Below, in pieces: positions 1 through 64,000 of a stretch of DNA of 64,000 bases (within the stretch, counting starts at the first letter, position 1; each line of letters opens with the position of its first letter). A program made the position numbers and the translations under genes. Source of the stretch: Convolutriloba macropyga (taxonomy: Eukaryota). Where the stretch lies: contig NC_134478.1 in the NCBI RefSeq assembly GCF_964194025.1, positions 36,642,001 through 36,706,000 of the forward strand, written 5' to 3'. The notes beneath the pieces were generated by a model. The model was not told the origin of the DNA and ran no database searches. It saw only the letters and a list, made by a program, of their open reading frames with translations.

Positions 1-3000
1 GTGGAATGAATCTGTTCAAAAATCAGACTTGAAATACCCGCTTTATTGGAGGAATTTGTAAAAGATGTTTTTGAACTATTAATGTCTGCGGCTTGAATGA
101 AATCTTACGTTTGCGGAGCGTTTCGTGCGGTAATTAGTTCATTTGAGCTTGCTGGCATGTGTGATTGACAACTTACTTGTAGTTGCAATGCGTTTTGCAC
201 AAAAATGGATTTGCTTAATAGAATGCGTTTCGCAGCGCGTTTCATTAGATCTAGTTTTGCGACAATGAATTATTCGTCAAATTTTGTGATTCGGGGTGCT
301 ATTAAATTTTGTTCGCGTGATATATGGTCAACTAATCCCATCCGCGTGCCGGGAAAGTGCTGGATTTCAAAAATAAAGGCCAATAATCTCTCAATACAGC
401 GTGTAAGTTGGCAATTGTAAGGATGGTTAAAGCAGGGCGCAGTGTTCTGTTATGATTGTAAATTTTTTTCCGTACAAGTAATACTTAACGTGCTCTATCG
501 CCCATGCGACTTCCAATAACTCAAAGTTGTTCGCGGTATATCTTGTTTCCACAGAGTTTCAGAAACAGTATGCAAAAGCGACCGTTTGCCAACCATCATT
601 GTCCAGATGCGCAGTGGCCGCGCCTAAGCCTTGTCTAGATGCATGGCATTTAATCTTTGTTTTAGCCTGTTTTCAGTTGAATCAGATTTTCACTTCTACT
701 TGCCGGGACAACCTGTGGCATGGTTGCGCCAACATCGAATTTGCACTCTCGAGACGGGTTTGGCTCCGTGATTAAACGATTTCCTTCAATCACTATACAT
801 CGAGGAAGTGCTTCTGTTCAAGATGGACATCGTGTTTGGTAGATCGTTTTTTGGGTATTTCAGTTTTCGAGGGGCAAGAAGCTGTAGATTCGTCGGAATC
901 TTGTTCTTTTTGTCTTCGCTTGCTGAGCCAAGGGCCAACCGGGCGGTTGAGATTTAGTTTTCTTCTTTTTGTTATTAGCTCTGGCTCGTGGATGGATTTT
1001 CTTGAACTTTAGGAGACTTTTTTTGTGAAGGTGGTAGTGTTGAGAGCAGTTTGACTGGCAAGCGTACTCGTAGTGCACGTGTTACAATAGATTTTACCGA
1101 CGAAACCACTCTTGTATCGTCAGTTTGGTTTCTTCGACTGATTCGTTTCTCCCCCTCCATTTTGCGTCGCACGTCCGACGCGTGTTTGGGTATCTTATCC
1201 TCAGTGATCATTCCTGTGGGTGTTTTGGGACGGCAATCAGCGTTCGGTGGGACTGAACTGTCTTTTTCCGTCTGTGCTCCAAATTTATCCATGTCAGATT
1301 TGCGGACTGTGACCTTCATTTTTCCGGCTCCTTAATAACGTTTGTAATTTTGTTCTCTGTGACTACCATTGAACCAGGGGCCAGGACTTTATAAGGTCCT
1401 TGAAGATCTTTTTTAAAGCCTTTGTGGGCCTGTTTTTTTGGCCAGGGAGAGTAGCACTGATTCCTCCCTCCTTGTTATTGGTCTTCCTTGACCATCAATC
1501 TTGGCCAGTCGCGATTCGCCCAGCAGTTTGCTAACTTGTCGGTCTTGAGCCTCTTGGTGGCGTTCGTTATGTTAATTTCATTTTATGTATCGCTCTTTTC
1601 CTGTTTGTCCCATTTGTTGTCAGCTATGAGTTGGGTCCAATTAACCATCTCTTGGTCTAAATATTTATCAATGACACTTCAAACGAGAGTTTCGTTAAAC
1701 TAGTTTCCGTACATATTTTGTTCAGTAGCGTATTTGAGCGTCTTCCAGAATGCACTTCAACAAGCGATGATTTTAGCTTCTCTTATTGCAAGTGCAAAAT
1801 TCATATATTGTTGTTTTCAGTGAGTTTTTCACGTTAAATTGGGACTTAGCGGCTCTTCTGCTACAAGCGAGCAATTGCTTTATTGCTTGAATTAGCAGCT
1901 TAACTAAGCTGATTGCCATATGGCCGTTGATTGGCGCCGCGATTATTTCAAAATTATGCTGTTCACAGAAATTATTTATTTGTTTGCCAGTTCGACAGCG
2001 AGCTTGTTCTAAACGAATGTGGCGTGGCAGGTCAAGCTCAAAAACTTCCATCCACAGAAATTTAGAGAAGCGGTCTGTAAAGGCTAAGAAATAAATTTCT
2101 TGATTTCTGTCGTTATGTATAGTTCCGCCAAAATCTAATTGAAACTCTTCATTAGGTTCACTTCAAGGTTTTTTTGGTTTGCGTTTAGATGAGGGGATAA
2201 CAGGTTTCAGAAGTAGTATGCAAAAGCGACCGTTTGCCAACCATCATTGTCCAGATGCGCAGTGGCCGCGCCTAAGCCTTGTCTAGATGCATGGCATTTA
2301 ATCTTTGTTTTAGCCTGTTTTCAGTTGAATCAGATTTTCACTTCTACTTGCCGTCACAACCTGTGGCGTGATTGCGCCAACATCGAATTTGCACTCTCGA
2401 GACGGGTTTGGCTCCGTGATTAAACGATTTCCTTCAATCACTATACATCGAGGAAGTGCTTCTGTTCAAGATGGACATCGTGTTTGGTAGATCGTTTTTT
2501 GGGTATTTCAGTTTTCGAGGGGCAAGAAGCTGTAGATTCGTCGGAATCTTGTTCTTTTTGTCTTCGCTTGCTGAGCCAAGGGCCAACCGGACGGTTGAGA
2601 TTTAGTTTTCTTCTTTTTGTTATTAGCTCTGGCTCGTGGATGGATTTTCTTGAACTTTAGGAGACTTTTTTTGTGAAGGTGGTAGTGTTGAGAGCAGTTT
2701 GACTGGCAAGCGTACTCGTAGTGCACGTGTTACAATAGATTTTACCGACGAAACCACTCTTGTATCGTCAGTTTGGTTTCTTCGACTGATTCGTTTCTCC
2801 CCCTCCATTTTGCGTCGCACGTCCGACGCGTGTTTGGGTATCTTATCCTCAGTGATCATTCCTGTGGGTGTTTTGGGACGGCAATCAGCGTTCGGTGGGA
2901 CTGAACTGTCTTTTTCCGTCTGTGCTCCAAATTTATCCATGTCAGATTTGCGGACTGTGACCTTCATTTTTCCGGCTCCTTAATAACGTTTGTAATTTTG

Positions 3001-6000
3001 TTCCCTGTGACTACCATTGAACCAGGGGCCAGGACTTTATAAGGTCCTTGAAGATCTTTTTTAAAGCCTTTGTGGGCCTGTTTTTTTGGCCAGGGAGAGT
3101 AGCACTGATTCCTCCCTCCTTGTTATTGGTCTTCCTTGACCATCAATCTTGGCCAGTCGCGATTCGCCCAGCAGTTTGCTAACTTGTCGGTCTTGAGCCT
3201 CTTGGTGGCGTTCGTTATGTTAATTTCATTTTATGTATCGCTCTTTTCCTGTTTGTCCCATTTGTTGTCAGCTATGAGTTGGGTCCAATTAACCATCTCT
3301 TGGTCTAAATATTTATCAATGACACTTCAAACGAGAGTTTCGTTAAACTAGTTTCCGCACATATTTTGTTCAGTAGCGTATTTGAGCGTCTTCCAGAATG
3401 CACTTCAACAAGCGATGATTTTAGCTTCTCTTATTGCAAGTGCAAAATTCATATATTGTTGTTTTCAGTGAGTTTTTCGCGTTAAACTGGGACTTAGCGG
3501 CTCTTCTGCTACAAGCGAGCAATTGCTTTATTGCTTGAATTAGCAGCTTAACTAAGCTGATTGCCATATGGCCGTTGATTGGCGCCGCGATTATTTCAAT
3601 ATTATGCTGTTCACAGAAATTATTTATTTGTTTGCCAGTTCGACAGCGAGCTTGTTCTAAACGAATGTGGCGTGGCAGGTCAAGCTCAAAAACTTCCACC
3701 CACAGAAATTTAGAGAAGCGGTCTGTAAAGGCTAAGAAATAAATTTCTTGATTTCTGTCGTTATGTATAGTTCCGCCAAAATCTAATTGAAACTCTTCAT
3801 TAGGTTCACTTCAAGGTTTTTTTGGTTTGCGTTTAGATGAGGGGATAACAGGTTTCAGAAGTAGTATGCAAAAGCGACCGTTTGCCAACCATCATTGTCC
3901 AGATGCGCAGTGGCCGCGCCTAAGCCTTGTCTAGATGCATGGCATTTAATCTTTGTTTTAGCCTGTTTTCAGTTGAATCAGATTTTCACTTCTACTTGCC
4001 GTCACAACCTGTGGCGTGATTGCGCCAACATCGAATTTGCACTCTCGAGACGGGTTTGGCTCCGTGATTAAACGATTTCCTTCAATCACTATACATCGAG
4101 GAAGTGCTTCTGTTCAAGATGGACATCGTGTTTGGTAGATCGTTTTTTGGGTACTTCAGTTTTCGAGGGGCAAGAAGCTGTAGATTCGTCGGAATCTTGT
4201 TCTTTTTGTCTTCGCTTGCTGAGCCAAGGGCCAACCGGACGGTTGAGATTTAGTTTTCTTCTTTTTGTTATTAGCTCTGGCTCGTGGATGGATTTTCTTG
4301 AGCTTTAGGAGACTTTTTTTGTGAAGGTGGTAGTGTTGAGAGCAGTTTGACTGGCAAGCGTACTCGTAGTGCACGTGTTACAATAGATTTTACCGACGAA
4401 ACCACTCTTGTATCGTCAGTTTGGTTTCTTCGACTGATTCGTTTCTCCCCCTCCATTTTGCGTCGCACGTCCGACGCGTGTTTGGGTATCTTATCCTCAG
4501 TGATCATTCCTGTGGGTGTTTTGGGACGGCAATCAGCGTTCGGTGGGACTGAACTGTCTTTTTCCGTCTGTGCTCCAAATTTATCCATGTCAGATTTGCG
4601 GACTGTGACCTTCATTTTTCCGGCTCCTTAATAACGTTTGTAATTTTGTTCTCTGTGACTACCATTGAACCAGGGGCCAGGACTTTATAAGGTCCTTGAA
4701 GATCTTTTTTAAAGCCTTTGTGGGCCTGTTTTTTTGGCCAGGGAGAGTAGCACTGATTCCTCCCTCCTTGTTATTGGTCTTCCTTGACCTTTAATCTTGG
4801 CCAGTCGCGATTCGCCCAGCAGTTTGCCAACTTGTCGGTCTTGAGCCTCTTGGTGGCGTTCGTTATGTTAATTTCATTTTATGTATCGCTCTTTTCCTGT
4901 TTGTCCCATTTGTTGTCAGCTATGAGTTGGGTCCAATTAACCATTTCTTGGTCTAAATATTTATCAATGACACTTCAAACGAGAGTTTCGTTAAACTAGT
5001 TTCCGTACATTTTTTGTTCAGTAGCGTATTTGAGCGTCTTCCAGAATGCACTTCAACATGCGATGATTTTACCTTCTCTGATTGCAAGTGCAAAGTTCAT
5101 ATATTGTTGTTTTTAGTGAGTTTTTCACGTTAAATTGGGACTTAGCGGCTTTTCTGCTACAAGCGAGGAATCGTTTTATTGCTTTAATTAGCCGCCTAAC
5201 GAGGCTGATTGCCATATGGTCATTGATTGGCGCCGCAATTATTTCAAAATTATGCTGTTCACAGAAATTACCTATTTGTTTGCCAGTTCGACAGTGAGCT
5301 TGCTCTAAACGAATGTGGCGCTGTACATCATGCTCAAAAACTTCCACCGACAGAAACTTAGAGAAGCGGTCTGTAAAGGCTAAAAAATAAATTTCTTGAT
5401 TTCTGTCGTTATATATAGGTCGCCAAAATCTAATTGAAACTCTTCATTTAGAGTTCACTTCAATGTTTTTTTGGTTTGCATTTAGATGAGGGGATAAGAG
5501 GTTTCAAGTTTCTCTTTCTTTTCATTCACGGTGTGTATTTGGCGGTGTTGGTTAAGAGTTCACCGTTCAAAAGAGGCTCCAGGCGTGGATGGCAATATCG
5601 GTCATTCCCCCAAATTCCGGGATGAGTACCGTGGATAAAATCTACACAAGCGTCTTTTATCTTGTGGGGTATCGCAATGTTGTCAATTATGCGCAAGCAG
5701 CCTGACGTGACATGCAGATAGAGCCAAATTGAGTCGATGTATGGGCTTATCCAATTACAACGTTCTTCGTTGTTGGTTACCACGAAGTCGCGTACATCCT
5801 TCAAGATTGGGTCTTTGGTTGTCGGATTGGCAAGCAATTTCCTGGTGGAAAATTTGCTGAGCGCTCAGTTGAAGGCGTCCCCATATATTTCCGTTGATAT
5901 GCTTGGTGTTAACATCGGGGTGCGCTAGGCATCAGTAGATGGCGTACCGAGTTTTTGCTGGGCATTTGTGGCCGGGCTTTCATTTTGTTCGTCAAAGTGC

Positions 6001-7265
6001 GCTCTTGTCTGTGTATCCGTTGTTTACTTTTGGAAGGTCACTTCGTTGGGGTTGATGAAATTTTTTGCTATTTCTTCGAAATTAGAGAATTTATGATCAA
6101 ACTTACTTCTGGCTGACAAATTGGTGGAATGAATCTGTTCAAAAATCTGACTTGAAAAACCCGCTTTATTGAAGGAATTTGTAGAATTTGTTTTTGCACT
6201 ATTAATGTCTGCGGTTTGAATGAAATCTTCCGTTTGCGGAGCGTTTCTTGCGGTAATTAGTTCATTTGAGCTTGCTGGCAAGTGTGATTGACAACTTACT
6301 TGTAGTTGCGGCGCGTTTTGCAAAAAAATGAATTTGCTTAATAGAATGCGTTTCGCAGCGCGTTTCATTAGATCTAGTTTTGCGACAATGAATTATTCGT
6401 CATATTTTGTGATTCTGGGTGCTATTAAATTTTGTTCGCGTGATATATGGTCAACTAATCCCATACGCGTGCCGAGAAAGTGCTGGATTTCAAAATTAAA
6501 GGCCAATAATCTTTCAATACAGCGTGTAAGTTGGCAATTGTAAGACTTGTTAAAGCAGGGCACGGTGTTCTGCTATGATTGTAAATTTTTTTTCCGTACA
6601 AGTTATACTTAAAGTGCTCTATCGCCCATGCGACTCCCAAGAATTCAAAGTTGTTCGCGGTATATCTTGTTTCCACAAAGTTTAAGAAACAGTATGCAAA
6701 GGCGACCGTTTGCCAACCCTCATGGTCCAGTTGCGCAAGCGCCGCGCCTAAGCCTTGTCTAGATGCAAGGCATTTTATCTTTGTTTTAGCCTGTTTTCAG
6801 TTGAATCAGATTTTCGCTTCTACTTGCTGGGACAACCTGGGGCGTGATTGCGCCAGCATCGAATTTGCACTCTTGAGACGGGTTTGGCTCCGTGATTAAA
6901 TGATTTCCTTCAATCACTGTAGATCTAGGAAGTGCTTCTTTTCACGATGGACATCGTGTTTGATAGATCGTTCGTTTTTTTTGGGTAATTCAGTTTTCGA
7001 GGGGCAGGAAATAACATTTGGGAAGGTTTATTCTCAAACTATTCTCATGCAGTTTTTTCAGGCATTTTCGGACTAGTTTCATGCTATCTTCCACAGTACC
7101 ACTTAAAATTAGTGTGTCGTATAGAAAACTGTACGTGTTCGTTAGGCCTATAAGTGTTCTGTCTATCGCTTTTTGGATTTCGGCCAGCATAGCTCTTAGG
7201 CTGTAAAATCCTGTTTTAAAACGGTACGTGCCGGCCATATCGCCGCTCGGAAAGTTAAAATTTCA
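1..7265 (-). mobile_element. Degenerate, internally rearranged Ty3/Gypsy LTR-retrotransposon pol remnant (RT, RNase H, integrase and 3' tail fragments)
   Basis: Minus-strand fragments in Gypsy order: RT (6990-7238, GTYRFKTGFYSL..AEIQKAID, degenerate YxDD, KCYF), RNase H (6455-6790, DAS-like motif, RYTANNFEFLGVAWAIEHFKYNLYG), integrase zinc-finger region (5526-5837, H-G-T-H-P-G) and integrase core (5069-5450, EFQLDFG/DRFSK-like). Many stops and frameshifts; no LTR seen. 1-555 is a diverged copy of 6124-6680. Confidence 0.9.
556..5500. repeat. Three near-identical tandem copies of a 1,648-bp Gypsy-derived unit (RNase H piece + 3' tail + integrase core)
   Basis: Identical ORFs recur at 975/2623/4271, 1051/2699/4347 and 1773/3421/5069 (period 1,648). 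Junction GTTTCA at 556, 2204, 3852 and 5501. Confidence 0.95.
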
Positions 7266-8199
7266 AGTGACGACCCCGTGCCAAATTCATAAATGAATGT
7301 TTAATGGAGCCATTATGATCAAGAAAATTTTGGAGCTTTACCTTTCACAATTGCGGACCTTTTGGATTCGTCTCCGGCTTTACCGTTGAGAAAGAATGCA
7401 AAGATATACCAATTAATGTTTGATTTAGAAAAATGAATTTTCAGATATTGAAGCTATAATAATATATCGCCTAATTATCCTCGTCTATTTTTTTCGAATA
7501 GCATTGAACCTATTGAAGATGATCTGCTTTTCTTGCTTTTGCTAGCAATTTTAATATCGCCAAGAGAACAACACGTTTTTTAAACACCACTTGGAGATTA
7601 ATCCTTTGAAATTTCAATTTTTGCAGTCATGTCTGTGAACCGTAAATCAAGTTTAAATCAAGAAGTACTCGTCAACAAATCACAAAACTAGTTCAATGTC
7701 AAAAGACTGCTGTGTGTAGTTTAAGTACGCGTACTGCAAATCCAGTGCTCTGAAATCAACATCGATGGCAAATAACGAATTTTTAAATTTTTGCAGATTG
7801 TATCTATTAAGATTTCAAGGTTTGGCTTTTAATATTTGTTATTGTATAATGTTTCATTTAAATCTTTGGTAATTTTTGATCTAAACAATATTGTAGATCG
7901 AACAATATGTGATTTTGAACTCTTAATTACTGTGATTGCCCCCGGAAAATCTCAAGCCACTCGATCTTTGATCGGATATCATTCTCCATCCTACCTGATT
8001 TACGGATTGGAGAGGCTTGCTATGTTGTAGTGATAGCCCTAAGTTTGATAATGATCTCTCCTCAATAGTGAACGAAGTCCATCTGCTAACACTGTGATAT
8101 CTCCAAGAAATTATGATGAGCTACCATTGTGATGAGTTTAAAAAATAAATTAAATGACTGAGAATTGTGGCATTCTATTAGAAACAACAAAGTGAGATT

Positions 8200-9245
8200 G
8201 CTTTGTTAGTAAAAAGGAACCCAGAACCCTGCAACAACAAAACGGGAAATCCGTGGGCAACTATACTACACTAATTAAGATAAGCTTAGTCCTATCAAAG
8301 TAATTTCATTACGCAAAACCCAAAATTTCCTCAAACACAGGGGAGAAATCAAAACGGCTACTTGAAAATCTAACCGACGAGTCTGTGATGATATAATTTC
8401 TTGGAAACAAATAAAAAGTCCAAAAGGCTGCATCAGCAATAAAACAAAAAAAGCTTGTGCAAAAAAGCAGCAATTGTGCAAAAACGACATTGATGTGAAA
8501 ACTATAAAAAGTAGAGAACAAAATAGCCAACAAAAATTACAACCTGAGGATTTAGTGCAGAAAGCAAAAAAAACAATGAGCAAAGAACTCAAGTATTTTT
8601 CAGGAAAAGGACGCAAAAAGAACATTTTTTTTACAGGCATCTGCGAAAAATACTAAAAATAAAAAGAAGCAACTGACACAATTTCTTCTGATAACCACTG
8701 ATGCCAATTGAAACGCAGGTGCTTCCTTTGAAATTAACGTCGTTTTGGTAAAAACAAGTGAAACGCTTATGAGTTCAACTAAAAATTACTCAAAACAATT
8801 AATCTTGTCTTAAATGAATACTTAGCCATGAGTTCTAATAAGATCGTAGATTAGGCAGAACACAGATAAAATTTAAAGTAGGCCAAAGTAGAGCCAATTT
8901 TTAAAATCCCTCTACTTTTTGACCCATTCCTTCTTAAATCCAGTATTCAGCAAATTGTTTGAGAATATAACATATGTAGAATGATGTCTTGTATTTTGAA
9001 AGAAAAAACTCTTACCAACAAACAATTTGGTTTTCTTAGCAACAGCAGATGCCATTATTTTCTTACAAGAAAAATGGATCTTCAATAGAAGAGTGTAATG
9101 TCTCGTTGCACGTTGTTGGACCAACCGAAAGCCGTTGATACAGTTGATTACGAAATGCTCATAGAAAAATGTTACGGATATCACTTTGAAGGCAAATTGA
9201 AAGATCTTCTAGAATCATACCTCAACAACAGACAACTTTATCTTT
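8200..9245 (+). pseudogene. Decayed non-LTR (CR1/L2-like LINE) ORF2 fragment, reverse-transcriptase N-terminal half
   Basis: Manual translation gives AKVEPIFK (~8880), FSKLFE, QFGF (~9022) and LDQPKAVDTVDYEMLIEKCYGY..LLESYLNNRQ (9116-9240), matching the LINE RT DLxKAFDxV...SYLxxR motifs. Confidence 0.75.
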
Positions 9246-12200
9246 GCATTGTCAAAGATTTCCTTATCAAGAGATGACTGCTACAAAAAAACTTACAAGT
9301 GACATGTTGGCGCCAAACATTTGTTTCATTGACATATAAATAATGTTTGACAAAAGTTTAATCACTTTTTTTCGGTTTTTTTTCAAATTAGAAAAGTACC
9401 TTAGCAGAAGGTTGCTTTTAAAGACATAAGAACTCTATGTACAACCGCAATAAAAATAAGGAATTCATTTTTACGGATTATCAGAAAAGTCCGATCTTTG
9501 TAATTAACAGCATCCGCAAAATTTTTTTCCTGAAGATAATTTTTCGAAACGAAAACGAGTAAGATCTTGTAAATCGAAAGACAAAATAGCTCCAATTTTT
9601 GAACTATTAATTTTTGAGCTTCTGAGACTGTTATCTAAAGTTGTGATGAAAAAACACCCCAGCAAAAAATCCGTCTGCATAACAAATAGAGAAACAGAGA
9701 GATCGCTTTCTAATGAGAGGTGGATAACAATATATTTCACAGAAAAGTTGACAAATACCAAAAAGAAGCGCATATCCGTTCATATTCGAATTCTTTATAA
9801 CTCTCTCGCGAAATTTGACATAAACATAATTAAAACTATAATTGCGATTTTTAAAAATCTGAAAAAAACTAACATTTTTTGGATAATTTTATTTTTGATT
9901 CTATGTCTTTTGAAAATTTATTCTGAAAGATTTTTCGACAAAAACAAAGAAAACAGTTTCTTTTTCTTGTTTTTGGCCTTCTATTTAGTATTTACAAACA
10001 TTTCATCTTTGTTTTTACCTTTAAGCGACATTTGTATAAAGTACTATAGATTTGGGTTGCTAGATAAAGCTTTTCTTACTTTATTTGGATTATTTTGACT
10101 GCTCGCTTTTATGTGAAAAGTTTGATCAAAAATTACTTCAATCGCGCATGATAGTGCAGCAATTGAATTCAAACGGTTCTGAAACGGTGCCCATACAGGC
10201 AAAAATGCATCCTAGCATCCGTTCGTTATTAACTTTAGTTATTATTACAATCGTACTGAGAACCAGTTTATTATTACTCTGAGTAAAAAAAAAGTAGACT
10301 CCCAACCCGGTAGATCGCTTCGCGTAAATCCCGGAAATGTTATCTATGGTTATCAGAAGAAATGCGTAGCAAATGGACGAAGTTTTCACCTATATCTTGC
10401 TCAGCTCATATGATATCGTAAAATGCGAATTGTTGGCAACTTTTATGAACGATTATCAACCTAAGAAATATACATTGATCAGAATTCAGAAAAGTTACGT
10501 TTTCGAAAAAGTTTCTTGTGTCTGGCTGGACTTTTGGGAACATGAAGTTTGCACTACATAATCTTTAAGAAGCTAAACTGAGTCAACTTCTGCTGCATAT
10601 TTTGCTTAATCAGTAAGTTATAAGTTTACACGTTCAGCGAAACCCTGTTGGTGCAGCTTGCCCAATGTCATGAGAATGCGAAAGATGAACAATTTTAAAA
10701 GAATGCGGCTAATAAAATTTTGCAAATGTGCATAGATTTGTCCGCCTTTGTTTTTCCAATTCTGAAATTTTCCATTAGCACACAAGTTGTAAATAATGAA
10801 ATGGTATTCCAGAGTTTTATGGTTGTGTAAATTGGGCGAATTGCGCCTTTTAATTTACAACAGACTGTAATCTTTACGACTCTCTGCGGGATCAAAAGCA
10901 CAACATGGATCCACAACCAATGTTCCAACACGGCATATGTCAAACAAACAACGACCACCAAATCAAATTTAAAAAATAAAAACAGACCACTTCAATTTTG
11001 TTATACATAGAGGAAAGGGAAGATACATGTAACATGTAAAATTGGGGTCAAATGTGTCACAAATATCATGAAGAAACTTGAGAGTGAACAACTCAAACTA
11101 TAGAGGAACCCAGAACTTGCCACTGAAAGGTTTATCCGTTCAGTGTCTCCTGCGAAGTGATATCTCTTGCACTTTCAAGTGATTTTACCCAAAAAAAATA
11201 CATTCAAATAATTATACGCCAAAAATGTACTAGATAAGAGATATTGTGATAACCGTCAAGCTCACTCAGAGCACGTCTCGAGTGCACTAGAGTCCGTTAA
11301 GAATATTTTCTGAAACATTAGAAAAGAATTTCATCAATAGTATCAAAAATTGCATTTATTGCTAACTTTTTTACCCGGAAACAATGAAAAAAACTATTGA
11401 ACAGTCAGCAGAAAAAAGAACACAGGTATGAAACCCGGATATCAAAAATGCTCATTTGGTTGGAGTAAACAGAGCACAAAATGTGAAAAACTTTACAAAA
11501 TATAATTAAAACGTTAGTTTTTGCATTTTTTATCTCAAAAATTTTTGAAAAATGGGAATATCACCTTTTTACGCAATATTTATTATACCGCATATTTTAT
11601 ATATACTCATTTGTTATTTTCGTCGGCGAAAAACTTATTTATTAAGAAGGGTTTTATTAAGAGGAAATGAACAAAACATAATCGGTAAGTGATTAAACAC
11701 AAGTCCCTCGGATTACTAATTGTGGGATTTAAAGACTAACTGTTGATTAGCACTTCCTAATATCTCCCCTCGTGCGACATTTTTGTCTCTGAAAGATATA
11801 TCAAACACTTGATATCCAATTTCGCAAAATAAAAATTTAGCCGAAATGAAGGTTAGAGCGGAAAAAAGTGAAAAAGAAAAATAACTCCTTTGTTGTCCAA
11901 AAGAAAGTGCTGTTTAGCAGGTAATGCCCAGAAACAATAAAAAAACTACATTTGTACATTTGCTATTGATTATCTGCTAGAATGCTTGGTTTTTGTAAAT
12001 TAAATTTCCTAAATTTTGCGGAAAAAATAGCAAACATTGAAAAGCTTTAATATTTTACTTAATTAAATTTCCGATTGGTGGTGACAACCTAGAGCTTTAA
12101 TTTGACGTCACACTTAAATAAAGCATAAAGTATTGCGTAAAAAATAGTTCGAAAAACAATTAATTTTTTTTTCTTTTATCTTCTACTCCAATACGGCGCA

Positions 12201-15200
12201 ACTTAATTATTTGCTGGAAAAATATGTTTTCAAAATAATTCTCAATTGGAAAAAAATTCGGTCCAACATATTTTGAGATCTGAGATATTTGTTTTGGAAC
12301 TATCAGTGATTGAATTGGTGGGAAAAGGCAAAAAATGAAACAAGTTGAGGGACTCTGACAAATGTTATTTTGTTTATTGTCGACTACCCTAAGACATTGA
12401 TTCTCCTTGCACTGAAAACTAGCGCAATTGACAAAAAACTTTTGACGATTAAAAAACCTCAAAATGTAAATTTACAAAACCAAAAATAGAGGCTTACTTC
12501 AATTTTCTTTCGCGGTCGTTAAAAAATAAAGGATTAATTGCAGTACAATGCATTTATCTATGAAAAGAAAAATTGAACATATAGAAAAATTTAACACAAA
12601 ATTGACACAAACTATGTAAAACAAAAAACTCGGTGATGTTCGTTTGCACATAATGTTCGGCTCCACTCAACATCATTTTTGACTGAATTATCTTCCAAAT
12701 AAGGAAGAGATAGAAAACTTTTAAAATTTGACATTATTTTCAAAAATAAATGGTGTATGCATAAAAAAATTTTAAAATCAAACCCTTAAACGATGTAAAC
12801 AAAGCCGTTGTAGAGGCCGACAAAAGTTGAGGGCAATGAGGGTACGAGACAAAACAAGTAAAAAAAATCCAAATAACAAAACCAACCATTATCTACGACC
12901 AAAAGTCAATGTCGACTTTTTTTTTAAAACTTAACAATGTCAAAGCGTGTTCACCGAAAACTTAAAATAATTAAATTAACTTGTACTTTTCTGACACGAT
13001 ATTTGGCTTGAAGTTAAGAAAAGTAGGCAGCAAGTAGAAAAAGAACTAAACGGCAACGTTAACAATACGATTATTTCTTTAAATTACTTTTTATAATATG
13101 ATTACTTTTTATGAAATACGATCAGTAACTACGAAAACTTTTTAGAAAAAAGTCATAAAGATCTTCAGTTTTTAACTAAAATTAATACAGAAGATGATCT
13201 ATTTTTAAATCCATAGGAAGCCTTTCAGATCATACCTTATCCATAATATTTTTAAAGAATGACAAATACTTTTAACAAAAAACTACTGAAAATCAATGTC
13301 AAAGCCATTAAAAATTTTTAAGCAATTAGCTGATTAAAAACATGTAACATTGGACACGCTGTCAATGCCAATGGTAGCTGTGTTGATTCTTTTATTACTA
13401 CAAGACAACATAAAAAACTCAACTTTTGGCAAATAGTCCAAAATCATAAAATAGACAAATAGTGGACAATATACAAAAAATTACTGTTTTTTTAGAACAT
13501 TTATATTTACAGTGGCAAAAATCATTATCTTTGGACTGAAATCTTTACAAAAGTGACTTTTCACATTATAAATCATTCAGACTTGTATATATCCAGAATA
13601 TGTCATACGACTAGAAAATAGAACAACAAATATAGTTTAAAAAAATCAAATGTTTGCGAGAAAACCGCGCATAGGCCGTCAAAATCATACATTCTGTACG
13701 AACATTAGATACAATCATTCGCGTTGCATATCAACGCCATCATTGTGTGATATGCGACCTGCCATCAATGCAAAACTATGACAAAAACAAAGATTCTTAG
13801 AAAACGGCCAACGTCCAAAGATCAAACACTTAGAGTACTCAGAGCCAAAAATTATATATTTAAACATAAAATTTCATCGCATTATTACAAGAAAGTGTGA
13901 CCTTTCAGCTAAAATTAAGTTACAAATTGACAAAAGGGTTACATATTTGGCAAAAGATCAAAATTCCACTGTTTTTAATTGAAAGCAAATACTTTTTCAC
14001 AGAATAAGGTTTCACAAAACACTGAACAACTTCATTTGTAGATCATTGGGACTCGAATTGAACTTGTCAACCTTGATACAGTCATAAAACTACAAATTAA
14101 AAAAAAAATTTCCAAAGCAAATTTACGCAAACACAATGTTTAAGTCATAAAAACCACGAGATTTTTACTGAGTTTACATTTTTCGGGCCTTATTTGCAAG
14201 TCCATTAACTTATATTCAAGAATCATTAATATTATCCCAGTAAATTACATGAAACAAACAAAGCCTGGAAAAAAAATAAAAGGGAAGCGCACTTAAGGAT
14301 TCAGATAATTTTTTTACTGCAAAGAGCACGATTAGAAGAAACTAGCCTTGATATTGCGGCATATCCTTTATAAAAATAAACCGAGACTAGAATTTGACAA
14401 AAAAAGTCAAGAAATGACAAAATTGAATAAAATAAGAATTAAACAAAAATGAAAAATGAATAATGAAATGACAAAAATGAATGAAAAAAATTAATAATGA
14501 CCAAAAATGAATAAAGATGCAGAAATAAAACTAGCTCTCTTTGGAGTTTGAGAAAATTTAGTCAGCAGTTTTTAGACTTTTACATCTGGCAAACTTAAAA
14601 AACCTGTGCTATAGAATGGCCGACTGTATAAAAAAAATTAGCCAAAATGTTGGCCAAAAATTCTGATGAAACAGTTTAGCCACACTCCTCTGTCTTCGAA
14701 GTTTAAACCAATCACTATTGGTATTGGTTACAATTTTGGCATAATTTCAAGCAAAATTGACAATAAAATTGAGCAAAAATACGGCAAATGCGACATACCT
14801 TTAGCAATGCAAGAAATCTCGGAGCACGAAATGAGGTCAAATATGAAGAATAAATGGTTTAATAGGTTCCAGAAACCATAGAGCATTATGCGAAAATAAA
14901 TGATTCAAGAAAGGATTAATTGAATTCCGAGAGCTCTCAAAAGTCCGCAGTTCATATTTATGCAACTCAGAATTATATTTTAATTATTCAAACCAAATTC
15001 ACTGTGTTGGCTCATATCATCGTGTAGTAGACAAGGTATGTTGGGATAATTTCGCATATAATGTCCTGCAACCCCCCCCCCCCCCCATTAAGCTTGACGC
15101 ATAGTTTCCAACCAAAAATTTTCAATCAAATGATGGAGAAAAAATTTTCTCCAAATGATGGAGAAAAACGAGACAGCCAGAAAAATTATTGAACTTGGTT

Positions 15201-17492
15201 CATTCATAAATAAAAATACCAAAATGAACAAAATTTAAACAATATGCGTGTGCAAATAAATCTCAAATTTTTACTAGACTAAGAAAAAAAGTGTTTAATT
15301 CTGTTTATTCACAAAATGTAAACATTTTCCAAAGTTTTAACGATAGCAATATTGTGTCTTCAAATTGGAGCCCTTGGAAAGTATTGTTTACAATATTAAC
15401 TTTTGCAGTTGGGAGATAACTTGTTGACTATGATAAACAAAGCCTGGAATTCTGATCACGCCTCGGGAGCTTTCGGACTCCAAGTTTAATCAATTAAACT
15501 AAAAGTGGGCGTTGCCTTGGGCGATTTTGAGTTGTACACTTTTGATCGGACCGTTTGTTCACTCTATGCGTGACAGGAAACAAGTTAAAGGGCCTTGATT
15601 TGGGTCTGGGGTAATTGGACGCCAGAATATCCGCCGGCTTCTCAGACTGTCAAATTTATAGGAGAACGCGATAATTGATAACATTTTTGATCAAATTGTA
15701 GCATTTAGCATAATCGATCAATTGGATGAAAAAAATCATCTTCGAACAAAGAAGGCTGGTGGCAAGATACTTAAAACAACGTCTTAAAAAATGTCCGAAT
15801 TCAAAACAACGAGTAATTACATCGCTCGAAAGAATTAAACTCAATCAACCTAAACAAGTTTAAGCTGAGGTTCAGAAATTTATGATGGTTAAAAAGCACG
15901 AAGAAACTGATTTTTTTAAAAAGTAGTTGCAGTTTTTCCACAAAAATTACACAATTTTTCATCGATTTTATCTATTTCAAGCAATTGAAGATCACAAAAC
16001 ATGGGCATCAGGAGAAATATTCTCAGCTGATTTATTAGCACTATTTGGTACCTATGATTTTTAAACCAATAGATGAAAAAATAAATAGACATTTCAGTTT
16101 TGTTCACATATTCTTTGGCTTTTTATTTGCATTTCCAGGTAACCTTTGTTTTGAACGGAGCGTACAGAGTGTACTCGAAGCGTAGAAAGGTCGCATTGTG
16201 AAAAAGCTTTACAATATTAGGCCGTGATTTTGCCCAAGAAACGACGACATATAAAGTCTTTACAAGGGTTAACGCACTTTCTCAAGAGTTCCTCAATCGT
16301 ACCACTTTTGCATTTCTTCAACAAAAGTGTCTGTAAACAATTTTTGGAGAGATAAAAATAAATTTTGAGAGTTGAAATAATTTCTAATTTTATGTAGGAA
16401 AAGAAAATTGCATTGGACACAAATTTACGTTGCTTAGTGTCAGTTAAAATAACCTAAACTGTTTTTGGCTCATATTTTCAATTCAATATACTGTCAAAAA
16501 ATAGACTGACTAATCAACGACTTCCGTCACAATTGGGTTCATAGCGAAAGTTTCGGTGAATTTCTATGGTAAATTTCATTAACAAGAAAAAAAAAGACAA
16601 CGAACAAATATTTTCTTGGAAAAAACAATTGGGCTGCTATCAGCGTTTGTGCAGTTTTCAATTCTTTGTACCTTGAGCTTGAGTGTTTCTACTGTAATAT
16701 AGAGACAGTCAATGAAACTAAAAAATATCAAAATGTGCCAACAAGAAATCGTTTTTTAAGGAACACTTCCGAATATTGTAAAAATAAAAAATTGCACAAA
16801 AATACTGATATTTAAAACAAACTTTATTGCAGAATACAATGGCCCTGAATAGCAGATTGACAGTAATTTAATGCTTCAGTTGCACGACTCTGAAATTTCA
16901 TCAAAAAAAATATTTTTTGTAACTTTGAGAAGTTTCCACAGTGTTTGACGAAATTGCTATCAAAAAGTGAACTTGAGGATTTTTTTTGTTTTCAATAATT
17001 AGCAACCGTTATTATTGTTATTCAAAAGAATTTTGTTTTAATCACTTGAAGTAATTTATTCATGTGCTAGCTTCAATTGCCAAGTGTTAAGATCTTGCTG
17101 AGTTCTGAGGTTGAAAACTACTGTAATCTCTTCTCTCGGCATTTGAATTTTTTCAAGACAATTGAATTTCACGAGACATATTTTCTCCAAAATAAATCCT
17201 CAAAAACAATATAAAAACAAAAGCATTGCCAAAATAAACTTCTTCAAATTAATTCATCTGCTATCAAAGAGGAATAAACTATGTTGTGTTAAAACAATGA
17301 GAAAAACATTAAACTGAAAATAGCAGAAAATACAGTGTTAGAAAAATGTAACTTTATCAAGTTGGACGCAAAATCTTTATAAAAATACGTTTCTATGGAA
17401 CAAACATACGATTTTTCAGATTTGTAGCAAATTCAAAAATTTTAATGCTGCTCAAGTGTATATAGCATTAAAAAACAGAGCGATATTGTTGA

Positions 17493-18015
17493 TGTTAGCA
17501 GGATTACGAACACTGTAGCGCAACAACCCCGATGAGGCGGGACGAGTTTTGGCACGTTAGAGATTGAAGCTGTTTAAGCTCAAAAGATATTTGAGAGAAT
17601 AAGAATTAATTTTAGGAGATTCAAAAGAGAAGAAAATAGTGACAATTTTAACAAATCAGTCGTATATATAACCTAAAAGATAAATATAACATTTACAGTG
17701 TACATTTGTTAAAAGGTTAATGTATCAAAAATCAGGCGCCTTTGGGGCGTATGAGTGGGCGTCATTTCATTATTACATGCAAAATTTTCTTCACTTGAGA
17801 TGGTTCACAAAGTTGCATTTCCTATTCAATATTAGTAGATAAATATCAATATTTGACAAACATACAGATCTAAACTGATTTACATTCATCTTCTAAATTG
17901 TGAGCTGCAGTTGTCGTTATGAATCTGGTAAATTTGTTTTCTTTCTGAGTTTATCAACATAAGTTAAGTTTCTAAGCTCTAAGATGTTTTCTAAGTTCTT
18001 TTCTGTGCTCCAATA
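17493..18015 (-). repeat. Copia-1 3' LTR
   Basis: Direct repeat of 21942-22466. Reads TATTGG...TAACA on the element strand and is preceded by purine tract GAGTGAGGG (18016-18024). Confidence 0.95.
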
Positions 18016-21000
18016 CCCTCACTCAGATTGTTGTCGCTAGGTAAGAATCTGGACTCGCCCAATAGTTGTTCTCGATGTTGTTCTACTTTCTGCTGTGGCA
18101 AAGATTTTGTTAGAAGATCTGCTGACATTTCATCTGTTGGCGTGTAGATCAAATTGATGGAGTTGTCATCAACTCGTTCTCAGACGAAATGATGTTTGTG
18201 ATCCAAATGATATCTGGTCTAGTTTGCTTAGCTAGGTAAAGTAATGAATCTACTAGACTTCTAAACTCATGTGAATCTACCTTTACTGAATCTTCCTGAG
18301 CTACTTCAAGCTTTAGGTTATTTTCTGCTGGCGCTTTGCTTGGTTTGCATTCTTGCTTATTAAACTGCTCTAAAATTTTATGAGAGTACTTTTCTTGATC
18401 TAAAGTTATTCTTATTTCTGTTTTTAGAATTCGCATTCCGAGAAACCATTCAAGATCTCCTCTGTCGTCCATTTTAAACTTTGATTCTAGTGAACTTTTC
18501 AATTTTTCCATCTCGGTTTGACTATTTCCTGCCATGATTAAGTCATCAACCCAGGTTAGAACATAAAGTTTGTCATCTTCTTTGTTTTTTAGAAAAAGAC
18601 AGTAATCGTGTTTACTTCTCTCAAAACCTTGCTGAATTAGAAAATTTGAAAGCTCCTGATACCAATTTTTGGCTGCTTGCTTCAGTCCGTATATTGATTT
18701 TTTAAGCTTACAAACTAACTTGTTGCCATTGCTGTCTATCTTTTCAAAACCTTTGGTTGCTCTGGATAGACGTCTTCGTCTATTTTAGGATGCAAATAAG
18801 CTGCTTTTACATCCATTTGTTTTAAAAAAGAAGTTTTCGATAGCTGATAAAGCTAGTAGAATTTTAAAGTTTTCAGGTTTGCTTGTGGGAGCAAAGGTAT
18901 CCGAATATTCAATTCCCCTCAATTGTTTAAAACCTTTTTCTATATAACGAGCTTTAAACTTATCGATATTTCCGTTTGAATCATGTTTAATTTTGTACAC
19001 CCATTGGCCAGGAATAATATTTTGTCCTTCTTCTTTTGGAACTAAGTCCCAATTTTCTGTTCCATTTAAACTTTCTATCTCTGTTTTCCTTGCTTCAAGC
19101 CATTTGTCTTTTTGTTCCGAATTCCTAGCGTTTTCGAAATTTTCAGGCTCGATGAATGTTTTTGTTAATGTGCTTTGAACAGCATGAGAATAGCTTTTAA
19201 TAAAACGTTCCGGAGGCGCTCTAGACCTATCACTTCGCTTAATTTCTCTATTTTGAGCTGCTTACTTGCTCAATCTTTTCATTTCTTCGTTCTCTGACCA
19301 AAAATGGAAAGTCTTTTGTTCTGCTGAAGGAATTGCTATTTGACCTAGTTTACCTATCATTTGCAGTCTTGTGGATGGTTTTACTTTTTTCTGTTGCCAA
19401 TTTTTGATAGGTATTGGAATTTTGGAAGGCTTTCTTTCTAGGTTTTTCACCGCGACATCTGGATTAAACTGTACATTAATTTTGGATTTTGGTTTGACGC
19501 TGGGACTGGATTTTTCTTCTTTAATTTCTTGATCAACTTCAGTTTCTGTATTATTTTCACTTTCTTGAACGCTCTCTGTTTCAGCTAATTTAACCTGTGA
19601 ATTCAACTCACTTGAGGTGCTTGTATCCTCAATTTCTTCTCTTACTTCTTCTAAGTCTAGATATAGAAAGCTGTCTTCTATATCTTCGGTTTCATTATGA
19701 GAACCTGGTAGATTGTTTTCACTTAACCTAACGTTTCTAGAAGTGAAAATTTGCCTAGTTTTTATGTATTGCAACAAATAAGCTGTTGTGTGATCAGAGT
19801 AACTAATGAACAGGCACTTTGTTGCTTTTGGATCACTTACTGGCATCACGACTTTTTGAATAGGCTACACAACCAAATACTTTTAGATGGTCGCTTCTCG
19901 GTTTTCTGCCAAAAAATTTTTCAAAGGCTGATTTTGTATTTTTGTCTTTGACAACTAAATTTCTAGCATAACATGCTGTATCTACTGCTGGAACCCAATA
20001 GCTTTTCGGCAATTTTGAATCTATTAGAAGGCATCTTGCAGCCTCTACTACTGTTCTATTAAAACGTTCTGCAACACCATTTTGCTCGGCTGTTTCATGA
20101 ACTGTGAACTCACGAGCTATTTCTTTGCTTATGCAAAATTTTTTAAAGGCTTTGTTTTTGTATTCTGTTCTATTATCAGTTCTCAAAAATTTTGGTCGGC
20201 CATATTGTGCAACATACTCTTTGAAAGTTTGCAATGCCTGCGTTTTGTATTTCATAAATTTTACTACTGCGTAGCCACTGAATTCGTCTATGAAACTAAT
20301 TGCATATCTCCTGCCACCTATACTTGATGGACTAACTTGTCCAATAACGTCAGAGTAAACTTTTTCTAGTTTTTGAGTTGCTTTGTTATCGCTCACTTTT
20401 GGAACAGGCTTTTTCGAAATTTTTCACAAAACACAAGTTTTACAAAAATTTGAAGCTTGGGAAGCTTCGTCTCTTGTATTTGCTACATCTCTAAAGCTCA
20501 AATGTCCAAGTTTTTTGTGCCAAAATTTTGATTGACACTTAAGTTTGAAAAGTGGTGCTCATTTTCTTTTCTGTATGGTAAAAAGAACAATTCGTCTCTT
20601 CTTATCAGTCTGAAGCTTTCTTTGCTTCTGGGTTTTAGCACTGACTTAGCTTTTGTGTGAAAAAATTCGTGTTGCTTTTGAACTAAACTTGAAGCCGAAA
20701 TTAAGTTTGTTTTATACTCTGGTACAGTTTATACATCATGTGATCAGTGCTGCCTGAATCTACTACTAAATCAGTTTTTGAAACTTCAAATGAGCTGTCA
20801 GCGCTTAAACTAGATGCTAAGCCTTTATGAGGACTTTTTTGTTGATGTTTACTCATGCACTTACTAGGTGGCGTTTAGCCTTGCATATACTACATACAGA
20901 GTTGTCTTTTTGTAACAACTAGCTGCTAAATGTCCACGTTTGTTACATACAAAACACCATCTAGGGCCTTTGGAACTACTAGGCTTAGAAAAAGTCTTCC

Positions 21001-21756
21001 TATGATGTGATTTGAATGAAGAGTGTATACCAAATTGATGAGAAGCATTCTTTGCTGACATGGCAACGTGCTGATCCTCCTCCACATCATCTCTCTGTCT
21101 GCGGCTCTCCTCAAGGTTGGCGAGACGCTTCCTCAGTTCCACAAAGTTCTCTGCAGGATTGAAGCTCTCCTCTACCACAAAATGCTCGTATCGTTGTGGA
21201 AGTCCGTTCAATACCATTGCATTAAAAAGCGTCTCAGAAGGCTCCTCACCAGCATGATGCAATCGGGTGACCAGTTCTTGCGCTCTGATGAAGTACTGGT
21301 GAATGACTTTGTCCTCTTGAAGTTGTAGTCTGGCCAACTGCCTCATCAGACGGATGACTGTGGTTGTCTCGTCGCTTCTGAATCGTTGCTGGAGAAGTTA
21401 GCACGCTTTCTGGCTATCTCCGAGACCCTTGCTGTTCAAAGAGTCATGTCGGATGAGCATGAGGCTGCTGGCATCTAGCGTCATTGCCAGGTAGCACCTA
21501 ATCTGATTTTTGCGGCTCTCATCGTCCTGTACAGCTGTAGCTCTAGCATGAGTCTGTGCCTCGTGTTCTCGCGTTTGCTCATCATTAGCATCTTCCCTCA
21601 GTGGTGCTGGCCTGTCAGGTAGGTCAACTGTGTCTGTGAGCGTTTCGAAGAGCCCCTTGGTTTGTGCAAAGGCAGAGAAACTAGTGCTCCATGTTGGGTA
21701 GTCCTCAGCCGACCGCTAAACGTCATCCACTTCAAACTATTGTTTGATGGTTCCAT
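18016..21756 (-). pseudogene. Copia-1 gag-pol polyprotein, frameshifted, with internal deletions in the protease region and most of RNase H
   Basis: ATG at 21756 (MEPSNNSLKWMTFSG). ORF-track pieces 20864-21346 (gag), 19833-20396 (IN), 18785-19000 and 18149-18535 (RT). RT jumps from RPDIIWITNIIS straight to the RNase H C-terminal ..YTPTDEMSADLLTKSLP. Confidence 0.9.
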
Positions 21757-21926
21757 TATGAAGTTTAAACTTCAACTTTTCTATTACAATTTCTGATGTA
21801 GCTTTTATTTAAGAGGGAAATCACAATTTTAATATCTTAGCTCTCGTCAATCTAGAAGAGCTAAAACTGCCAACGCTGACACTACAATATCAACAAAAAC
21901 TCTATTAGCTTGTGACCGGTCTGATG

Positions 21927-21941
21927 GCTGGGCCCATAACT
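21927..21941 (-). promoter_or_regulatory. Primer-binding site of the Drosophila-copia type (internal half of initiator tRNA-Met)
   Basis: AGTTATGGGCCCAGC immediately inside the 5' LTR; copia consensus is GGTTATGGGCCCAG. Confidence 0.85.
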
Positions 21942-22466
21942 TGTTAGCAGGATTACAAACACTGTAGTGCAACAACTTCGATGAGGCGAGACGAGTTTTG
22001 GCATGTTAGAGATTGATGCTGTTTAAGCTCAAAAGATATTTGAGAGAATAAGAATTAATTTTAGGAGATTCAAAAGAGAAGAGAATAGTGACAATTTTAG
22101 CAAAAATCAGTCGTATATATAACCTAAAAATTAAATATAAGCTTTACAGTGTACACTTGTTAAAAGATTAGTGTATCAAAAATCAGGCGCTTTTGGGGCG
22201 TATGACTGGGCGTCATTTCATTGTTACATGCAAAATTTAATTCACTTAAGATGGTTCACAGAGCTTCATTTCCTATTCAATAATAGTAGATAAATATCAA
22301 TATTTGACAAACATACAGATCTAAACTGATTTACATTCAATTTCTAAATTGTGAGCTGCAGTTGTCGTTATAAATCTGGTAAGTTTGTTTTCTTTCTGAG
22401 TTTATCAACATAAGTTAAGTTTCTAAGCTCTAAGATATTTTCTAAGGTCTTTTCTGTGCTCCAATA
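21942..22466 (-). repeat. Copia-1 5' LTR
   Basis: Direct repeat of 17493-18015, flanked by PBS and TSD. Confidence 0.95.
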
Positions 22467-23099
22467 GTTGACTAGTATTTCAGATGGTTAGATTCGAACG
22501 AAACTGATTCTGAAAACGGCATTGCGGAGTAAGTTAGATCACAGAGTTTGTTTTTCACCTATATTCGATTTTTAAAAATGATCCCTTAATAAGATGCGAT
22601 GAAGAAGTCAATCGTCACTCTTAAAAACTTTAAAATAAAGAAGTTTTTGCCATTTAAAAACGTAACCAATAAGAAAAATCCTTAGGCTTACATCCAAATC
22701 ATGTGACTGAGCTGCCGATTAATTTTAACTTGTCATCAAACAAAGTACTTCTCGTTAGAAAAACCAGCATGATAATTTTTCATATTAAGCAAAAAGCATT
22801 ACTAAAATTTATCTGTAATATTTAAACTAAAACATCAACTATAATTTCCCTCAAGAAATTGGGAAAGACCATTGTATTTTTTTCAAAAAGGTTTTTTTAA
22901 AAAAACGGCAAATCAAAGCCTGAATAATTAACACGTTTGATTCAGGAATCAGGCTACTTGTATTTTTGTTTGAAGACAGTGAATATTTAAACGCGTAACT
23001 CCAATCATTTTTTAAAAGATGCCGATGGAAACTTCAAGATTAATTCCCGCAAGTTGCATCGTCTAATATTTAAAGTCAGGATAAGAGAGATAAAGTTGA

Positions 23100-23921
23100 A
23101 ATGAGCGTTTTTCATAGTTTAACTTTTCAAAAACTATTACCTAAGTACATAACCAGGTTTTGCATTTTAATAACCTTTTCTGTTTTCCACGGTTTGAGAC
23201 CTTGAATTCCAGGTGAAAATTCAACTGTAATTTTTCTGTACTTTCCAGAGAAGTTGTTTCTTTCTGATTTAAAAAATTGTAATTTCTGATTTAAAACTGA
23301 TTGCAGGTATTTTTTCACTGATTATCAAGGAACCGTGGAATGATAAAGCAAATTAATAGAAGTCATCCCAACTGCGCAAATTAACTAAACTGATGAATAC
23401 TGGTGATGTCTTAGAGTCGAAGAATAGTTATTAAATGCTCATTCCGTTGGAATACATTTGTGTATGGCGCATGTTGTTTTAATTTATCGCAACAATTTTG
23501 TTCCAACTTTTACTTCACTTCGCAAAAAATACTTCAACTCTCATTTTATGACAAGATGAACTCCTAAGTAATTCACAACTGGATTTTTTAAATCATATTT
23601 GGCTTTATAAAAATAAAGGACTTTTTAAAAGGCGAGGTGTTAACAGACAGTTAATTAACTTTCCTTTTACAATTTGCCTTTTGAAAAGTCATTTAATTTT
23701 TTTAAAAAGCCAAATATGATAATTGAAATTTCAGTAGTGAATTACTTAGGAGCTCATTCACGCCCCTTCAAAATTTTTTTCAAATTAAACAATAGTTTCG
23801 CTGGCTGATTTTTAATTTTATTAATCGATTTATCGCATGTTAAATTTACAATATCATTAGCATTGTGAATTATCTCAACTTCAGTGTCTATTACGAGGAC
23901 ATTTGAGTTGTATTATAAGTA
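23100..23921 (-). pseudogene. Highly decayed LINE ORF2 3' part (insertion target, left flank of the CMC element)
   Basis: Minus-strand translation near 23840-23900 gives IIHNANDIV, resembling the RT (I/L)xYADDxV motif; GIQGLKPW near 23190 resembles the C-terminal GxxLWN motif. Very degenerate. Confidence 0.4.
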
Positions 23922-23967
23922 CCCAGGTTTAGGTGCGCGACCCTAGACCGCTCTGATCAGACCATTT
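23922..23967 (+). repeat. Left terminal inverted repeat (46 bp)
   Basis: CCCAGGTTTAGGTGCGCGACCCTAGACCGCTCTGATCAGACCATTT is the exact reverse complement of 48252-48297. Confidence 0.95.
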
Positions 23968-24418
23968 GGGTCGCACACCGGTGGCGTGGTGCGACCCAAA
24001 TCACATGGTCTGGGAAACGCTTGAGTCGCACGATGGTCTGGACAATGGTCGCACTACGGTCTGATCAGAGGGCAAAGTCTGGAAAATGGTCTGGACAATG
24101 GTCGCACTACGGTCTGATCAGAGGGCAAAGTCGCACTATGGTCTGATCATAGGTCGCACGAAAGTCTGGACAATGGTCGCACTACGGTCTGATCAGAGGG
24201 CAAAGTCGCACTATGGTCTGATCATAGGTCGCACGAAAGTCTGGACAATGGTCGCACTACGGTCTGATCAGAGGGCAAAGTCGCACTATGGTCTGATCAT
24301 AGGTCGCACGAAAGTCTGGACAATGGTCGCACTACGGTCTGATCAGAGGGCAAAGTCGCACTATGGTCTGATCATAGGTCGCACGAAAGTCTGCTAATGG
24401 TCGCACTACGGTCTGATC
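23968..24418 (+). repeat. Left subterminal repeat array, including 4 x 78-bp perfect tandem units of GGTCGCAC / GGTCTGATCA motifs
   Basis: 26-aa periodicity of spurious ORF 24086-24397; GTC cores recur about every 11 bp. Confidence 0.92.
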
Positions 24419-24734
24419 GATGTTTCGATAGCTGAAATAGGTGTTAAATACTGTCGGAAAAAATCTACAGTTGAACTAACGAACAACTTTTTGAGATTTT
24501 CCAGTATGTTTTGGGTGTGTTCCCCTCCTCCTTCTCTCAACCGGGCTGGGGACCGGCTACGGCGGAGTTACAAACGAACAACTATAGGAGATTTTGAGTA
24601 GAGCTTTAGGTAAAAAAACCAAGCTCAAACTCTATCTCCGAAAAAAACAAACCATAATAAATCGATAAAACACTACAAATGATAAATGATTGCTATAAAA
24701 CAACATCTGACTACAATTAAAATTTAAATATAGT

Positions 24735-27700
24735 TAAATTTCGTTATTCGATAAATTCGCAAATTTCCGTATGAAAACCTAACTTTTTTCCTAGGCAAGC
24801 TATACCAAAAATTCTTTTTGTTTTACAATCTAGTTACCCATGGAATACTCGATACCGAGTTTGGTTAGATTTGGACAACTCCTTGACCCGATGAAAAAGA
24901 CCTATTTCTAAAATTCGTTATTCGCGAAATTCGCAAATTTCCGAATGAAAAACTAACTTTTTTCCTAGGCAAGCTATACCAATAATTCCTTTTGTTTTAC
25001 AATCTAGTTACCCATGGAATACTCGATACCGAGTTTGGTTAGATTTGGACAACTCCTTGACCCGATGAAAAAGACCTATTTCTAAAATTCGTTATTCGCG
25101 AAATTCGCAAATTTCCGAATGAAAAACTAACTTTTTTCCTAGGCAAGCTATACCAATAATTCCTTTTGTTTTACAATCTAGTTACCCATGGGATACTCGA
25201 TACCGAGTTTCGTTTGATTTGGACAACTCCTTGACCCGATCAAAAATACTATATTTAAAAATTAAATATTCGAAATAATCGCAAATTTCCGTATGAAAAC
25301 CTAACTTTTTTCCTAGGCAAGCTATACCAAAAATTCTTTCTGTTTTAGATTCCAGGCTCCCGTGGTATACTCCATGCCGAGTTTGGTTCGATTTGGACAA
25401 CTCCTTGACCCGACGAAAAAGACCTATTTTTAAATATACTTATTCAAAATTATTCGGAAATAATAGCAAATTTCCGTATGAAAACCTAACTTTTTTCCTA
25501 GGCAAGCTATACCAAAAATTCTTTTTGTTTTACAATCTAGTTACCCATGGGATACTCGATACCGAGTTTGGTTAGATTTGGACAACTCCTTGACCCGATG
25601 AAAAAGACCTATTTCTAAAATTCGTTATTCGCGAAATTCGCAAATTTCCGAATGAAAAACTAACTTTTTTCCTAGGCAAGCTATACCAAAAATTCTTTTT
25701 ATTTTACAATCTAGTTACCCATGTGATACTCGATACCGAGTTTGGTTCGATTTGGACAACTCCTTGATCCAATAAAATTTCTATTTTTTTGAAAATAGAA
25801 TAAGCGAATAAGTCGATTTTTCCGATTGAAATATGAACTTTTTTTCTAGGAAAGTTAGGCCGACCATTCTTTTTTTATTACAACCTAAATGTTACTGGTA
25901 GTCTGGGATCTCAATTTGGTTCACTTTGAACAACTTCTTTACCCGATAAAAACAGACCTATTGTTATAATTCGTTATTGGAAATAATCGCAAATTTCCGT
26001 ATGAAAAACCAACTTTTTTCCTAGGCAAGCTATAGCAAAAATTCCTTTTGTACTACATTCCACATACACATGGGATACTCGATACCGAGTTTGGTTCGAT
26101 TTGGACAACTCCTTGACCCGACGAAAAAGACCTATTTTTAAAATTCGTTATTTGCGAAATTCGCAAATTTCCGTATGAAAAACTAACTTTTTTCCTAGGC
26201 AAGCTTTACCAAAAATTCTTTCTGTTTTACAATCTAGTTACCCATGGGATACTCGATACCCAGTTTGGTTCGATTTGGACAACTCCTTGACCCGACGAAA
26301 AAGACCTATTTTTAAAATTCGTTATTTGCGAAATTCGCAAATTTCCGTATGAAAACCTAACTTTTTTCCTAGGCAAGCTATACCAAAAATTCTTTCTGTT
26401 TTACAATCTAGTTACCCATGGGATACTCGATACCCAGTTTGGTTCGATTTGGACAACTCCTTGACCCAACGAAAAAGACCTATTTTTAAAATTCGTTATT
26501 TGCGAAATTCGCAAATTTCCGTATGAAAACCCAACTTTTTTCCTAGGCAAGCTATACCAAAAATTCTTTCTGTTTTACAATCTAGTTACCCATGGGATAC
26601 TCGATACCCAGTTTGGTTCGATTTGGACAACTCCTTGACCCAACGAAAAAGACCTATTTTTAAAATTCGTTATTTGCGAAATTCGCAAATTTCCGTATGA
26701 AAAACTAACTTTTTTCCTAGGCAAGCTACACCAAAAATTCTTTTTGTTTTACAATCTAGTTACCCATGGGATACTCGATACCAGGTTTGGTTCACTTTGG
26801 ACAACTCCTTGACTCGACGAAAAAGACCTATTTTTAAAATTCGTTATTTGCGAAATTCGCAAATTTCCGTATGAAAACCTAACTTTTTTCCTAGGCAAGC
26901 TATACCAAAAATTCTTTCTGTTTTACAATCTAGTTACCCATGGGATACTCGATACCCAGTTTGGTTCGATTTGGACAACTCCTTGACCCAACGAAAAAGA
27001 CCTATTTTTAAAATTCGTTATTTGCGAAATTCGCAAATTTCCGTATGAAAAACTAACTTTTTTCCTAGGCAAGCTATACCAAAAATTCTTTTTGTTTTAC
27101 AATCTAGTTACCACTGGGATACTCGATACCAGGTTTGGTTCACTTTGGACAACTCCTTGACTCGACGAAAAAGACCTATTTTTAAAATTCGTTATTTGCG
27201 AAATTCGCAAATTTCCGTATGAAAACCTAACTTTTTTCCTAGGCAAGCTATACCAAAAATTCTTTCTGTTTTACAATCTAGTTACCCATGGGATACTCGA
27301 TACCCAGTTTGGTTCGATTTGGACAACTCCTTGACCCAACGAAAAAGACCTATTTTTAAAATTCGTTATTTGCGAAATTCGCAAATTTCCGTATGAAAAA
27401 CTAACTTTTTTCCTAGGCGAGCTATACCAAAAATTCTTTTTGTTTTACAATCTAGTTACCCATGGGATACTCGATACCAGGTTTGGTTCACTTTGGACAA
27501 CTCCTTGACTCGACGAAAAAGACCTATTTTTAAAATTCGTTATTCGATATAATCGCAAATTTCCGTATGAAAACCTAACTTTTTTCCTAGGCAAGCTATA
27601 CCAAAAATTCTTTCTGTTTTAGATTCTAGGCACTCATGGTATACTCCATACCCAGTTTGGTTCACTTTGGGCAACTCCTTGACCAGACGAAAAAGACCTA

Positions 27701-29710
27701 TTTTTAAAATTACTTTTCAAAATTATTCGGAAATAATAGCAAATTTCCGTACGAAAAGCTAACTTTTTTCCTAGGCAAGCTATACCAAAAATTCTTTTTG
27801 TTTTACAATCTAGTTACCCATGGGATACTCGATACCAGGTTTGGTTCACTTTGGACAACTCCTTGACTCGACGAAAAAGACCTATTTTTAAAATTACTTA
27901 TTCAAAATTATACCGAAATAATAGCAAATTTCCGTATGAAAAGCTAACTTTTTTCCTAGGCAAGCTATACCAAAAATTCTTTCTGTTTCAGATTCTAGGC
28001 ACCCATGGTATACTCCATACCCAGTTTGGTTCTCTTTGGACAACTCCTTGACCCGACGAAAAAGACCTATTTTTAAAATTATTTATTTGAAATAATCGCA
28101 AATTTCCGTATGAAAACCTAACTTTTTTCCTAGGCAAGCTATACCAAAAATTCTTTTTGTTTTACAACCTAGTTACCCATGGGATACTCGATACCGAGTT
28201 TGGTTCGATTTGGACAACTCCTTGACCCGATCAAAAATACTATATTTAAAAATTAAATATTCGAAATAATCGCAAATTTCCGTATGAAAACCTAACTTTT
28301 TTCCTAGGCAAGCTATTTCAAAAATTCTTTCTGTTTTAGATTTTAGGCATCCATGCTAAACTACATACCCAGTTTCGTTTACTTTGGACAACTCCTTGAC
28401 CCGACGAAAAAGACCTATTTTTAAAATTACTTATTCAAAATCATACCGAAATAATAGCAAATTTCCGTATGAAAAGCTAACTTTTTTCCTAGGCAAGCTA
28501 TACCAAAAATTCTTTCTGTTTCAGATTCTAGGCACCCATGGTATACTCCATACCCAGTTTGGTTCTCTTTGGACAACTCCTTGACCCGACGAAAAAGACC
28601 TATTTTTAAAATTATTTATTTGAAATAATCGCAAATTTCCGTATGAAAACCTAACTTTTTTCCTAGGCAAGCTATACCAAAAATTCTTTTTGTTTTACAA
28701 CCTAGTTACCCATGGGATACTCGATACCGAGTTTGGTTCGATTTGGACAACTCCTTGACCCGATCAAAAATACTATATTTAAAAATTAAATATTCGAAAT
28801 AATCGCAAATTTCCGTATGAAAACCTAACTTTTTTCCTAGGCAAGCTATTTCAAAAATTCTTTCTGTTTTAGATTTTAGGCATCCATGCTAAACTACATA
28901 CCCAGTTTCGTTTACTTTGGACAACTCCTTGACCCGACGAAAAAGACCTATTTTTAAAATTACTTATTCAAAATCATACCGAAATAATAGCAAATTTCCG
29001 TATGAAAAGCTAACTTTTTTCCTAGGCAAGCTATACCAAAAATTCTTTCTGTTTCAGATTCTAGGCACCCATGGTATACTCCATACCCAGTTTGGTTCTC
29101 TTTGGACAACTCCTTGACCCGACGAAAAAGACCTATTTTTAAAATTATTTATTTGAAATAATCGCAAATTTCCGTATGAAAACCTAACTTTTTTGCTAGG
29201 CAAGCTATAGTAAAAAATCTTGTTGTTTTAACCTCTAATCACAATAGTGATACTCCATACCGAGTTTGGTTTGATTTGAACAACTCCTTGACCCGATAAA
29301 AAAGACCTATTTCTAAATATACTTAATCAAAATTATTCGGAAATAATCGCTAACTTCCTTATGAAAACCTAACTTTTTTCCTAGGCAAGCTATAGCAAAA
29401 ATTCCTTTCGTACTACATTCCACATACACATGGGATACTCCATACCAAGTTTGGTTAGATTTGGACAACTCCTTGACCCAATAAAAATCCTATATTTTTG
29501 AAAAAAGAATAAGCGAATAAGTCGACATTTCCGATTAAAATCCGAACTTTTTTCCTAGACAAGGGATAGCAAAAACTCTTTTTGTTTGACACTCTAGGTA
29601 CCCATGGTATACTCCATACCGAGTTTGGTTCGATTTGGACAACTCTACGACTTAATCAAAAAGACCTATTTCAAAAAATTATTTAAAATTAATTATTCGA
29701 ATTAATCGCA
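24735..29710 (+). repeat. ~176-bp satellite array (left), about 28 units, with 181-bp variants and a 533-bp 3-mer higher-order repeat
   Basis: Unit AATTTCCGTATGAAAACCTAACTTTTTTCCTAGGCAAGCTATACC...TTTGGACAACTCCTTGACCCG recurs every 176 bp; identical spurious ORFs at 27851, 28384 and 28917 (period 533). Confidence 0.97.
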
Positions 29711-30633
29711 TTTCTCTCGTCTTTATTCAATAATTGGAGATAATGCGTTGCTTTTTAAATGTCAAGAATATAAAATGCTCACATATTTTAGTCATACTAT
29801 GAAAAAGGAAATACTGTCCCTTTTGGGCCACAGATATACACCTCTAATAATACGTTTATAACATTATAATGTATTGTCGATAATAGACATATAGAGTATA
29901 GAATATCCATTCATCTTCTTTGAATGAATTTTTGTAAAAAAAAACTTTTTACACACAATCAAAAGGGAACTTATTGGTTTTGCTTAACAAGACATTTTCT
30001 TTGTAGATACATAATTAAGCCATCGTGTCCAATAAATCACAGGTTTATTGAAATATAAGGTAAAAATACCCATAAACTTATGTAAACATTCTTCTGTAAA
30101 GATTCAAAAATTACTCTATTTTCAAATAGACAAACAAAGATCGCCATAGTTGAAATTGAAAAAAAATGTCAAAAAATTTCTTGAAAGTTTTGTACAAACA
30201 AAAGATATACGATGTCTGGAAATGTATAATATTGAACACACAAAACACACAATTGACCAATTTCAAGAATTCGCATACTTATTAATAAAAATATGCAATG
30301 CTCTGCAAAATCAATGTCCGAGATTGAAAAATAGAAGCAGAATGGAATTTATCCCTTTAACCAAAAGCCTTTTTTAGAAAAACGCAAAACTTGCATACCA
30401 CCACTACTACTAAAAACGGTACAACTGCTGGATATTCCAAACCAATTTTGTATGGCTACTGGGTTAAAATATGTTCCTGTTTTTTAGAATCCTGAAAAAC
30501 AGGAACTACAATTATTAACCCGGTAGTTGTACTTCAAAACGGCGAATCACTTAAAACTATTTAAGACGCCCGACAATTAAATACATTGAGTGATAGACAA
30601 AAATAAATACTAGACCAAAAGCAGTTGGACCAT
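29711..30633 (+). mobile_element. Decayed Gypsy pol fragment embedded in the satellite
   Basis: 30503-30590 translates as GTTIINPVVVLQNGESLKTI*DARQLNTL, resembling the Gypsy RT N-terminal (S/N)P.vv.K..g.lr...D.R.LN motif. Confidence 0.6.
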
Positions 30634-31945
30634 AAGCTATACCAAAAATTCTTTCTGTTTCAGATTCTAGGCACCCATGGTATACTCCATACCCAGTTTG
30701 GTTCTCTTTGGACAACTCCTTGACCCGACGAAAAAGACCTATTTTTAAAATTATTTATTTGAAATAATCGCAAATTTCCGTATGAAAACCTAACTTTTTT
30801 GCTAGGCAAGCTATAGTAAAAAATCTTGTTGTTTTAACCTCTAATCACAATAGTGATACTCCATACCGAGTTTGGTTTGATTTGAACAACTCCTTGACCC
30901 GATAAAAAAGACCTATTTCTAAATATACTTAATCAAAATTATTCGGAAATAATCGCTAACTTCCTTATGAAAACCTAACTTTTTTCCTAGGCAAGCTATA
31001 GCAAAAATTCCTTTTGTACTACATTCCACATACACATGGGATACTCCATACCAAGTTTGGTTAGATTTGGACAACTCCTTGACCCAATAAAAATCCTATA
31101 TTTTTGAAAAAAGAATAAGCGAATAAGTCGACATTTCCGATTAAAATCCGAACTTTTTTCCTAGACAAGGGATAGCAAAAACTCTTTTTGTTTGACACTC
31201 TAGGTACCCATGGTATACTCCATACCGAGTTTGGTTCGATTTGGACAACTCTACGACTTAATCAAAAAGACCTATTTCAAAAAATTATTTAAAATTAATT
31301 ATTCGAATTAATCGCAAATTTCCGTATGAAAAGCTAACTTTTTTCCTAGGCAAGCGATAGCAAAAACTCTTGGCATTTTGAACTCTATATATAGATGGTA
31401 TAATCCAAACCGAGTTTGGTTCACTTTGGACAACTCTAAGATCTAATCAAAAAGACCTACTTTTAAAATTACTTATATGAAATAATGAGAAATAATAAAG
31501 CATCATGCAGAAAGCGCTTATCTTGTAAGATCCTGCAATTTCACGCATGGCAATGGCACACAAGGCATGGCCAAACGCGCTGAATGTGCAGATCTTTAAT
31601 AGTAAAATGGGGTTTATTTCCTTGGGGGTTTTTTTCCGTGGGGGTTCATTTACGTGGGGGCTTATTTCCTATCTAGAACTAAGTGGGGGTTTTTCCGTGG
31701 GGGTTTATTTCCTAGACCCAACCTGTGCAAAGCTATAGCAAAAATTCTTTTTGTACTACACTCTACCTACACATGGGAAACTCTATACCGAGATTGGTTT
31801 GATTTGGACAACTCAATCAAATAAACGATATAATCGCAAATTTCCGTATGAATTATCAACTTTTTTACTAGTCAAGCTATAGCAAAAATTCTTGGCATTT
31901 CAGACTCTACATACAAAGTGGATAATCCATAAAATTCTTGGCATT
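30634..31945 (+). repeat. Continuation of the 176-bp satellite (30634-31315 duplicates ~29030-29710), interrupted by a short G-rich insert at ~31500-31720
   Basis: The same run of variant units is present in both places; satellite decays by ~31945. Confidence 0.9.
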
Positions 31946-32033
31946 GGCAGAATTCCAAGACGTAAAATGGTAACAAAAATAAACTGAAGTAAGGTAAAAC
32001 GTAGAACAATTGTGATATCAAATCAAACACATT

Positions 32034-34986
32034 TCAATTATGCTCATAATGTCGCAATAAACACAACAAATACACAGTTTCCTTGAAAGCAAGATAAAAC
32101 AATTTAGTTTGAACAGACGCGAGCGGTACCTTCACTGTAACATCCGAATCTTTTACAGCAAAACCAAAAGGAACATGCACCTCATAATCAGTTTTGACTA
32201 ATTTAATTTTCTTAAGAATCTCAAATTTTCGCAATAGACAACATTGCACACTGTCTTCGAAAAAAATATGATTTCGCCGACAACAATTTCTTTATCAATT
32301 TTTGCTGCAATATACTTGTCCATCCCAGAACCACGACCATAGGCACAAGAAGACAGCAAAAAGCGCTGGAGATATCGACAAGATAATTTAGCTCCAGGGT
32401 TTTCGATGCTGAACTTTAGCGTCTCTGAGCTCTCAACAAAACCTTTAACATTGTCGAAGGCTTTATGCTGCTGGAAATTCTTTAAAGTTCCAGCCAAGCA
32501 ATCATTCTCAACTTTCATTTTGGCAACAAACTTTGATCTAATAAATCTGTCGACCATCAATTGACATTGATTTACTGTTCCGGTCAAAGGAGCTATGAGC
32601 ATCCTGTTAGCTGATTCAAACATGAACGCTGATGTTGTGAAGAGTGGTCCCATATACTTAACTTGCCATGCTAAGTGTCTCAGCAAGTGAAAATTAATTG
32701 AGTCCATTTTTTCTGATTTTTCACCCACACTCAGGCAGAATTCATTCAGTAATCGATTGCAGAATTCAACATTCGCAGACGACTCATACAATTCTCGAAC
32801 CGAAAACACTAATTTTTTGATATCAACCTCATCCGTTCTTCTTTCCTCACCAAACAGAAACGGTGGCAAAATGACAGGAGCTAAATATAACAAGACAGTT
32901 TTCACTTCTTTTGCTTTCCAGGACGACAACACATTAAAAGAACGAACTGTATTCTTTAGCTCTTTGGGTAACTTGAGTCCCGTCAGAAAATCATTCAACT
33001 CAAGCTTGTGCTCAGTCCTCATCTTATCATAAAAAAAGCAAAAATGTCCTTTCCAACTCCTAGAAACAGCTGATGCATAGGATCGACAGGTGAGGTAAGT
33101 GGCTGACCTGGGATGACGTCAAAAACTTTGCTGCGTCCCTTCACACCCTGAGTCCGAGCTTCACAGTCCGCGTTTTTTCCTTTTTCTAGCCTAATTTGCT
33201 CAATACTTCCATCAAAGAGTGCCTGAAGATTGATCTTATGTGATTCAGCAGATCTCATCGTAAATGCCTCATTATGTGGATAGTGATGTGCGCCACCAAT
33301 ATGAACTCCCCGCTGAGTGCACAAGGTACAACCGTAATACCCATTGCATTGTTTCATTTTCAGTACCTTAGCTTTTCCAATTAGGTCACAAACAAGAAGT
33401 ATCGGTTGCAGTCTAACTACTATGTCATTGCCTTTGTACTTGACAATATCGCTACCGGACAATTGCCTTTCGATATGTTCGAAGAAAGAATCAAAATCAG
33501 GAACACTTTGACCAACAAACAAAGCCGCAAGAACTATGTTTTCAAAAGCTTGTCTTTTCTTTGGTGGAAGATCTGCAACAGCAATAAAAAGGGGCCAAGC
33601 GGAAGTTACGGGTGACTTGCAAACATTGGCACCATCAGTGTTTAAAATTAGTCTAACTGACAGCTGGTTATTGGAAATTTGCAATTTCGGCATGATAATA
33701 TCGTTCGATTCTATTTTGGTTTCAGCGTACAAGATGATTTCATCTAAAGAATTTTCTACAATTTGAATGAGGAGAGCACGAAAATTCAACCACATAATCT
33801 CTCCATTTTCTACAATTTGTTTTTTTGACTCGTATATATCGTAAAACTGAGACAACTTCGTTTTGACTGTCCAAGGAGAGATACTTTGACCTCCAAACAA
33901 AATTTGATCTCTTTTAAGAAGGTCGGCCAGCAGGGAATCAGGTGCATTATGCTCAGCAGCTATTGCAAGAAGTGAAGATGCAAGATTATTCGGTGATACT
34001 TCTTCGACTTCTTTCAGACGCCTACCACTATAATTCGCGCAAAGTAGAGTGTCGGTTTCTTCTTGGCTAAATTGAGTATCCGATTCGTCGCTGCAAACTT
34101 TACTGCGATAAGGACTGAGCGGGCGCGAAGCTAGAGAGACACTACTGCAAGCATCATCCGAGAACAAAAACTCGTCCAATGAAACATCGGAAACCGATTG
34201 GTCGTCCGAGGGAAGAACAACCGGGTACTCAAGCTCGATAGAGCTTTCTACTGATGTAACACTTATTGCGTTTGATCCCTCATCATAAAAATTGAAAAGA
34301 TTTGACAGAGGACCCTTCGGTGTATCGACAGGTGTAATTTTTATTCGAGGCTTCATTTTTCTAAGTCGCTTCGCCTCAAGAATTGGCAAAGGAATTTCAA
34401 CAGGTTCTTCTTCAATACTTTCACCATGACACTCTGTGTGACCACAAAGACAGTCAACGTTATTCTCTCCAAAAAAGTGCTCATTGTAAAAGCAAAGCAG
34501 TTCTTCTCCATCATGAATTTCCTTGAGAGCTCGTAATCGAACGCATTCACGCCCTTTAAACCCTCTGCCCATGTAGAAATCGCAGTTAGCTTTGCATGAG
34601 TGATTCGCCCAGCGCGCAACACCAACTAACAACTTCTCACCATCCATCAGAGACCATTCATCAACTTCACGGCCTTTAGGTTTTTTTGTAAGAAGTCCAA
34701 CTGTAGCATCAATTTCTCCTGGTTTAATAGTCTTTCCACTTCTATTCACTAATTTATATCCACCAAAACTGTCTGGTTCTAAGCGAAAACCGGCACTATG
34801 AGCTTCGGAATAAATGTTGGTCATGTCGGTAAACAGCTTCTGAAGAAAACGATCTTGTCCCAACTGCACTAAAAATCTCTGTTCCGAAAGAGGTGTTGTC
34901 ATAGCGTGCGGTTCTCGGCCTCCCGATTCAATAAACTTAATGGAAACAAAACACTCAACCTGGCAAAACTTCTCAAACGGATCCAT
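32034..34986 (-). CDS. SET-domain (Suv4-20/KMT5B-C-like histone methyltransferase) fused to a CACTA/EnSpm-type DDE transposase, ~984 aa after repairing two 1-bp homopolymer frameshifts
   Basis: N-terminus: GVARWANHSCKANCDF...RALKEIHDGEELLCFYNEHFFGENNVDCLCGHTEC (SET + post-SET). Then an acidic/Ser linker, then transposase motifs LNTDG, SAWPL, CDLIGKA..NGYYGCTLC, DPMHQLFLGV, WKAKE, NFHLLRHL, GPL..SAFMFESAN and C-terminal EHN. ORFs 33019-35001, 32198-33022 and 32034-32249 join if one base is added to each A7 run (33031-33037; 32260-32266). Confidence 0.9.
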
Positions 34987-35380
34987 CGGAACTGAAAACA
35001 AAAGCCAGAGCTGAATGAAGGTTTCTGCGAATTTTTCAAAAAAAGACTAAACACAAAGCAAATGAATGCTTAACTCAATTTTCAGGTTTCTAACTTTCAC
35101 AAACTCGGAGAAAATTTAATTATAGCAAACATCAATTTAATTATAACAACATAAGACTAATCATCCCATCTATCAGAGGCGAATACCGCATTTAAAGGTA
35201 AAAACAAACTTTCTGCAACAAAAGATAAATAACAATAAATAACTTCAAATCTTCTGCACAATAGTAACTGCAAGCAACAACTTGAAAAACAGTACTGGCA
35301 AGTTTCATCATAATTCTGTCTGTCTGCATTTCAACTGCAGAATAAAAAACACAATGAGAGTTTCAATGCTGCTCACAAAA

Positions 35381-37031
35381 TCATTGTGTATTCTCGGGCG
35401 TTGTAACCGCGTCGGGTCCTTGACTTCTTCTCAAAACGCTTCGCCTCTCAAGTCCCGCCTGATTTGCAGCACTTTTTGCTTTTTTGAATGCAAGACAAGG
35501 GGTCAAGGGGTACTTCTGTCGAACGACCTCTGAAAACGATTAACGCAAAAATCCTCCCTGGTCACAAGCAAAAAAAAAACAAACATCTAATGGTAGAACA
35601 GTGCTTGAGGATAACTTCATATCATGAATCAACCTTAGAGCTTTTTGATGTGTAATTAATTTCACCAATTGGTTGACTTTCATTAAAGCTTTTTCATAAA
35701 CCTGAACAACTAAAACAGACAAGTACCCTTGAATACTGCAGTTGCGTCCTTATCAGCCTCCTTCCGCACTGGCGAGTTTTCGCTTTCAATCATTTCATTA
35801 ACAAGTCCATTGTCTCCAAATAGACATTTCCTCAGATTCCGCCCAAACACTGATGGGTACGAGTTTGCCTGCAGCTCCTCCATTAGATTTTTCCCCTCAA
35901 AAAGTACAACTGAAGTTGGATAGCTCTTCTTCAGTTCAGGGTCTTCGTCGACACTTTGAAAACCAGATTTCTGCAGAATTGCAACTTCTTTAAGCTCGCC
36001 AACCTAGAAAAATAGCTTTTAAAAAATAATCGTTAAGGAAAACCAGGTGATATTTACTAAATCATCAAAAAAGCAGATTTCTGCAGAATTGCAACTTTTT
36101 TAAGCTTCGCCAACATAGAAAAATAAGTTTCAAAAAAAGAAAAATAATTGTTAGGGAAAACTAGGTGATATTTACCAAATCATCAAACTCTCTCATCATC
36201 TTTCGCCTGTTCTTGTCAGCTTTCCTCTTAGCTTCTTCGACAACTTTTTCAGCACGCTTCATTCTTTTTGCATGCCCTTCCACAAAGTCCGCAAAATCGT
36301 TGCAAATGTTGCATTCATCCTGCAAAAAAAACGAACCAATATACTTCGTTGCTCATTGTAAACCAGGGATAACCAATTACATTAACAGCTATCTCTGCAG
36401 GAAAATTATTTACCTCGTCAAACTCGTCATCAACTCCTACTTCGTCTGCTGATGACTGCAATAAAGCCGGTTGGTGCGAACTCGTTCCTTGCGGCTCTCT
36501 GCTCAACACTGGTGGGTTTTCAGAAATTCCAGTGCCACCAATTGCCGAATTACCCAAATATACTGTCTGACTAGATATGCCCGAACGCGACTGACTCTGC
36601 GCTGTATTTTCAGATTCGTTTTCAGAAGCTCGAGCTTGATTTCGCGATGACACAGGAGTAGAAATCTCACTAACAACATCCACAAAAAACACAGGTTGCT
36701 CACCCCGATTCAAACGCTTGGCAGTTATAGCTTTATGCTCTCCAATTTGCTTAGATGGCCCCTTTCCTAGATATATAGCCCTCCTGATACCGTTCCTGTG
36801 AATGATCGACACCCATTCGCCGTGCTTAAGAGAGAGTTTATCGTCTTTAGTCACACCAATCGGCCATATCGGTCCATCAAGAGAAGTTGAAACGACTGCT
36901 TTTTCGTAATAAAAAAGCCACCTCGTGTCCCGATTCTCTTCCCTTATATGCCGCACTACTCTTGTTTCTGGATCGGTTTCAAAATTTTTTGGCTTGACGG
37001 CCCTTTTACCGGATTTTCTTGATTGAGACAT
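35381..37031 (-). CDS. Transposon accessory gene B, 4 exons, 395 aa: N-terminal beta-rich domain, low-complexity linker, CxxC + coiled coil, BEN-like C-terminal domain
   Basis: Exons 37031-36414, 36319-36176, 36003-35727 and 35529-35381, all GT-AG, total 1,188 nt in frame. C-terminus PSVFGRNLRKCLFGDNGL...RKEADKDATAVFK/EVVRQKYP..AFKKAKSAANQAG. BEN assignment is by pattern only. Confidence 0.75.
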
Positions 37032-37591
37032 TCTTTCTCTGGAAAAAATAACGACTGATGAAGCTTCAAGCGAAATAACTAAACAACCAAAATGACGACC
37101 GTAAAAACAGTTTTCTTTGAAGTTCGCATATTGAAGAAAATTCAAGACAACTTCAACTTTTCACCGAAACAAGATACGCTCGTACTTCAACTAATGCCGT
37201 ATAATAAATTTCCCTCTTAGAAAAAACACTAAACAAAATTTATTTAAGTTTCTGTAATTAGGGCACATTGACCATTGAAGCTATCGAAAGAGGCGACAAT
37301 AAATATAAATGCTCTGAACAAACTTCGTGGCCAATTCTCAAGCGACATGGTTACGTTGTTTCAAGAAATCGCATCTGCACAATAACAATCTCAACTAACT
37401 AACTTCAAAACTGAATGTAGCAAAATTAAACAAAAGTAAAACACAAAATTAATCATGTAAGCTGATGAGAAAAGTTCTCATTTAAAATAAAGAAAAGGCA
37501 TCAACAAAATAACAGCAGGGTATAGCTATCAATTCATACGCTAAATGCTCAAAGTTCTATGCATGAGTGCCATCAACTTCGGCTGGTTCGC

Positions 37592-38026
37592 TTATATAAT
37601 GTTGAACACATGTAAATCACTCTGCTGTTCACCAGTCTCATTGGGCTGTTCAGCAGAAGCAGGCGTTGCTTCGGAACTCAATGCGACTGGGGCATTTGCG
37701 ACCACATTTTCAGACTCCACAAAAAGCTCGTAATCCAATCCATTGGAAAGACGAATTAATGTTTGCATTCTATGCTCTGCAATTTGTCTAGAAGGTCCTT
37801 TGCCTAAGAAAATTGCGTTCCTAACAACATTTCTGTGAATAATTGCAGCAAAGTCACCGGGATTTAGAGAGAGCTTGTAACTTTCCGTGGTACTCAATGG
37901 CCAGATTGTACTGTTCAAGTCAGCAACTACCAATGCATCAGCGTAGTAAAATAACCACTTCGTGTCACGCAAATATTCTGAACGCGAATCAGTCTGAGGT
38001 TCAACGGTTTCGCTTGATTGAGCCAT
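37592..38026 (-). CDS. Transposon accessory gene C, 144 aa, paralogue of the N-terminal domain of gene B
   Basis: RDTKWLFYY...IWP...KLSL..G....IIHRN..R.AIFLGKGPSRQIAEH aligns with gene B RDTRWLFYY...IWP...KLSL..G....IIHRN..R.AIYLGKGPSKQIGEH. Confidence 0.7.
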   Translation of the reverse strand: MAQSSETVEPQTDSRSEYLRDTKWLFYYADALVVADLNSTIWPLSTTESYKLSLNPGDFAAIIHRNVVRNAIFLGKGPSRQIAEHRMQTLIRLSNGLDYELFVESENVVANAPVALSSEATPASAEQPNETGEQQSDLHVFNII

Positions 38027-38520
38027 GTTTTCTCTGAAACCAAACATAAAGTAAATAGAGATTGATAGCGTGGTGCATAGTTAATAAACACAGCTTAGAA
38101 AACAGGAAAACAATTAGGAAATTGCAAAAAAATTTTAAACTTTTTAGAAACAGATGACTACTTCAAATGTAAATTTAAGGTTTCAACTAATATGATTCAC
38201 AATTAAATCGCTTAGATCCGCACTTAAATAAACTCTATTCAAACTTAGAAATTTTTAGAATGAGTTCAGATTAAAATGTACTACCAAAATATCAAACTAA
38301 ACATTTTAACGGAATTCAAAATCGAGAAAATAGATCACATTTATCAAATTTACAACGCAAAATAGCAGTCCCAAAGATTAACATCGCACAAATTCCGAGA
38401 ACAAAATTAAAAACAATCACTGAAGCTCATCAATTTTTGAAAACAATGAATCTAAATTTAACATGTGCTATCTTGATACAGGTTTTTCAGTTGAATTTAT
38501 AGAACGCCACATTGCGAACT

Positions 38521-39890
38521 TCATTTCTCTTTCATCTTATAGCTTTCCTTCTTCTTTTGCTGCGCTTCAGAGCTGTACTTCCCCCTTTTTTCCATTCTCT
38601 GTCGAGCGTTCAAGCCGCTTTTGTTAGCTGAAAGTCTGGCCTGCTTCTTGGCGTTAGGGAATCTGTCTCGAGGAAACTTCCGTTCAACTGCACCTAAGTA
38701 ATTTTGATACGACTTACCATAATAGTATTTAGAAAAACATGAAATAAATGAACTTCAAAACGCACTGGTTGTGGGAGTTAAAAGATTGAACTCTACGTTT
38801 GAACAATTAACATTTTGTTAATGAGATCTGAATAAGAGGAAGAAAAGGATTAAGATAATTAACTCACGAAAAAAAGTCAGCATTTTATCAACAGCTGCGC
38901 ACTTTCTTCCAGTTGAAACGTTTTTTGCTGGCAAGATCATGTCGTAGGCCAATCCGTTGACTCCCCATATCCATTTTCTCAAAACCATTCCGTAGACATA
39001 AGGTGAATGTCCAGCATACACGTGATCTAAGTTCTTGCTGTTTAAACCAAACTGTAGAGGAGGCTTTAGTTCAACCTGGTTCACCAGAAGAGATTCCTGT
39101 AATTCATCGATGTCTTCTCCGTTTTCATTGGCAGCTGCCCCGGTCTCATTTTCAATGTCATCAAAATCCTCTCCCAGAGCATCTTTCACCTGTTAATGGA
39201 AACCTACCTCTTTACCGAACCTTCAAAGGAGTTTCACAAAAAATGAACGCTTACAATCTTGGATAGCTTTCTTTTCAACAGCGCCAATTCTTCCATAGTC
39301 TCATTGGATTGACGTTGCATGTTCCCGATCACGTCGTGCACGGTCTTCGCACTTATCAGCATAGTCTCAGCTATTTCTCGGTGTTTTGCGCAGCACTAAA
39401 AATTTGAACAGCTTAGGAAAATCCAAAGATTTTTATATAAAAAGGTACCCTAGGTATCATTGTCAACTAATATAATTAAAGATAATGATGGCTGTCTAAG
39501 TACACTAATTTATATTTATGAAAAAGAAATTGAATTAGAAAGAGCTTGAAAATATACCATGACATTCTCGCAGTGTTCGGGTTTTGATTGCTCTTTCTCC
39601 ACTGCAAGAGAAGCACTGTCAGGATTTTCAGGACACTCATCGTCAGTGTCGCAAGCTATGTTCAAACTTCGTTTCAGTTCTTTAAGATCCTTCGTGAAAT
39701 CCCCCGTTCCCTGTTTAATAACCTTGTAACATCTTACTTGGCCATCTTTCAAAAGCGACACCTGATTCCCCGTTGTTGTAGTAATTTTATCCATATAGCT
39801 TTTGTTCCCCCACATCTCTGAGTTTTCACTGATTATTCGGGCATCATCTCGCTCAACAGTGAGTATGAGCCAGTGGAATTGATGTTCCAT
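38521..39890 (-). CDS. Transposon accessory gene A, 4 exons, 322 aa, paralogue of gene B (coiled coil + BEN-like C-terminal domain)
   Basis: Exons 39890-39558, 39395-39255, 39189-38868 and 38693-38521, all GT-AG, total 969 nt in frame. Same intron phases (0,0,1) as gene B. C-terminus PYVYGMVLRKWIWGVNGL...GRKCAAVDKMLTFFR/AVERKFP..AKKQARLSANKSG. Confidence 0.75.
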
Positions 39891-39929
39891 AACAAATGAC
39901 CTGAAGAGAAAATAACCCTGAACAAAATG

Positions 39930-42900
39930 ACGCAAATTTCCGTATGAAAACCTAACTTTTTTCACACGCAAGTTATAACAAAATCTTGACATTTTGACTT
40001 TGCATACACAGTGGATACTCCATACTAAATTTGGTTCACATTGGACAACTCCTTGACCCGATTCAAAAGAACTATTTTTAAACTTCGTTATTCGAGAAAT
40101 TCGCAAACTTCCGTATGAAATACCAACTTTTTTCCTAGGCAAAAAGCTATAGAGAAAACTCTTTTTTTGTCCTACACTCTTACTTTACAGGGGAAACTTT
40201 ATACCCAGTTTGGTTCGATTTGAACAACTCTATGACCTAATCAAAAAGACCTATTTCAAAAATTATTTAAAATTAATTATTCGAATTAATCGCAAATTTC
40301 CGTATGAAAAGCTAACTTTTTCCTCGGCATGCTATAGCAAAAATTCTCGGCAATTCAGACCCTACATATACAGGGTATACTCCATACCCAGTTTGGTTCG
40401 ATTTTAACAACTCTATGACCTAATCAAAAAGACCTATTTTAAAAAATTATTTAAAATTAATTATTCGAATTAATCGCAAATTTCCGTATGAAAAGCTAAC
40501 TTTTTCCTAGGCATGCTGTAGCAAAAATTCTTGGCATTTCAGACTCTACACATACAGCATACAGGGTATACTCCATACCCAGTTTGGTTCACTTGGGACA
40601 ACACCTTGACCCGACGAAAAAGACCTATTTTTAAAATTACATATTCAAAATTATTCCGAAATAATAGCAAATTTCCGTATGAAAATCTAACTTTTTTCCT
40701 AGGCAAGCTATACCAAAAATTCTTTTTGTTTTACAATCTAGTTACCCATGGAATACTCGATACCGAGTTTGGTTCGATTTGGACAACTCCTTGACCCGAC
40801 GAAAAAGACCTATTTTTAAAATTACTTATTCAAAATTATTCGGAAATAATAGCAAATTTCCGTATGAAAAGCTAACTTTTTTCCTATGAGAGCTATAACA
40901 AAAACTCTTTTTGTTTTACAATCTAGTTACCCATGTGATACTCGATACCGAGTTTGGTTCGATTTGGACAACTCCTTGATCCAATAAAATTTCTATTTTT
41001 TTGAAAATAGAATAAGCGAATAAGTCGATTTTTCCGATTGAAATATGAACTTTTTTTCTAGGGACGTTAGGCAAACCATTCTTTTTGCATTACAGCCTAA
41101 ATATTACTGGTAGTCTGGGATATCAATTTGGTTCACTTTGAACAACTCCTTGACCCGATGAAAAAGACCTATTTTTAAAATTCGTTATTTGCGAAATTCG
41201 CAAATTTCCGTATGAAAAACTAACTTTTTTCCTAGGCAAGCTATACCAAAAATTCTTTTTGTTTTACAATCTAGTTACCCATGGGATACTCGATACCAGG
41301 TTTGGTTCACTTTGGACAACTCCTTGACTCGACGAAAAAGACCTATTTTTAAAATTCGTTATTCGATATAATCGCAAATTTCCGTATGAAAACCTAACTT
41401 TTTTGCTGGGCAAACTATAGTGAAAAATCTTGATGTTTTACCCTCTAATCGCAATACTGATACTCCATACCGAGTTTAGTTTTATTTGAACAACTCCTTG
41501 ACCCGATAAAAAAGAGCTATTTTTAAATATACTTAATCAAAATTATTCGGAAATAATAGCAAATTTCCGTATGAAACACTAACTTACTTCCTAGGCTAGC
41601 TATACAAAATATTCTTGGCATATTATACTCTGCATACACACAGGAACTCTGAATATGAGTTTGAAGAGATTTGAACAACTTCTTGACCCGATAAAAAAGA
41701 CTTATTTTTAAAATTTGTTATTCGAAATAATCGCAAATTTCCGTATGAAAAACTAACTTTTTTCCTAGGCAAGCTATACCAAAAATTCTTTCTGTTTTAC
41801 AATCTAGTCACCCATGGGATACTCGATACCGAGTTTGGTTCGATTTGGACAACTCCTTGATCCGATGAAAAAGACCTATTTTTAAAATTCGTTATTTGCG
41901 AAATTCGCAAATTTCCGTATGAAAAACTAACTTTTTTCCTAGGCAAGCTATACCAAAAATTCTTTCTGTTTTAGATTCTAAGCTCCCGTGGTATACTCCA
42001 TGCCGAGTTTGGTTCGATTTGGACAACTCCTTGACCCGACGAAAAAGACCTATTTTTAAATATACTTATTCAAAATTATTCGGAAATAATAGCAAATTTC
42101 CGTATGAAAACCTAACTTTTTTCCTAGGCAAGCTATACCAAAAATTCTTTCTGTTTTACAATCTAGTTACCCATGGGATACTCGATACCGAGTTTGGTTC
42201 GATTTGGACAACTCCTTGACCCGACGAAAAAGACCTATTTTTAAAATTATTTATTTGAAATAATCGCAAATTTCCGTATGAAAACCTAACTTTTTTCCTA
42301 GGCAAGCTATACCAAAAATTCTTTTTGTTTTACAATCTAGTTACCCATGGGATACTCGATACCGAGTTTGGTTCGATTTGGCCAACTCCTTGACCCGATG
42401 AAAAAGACCTATTTTTAAAATTCGTTATTTGCGAAATTCGCAAATTTCCGTATTTAAAACTAACTTTTTTCCTAGGCAAGCTATACCAAAAATTCTTTCT
42501 GTTTTACAATCTAGTTACCCATGGGATACTCGATACCGAGTTTGGTTCGGTTTGGACAACTCCTTGACCCGACGAAAAAGACCTATTTTTAAAATTCGTT
42601 ATTTGCGAAATTCGCAAATTTCCGTATGAAAAACTAACTTTTTTCCTAGGCAAGCTATACCAAAAATTCTTTCTGTTTTACAATCTAGTCACCCATGGGA
42701 TACTCGATACCCAGTTTGGTTCGATTTGGACAACTCCTTGACCCGACGAAAAAGACCTATTTTTAAAATTCGTTATTTGCGAAATTCGCAAATTTCCGTA
42801 TGAAAACCTAACTTTTTTCCTAGGCAAGCTATACCAAAAATTCTTTTTGTTTTACAATCTAGTTACCCATGGGATACTCGATACCGAGTTTGGTTAGATT

Positions 42901-43132
42901 TGGACAACTCCTTGACCCAATAAAATTTCTATATTTTTGAAAAAAGAATAAGCGAAAAAGTCGATTTTTCCGTTGGAACTATGAACTTTTTTTCTAGGAA
43001 AGTTAGGCCGCCCATTCTTTTTGTATTACAACCTAAATGTTACTGGTAGTCTGGGATATCAATTTGGTTCACTTTGAACAACTTCTTGACCCGATAAAAA
43101 ATACATTTAAAATTCGTTAATCGCGAAATTCG
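39930..43132 (+). repeat. ~176-bp satellite array (right), about 18 units, same family and orientation as the left array
   Basis: Same unit sequence; shares diagnostic variant units with the left array (for example ~25750-25960 versus ~40965-41150 and ~42900-43100). Confidence 0.97.
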
Positions 43133-43407
43133 AAGCTAAGCAAGGTTTAAATAAAGTTTGCAATTTAAACACGGCAGTTTTCTGAAAGCCTTTTTGTAAT
43201 CTAGGGATATACCCTGCAGGCAATAAGAAAAAAGCCATGTGGGTTGAAAAATAGAAAAGAATTAAATAAACAACATAAACGCCAATGTGGCCAAAACGGT
43301 TACTTCAGGAAGTATAAATTGGTTGACAGCTCAATCTAATAGCTCAAGAGAACAATTTAGCTAAAATACAACGATTCAAAAACAACAATTCAAAAACAAA
43401 GCACACT

Positions 43408-43992
43408 TCAAAATTCAAGAATCTTAAAATCATCATTCGCAAACTTTCTATACGAGAGCCGAAGCTTCTTCCCCCAGCATGTCAGAACAGGTCTTCTGCG
43501 ATAAATTGGCTCCTTGGTTTTCTTGGTAATCGCACCGCATTTATAGTCCTTTGTTTTCCCGATTTTCAATAGTTTCATTCCAGGAATCTTGCCTGCCTCT
43601 ATTTCACGAATGGCCCTCTTACAATGTCCGACACCGAAGAAATTAATCCAACCATTATAGATTCTGCTTTTCTTTTGATTTGGCCTCAACTTCCCAAGTT
43701 TTACACTGTCAACACCGACAAACAGCTTCGCTACAGTGTTCATAACTTGCTCCGGTTCAACGTTTTTCGCATCGAAGTCCACAAATTTAAACGACATTGG
43801 TAGCATCTCCTCTATCTTTCTTTTAGCACGCCATAACTTTGCTCTCTCCTCCTTCTCTTCCTTTGCCAACTTAAAGTTCTCTACTCTTCCCGCTTTCCAT
43901 TCACCACCTGGTTTTTCCAACTCTTCCACAAAAACAGCACTTCCAACAGCTTGACCCTCTTCAATTTTATCCATCTGATCTGAAAAGGTCAT
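43408..43992 (-). CDS. 194-aa basic protein with a possible RRM-like fold
   Basis: Uninterrupted ORF. FKFVDF..VEPEQV...LFVGVDSVKL...RIYNGWINF...CKRAIREI resembles RRM beta1-alpha1-beta2-RNP1-alpha2 spacing. Confidence 0.5.
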   Translation of the reverse strand: MTFSDQMDKIEEGQAVGSAVFVEELEKPGGEWKAGRVENFKLAKEEKEERAKLWRAKRKIEEMLPMSFKFVDFDAKNVEPEQVMNTVAKLFVGVDSVKLGKLRPNQKKSRIYNGWINFFGVGHCKRAIREIEAGKIPGMKLLKIGKTKDYKCGAITKKTKEPIYRRRPVLTCWGKKLRLSYRKFANDDFKILEF

Positions 43993-44264
43993 TATTTCCT
44001 GGTTCCAACGATGTATTGCACGTCTACGGGCCCCCCTCTACCCGGGGCAATGGGGTTATCTATCTGCGATCTACCCGGGCGTTTCTCTATACCCGGGGCT
44101 CATCTACCAGCCCACGTACCAGCCCAACTACGTCCTACATTCTGGAGTAATCGCTATTCTTTCGACTTGATCGGATCGCATCGCTATTCTATTCGAGAAT
44201 CTGAGACATTAGCTCTCTGTGTGACCTTTTGAAACTTTCTATTTCATTCTACTTTCATCTTTAT

Positions 44265-44363
44265 ACATGCTTACCTCGAGGAGGTACGGAGGCAGGCAAG
44301 CACAGCGTCCTTGCTGTCACTTGACCTGACAGCCCACCAGTAAGCATGTCACGTGACCGGAAG
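44265..44363 (-). promoter_or_regulatory. Candidate promoter and short leader exon for the minus-strand gene cluster
   Basis: GC-rich island with palindromic E-box GTCACGTGAC (44348-44357), near copy GTCACTTGAC (44316-44325), ETS-like CCGGAAG (44357-44363) and a consensus donor AG|GTAAGC on the minus strand at 44275/44274. Confidence 0.35.
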
Positions 44364-45199
44364 GACGTTGTGAACGAAAATTTCACTACCTCATGTCAGT
44401 TAGCCGCTATAAAGATGAAGTGAATTAAAAAGTGGTAAAAGTAATATATTCGAGAAGCTCTCTCACTGGACAGTGTATAATAGAGATATAAAAAAGTTTG
44501 CAACTACTGAGGGGATGTTGGTGGTGGTGGTGGGGGGGGGGGAGGGGGTGGTGCGATCGCTTGTTGGGACTGGGCTATGGTGTGTGTCAGAAAAAGGCTT
44601 ATATCTCGAAAACTACTGAACCAAATTCAAAAAATGAATATGTTTTGAAATCAGCATGAACTGGGGCATCAACCTGGCGTTAAAAAAAGTTAAAAAAGTA
44701 AAGGAATACAAACTCGATTTTTGACAGTTTGGCTGAAATTTGCCGATTTTTAGCAAAGTCTGGAAAATCGGAAAATTAGGCAATGAAACTAAACCGAAAC
44801 TTTTCAACCCATATATATTCGTAAAGTATATTAAATGGGCAAGAAAATGATATAATATACTTTCAAATACGTCGTGTAACAAAAAAGTTATTAAACCAAA
44901 CAACTTTGAAATTTCAAATTTTTTGCGAAAATCGACCCTGAGTTCGGTCTCTACATTGCTCTTGCATTTCCTTGATATGCATTGTTATAAAAAGATAATT
45001 ATATGGTCGTCGGAAGCGTTAGTTCTAGTTTCTCATGATACCAAAAACTTGTATGTTTTGCGTTTTTTTAAGGGAAAAAATAGTCGAAGTTCATCAAAAA
45101 TGACCAGTTTTTGCCTCCACATCGACAAATCTTTTAAAATTTTTGAAACAAATTAAACGAATTGAAAACTGAATTATGTATATTAAAAAAGTACATTAT

Positions 45200-47400
45200 C
45201 ACGGCAATCAAATAAGCTATCATACAATTCCCAACTCGTCTTTTTCGTAAAGATATTAGGGAAGGTATTTTGTGAAATTAAAAAATTTTTCACCTAAATC
45301 GACCATTCATTGAAAATTTTTTGTACAAATCAAGTAGTTAGCATCTGTTTCAACACAAACTATAAAAGAACATTGTCAAGGCTCACAAATGAGCTATCAT
45401 AAACGGTTTAACTCACTTTCTTCAAAAAGTTTTTAAGTTATCTTTTTTGTGAAGTTCAACATTTTCTTCACCTGATTTATCAATTCTCTGGTAATTTCTT
45501 GTTGATATCAGCAGATTGGATTCTGTTAATACCCAAACTCTGAAAATCAATGGTTTGGCTACTAATTGAGCCACCATACACATTTTAACTCGTCTTTTTA
45601 AAAAGTTTTTAACCAAAGTTTTTCTTGAAGTTCAACAATTTCATCACCTAATTCAAAAATCCTTTGAAAATTCCTTATAAATATCAAGAAAATGGCATCT
45701 GTTTCTACGCAAAAAGTAAGAGTAAATTGCTGTGGTTTTCAAATATGATGTTATATCCATTTTAACTTGTTTTGTAAAGCTATTGACAACGGTTTTTAAT
45801 AAAGCTTGACTTTTTCTTCCATTAACTCAAAAACTCTTTATTAGTATCTTACTGAAGCCGAAATATTTGCATCTGTAACTACAGACGCTGCAAATACATT
45901 GTTGTGGCTACCAATTGAGCTATCATACTTATTTTAACTCGTCTTTATGCAAAAAACTATTAACAAAACTTTTTAATAAAGTTTGAAAATTCCTTCATCT
46001 AATTCATCAATTCTTTAATAATTTCTTGTAGAAGTCAAAATATTGGCGTCTGTCACTAAACAAACTCTAAAGGTACATTGTGTTGACTACCAACAGAACT
46101 ATCATACACACTTTAATTCGTCTTGTTCAAAAAGATATTGACAAAGATTTTAAAAAAAAATTGACTATTAAATTGATTAAATAAAAAACTTTGACTAAAA
46201 AAATTTGAAAAACACGCTTCAGATAATTCAACAATTCTTTAAAAATTTCGACTAGAAGTCAAAAAATTTGCATTTATTACCACACAAAAACAAAAGTACC
46301 TTGTTTTGACTATCAAATGAGCTATATACATGTTTAACTCGTCTTTTTCTAAAAGTTATCAACAAATCTTTGTCATGAAGTTCAATAAACTCTTCACATA
46401 GTTCAGCCAAAAATCTTTTTAAATTTTTTGTTCAAGTCAACAATTTGTTGACTATTTAAACCAAAAATGATAAATAAAATTGTCAAGGCTTCCAATGAAC
46501 TATCATTCAAAGTTGATCTGATCTTAATCAGAAAGTTAAAAACTTAATATTTTCTCTTAGTTCGACAATTTTTTCACCTAATTCAACAGTTCTTTGAAAA
46601 TTTCTCAAAGAAGTCAAAAGCGTGCCATATGTTTTTACACAAACACTAAAAATCATATTTTTATGACTACCAATTGAGTTATCAAACACTTTTTAACTCG
46701 TCTTGTTCAAAAATTTATTAACAAAATTTTTTCATGAACTTCAAAAATTTCTTCACCTAATTCGTCAATTAGTTGAAAGTAGATCAACGAAGTCAATGGA
46801 TCGGCATCTGTTACTACACTTAATCTTAATATAAATTGTCATGAGAACTAAATGAGCCATCACACACATTTTTACTCGTCTTGTTACAAAAACATTCACA
46901 AAGGCTTTTCATGAAGATCGACAATTTCTCCACCTAATTCAACAATTCTTTAAACACTTCTCACAGAAGTCAAAAGTTTGGCATCTTTCATCACACAAAC
47001 TCTAAGTGTGCATCAAAATGGCCACCAAAATGAGCTACCATACTCATTTTAACTCGCCTTGTTCAAAAAAACTTTTAACAAAAGTTTTTCAAGAAGTTCG
47101 ACAACTTCTTCACCTTATTAAACAATATATTGAAAAGTTCTCATAACAGTTGGAAACATTTGGCATCTGGTACAACACAAGTTCTATTTGTACATTGTCA
47201 TGGCTTTTAAATGAGCCATAATACCCATTTTAACTCGTCTTTTCAAAAAATGTTTAACTAAGTTTTTCATGAAGTTCGACCATTTCTTCACCTAATTTAA
47301 CATTTCTGTGCAAGTTTTTTGTAAAAGTCTAAAGATTGACATCTATTTCTACAATATCTAAAAAAAAACGTAAACCAAATGGTCTGAAGATTCAAAGTTA
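45200..47400 (+). repeat. Second, unrelated and strongly diverged ~178-bp tandem array (about 12 units), truncated by the gap
   Basis: Motifs GAGCTATCAT...TTTTAACTCGTCTT...GAAGTTC.ACAATTTCTTCACCTAATTC recur at ~45233, 45410, 45587, 45764, 45936, 46115, 46336, 46695, 46873, 47051 and 47232. Confidence 0.85.
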
Positions 47401-47729
47401 NNNNNNNNNNNNNNNNNNNNNNNNNNNNNNNNNNNNNNNNNNNNNNNNNNNNNNNNNNNNNNNNNNNNNNNNNNNNNNNNNNNNNNNNNNNNNNNNNNNN
47501 NNNNNNNNNNNNNNNNNNNNNNNNNNNNNNNNNNNNNNTACATANNNNNNNNNNNNNNNNNNNNNNNNNNNNNNNNNNNNNNNNNNNNNNNNNNNNNNNN
47601 NNNNNNNNNNNNNNNNNNNNNNNNNNNNNNNNNNNNNNNNNNNNNNNNNNNNNNNNNNNNNNNNNNNNNNNNNNNNNNNNNNNNNNNNNNNNNNNNNNNN
47701 NNNNNNNNNNNNNNNNNNNNNNNNNNNNN
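47401..47729. other. Assembly gap (N run with a 6-base island)
   Basis: Ns in the sequence. Confidence 1.
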
Positions 47730-47939
47730 TTCACGAAATTAAGAACAAACGTTTATTACTGACGAACACAAAAACTATACACATATAATGACCTCTATTA
47801 TACTGAAAGTTAAATTCTACCGATGATAACTGTAACTTCAACAGTTCAAAAGTGTTTGCACATCCAGTCTGTTTACCCCCCCCCCCCCAGTTTGCACTTC
47901 AATTTTGTCTGGTGCCCCTAGTGTTCGACTCAAATTCTC

Positions 47940-48251
47940 TGGGTCGCACTATGGTCGCACAATTTTTCGGTCGCACAAAAGTCGCACAAATTCTGCACAC
48001 ACTATGGTCGCACCAAAGTCGCACAAAAGTCGCACAAATTTTCTGGGTCGCACTATGGTCGCACCATTTCTTGGGTCGCACTATGATCTGATGGTCGCAC
48101 TACGGTCTGATCAGAGGACTTTGGGTCGCACGATGGTCTGATCAGAGGTCTTTTGGGTCGCACTATGGTCGCACGATTTCTTGGGTCGCACTACGGTCTG
48201 ATCAGAGGGCCTTGGGTCGCACGATGGTCTGATCAGAGGGCAAAGTCTGGA
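47940..48251 (+). repeat. Right subterminal repeat array (GGTCGCAC / GGTCTGATCAG motifs)
   Basis: Same motifs as 23968-24418, in the same (direct) orientation; both ends share GGTCTGATCAGAGGGCAAAGTCTGGAAAATGGTCTG. Confidence 0.92.
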
Positions 48252-48297
48252 AAATGGTCTGATCAGAGCGGTCTAGGGTCGCGCACCTAAACCTGGG
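48252..48297 (-). repeat. Right terminal inverted repeat (46 bp)
   Basis: Exact reverse complement of 23922-23967; ends CTGGG. Confidence 0.95.
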
Positions 48298-48634
48298 AAT
48301 CAATTTCCATTTGAATGAGCTGTAATATTTCATGTTTTAGCTATCTCTTCTTCGATGGTAGGTTCATAAATTTGTCGGAATTTTCATTTAATTTTTGAAT
48401 TACAATTCATTTGTTAATTGCTTCAACCTCAAGAATTATCCGAAAAATTTGTTTTCGTAGCAATTGTTAGTTTCTCCTTATTTGTTTTTTCCATTATGGG
48501 CATGGAAATATTTGACCATTTTTCTTTGAAAAAGGTTATATTTTCTACAACTCTACTTTATTCTAAGTAGTCATCCAATTCTCAATTCTTGATTCTATGA
48601 ACCGTCGAGATGAACGCCAGTGTTGATTAATTTT

Positions 48635-49239
48635 TGTTGGTTTATGGGTTTTCGCAAGCGGAATAAAAAGCGTTTTTAACTAAGTAGAAAAATTAATTTC
48701 GCAAGATGAGAGAATAACAAGAATGATATTTGATATTTAACAGTAGAACTTAGAGATTTACAGGAGAGATAAGATTATTAGATCAAGATGGTGATTTGAG
48801 TTTGGGGATGAAAAAAGGCTCAAAAATCAGCTGTAAAAATACCCAAAGATACAAAACTAACCGAGGCACCATGATTTACAGTGGGGGTCGCAAGGGTTAC
48901 CCAAAATGGTTTGCTTCTGCAAATTTCCCAGAAATCAGTCGCAGGAGGTACCATAGATGGTATACATTTACACTTTTCTAAGAATTTGTTCACATTTCCG
49001 GTGGTATTATGATCATTCAATACATGCTGGGAAGATTTTACATGAAATAATCTCACTCTAATATTAGATATCTAGATTCAACAATTTGAAACGAATGTTG
49101 ATTCTAAGCACCATTTCTTGACAATTCATGTATAAAAAATTCTCTGATCAAAAGCAATTTGTCTTTCTAATCTGGTAAGTTGAACTTTATTTCTAATTCT
49201 CACTAAGTTAAAGACTATAGTTTGATCGATATTCTAACA
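48635..49239 (-). repeat. Copia-2 3' LTR
   Basis: Diverged direct repeat of 53495-54093. Confidence 0.93.
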
Positions 49240-49246
49240 CCTCCAC

Positions 49247-52200
49247 TCAGACTTGAGCTGATTGCGTAGAATCTGTTCCCATCAAAACAGCTCTGAATGT
49301 TTCCACCTTCGATACGGGTAAAGATTTCGTGAAGATTGCGGCTGCCATTTTGTCAGTAGGAACGTAACAAACCGAAATCGTCCCATTTTCCGTCTTGTCC
49401 CGAATGAAGTGAAATTTTGCTCTCAATTTATTTGCTCCTCTGTGCATGACTGTGTTTTGGCACAATTTAATACAACTCTGGTTGTCCACTCCATTTGCTA
49501 TTGGATGTTTCTGTTGGATGCCGAAAACCTCCAGAACATTTCATATACATTTCAGAACATTTCAAATACCTCCAGAACAGTTTCATATACAATGCTCCTT
49601 GAACCTCCAGAACATTTCATATACCTCCAGAACAGTTTCATATACAATGCTCCTTGAAATGCTGCTGTCATGCCCTGATATTCTGCTTCTGATGAAGTAA
49701 GAGCAACTGTGACCTGCTTCTTGACGCCCCAGCTGAGTGCTGCGCCACATCCGTTGAGCTTGAAGTAGTAGCCCGTCGTTGATTCTCTGTCGTTCACGTC
49801 ACCAGACCGGTCTGCATCACTTTCCCCCATTAAATCATAACTAGCTTCTTTTGTGTAAGTAAATTATAAACGTTTTGAACCTCGAAGGTATCACAAAAGT
49901 CTTTTTCCGCACATCCAGTGTTGATTGGTAGGTGCTTTCATGTGTCTGGACAGAATGTTGACTGTGAACATGATATCTGGCCGCCTCTCTTTGGCCAGAT
50001 ACAGAAGTGATCCAACCAAGCTTCTGTAGATCCTCTGGTCCACCTCCTCGTCTCCACCTTCTGTGCTGTCTGATGTTTCAATTTCAAATCAACTGGAGTT
50101 CTTAAAGGTTCGCATTGATCCATTTCAAACCGTTCAAGCGTTTTTTCGATGTAGCGTTCTTGGTCGACTGTGACTCTGCCCTCTTCCTGTCTGATTCCTA
50201 GACCCGAAAACCAGTGTATTCTCCCTCTGTGTTCCATGTGAAATGTTGCTTCGAGTGCTTTTTTGACATCGGAGATCTCTGTCACGCTTCTTGATGCCAC
50301 TATGGTGTCGTTAACCCAGACCAAGATGAAGGTGTGACCCTTTGTCTCTGCTCTTGCGTGCAAGCAATGGTCATTCCTGCTTCTGGTGAACCCTGTCTCA
50401 GTAGGAAGTTTGCCAGTTCCCTATGCCAGTTTTTAGCTGCCTGTTTAAGACAATAAATTGATTTATTATGTTGCCATACTAACTTCTCTCCATCTGATCC
50501 TTGAAACTCCTGTGGCTGTTCCAGATACACTTCTTCCTCTATTGGTGAGTGCAGGAAAGCCGTCTCGACATCAAACTGGTGCATCACATGGCCTTGCTTC
50601 GCCGATAGTTGAAGTAGAATCCTGAATGTCTGTGGCTTACAGGTAGGCGCAAAAGACTCAAAGTAGTGCGGTCCTTCCATAGTTTGAAACCTTTCTCCAC
50701 ATAGCGTGCTTTGTATTTGTCCACTTGACCACTGAGCCCCAATTTCACTTGGTAGACCCATTTGCCCAGTACGTCCATGTCTGTGGGTGGTCTCAATAGG
50801 TGACAAATTTCGTTGTCTTGGAGTGCCTTGACCTCGTCGTTCATTGCCCGGTGCCACTGGTCCCAACCATCACCATGCTTGGCTTCGTAGATTGTTTTGG
50901 GTTCTACATAGTCACCCTCAGTCACAGCAATATGGTTATTCCATCTCCAAAAAATTGCGGAAAATTCTTTGCTCGTATCCCTCGTCTGGGCTCTGCCCTG
51001 TCCGCTTGCTCCAGTGCCTCTTCAAAGATGCCAGCTGTCTCTGTCAGAAGTCCTCCGTTTCACTGTCTTCCGGTGACTCCGAGTCTCTGAGACTCCATTT
51101 TGTTGCAGTAGATTCTTCATCCAGTGCTGCTTTCTCAACATCTGAGGCATCTCGTCTCAGTGTCGTTTCTTGAGTGTTCACGTTTTCTGCGCCATGCCAC
51201 TCCTCCGTTATTGCAGTAGATGTGCCCTGCTCACCTTTGTTGCCATCGTTTTGATGACCATCATCTGGGTGCCGGATCCCTAGTTGCTGTGACCCCTCAT
51301 CTAGTAGGTCAGGCGTCTCTGTATTGTCAGGGTTTGAGACCACTTCGACTCCTTGATGATGACATCTCGAAGTGCCATAACTTTGCGCGTGTTGGGTATG
51401 TACACCAGGTATCCGTTGTCTCCTTCAGTGTAATCCACAAATTTTCCTTCCAGTGAGTGCCTTGCTGGGCATTTCCTTCGCATCAGCCCTGCTGGGCATT
51501 TTTCTTTTACTCATCTCACAACCAAGTTCCTGATCCTTATTAAGTGGAGAATTGCTGCTCCGCACATAATCTTGGGAAGATCCGAGTCAAAGAGCAAGCA
51601 TCCTGCCATCTTCAGCAGTGCCCTGTTGCACCTCTCAGCTAAACCATTCTGTTGTGGCGTATATGGTATGGTTTTCTCCTTTAGAATGCCTGCATCTAAA
51701 CAGTACATCTTGAACTGCTCCGAGAGAAACTCCTTCGCATTGTCTTGTCTCAGCTTCTTGGGCGTCTCCACACTGAGAACAAACTTCTTCAGGCTGGGCA
51801 GTTCTTCACTCTTTGCCTTAAGCAAGTCCACAAACACAAACTTTGTGTACTGGTCTGCAAACACAATGCTGAACTGGAACCCTGACAGTGACTCTACTCT
51901 GATAGGTCCCATCACGTCTGGGAGGACCCTCTCCAGCTTATCTTCTGCTTGGGTCTCTGCTATCCTTGGTACTGGATTCTTCGTGATATTGGCCAAGGCG
52001 CACACATTGCATATATCATCGAGTTCCCACACTGTCTCTGGTGTATTCCTGACCACATCCGCTTGATTCAAATGACGCAATCGTCTGTGCCACTTCCTTG
52101 CACTGTCAAGTTTCACGCTGTCGGAACTCTCTTAAATTCTAGAACGCTGCAGGGTAAATATAACAAATAATTTTCTTGTGTTAGTTCTACCCAAGTTCCT

Positions 52201-53393
52201 TCTGGAGTTTCATGCAGCTATTTCCCTTCTCGAAAGTGAAGCTTTGTCCCCACTCCGTCTGATAAGAGGTTTGAAGACTGATAAGAGCTTTGAAGAGTAG
52301 TCCGGCACACGCAAAATCTTTTTGAAATCGCATTGGATTTGCCCTTTGTTCGAGGAGATGCTGATCCTCACACAGCCTCTGCCCGCCACACTGGAGGGCT
52401 CTCTGTTGGGATTTTTGACCACTGATTGAATGCGCACAAATTCTAGGAGCGCATCGATGTTCGTCACTATGTGATCTGTACAACCACTGTCCACTTGCAT
52501 GCTTCCTGTCTTTCACTGGGTAAGAGAGCCAATGTTGAACCATTGCCACTGACTCATGTTTGCCTTCATCTCTTTTTCTTTTGCATGCCCTGTCTAGGTG
52601 ACCTTTCTCACCACACTTGCTGCATTGTGTTGTCCTCTTCCTCCTGCAGTCCTTGGCAAAGTCTCCAGAGATCCCACACACAAAGCAGTTTCCTTTCTCG
52701 GGTCCCTTCTTGAAGTCACGCTTCACTGCCAGTGCCACTGAAACACTTTCTCCTTTGTGCCTCTGTGCTGTGCTCTCATGTAAGTTCTGCAGCCTTTTCT
52801 TCAACTCTCTGCAGTTCGTTACCGGTTAAAGCTTTCCTGTATAACAAAACTTTCTTACCTCATTGGCAGACCATTGAGGACCAGGGCGTTGAAGAGGGCC
52901 TCTGAGACTGCTTCCGCTGCTTCTTGTAGCCTTGTGAGCAACTCCTGTCCTCTGATGAAGAAGCTATCCAAATCCTCAGCATCCTTGAGCTGCAGTTGAG
53001 CAAGCTGTGTCACCAAAGTCACTACTGTCGGCGGTTCTACAATCTGAAATTTCTCTTGCATCTCCACTGCCGTCATTTCCCACACGTCATGTCTCATCAG
53101 CATAAAGGTTGTTGCATCTAGCGTCAGTGCCAGAGAGCACCACACATTGCTACGTTTCTCTATGATGTCTGCAACTTCCTTCTCGAATGCATCCTTCAGC
53201 ACCCTGTGGTTCTTCTTTTCATCATAGCTCACCCCATTGGCTAGTGGTGCAGGCTTATTGGGTTGCTCTTCTGTCGGAAGTAGTGATTTGTAGAGTCCCT
53301 TCGTCTGCATCATTGCCACAAAGCTTGTGCTCAAGATTGGAAGGTCCTGTGCCTTTCTTGTAAGGTCAGCAGCTTCACTGACTGTTGATACAT
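49247..53393 (-). pseudogene. Copia-2 gag-pol polyprotein, multiply frameshifted
   Basis: ORF-track pieces 52855-53334, 52187-52804, 52210-52500, 51511-52116, 50584-50925, 50300-50866, 49938-50363, 49552-49830 and 49247-49489. Confidence 0.9.
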
Positions 53394-53494
53394 CAAAGTT
53401 TGAGCAGGCAAAACAGTTGTTAAAAGAAAAGGTACTAAGCAGAAAAGGATTATGAATGTCAACAATAAATTAGAAAGTTGCTGAGCACATAAGC

Positions 53495-54093
53495 TGTTGG
53501 GTTATGGGTTTTTGCAAGTGGAATAAAAAGAGTATTTAACTAAGTAGAAAATATAATTTCTAAAAATGAGAGAATAAAAAGAATGATATTTTACAGTAGA
53601 ATTTAGAGATTTACAGGAGAGATCTGATTATTCGATCAAGATGGTGCTTTGAGTTTGGGGATTAAAAAAGGCTCAAAAAAGGCTCAAATACCCAAAGACA
53701 CAAAACTAATCGTAGCACCATGGTTTACAGTGGGGGTCTCAAGGGTTACCCAAAATGGTTTACTTCTGCAAATTACCCAGAAATCCGTCGCAGGGGGTAC
53801 CATAGATGGTATGCATTTACACTTTTCTTAGAACTCGTTCAAAATTCCGGTTGTATTATGATCATTCAGTAAATGTTGGGAAGATTTTACATCAAATAAT
53901 CTCACTCTAATAATAGTCATCTACATTCACCAATTTGAAACGATTTTTGATTCTAAGCACCATTTCTTGACGGTTCATTTATATAATTTTTCTGATGAAA
54001 ATCAATTTGCTTTTGTCTTTCTAATCTCGTAAGTTAAACTTTCTTTCTAATTCTCACTAAATTTAAGACTATAGTTTGATCGATATTCTAACA
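53495..54093 (-). repeat. Copia-2 5' LTR
   Basis: Diverged direct repeat of 48635-49239, flanked by PBS and TSD. Confidence 0.93.
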
Positions 54094-56406
54094 ATTTTTG
54101 ACAGATAACTATTTTTTGACAGAAGACTATTTTACGAGCAGACTGTTATGACAAAACAGCAAAAAAGTGTTCGAGATCCTTCTGGTACTTTTTTGAAAAC
54201 AATAGTTTACTAGTTTTTATCCCTGGATCAGTTCCAATCCAGTACCGGAGAGGTTTTAAGTTTCAGAAAACCTGATTACGCTCAGGTCTCGGACTATAAA
54301 CTTTTCTGTAAGTTTTTTCGCGGTTACTATTTTTCGGATAATTATTGAATTAAAAGGCAATTGCAGGCACTCACAAGCAAAGTTCATGGCCATTATAAAG
54401 GTGTAATTGACCTCTTCCATGCACATTCTCGTTTGATTAGTTTTAGGATTGAATATGAGACAAAATTTAGGACTAAATAATTGTTGCATAGCCTCAAATG
54501 CTCATAGCAAAACAAATATGCCTGAGTCAAGCGCTATTCGGTTGACTAAGGGAAGAGAGAAAAGAGTGTAATTTCAGTCTAGTAGTGATTAAAAAACATG
54601 CAAGCGGAGGTAAAACATCGAGTCTAATAAGCACGTACACTACAAATGGATGTTCAGAGTAAAATTCCGTAAAATTTGAGGGTCATGCCCCCTCTCGTAT
54701 CGTTACCCTCTCTAGTAGTCCCAGGCGTAGTCCCGCCGCTGGCTTTCCCCCAAATCGTGGTAGCCGAGCTCGTCTACAACCTCCGTCTGAGCGACCTCGA
54801 CCGCGATCTCCTGATCCTCTCGGTGGCTTGCGGCCGCTGGACAGGGGGACCTAAACTGTGTGATCCGACGTTTTCGCTCCGTTGAGGAGGTGACAGTCTC
54901 CACTGTGTTCGTCGATGGGGCTGTTGTTGCGCTGCTCCCTTGGTTTTTCTGAGGCCCCGGAACTGAAGATTGATGATGATAAGTTGTTCGCTTTTCGAGC
55001 TGCCAATTTTTAGAATTAAACAAGTTCTGGTTTATAATAGTGTTGAATAATGCTTTCTGGATTGCAGGGGACTAAAAGATGGAAAGTTGGCAAGGAAGCG
55101 AGGCTCAGGTGGTTGATTACACCGTAAAACGTCAATGCTTTTGATTGGCTCAGCTTAAGGCATATGGAAAAGTAGGATAAAAAGAGGACTCTGAAAAATT
55201 CAAAAGCAGTTGTTTCGGTCTTTTTGGAGCTTCCACAACGGACTTGGCCCTCTATCCAGCTACCTTCTCCAGAAGAATTCAATTCTATCTTCTAGCTGCA
55301 ACTCTCCTCTTCTTCCTAGTCCAGTAGCCAACAGCAGAAATGAGGTTGCCCCCTTGCAGAGGAGAAGCACAGGAACCCGGGAGAAGACCAGAAGAGCGCG
55401 AGGCTCAGCAGAAGGAGGCTCTTGCTCCCGAGAACGTTTTTGAGCACGCAATAGGCAATCTTACAGTTTTTCTTCCGACAATTTAGCATTCCGAGTAGAT
55501 ATATTACGCTTTTTCCCAATTTTTAAGCTATTTAAGTTTTTCTGATTCGGAAGTTAACCCGCAAACTTAATTTGCAACAGTTTACTACCAAAAACACAGT
55601 CAATAGTGAACCTATTTCTTAAATTCTTCTTCCTCGATATTAGAATTCTTCTATAACAAGACTTAAAACAATCACTTCAGGCTCCTTAGTGACATTATAT
55701 CTAGTCCCTGGCTAAACTATGACACCATAGGTTTCCTGTTATAGTTTGAGAGCAATTCGATAGCCCGCAGTTTGTTTTTAAAAATTGAATTTCGCTTCAT
55801 TATTCCTATAGTTGCTATTGACTGTATGTTCTGAGAGATGAACATCAGCTCCTCTAAATTCAATTTTTGAAAAAATGTTCTGGAGCAAGTAAAATGGATC
55901 GTTGTTTTACTAATTTTTTGTCAAAAAAATCAACACAATAGAGTTACACAATAACTCTGTTAAAATATATTTAACTTTTTTGGAACAATTAGACTTTTCT
56001 TTTCTCGTACAAATGAACATATCATTAAATTAAAAAGTAGCGAAGCATTAAAACATCTCATATATGGAAAAACAAGTATATTGACCAATTCATTCCTTTT
56101 CCCATAAATTCTGCCTTGCAAGTTAAAATTTGCGGGCTTTCTCTATTGAACTCAAACTCGAAATTAATTCATTATGTTCATTTTATCTATTGTATCTATC
56201 TTTAATCGCACAAATTTCCAAATATCTACCTAATAAACTTGAGCGTAATTTAAATGCGAATAATGCTATAAATCGCAAAAAATGCTAAAAGCTGGAGGCA
56301 CAAATTTTCAAAAATTAAAATTTTTCCACCAATTCTTCATTCAAATTTTTTTGTCTTGTCTCACCCATTTTCAATGTATCAGCAACAAAATGTGATTAGC
56401 ACAAGA

Positions 56407-59400
56407 CCGCTTCACATAAACGGAGTTCCTGAAACTCCTAACACCCATTTTTCGGAACATTGGAACAAGGGTGGGCAACTTATTTTGTTTGATTATTATT
56501 CGGTACTTGAAGAAAAAAATAGTAAACTTTAATCAAATTTTTGTTCAACTTTAATCAAAGTTCTATATAGATTTAAATGTCTAAATGTAGACTAGAAAGC
56601 GACAAAAAAGATCAAACACGACAAATTTATGATAGTTGTAGAAAAACTGCCGCCAATTTATGAATGACTCTCTAAAGAATTTGAATATATGTAGATTTGA
56701 TTTCAAAAATTGCAAACATAAAAAAGAGTATGAATTTGAATATTCATGTCGTTACTTTTCTGTCAGCAAAACATGTGACGCAAAGATCGGTACTCTATCA
56801 GAAATACATTAAAGGGGAACCATTTTTGTAGACCGTCAGAAGACTCAGCTGTCTCAATGAAAATTACTACTTCCAAATTCCCGCTGCACATAAACGGAGT
56901 TCCTGAATTTCCTAACACCCATTTTTCGGAACATTGGAACAAGGGTGGGCAACTTATTTTGTTTGATTATTATTCGGTACTTGAAGAAGAAAATAGTAAA
57001 CTTTAATCAAATTTTTGTTCAACTTTAATCAAAGTTCTATATAGATTTAAATGTCTAAATGTAGACTAGAAAGCGACAAAAAAGATCAAACACGACAAAT
57101 TTGTGATAGTTGTAGAAAAACTGCCGCCAATTTATGAATGACTCTCTAAAGAAATTGAATATATGTAGATTTGATTTTAAAAATTGCATATATAAAAAAG
57201 AGTGTGAATGTGAAAATTCATGTCGTTACTTTTCTGTCAGCAAAACAAGTGACGCACAGATCGGTACTCTATCAGAAATACATTAAAGGGGAATCATTTT
57301 TGTAGACCGTCAGAAGACTCAGCTGTCTCAATAAAAATTACTACTTCCAAATTCCCGCTGCACATAAAAGGAGTTCCTGAACTTCCTAACACCCATTTTT
57401 CGGAACATTGGAACAAGGGTGGGCAACTTATTTTGTTTGATTATCATTCGGTACTTGAAAAAAAATAGTAAACTTTAATCAAATTTTTGTTCAACTTTAA
57501 TTAAAGTTCTATATAGATTTAAATGTCTAAATGTGGACTAGAAAGCGACAAAAAAGATCAAACACGACAAATTTGTGATAGTTGTAAAAAAACGGCCGCC
57601 AATTTATGAATGACTCTCTAAAGAATTTGAATATATGTAGATTTGATTTTAAAAATTGCATACATAAAAAAGAGTGTGAATTTGAATATTCATGTCGTTA
57701 CTTTTCTGTCAGCAAAACAAGTGACGCACAGATCGGTACTCTATCAGAAATACATTAAAGGGGAACCAATTTTTTAGACCGTCAGAAGACTCAGCTGTCT
57801 CAATGAAAATTATTACTTCCAAATTCCCGCTGCACATGAACGGGATTACTGAACTTCCTAACACCCATTTTTCGGAACATTGGAACAGGGGTGGGCAACT
57901 TATTTTGTTTGATTATTATTCGGTACTTGAAGAAAAAAATAGTAAACTTTAATCAAATTTTTGTTCAACTTTAATCAAAGTTCTATATAGATTTAAATGT
58001 CTAAATGTAGACTAGAAAGCGACAAAAAAGATCAAACACGACAAATTTGTGATAGTTGTAGAAAAACTGCCGCCAACTTATGAATGACTCTCTAAAGAAT
58101 TTGAACATATGTAGATTTGATTTCAAAAATTGCAAACATAAAAAAGAGTATGAATTTGAATATTCATGTCGTTACTTTTCTGTCAGCAAAACATGTGACG
58201 CAAAGATCGGTACTCTATCAGAAATACATTAAAGGGGAACCATTTTTGTAGACCGTCAGAAGACTCAGCTGTCTCAATGAAAATTACTACTTCCAAATTC
58301 CCGCTGCACATAAACGGAGTTCCTGAATTTCCTAACACCCATTTTTCGGAACATTGGAACAAGGGTGGGCAACTTATTTTGTTTGACTATTATTCGGTAC
58401 TTGAAGAAAAAAATAGTAAACTTTAATCAAATTTTTGTTCAACTTTAATCAAAGTTCTATATAGATTTAAATGACTAAATGTAGACTAGAAAGCGACAAA
58501 AAAGGTCAAACACGAGAAATTTGTGATAGTTGTAGAAAAACTGCCGCCAATTTATGAATGACTCTCTAAAGAAATTGAATATATGTAGATTTGATTTTAA
58601 AAATTGCATATATAAAAAAGAGTGTGAATGTGAAAATTCATGTCGTTACTTTTCTGTCACCAAAACAAGTGACGCACAGATCGGTACTCTATCAGAAATA
58701 CATTAAAGGGGAACCATTTTTGTAGACCGTCAGAAGACTCAGCTGTCTCAATAAAAATTACTACTTCCAAATTCCCGCTGCACATAAACGGAGTTCCTGA
58801 ACTTCCTAACACCCATTTTTCGGAACATTGGAACAAGGGTGGGCAACTTATTTTGTTTGATTATCATTCGGTACTTGAAGAAAAAAATAGTAAACTTTAA
58901 TCAAAATTTTGTTCAACTTTAATTAAAGTTCTATATAGATTTAAATGTCTAAATGTGGACTAGAAAGCGACAAAAAAGATCAAACACGACAAATTTGTGA
59001 TAGTTGTAAAAAAACGGCCGCCAATTTATGAATGACTCTCTAAAGAATTTGATTATATGTAGATTTGATTTTAAAAATTGCATACATAAAAAAGAGTGTG
59101 AATTTGAATATTCATGTCGTTACTTTTCTGTCAGCAAAACAAGTGACGCACAGATCGGTACTCTATCAGAAATACATTAAAGGGGAACCAATTTTTTAGA
59201 CCGTCAGAAGACTCAGCTGTCTCAATGAAAATTATTACTTCCAAATTCCCGCTGCACATAAACGGGATTACTGAACTTCCTAACACCCATTTTTCGGAAC
59301 ATTGGAACAGGGGTGGGCAACTTATTTTGTTTGATTATTATTCGGTACTTGAAGAAAAAAATAGTAAACTTTAATCAAATTTTTGTTCAACTTTAATCAA

Positions 59401-62400
59401 AGTTCTATATAGATTTAAATGTCTAAATGTAGACTAGAAAGCGACAAAAAAGATCAAACACGACAAATTTGTGATAGTTGTAGAAAAACTGCCGCCAATT
59501 TATGAATGACTCTCTAAAGAAATTGAATATATGTAGATTTGATTTTAAAAATTGCATATATAAAAAAGAGCGTGAATGTGAAAATTCATGTCGTTACTTT
59601 TCTGTCAGCAAAACAAGTGACGCACAGATCGGTACTCTATCAGAAATACATTAAAGGGGAACCATTTTTGTAGACCGTCAGAAGACTCAGCTGTCTCAAT
59701 AAAAATTACTACTTCCAAATTCCCGCTGCACATAAACGGAGTTCCTGAACTTCCTAACACCCATTTTTCGGAACATTGGAACAAGGGTGGGCAACTTTTT
59801 TTGTTTGATTATCATTCGGTACTTGAAGAAAAAATAGTAAACTTTAATCAAATTTTGTTCAACATTAATCAAAGTTCTATATAGATTTAAATGGCTAAAT
59901 GTGGACTAGAGAGCGACAAAAAAGATCAAACACGACAAATTTGTGATAGTTGTAGAAAAACGGCCGCCAATTTTTGAATGACTCTCTAAAGAATTTGAAT
60001 ATATGTAGATTTGATTTTAAAATTTGCATACATAAAAAAGAGTGTGAATGTAAATATTCATGTCGTTATTTTTCTGTCAGCAAAACAAGTGACGCACAGA
60101 TCGGTACTCTATCAGAAATACATTAAAGGGGAACATTTTTGTAGACCGTCAGAAGACTCAGCTGTCTCAATGAAAATTACTACTTCCAAATTCCCGCTGC
60201 ACATAAACGGAGTTCCTGAACTTCCTAACACCCATTTTTCGGAACATTGGAACAAGGGTGGGCAACTTATTTTGTTTGATTATTATTCGGTACTTGAAGA
60301 AAAAAATAGTAAACTTTAATCAAATTTTTGTTCAACTTTAATCAAAGTTCTATATAGATTTAAGTGTCTAAATGTGGACTAGAAAGCGACAAAAAAGATC
60401 TAACACGACAAATTTGTGATAGTTGTAGAAAAACTACCGCCAATTTATGAATGACTCTCTAAAGAATTTTAATATCTGTAGATTCGATTTTAAAAATTGC
60501 ATACATAAAAAAGAGTGTGAATGTGAATATTCATGTCGTTAATTTTCTGTCAGCAAAACAAGTGACGCACAGATCGGTACTCAATCAGAAACACATTAGA
60601 CGGGAACCATTTTTGTAGACCGTCAGAAGACTCAGCTGTCTCAATGAAAACTACTACTTCCAAATTCCCGCTGCACATAAACGGAGTTCCTGAACTTCCT
60701 AGCACCCATTTTTTGGAACATTGGAACAAGGGTGGGCAACTTATTTTGTTTGATTAGTATTTGGTACTTGAAGAAAGAATTAGTAAACTTTAATCAAATT
60801 TTTGTTCAACTTTAGTCAAAGTTCTATATAGATTTAAATGTCTAAATGTAGACTAGAAAGCGACAAAAAAGATCAAACACGACAAATTTGTGAGAGTTGT
60901 AGAAAAACTGCCACCAATTTATGAATGACTCTCTAAAAAATTTGAATATATGTAGATTTGATTTCAAAAATTGCATACATAAAAAAGAGTGTGAATGTGA
61001 ATATTTATGTCGTCACTTTTCTGTCAGCAAAACAAGTGACGTACAGATCGGTACTCTATCAGAAATACACTAAACGGGAACCATTTTTGTAGACCGTCAG
61101 AAAACTCAGCTGTCTCAATGAAAATTACTACTTCCAAATTCCCGCTTCACATAAACGGAGTTCCTGAACTTCCTAACATCCATTTTTCGGAACATTGGAA
61201 CACGGGTGGGCAACTTATTTTGTTTGATTATTTTTCGGTACTTGAAGAAAAAAATAGTAAACTTTAATCAAATTTTTGTTCATTTTTAATCAAAGTTCTA
61301 TATAGATTTAAATGTCTAAATGTAGAATAGAAAGCGACAAAAAAGATCAAACACGTCAAATTTGTGATAGTTGTAGAGAAAATGCCGCCAATTTATGAAT
61401 GACTCTCTAAAGAATTTTAATATTTGTAGATTTGATTTTAAAAATTGCATACATAAAAAAGAGTGTGAATGTGAATATTCGTGTCGTTACCATTCTGTCA
61501 GCAGAACAAGTGACGCACAGATCGGTACTCTATCAGAAATACATTAAAGGGGAACCATTTTTGTAGACCGTCAAAAGACTCAGCTGTCTCAATGAAAATT
61601 ACTACTTCCAAATTCCCGCTGCACATAAACGGAGTTCCTGAACTTCCTAACAACCATTTTTCGAAACATTGGAACAAGGGTGGGCAACATATTTTGTTTG
61701 ATTATTATTCGGTACTTGAAGAAAAAAATAGTAAAATTTATTCAAATTTTTGTTCAACTTTAACCAAAGTTCTATATAGATTTAAACGTCTAAATGTAGA
61801 CTAGAAGGTGACAAAAAAGATCAAACACCACAAATTTGTGATAGTTGTAGAAAAACTGCCGCCAATTTATGAATGACTCTCTAAAGAACTTGAATATATG
61901 TAGATTTGATTTTAAAAATTGCATACATAAAAAAGAGTGTAAATGTGAATATTCATGTCGTTACTTTTCTGTCAGCAAAACAAGTGACGTACAGATCGGT
62001 ACTCTATCAGAAATACATTAAACGCGAACCATTTTTGTAGACCGTCAGAAAACTCAGCTGTCTCAACGAAAATCACTACTTCCAAATTCCCGCTGCACAT
62101 AAACGGAGTTCCTGAACTTCCTAACACCCATTTTTCGGAACATTGGAACAAGGGTTGGCAACTTATTTTGTTTGATTATTATTTGGTACTTGAAGAAAAA
62201 AATTAGTAAACTTTAATCAAATTTTTGTTCAACTTTAATCAAAGTTCTATATAGATTTAAATGTCTAAATGAAGAATAGAAAGCGACAAAAAAGATCAAA
62301 CACGAAAAATTTGTGATAGTTGTAGAAAAACTGCCGCCAATTTATGAATGACTCTCTAAAGAATTTGAATATATGTAGATTTGATTTTAAAAATTGCAGA

Positions 62401-64000
62401 CATAAAAAAGAGTGTGAATGTGAATATTGATGTCGTTACTTTTCTGTCAGCAAAACAAGTGACGCACAGATCGGTACTCTATCAGAAATACCTTAAAGGG
62501 GAACCATTTTTGTAGACCGTCAAAAGACTCAGCTGTCTCAATGAAAATTACTAATTCCAAATTCCCGCTGCACATAAACGGAGTTCCTGAAATTCCTAAC
62601 ACCCATTTTTCGGAACATTGGAACAAGGGTGGGCAACTTCTTTTGTTTGATTATAATTCGGTACTTGAAGAAAAAAATAGTAAACTTTAATCAAATTTTT
62701 GTTCAACTTTAATCAAAGTTCTATATAGATTTAAATGTCTAAATGTAGACTAGAAAGCGACAAAAATGATCAAACAAGACAAATTTGTGATAGTTGTAGA
62801 AAAACTGCCGCCAATTTATGAATGACGCTCTAATGAAAATGAATATATGTAGAATCGATTTTAAAAACTGCATACATAAAAAAGAGTGTGAATGTGACTA
62901 TTCATGTCATTACTTTTCTGTCAGCAAAGCAAATGACTCACAGATCGGTTCTCTATCAGAAATACATTAAAGGGGAACCATTTTTGTAGACCGTCAGAAG
63001 ACTCAGCTGTCTCAATGAAAATTACTACTTCCAAATTTCCGCTGCACATAAACGGAGTTCCTGAACTTCCTAACACCCATTTTTTGGAACATTGGAACAA
63101 GGGTAGGCAACTTCTTTTGTTTGATTATAATTCGGTACTTGAAGAAAAAAATAGTAAACTTTAATCAAATTTTTGTTCAACTTTAATCAAAGTTCTATAT
63201 AGATTTAAATGTCTAAATGTAGACTAGAAAGCGACAAAAATAATCAAACAAGACAAATTTGTGATAGTTGTAGAAAAACTGCCGCCAATTTATGAATGAC
63301 GCTCTAACGAAAATGAATATATGTAGAATCGATTTTAAGAACTGCATACATAAAAAAGAGTGTGAATGTGACTATTCATGTCATTACTTTTCTGTCAGCA
63401 AAGCAAATGACTCACAGATCGGTTCTCTATCAGAAATACATTAAAGGGGAACCATTTTTGTAGACCGTCAGAAGACTCAGCTGTCTCAATGAAAATTACT
63501 ACTTCCAAATTTCCGCTGCACATAAACGGAGTTCCTGAACTTCCTAACACCCATTTTTTGGAACATTGGAACAAGGGTAGGCAACTTATTTTGTTTGATT
63601 ATTATTCGGTACTTGAAGAAAAAAATAGTAAACTTTAATAAATTTTTTGTTCAACTTTAATCAAAGTTCTATATAGATTTAAATGTCTAATTGTAGACTA
63701 GAAAGCGACAAAAAAGATCAAACACGACAAATTTGTGATAGTTGTAGAAAAACTACAGCCAATTGATGAATGACTCTCTAAAGAAATTGAATATATGTAG
63801 ATTTGATTTTAAAAATTGCATACATAAAAAAGAGTGTGAATGTGAATATTCATGTCGTTACTTTTTTGTCAGCAAAGCAAATGACGCACCGATCGGTACT
63901 CTATCAGAAATACATTAAAGGGGAGCATTTTTTGTAGACCGTCAGCGTCAGAAGACTCAGCTGTCTCAATGAAAATTACTGCTTCCAAATTCCCGCTGCA
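56407..64000 (+). repeat. ~474-bp tandem satellite, about 16 copies, continuing beyond the window
   Basis: CCGCTGCACATAAACGGAGTTCCTGAA recurs at 56407, 56881, 57355, 57827, 58301, 58775, 59249, 59723, 60194, 60668, 61142, 61616, 62090, 62565, 63039, 63513 and 63993. Confidence 0.98.

What the first reader, a model, noticed from the sequence alone, without database searches (positions are those of the whole stretch)
32034..34986. Suv4-20-like histone methyltransferase SET domain fused in frame to a CACTA/EnSpm transposase
Seen: one reading frame runs without stop or intron from a SET domain (~34986-34429) through an acidic linker into the DDE core. Established: the SET motifs resemble Suv4-20/KMT5B-C specifically. 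As recalled from human SUV420H1, [45 protein letters not shown] matches GVARWANHSCKANCDF..ALKEIHDGEELLCFYNEHFFGENNVDCLC here. DFSVM matches EWSLM, keeping the Suv4-20 active-site Ser, and the N-terminal THKM matches PHAM. Suv4-20 writes H4K20me2/3, linked to heterochromatin and DSB repair. The known SET-transposase fusion SETMAR is a domesticated mariner with a different SET class. Inference: here a TIR-bounded CMC element has captured an H4K20 writer that the transposase would tether to element ends or insertion sites. I do not know of a description of this architecture.
Basis: partly seen in the sequence, partly recalled or inferred. Interest (0 to 1): 0.95.

Follow-up and report, generated by a model that had tools for sequence, protein, structure and literature searches.

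The report
SET-tagged transposase of a giant transposon
A 24-kb jumping gene in this animal genome encodes a cutting enzyme whose front end looks like the enzymes that methylate histone H4; the fusion is old, widespread and kept by selection, but what it methylates is untested.

Summary
The fusion is real, but this copy is not one unbroken frame. On the minus strand, Met 34986 opens a SUV4-20/KMT5-like SET domain, followed by a basic patch, an acidic linker and a CMC-type DDE transposase. The window's letters hold two one-base frame shifts, each in an A7 run (33031-33037, 32260-32266). Short-read contigs of the same organism carry A8 at both sites, which would give one 984-codon frame.

- **SET identity:** Pfam SET scores above cut-off. 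KMT5B/C are the best solved relatives by sequence (E 3e-16) and by fold (TM about 0.7). NHSC, the catalytic Tyr and the family Ser are kept.
- **Recurrence:** 24 relatives (679 gene calls) in one assembly share the layout, as do distant ~1000-aa proteins elsewhere.
- **Age:** SET and transposase trees agree, which indicates one ancient fusion, not a recent host capture. The element SETs lie outside the tight host KMT5 clade.
- **Selection:** the SET is as conserved as the transposase core (54% vs 56%; linker 23%), with dN/dS 0.27-0.44.
- **Element:** 46-nt perfect inverted repeats at 23922 and 48297, with subterminal repeats. No target-site duplication was seen.

Expression, activity and substrate are untested. 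This scan noted the same fusion on other pieces of this genome. I found no paper describing it.

The parts
32034..34986 (-). SET::transposase coding region, Met 34986 to stop 32036-32034. In the window's letters it lies in three frames: 34986-33040, 33031-32204 and 32264-32037.
   Evidence: tblastn of the intact relative P0002 (984 aa) against the window; frame scan.
34405..34986 (-). SUV4-20/KMT5-like SET domain with its N-terminal helical bundle (aa 1-194). It carries EWSLM (34659-34645), NHSC (34605-34594), the catalytic-Tyr motif CFYN (34494-34483) and the post-SET CLCGH (34452-34438).
   Evidence: Pfam SET E 8.5e-9, above cut-off. PDB profile search: KMT5B E 2.6e-16 across positions 24-188. 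AF2 model pLDDT 93.9. Foldseek top 15 hits are all SUV420H1/H2, TM 0.62-0.73. Motif coordinates.
33997..34404 (-). Linker (aa 195-330): a conserved basic patch KRLRKMKPRIK (34371-34339, NLS-like by inference), then a poorly conserved acidic/Ser-rich stretch.
   Evidence: Alignment A1. Mean pairwise identity is 23% here, against 54% in the SET and 56% in the transposase.
32037..33996 (-). CMC-type DDE transposase. D in NTDG (33642-33631), D in VCDL (33393-33382), GCTLC (33333-33319), FHLLRH (32692-32675), E in FESAN (32620-32606).
   Evidence: Pfam Transposase_21 at 22.6 bits and DUF1258, both below cut-off. Relatives P0169 and P0156 pass the cut-offs and align with P0002's transposase part over 711 and 584 residues, E 5e-96 and 9e-74. 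Motif coordinates. The motif signature is as described in PMC12730594.
33031..33037 (.). First frame-shift site: an A7 run on the + strand. Contigs of public runs carry one more A here.
   Evidence: read-laying table 4, 'put in behind 33030: A', X1 16.5 of 16.5 depth.
32260..32266 (.). Second frame-shift site: an A7 run on the + strand. Contigs of public runs carry one more A here.
   Evidence: read-laying table 4, 'put in behind 32259: A', X1 16.9 of 16.9 depth.
34987..35004 (-). Pyrimidine tract plus CAG ending 5 nt before the start codon. It looks like a splice acceptor; function not tested.
   Evidence: Sequence read.
23922..23967 (+). Left terminal inverted repeat (46 nt, begins CCCAGGTTTAGG), followed by subterminal repeats at 24025-24418.
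   Evidence: the repeat finder pair I1, 100% complementary. Tandem units of 75 nt at 98%. Sequence.
48252..48297 (-). Right terminal inverted repeat (46 nt), preceded by subterminal repeats at 47940-48239.
35381..43992 (-). Upstream accessory genes of the same element: paralogues 36315-37145 and 37592-38047, plus 39516-40142 and 43408-43992. They are conserved upstream of the SET::transposase gene in other subfamilies. The block lies between 174-bp satellite arrays (24734-29645, 30634-31467, 39931-42925).
   Evidence: tblastn against L001, L002, L006-L008 and L003; tandem repeats.

Best explanation
**What it is (shown).** This is the transposase gene of a roughly 24.4-kb DNA transposon of the CMC group (EnSpm/CACTA-Mirage-Chapaev), bounded by inverted repeats. 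The transposase carries, at its N-terminus and in the same ORF, a SET lysine-methyltransferase domain of the SUV4-20/KMT5-SET9 type. The fusion is an old, inherited feature of a whole transposon lineage. It is found in hundreds of gene calls in one assembly and in distant relatives elsewhere. Selection keeps the SET as strongly as the DDE core.

**How it probably works (inferred).**
- The transposase part binds the subterminal repeats of its own ends and cuts and pastes the element.
- The SET part is held there by a flexible acidic linker and brought into the nucleus by the basic patch.
- It methylates a lysine on nearby nucleosomes, most likely histone H4 K20 by analogy with its closest relatives.
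- The result is a chromatin mark at the element's ends, at the excision break or at the insertion site.
- My preferred effect is help with break repair or transpososome assembly. H4K20me2 is a 53BP1 docking mark (established knowledge).
- Self-limiting heterochromatin (H4K20me3) is the alternative effect.

**My odds.** About 0.9 that it is a genuine, selected SET::CMC-transposase of a mobile element. About 0.6 that the SET is catalytically active. About 0.35 that H4K20 is the substrate.
For: - **Domains:** Pfam SET above cut-off, with tnp2/DUF1258 hits in the same frame.
- **KMT5 affinity:** KMT5B/C are the best solved relatives. The high-confidence model (pLDDT 93.9) matches SUV420H1/H2 over its whole length, with the next family far behind. 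The AlphaFold DB nearest clusters are KMT5B/SET9.
- **Catalytic motifs** are conserved across 72 sequences: S112, N128, C131, Y167, C179 and C181 in window numbering.
- **Recurrence:** 24 relatives share the layout, and so do distant ~1000-aa proteins. Apparent SET-less relatives have a SET ORF directly upstream.
- **One fusion:** the SET tree and the transposase tree give the same clades.
- **Selection:** identity is SET 54%, linker 23%, transposase 56%. SET dN/dS is 0.27-0.44, pooled Fisher p 5e-6.
- **Mobile element:** DDE triad with the C(2)C and H(3)H motifs intact. 46-nt perfect inverted repeats and subterminal repeats. Gene plan conserved across subfamilies.
Against: - No RNA evidence. 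The runs found look like DNA, with even depth and no splice joints.
- The window's letters hold two frame shifts, so this copy may be dead if they are real.
- The element SETs are only 20-30% identical to host KMT5 and lie outside that clade, so substrate specificity cannot be transferred with confidence.
- The third post-SET Cys of KMT5 (CxCxxC) is not kept in this subfamily (CLCGH..H instead), so zinc binding is uncertain.
- No target-site duplication flanks the inverted repeats.
- The dN/dS pairs each include a broken copy and rest on few substitutions.
Confidence: 0.75

Rival explanations
1. The SET domain has lost catalysis and serves as a nucleosome or histone-tail binding module. It would steer the transposase to certain chromatin (target-site choice) without writing a mark.
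For: - The third post-SET Cys is replaced in the window's subfamily.
- One large sister clade has NSDC in place of NHSC.
- KMT5B has reported non-catalytic nucleosome functions (title of PDB 8t9f).
Against: NHSC, the catalytic Tyr, the family Ser and the CxC are invariant or nearly so in the window's subfamily and most relatives. That pattern is what selection for catalysis predicts.
Confidence: 0.15
2. The SET is active but its substrate is not H4K20. It could be another histone lysine, the transposase itself (as reported for SETMAR automethylation, PMC2566874) or a host repair factor.
For: The element SETs form deep clades separated from host KMT5 by a long branch of 1.33, with only 20-30% identity. 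Specificity could have drifted over that distance.
Against: The whole-domain fold, including the N-terminal helical bundle, and the Ser motif typical of SUV4-20 enzymes are kept.
Confidence: 0.25
3. It is a domesticated host gene of the SETMAR kind, no longer part of a mobile element.
For: The N-terminal SET plus C-terminal transposase order is the same as in SETMAR (PMC8704517).
Against: - 679 gene calls fall in 24 clusters, many of them broken copies.
- Several near-identical variants are present in the reads.
- The 46-nt inverted repeats are perfect, with subterminal repeats.
- The DDE and Zn motifs are intact.
- The multi-gene element plan recurs at different loci.
Confidence: 0.03
4. The fusion is a one-off chimera or a misassembly in this window.
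For: There are two frame shifts in this copy and an N gap at 47401-47729 elsewhere in the element.
Against: - The same architecture is found in independent assemblies and in Logan contigs.
- Short-read contigs cover the SET-linker-transposase junctions without breaks specific to them.
Confidence: 0.01

Closest known systems
SUV4-20 / KMT5B, KMT5C (animals) and SET9 (fungi) H4K20 methyltransferases
   Same: - Best sequence relatives among solved structures (E 2.6e-16, profile positions 24-188).
- Best fold match (TM 0.62-0.73).
- Best AlphaFold DB clusters.
- Shared motifs: (D/E)(F/W)S(V/L)M, NHxC, the FYG/FYN Tyr and FFG..N..CxC.
   Different: - Only 20-30% identical.
- Outside the tight host KMT5 clade in the tree.
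- The third post-SET Cys is not kept in this subfamily.
- The domain is the N-terminus of a transposase, not of a chromatin protein.
- Substrate is untested.
CMC superfamily DNA transposons (EnSpm/CACTA, Mirage, Chapaev; Pfam Transposase_21 and DUF1258)
   Same: [quoted passage not shown]
- Pfam hits, which pass the cut-off in relatives.
- Long inverted repeats plus subterminal repeat arrays.
- Large, multi-gene element.
   Different: - N-terminal SET domain.
- Termini read CCCAGG, not CACTA or CA.
- No 2-3 bp target-site duplication is visible at this copy.
- Its place within CMC (EnSpm, Mirage or Chapaev) was not resolved.
SETMAR / Metnase (primate SET fused to the Hsmar1 mariner transposase)
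   Same: The N-terminal SET and C-terminal transposase are in one protein (PMC8704517, PMC2847698).
   Different: - SETMAR is a single-copy domesticated host gene made by exon capture.
- It has a different SET class and a Tc1/mariner transposase that no longer transposes.
- Here the fusion is the working transposase gene of a multi-copy CMC transposon lineage.
Transposons carrying chromatin-modifier accessory genes: HarbingerS and MuDR with SET (Phytophthora), Helitrons with SET, red-algal Plavaka PAG2 (DNA methylase + SET), fungal TET/JBP-bearing transposons, VANDAL anti-silencing
   Same: A DNA transposon carries its own epigenetic enzyme (PMC12730594; bioRxiv 10.1101/2025.02.11.637652).
   Different: In those cases the enzyme is described as a separate accessory gene. 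Here it is in the same ORF as the DDE transposase, it is of the KMT5 type, and it is in an animal genome.

Membership tests
SET-domain lysine methyltransferases (Pfam PF00856) | Profile match above the curated cut-off | tested here: met
   36.2 bits against a cut-off of 22.4, E 8.5e-9.
SET-domain lysine methyltransferases (Pfam PF00856) | NHxC SAM-binding motif and catalytic Tyr | tested here: met
   NHSC at aa 128-131 and Y167. N128, C131 and Y167 are invariant or nearly so across 72 sequences.
SET-domain lysine methyltransferases (Pfam PF00856) | Post-SET zinc cluster (Cys of NHxC plus CxCxxC) | tested here: inconclusive
   C179 and C181 are kept. The third Cys is replaced, and nearby His residues (CLCGH...H) might substitute.
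SET-domain lysine methyltransferases (Pfam PF00856) | Methyl transfer from SAM to lysine | not testable with these tools
   Needs an enzyme assay.
SUV4-20 / KMT5 / SET9 subfamily | Closest to this subfamily by sequence, over the whole domain | tested here: met
   KMT5B E 2.6e-16 over profile positions 24-188. The next family, NSD1, reaches 2.9e-7 over 123-185 only. After the fusion family itself, KMT5B is the next group in the exhaustive search.
SUV4-20 / KMT5 / SET9 subfamily | Fold with the N-terminal helical bundle of SUV4-20 enzymes | tested here: met
   Foldseek top 15 hits are all SUV420H1/H2 with 212-237 aligned columns, TM 0.62-0.73. MLL follows at TM about 0.4. Caveat: KMT5 sequences were in the alignment used for the model.
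SUV4-20 / KMT5 / SET9 subfamily | Conserved Ser of the DFSVM motif (its role in product specificity is recalled from the SUV4-20 structure papers, not tested) | tested here: met
   S112 is invariant in all 72 aligned sequences.
SUV4-20 / KMT5 / SET9 subfamily | Branches inside the clade of host KMT5 proteins | tested here: not met
   Host KMT5 forms a tight clade (100*) on a 1.33 stem. All transposase-linked SETs lie outside it. The tree has no outgroup, so sister versus more distant placement is open.
SUV4-20 / KMT5 / SET9 subfamily | H4K20me1-to-me2/3 activity on nucleosomes | not testable with these tools
   Needs an enzyme assay.
CMC (EnSpm/CACTA-Mirage-Chapaev) transposases | Match to Pfam Transposase_21 (tnp2) or DUF1258 | tested here: inconclusive
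   The window protein scores 22.6 and 16.8 bits, below the cut-offs. Homologues P0169 (42 and 38 bits) and P0156 (45 bits) pass, and they align with the family's transposase over 584-711 residues.
CMC (EnSpm/CACTA-Mirage-Chapaev) transposases | [quoted passage not shown] | tested here: met
   NTDG, VCDL, GCTLC, FHLLRH and FESAN are all present in this copy and conserved in alignment A1. Signature as in PMC12730594.
CMC (EnSpm/CACTA-Mirage-Chapaev) transposases | Terminal inverted repeats with subterminal repeats | tested here: met
   46-nt perfect repeats at 23922 and 48297, with repeat arrays inside both ends.
CMC (EnSpm/CACTA-Mirage-Chapaev) transposases | 2-3 bp target-site duplication and CA..TG / CACTA termini | tested here: not met
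   The flanks read GTA|CCCAGG...CCTGGG|AAT. No direct repeat is present and the termini begin CCCA. Only one copy was examined.
SETMAR-type domesticated fusion | Single-copy host gene with an immobile mariner transposase | tested here: not met
   It is a multi-copy family with a CMC transposase whose catalytic motifs are intact, inside an element bounded by inverted repeats.

The most novel reading that the evidence does not exclude
An ancient, widespread lineage of active cut-and-paste transposons whose transposase carries its own KMT5-like histone methyltransferase. The element would write a chromatin mark (H4K20 methylation or similar) on its own ends, on the excision break or on the insertion site. 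That would make it the first transposase known to be a histone writer as part of transposition, rather than after domestication.
Probability: 0.4. Interest if true: 0.8.

Novelty: new variant of a known kind. Interest (0 to 1): 0.65.

Why it matters
Transposons that carry epigenetic enzymes are known as rare curiosities, nearly always with the enzyme as a separate accessory gene. The only well-studied SET-transposase fusion, SETMAR, is a dead domesticated mariner.

Here a KMT5-like SET is part of the transposase itself across a deep and diverse transposon lineage, and selection has kept it. If it is active, it offers a natural case of a DNA-targeted histone writer, and a direct test of how a mobile element uses chromatin marks for repair, targeting or self-control.

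There is also an annotation point. Public proteins of about 950 aa named 'KMT5B-like' with an N-terminal SET may be transposases of this kind.

Tried and rejected
- **First structure model.** It used only the nine family sequences and was poor (pLDDT 52.7), so I did not use it. A 72-sequence alignment gave pLDDT 93.9.
- **Word-based search limited to the SET region.** It found only the family itself. The exhaustive profile search was needed.
- **RNA evidence.** The RNA-directed run search returned runs of unknown kind. Laid on the window, they look like DNA, with even depth over coding and non-coding parts and no splice joints.
- **Organism.** It could not be named. Run and organism labels are coded. 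The ENA and NCBI assembly accessions were found in no paper.
- **Inverted repeats in other loci.** None were found in the fetched loci. The flanks are too short for a 24-kb element, and the other subfamilies differ.
- **Target-site duplication.** I checked 2, 3 and 8 bp and found none.
- **Logan contig L005.** I checked it for a poly(A) tail or a leader as a sign of mRNA and found none.
- **'SET-less relatives' P0022 and P0024.** Rejected as such, because a SET ORF lies directly upstream of each.
- **Repbase and Dfam** could not be queried.
Full report
**1. Observation**

The conserved start is Met 34986. The order is SET domain, acidic linker, transposase, and the stop is at 32036-32034.

The claim of a single uninterrupted frame does not hold for the window's letters.
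- The open frame ends at a stop at 33021-33019.
- The alignment to the intact 984-aa relative P0002 continues in a second frame (33031-32204) and then a third (32264-32037).
- Both shifts are single-base and lie in A7 runs on the + strand, at 33031-33037 and 32260-32266.
- Contigs of four public runs of the same organism carry one more A at each site. In run X1 this holds for all the depth there, including a 330-nt contig that is otherwise identical to the window.
- By frame arithmetic, one extra base at each site puts the three pieces into one frame of 984 codons.

So the breaks are either homopolymer undercalls of the assembly or differences from near-identical sister copies. Contigs cannot prove that A7 is absent.

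**2. The SET domain**

*Sequence.*
- Pfam SET is matched above its cut-off (36.2 bits against 22.4).
- Among solved structures the single sequence hits KMT5B best (E 4e-13), with ASH1L next at 4e-6.
- A profile of nine subfamilies hits SUV420H1/KMT5B at E 2.6e-16 over profile positions 24-188, nearly the whole domain.
- The next family, NSD1, reaches only 2.9e-7 over the C-terminal third.

*Fold.*
- A first model from nine sequences was poor (pLDDT 52.7).
- A model from a 72-sequence alignment is confident (pLDDT 93.9, pTM 0.87).
- Its 15 best Foldseek matches in the PDB are all SUV420H1/H2, with 212-237 aligned columns and TM 0.62-0.73. MLL-type SETs follow at TM about 0.4.
- In AlphaFold DB clusters the nearest are KMT5B, KMT5C and fungal SET9.
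- A feature search gives a KMT5C cluster first.
- Caveat: KMT5 sequences were part of the alignment used for the model.

*Motifs.*
- S112 of EWSLM, N128 and C131 of NHSC, Y167, C179 and C181 are invariant or nearly so across the 72 sequences.
- The third Cys of the KMT5 CxCxxC is not kept in this subfamily. It has CLCGH...H instead, so the zinc site is uncertain.

**3. The transposase**
- In the same frame as the SET, the window protein gives sub-threshold hits to Transposase_21 (tnp2) and DUF1258.
- Distant relatives with the same layout pass the curated cut-offs: P0169 scores 42 and 38 bits, P0156 scores 45 bits.
- Their transposase parts align with that of P0002 over 711 residues (33% identity, E 5e-96) and 584 residues (30%, E 9e-74).
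- The copy keeps the D (NTDG), D (VCDL), C(2)C (GCTLC), H(3)H (FHLLRH) and E (FESAN) motifs. This is the signature given for the EnSpm-Mirage-Chapaev-Transib group in PMC12730594.
- A feature search of the whole protein points to Transposase_21/DUF1258 clusters (scores under 0.9, so a lead only).

**4. The element**
- A 46-nt perfect inverted repeat lies at 23922-23967 and 48252-48297.
- Arrays of short subterminal repeats lie just inside both ends. This gives an element of about 24.4 kb.
- No target-site duplication is visible. The flanks read GTA|CCCAGG...CCTGGG|AAT. This is unexplained.
- Upstream of the SET::transposase gene lie further ORFs that are conserved at the same relative place in other subfamilies.
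- The 174-bp satellite flanks the gene block in the window and in six other loci.
- Copia fragments lie on both sides of the element.

**5. Recurrence and age of the fusion**
- The word-based search found 24 relatives at 31-88% identity, standing for 679 gene calls. Intact proteins of 975-984 aa are among them.
- All eight that I looked up come from one ENA assembly.
- Two relatives that seemed to lack the SET have a SET ORF directly upstream.
- The exhaustive profile search found 1485 proteins at E up to 0.001. Among the best are many proteins of about 1000 aa, from NCBI, ENA and Logan assemblies, with an N-terminal SET and DUF1258/Transposase_21 further on.
- In the SET tree, host KMT5 proteins form a tight clade (100*) on a long stem. 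One of them is named KMT5B of Frankliniella occidentalis.
- The transposase-linked SETs are deep and diverse and lie outside that clade.
- A tree of the transposase parts gives the same groupings:
  - The window family with P0033, P0038, P0042 and P0049 scores 98*, against 96* in the SET tree.
  - P0156 with the P0089 cluster scores 100*, against 99*.

This is what a single old fusion inherited within the transposon lineage predicts. It argues against a recent capture of a host gene by this element.

**6. Selection**
- Among nine subfamilies, mean pairwise identity is 54% in the SET, 23% in the linker and 56% in the transposase.
- In three within-subfamily pairs, SET dN/dS is 0.44, 0.27 and 0.33. 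Pooled, nonsynonymous differences per site are a third of synonymous ones (Fisher p 5e-6).
- Each pair includes a broken copy, and the counts are small. The values are therefore rough and probably understate the constraint.

**7. Mechanism**

*Shown:* the domain identities, the conserved catalytic motifs, the inverted and subterminal repeats, and the conservation pattern.

*Inferred:*
- The transposase binds its subterminal repeats.
- The basic patch (34371-34339) is a nuclear localisation signal.
- The SET, held on a flexible linker, methylates nearby nucleosomes.

By analogy the substrate would be H4K20. From general knowledge, H4K20me2 recruits 53BP1 to breaks and H4K20me3 marks heterochromatin. 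The mark could therefore aid repair of the excision or insertion break, or dampen the element. Given the distance from host KMT5, another substrate or a purely binding role cannot be excluded.

**8. What is known**
- SET genes carried as accessory genes are reported for HarbingerS and MuDR of Phytophthora, for Helitrons, and for red-algal Plavaka elements (PAG2: DNA methylase plus SET) (PMC12730594; bioRxiv 10.1101/2025.02.11.637652).
- SETMAR is a domesticated SET-mariner fusion (PMC8704517).
- Seven full-text searches found no description of a SET fused in frame to a CMC transposase.
- Repbase and Dfam could not be searched, so prior cataloguing there is not excluded.
- This scan has noted the same fusion on several other pieces of this genome. 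One note was followed up with a matching conclusion.

**9. Verdict**

The feature is real and selected. I rate it a new variant of a known kind. Activity, substrate and expression are open.

Noticed in passing
window 34987-35004 (-): A pyrimidine tract plus CAG ends 5 nt before the start codon of the SET::transposase gene, which looks like a splice acceptor. Another first-reader note reports the same for all genes of the cluster. A leader exon or trans-splicing was not tested.
   Followed up: partly
window 23919-23921 and 48298-48300: No target-site duplication flanks the perfect 46-nt inverted repeats (GTA on the left, AAT on the right), and the termini begin CCCAGG rather than CA or CACTA.
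   Followed up: partly
window 36315-37145, 37592-38047, 39516-40142, 43408-43992 (all -): Accessory ORFs of the element. The first two are paralogues (38-40% identity). All have counterparts upstream of the SET::transposase gene in other subfamilies (L001, L006-L008). One weak match lies on an NCBI contig (L003). None has a Pfam family. The first 88 aa of 39516-40142 are only translated satellite.
   Followed up: partly
window 24734-29645, 30634-31467, 39931-42925; also L001, L002, L006-L009: Arrays of a 174-bp satellite lie on both sides of the gene block inside the element. This arrangement is conserved across subfamilies.
   Followed up: partly
window 56407-64000: A 474-bp tandem repeat of 16 copies at 94% identity runs to the end of the window, outside the element.
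   Followed up: no
window 19262-21346 and 49938-53334 (-): Fragments of Copia-type LTR retrotransposons (gag, integrase, RT) lie on both sides of the element.
   Followed up: no
window 47401-47538 and 47545-47729: Two runs of N lie inside the element near its right end. They were left as they are.
   Followed up: no
alignment A3 (P0069-P0156 clade): A large sister clade of transposase-linked SETs has NSDC in place of NHSC but keeps the KMT5-like CxCxxC. The window's clade keeps NHSC but loses the third Cys.
   Followed up: no
L009 3720-4769 / 5001-6971; L010 3904-4974 / 5001-7022: In two distant relatives the SET part and the transposase part are called as adjacent ORFs. In L009 they share a frame, with 231 nt between them. 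Whether this reflects a break, an intron or a truly split gene is open.
   Followed up: no
AlphaFold DB hits (e.g. A0A6G0XUJ9, 952 aa; A0A2S2NMP6, 675 aa; J9KIW7, 660 aa): Public proteins automatically named KMT5B-like or SUV420H2 have the SET at their very N-terminus in long proteins. They may be transposases of this kind rather than host histone methyltransferases.
   Followed up: no
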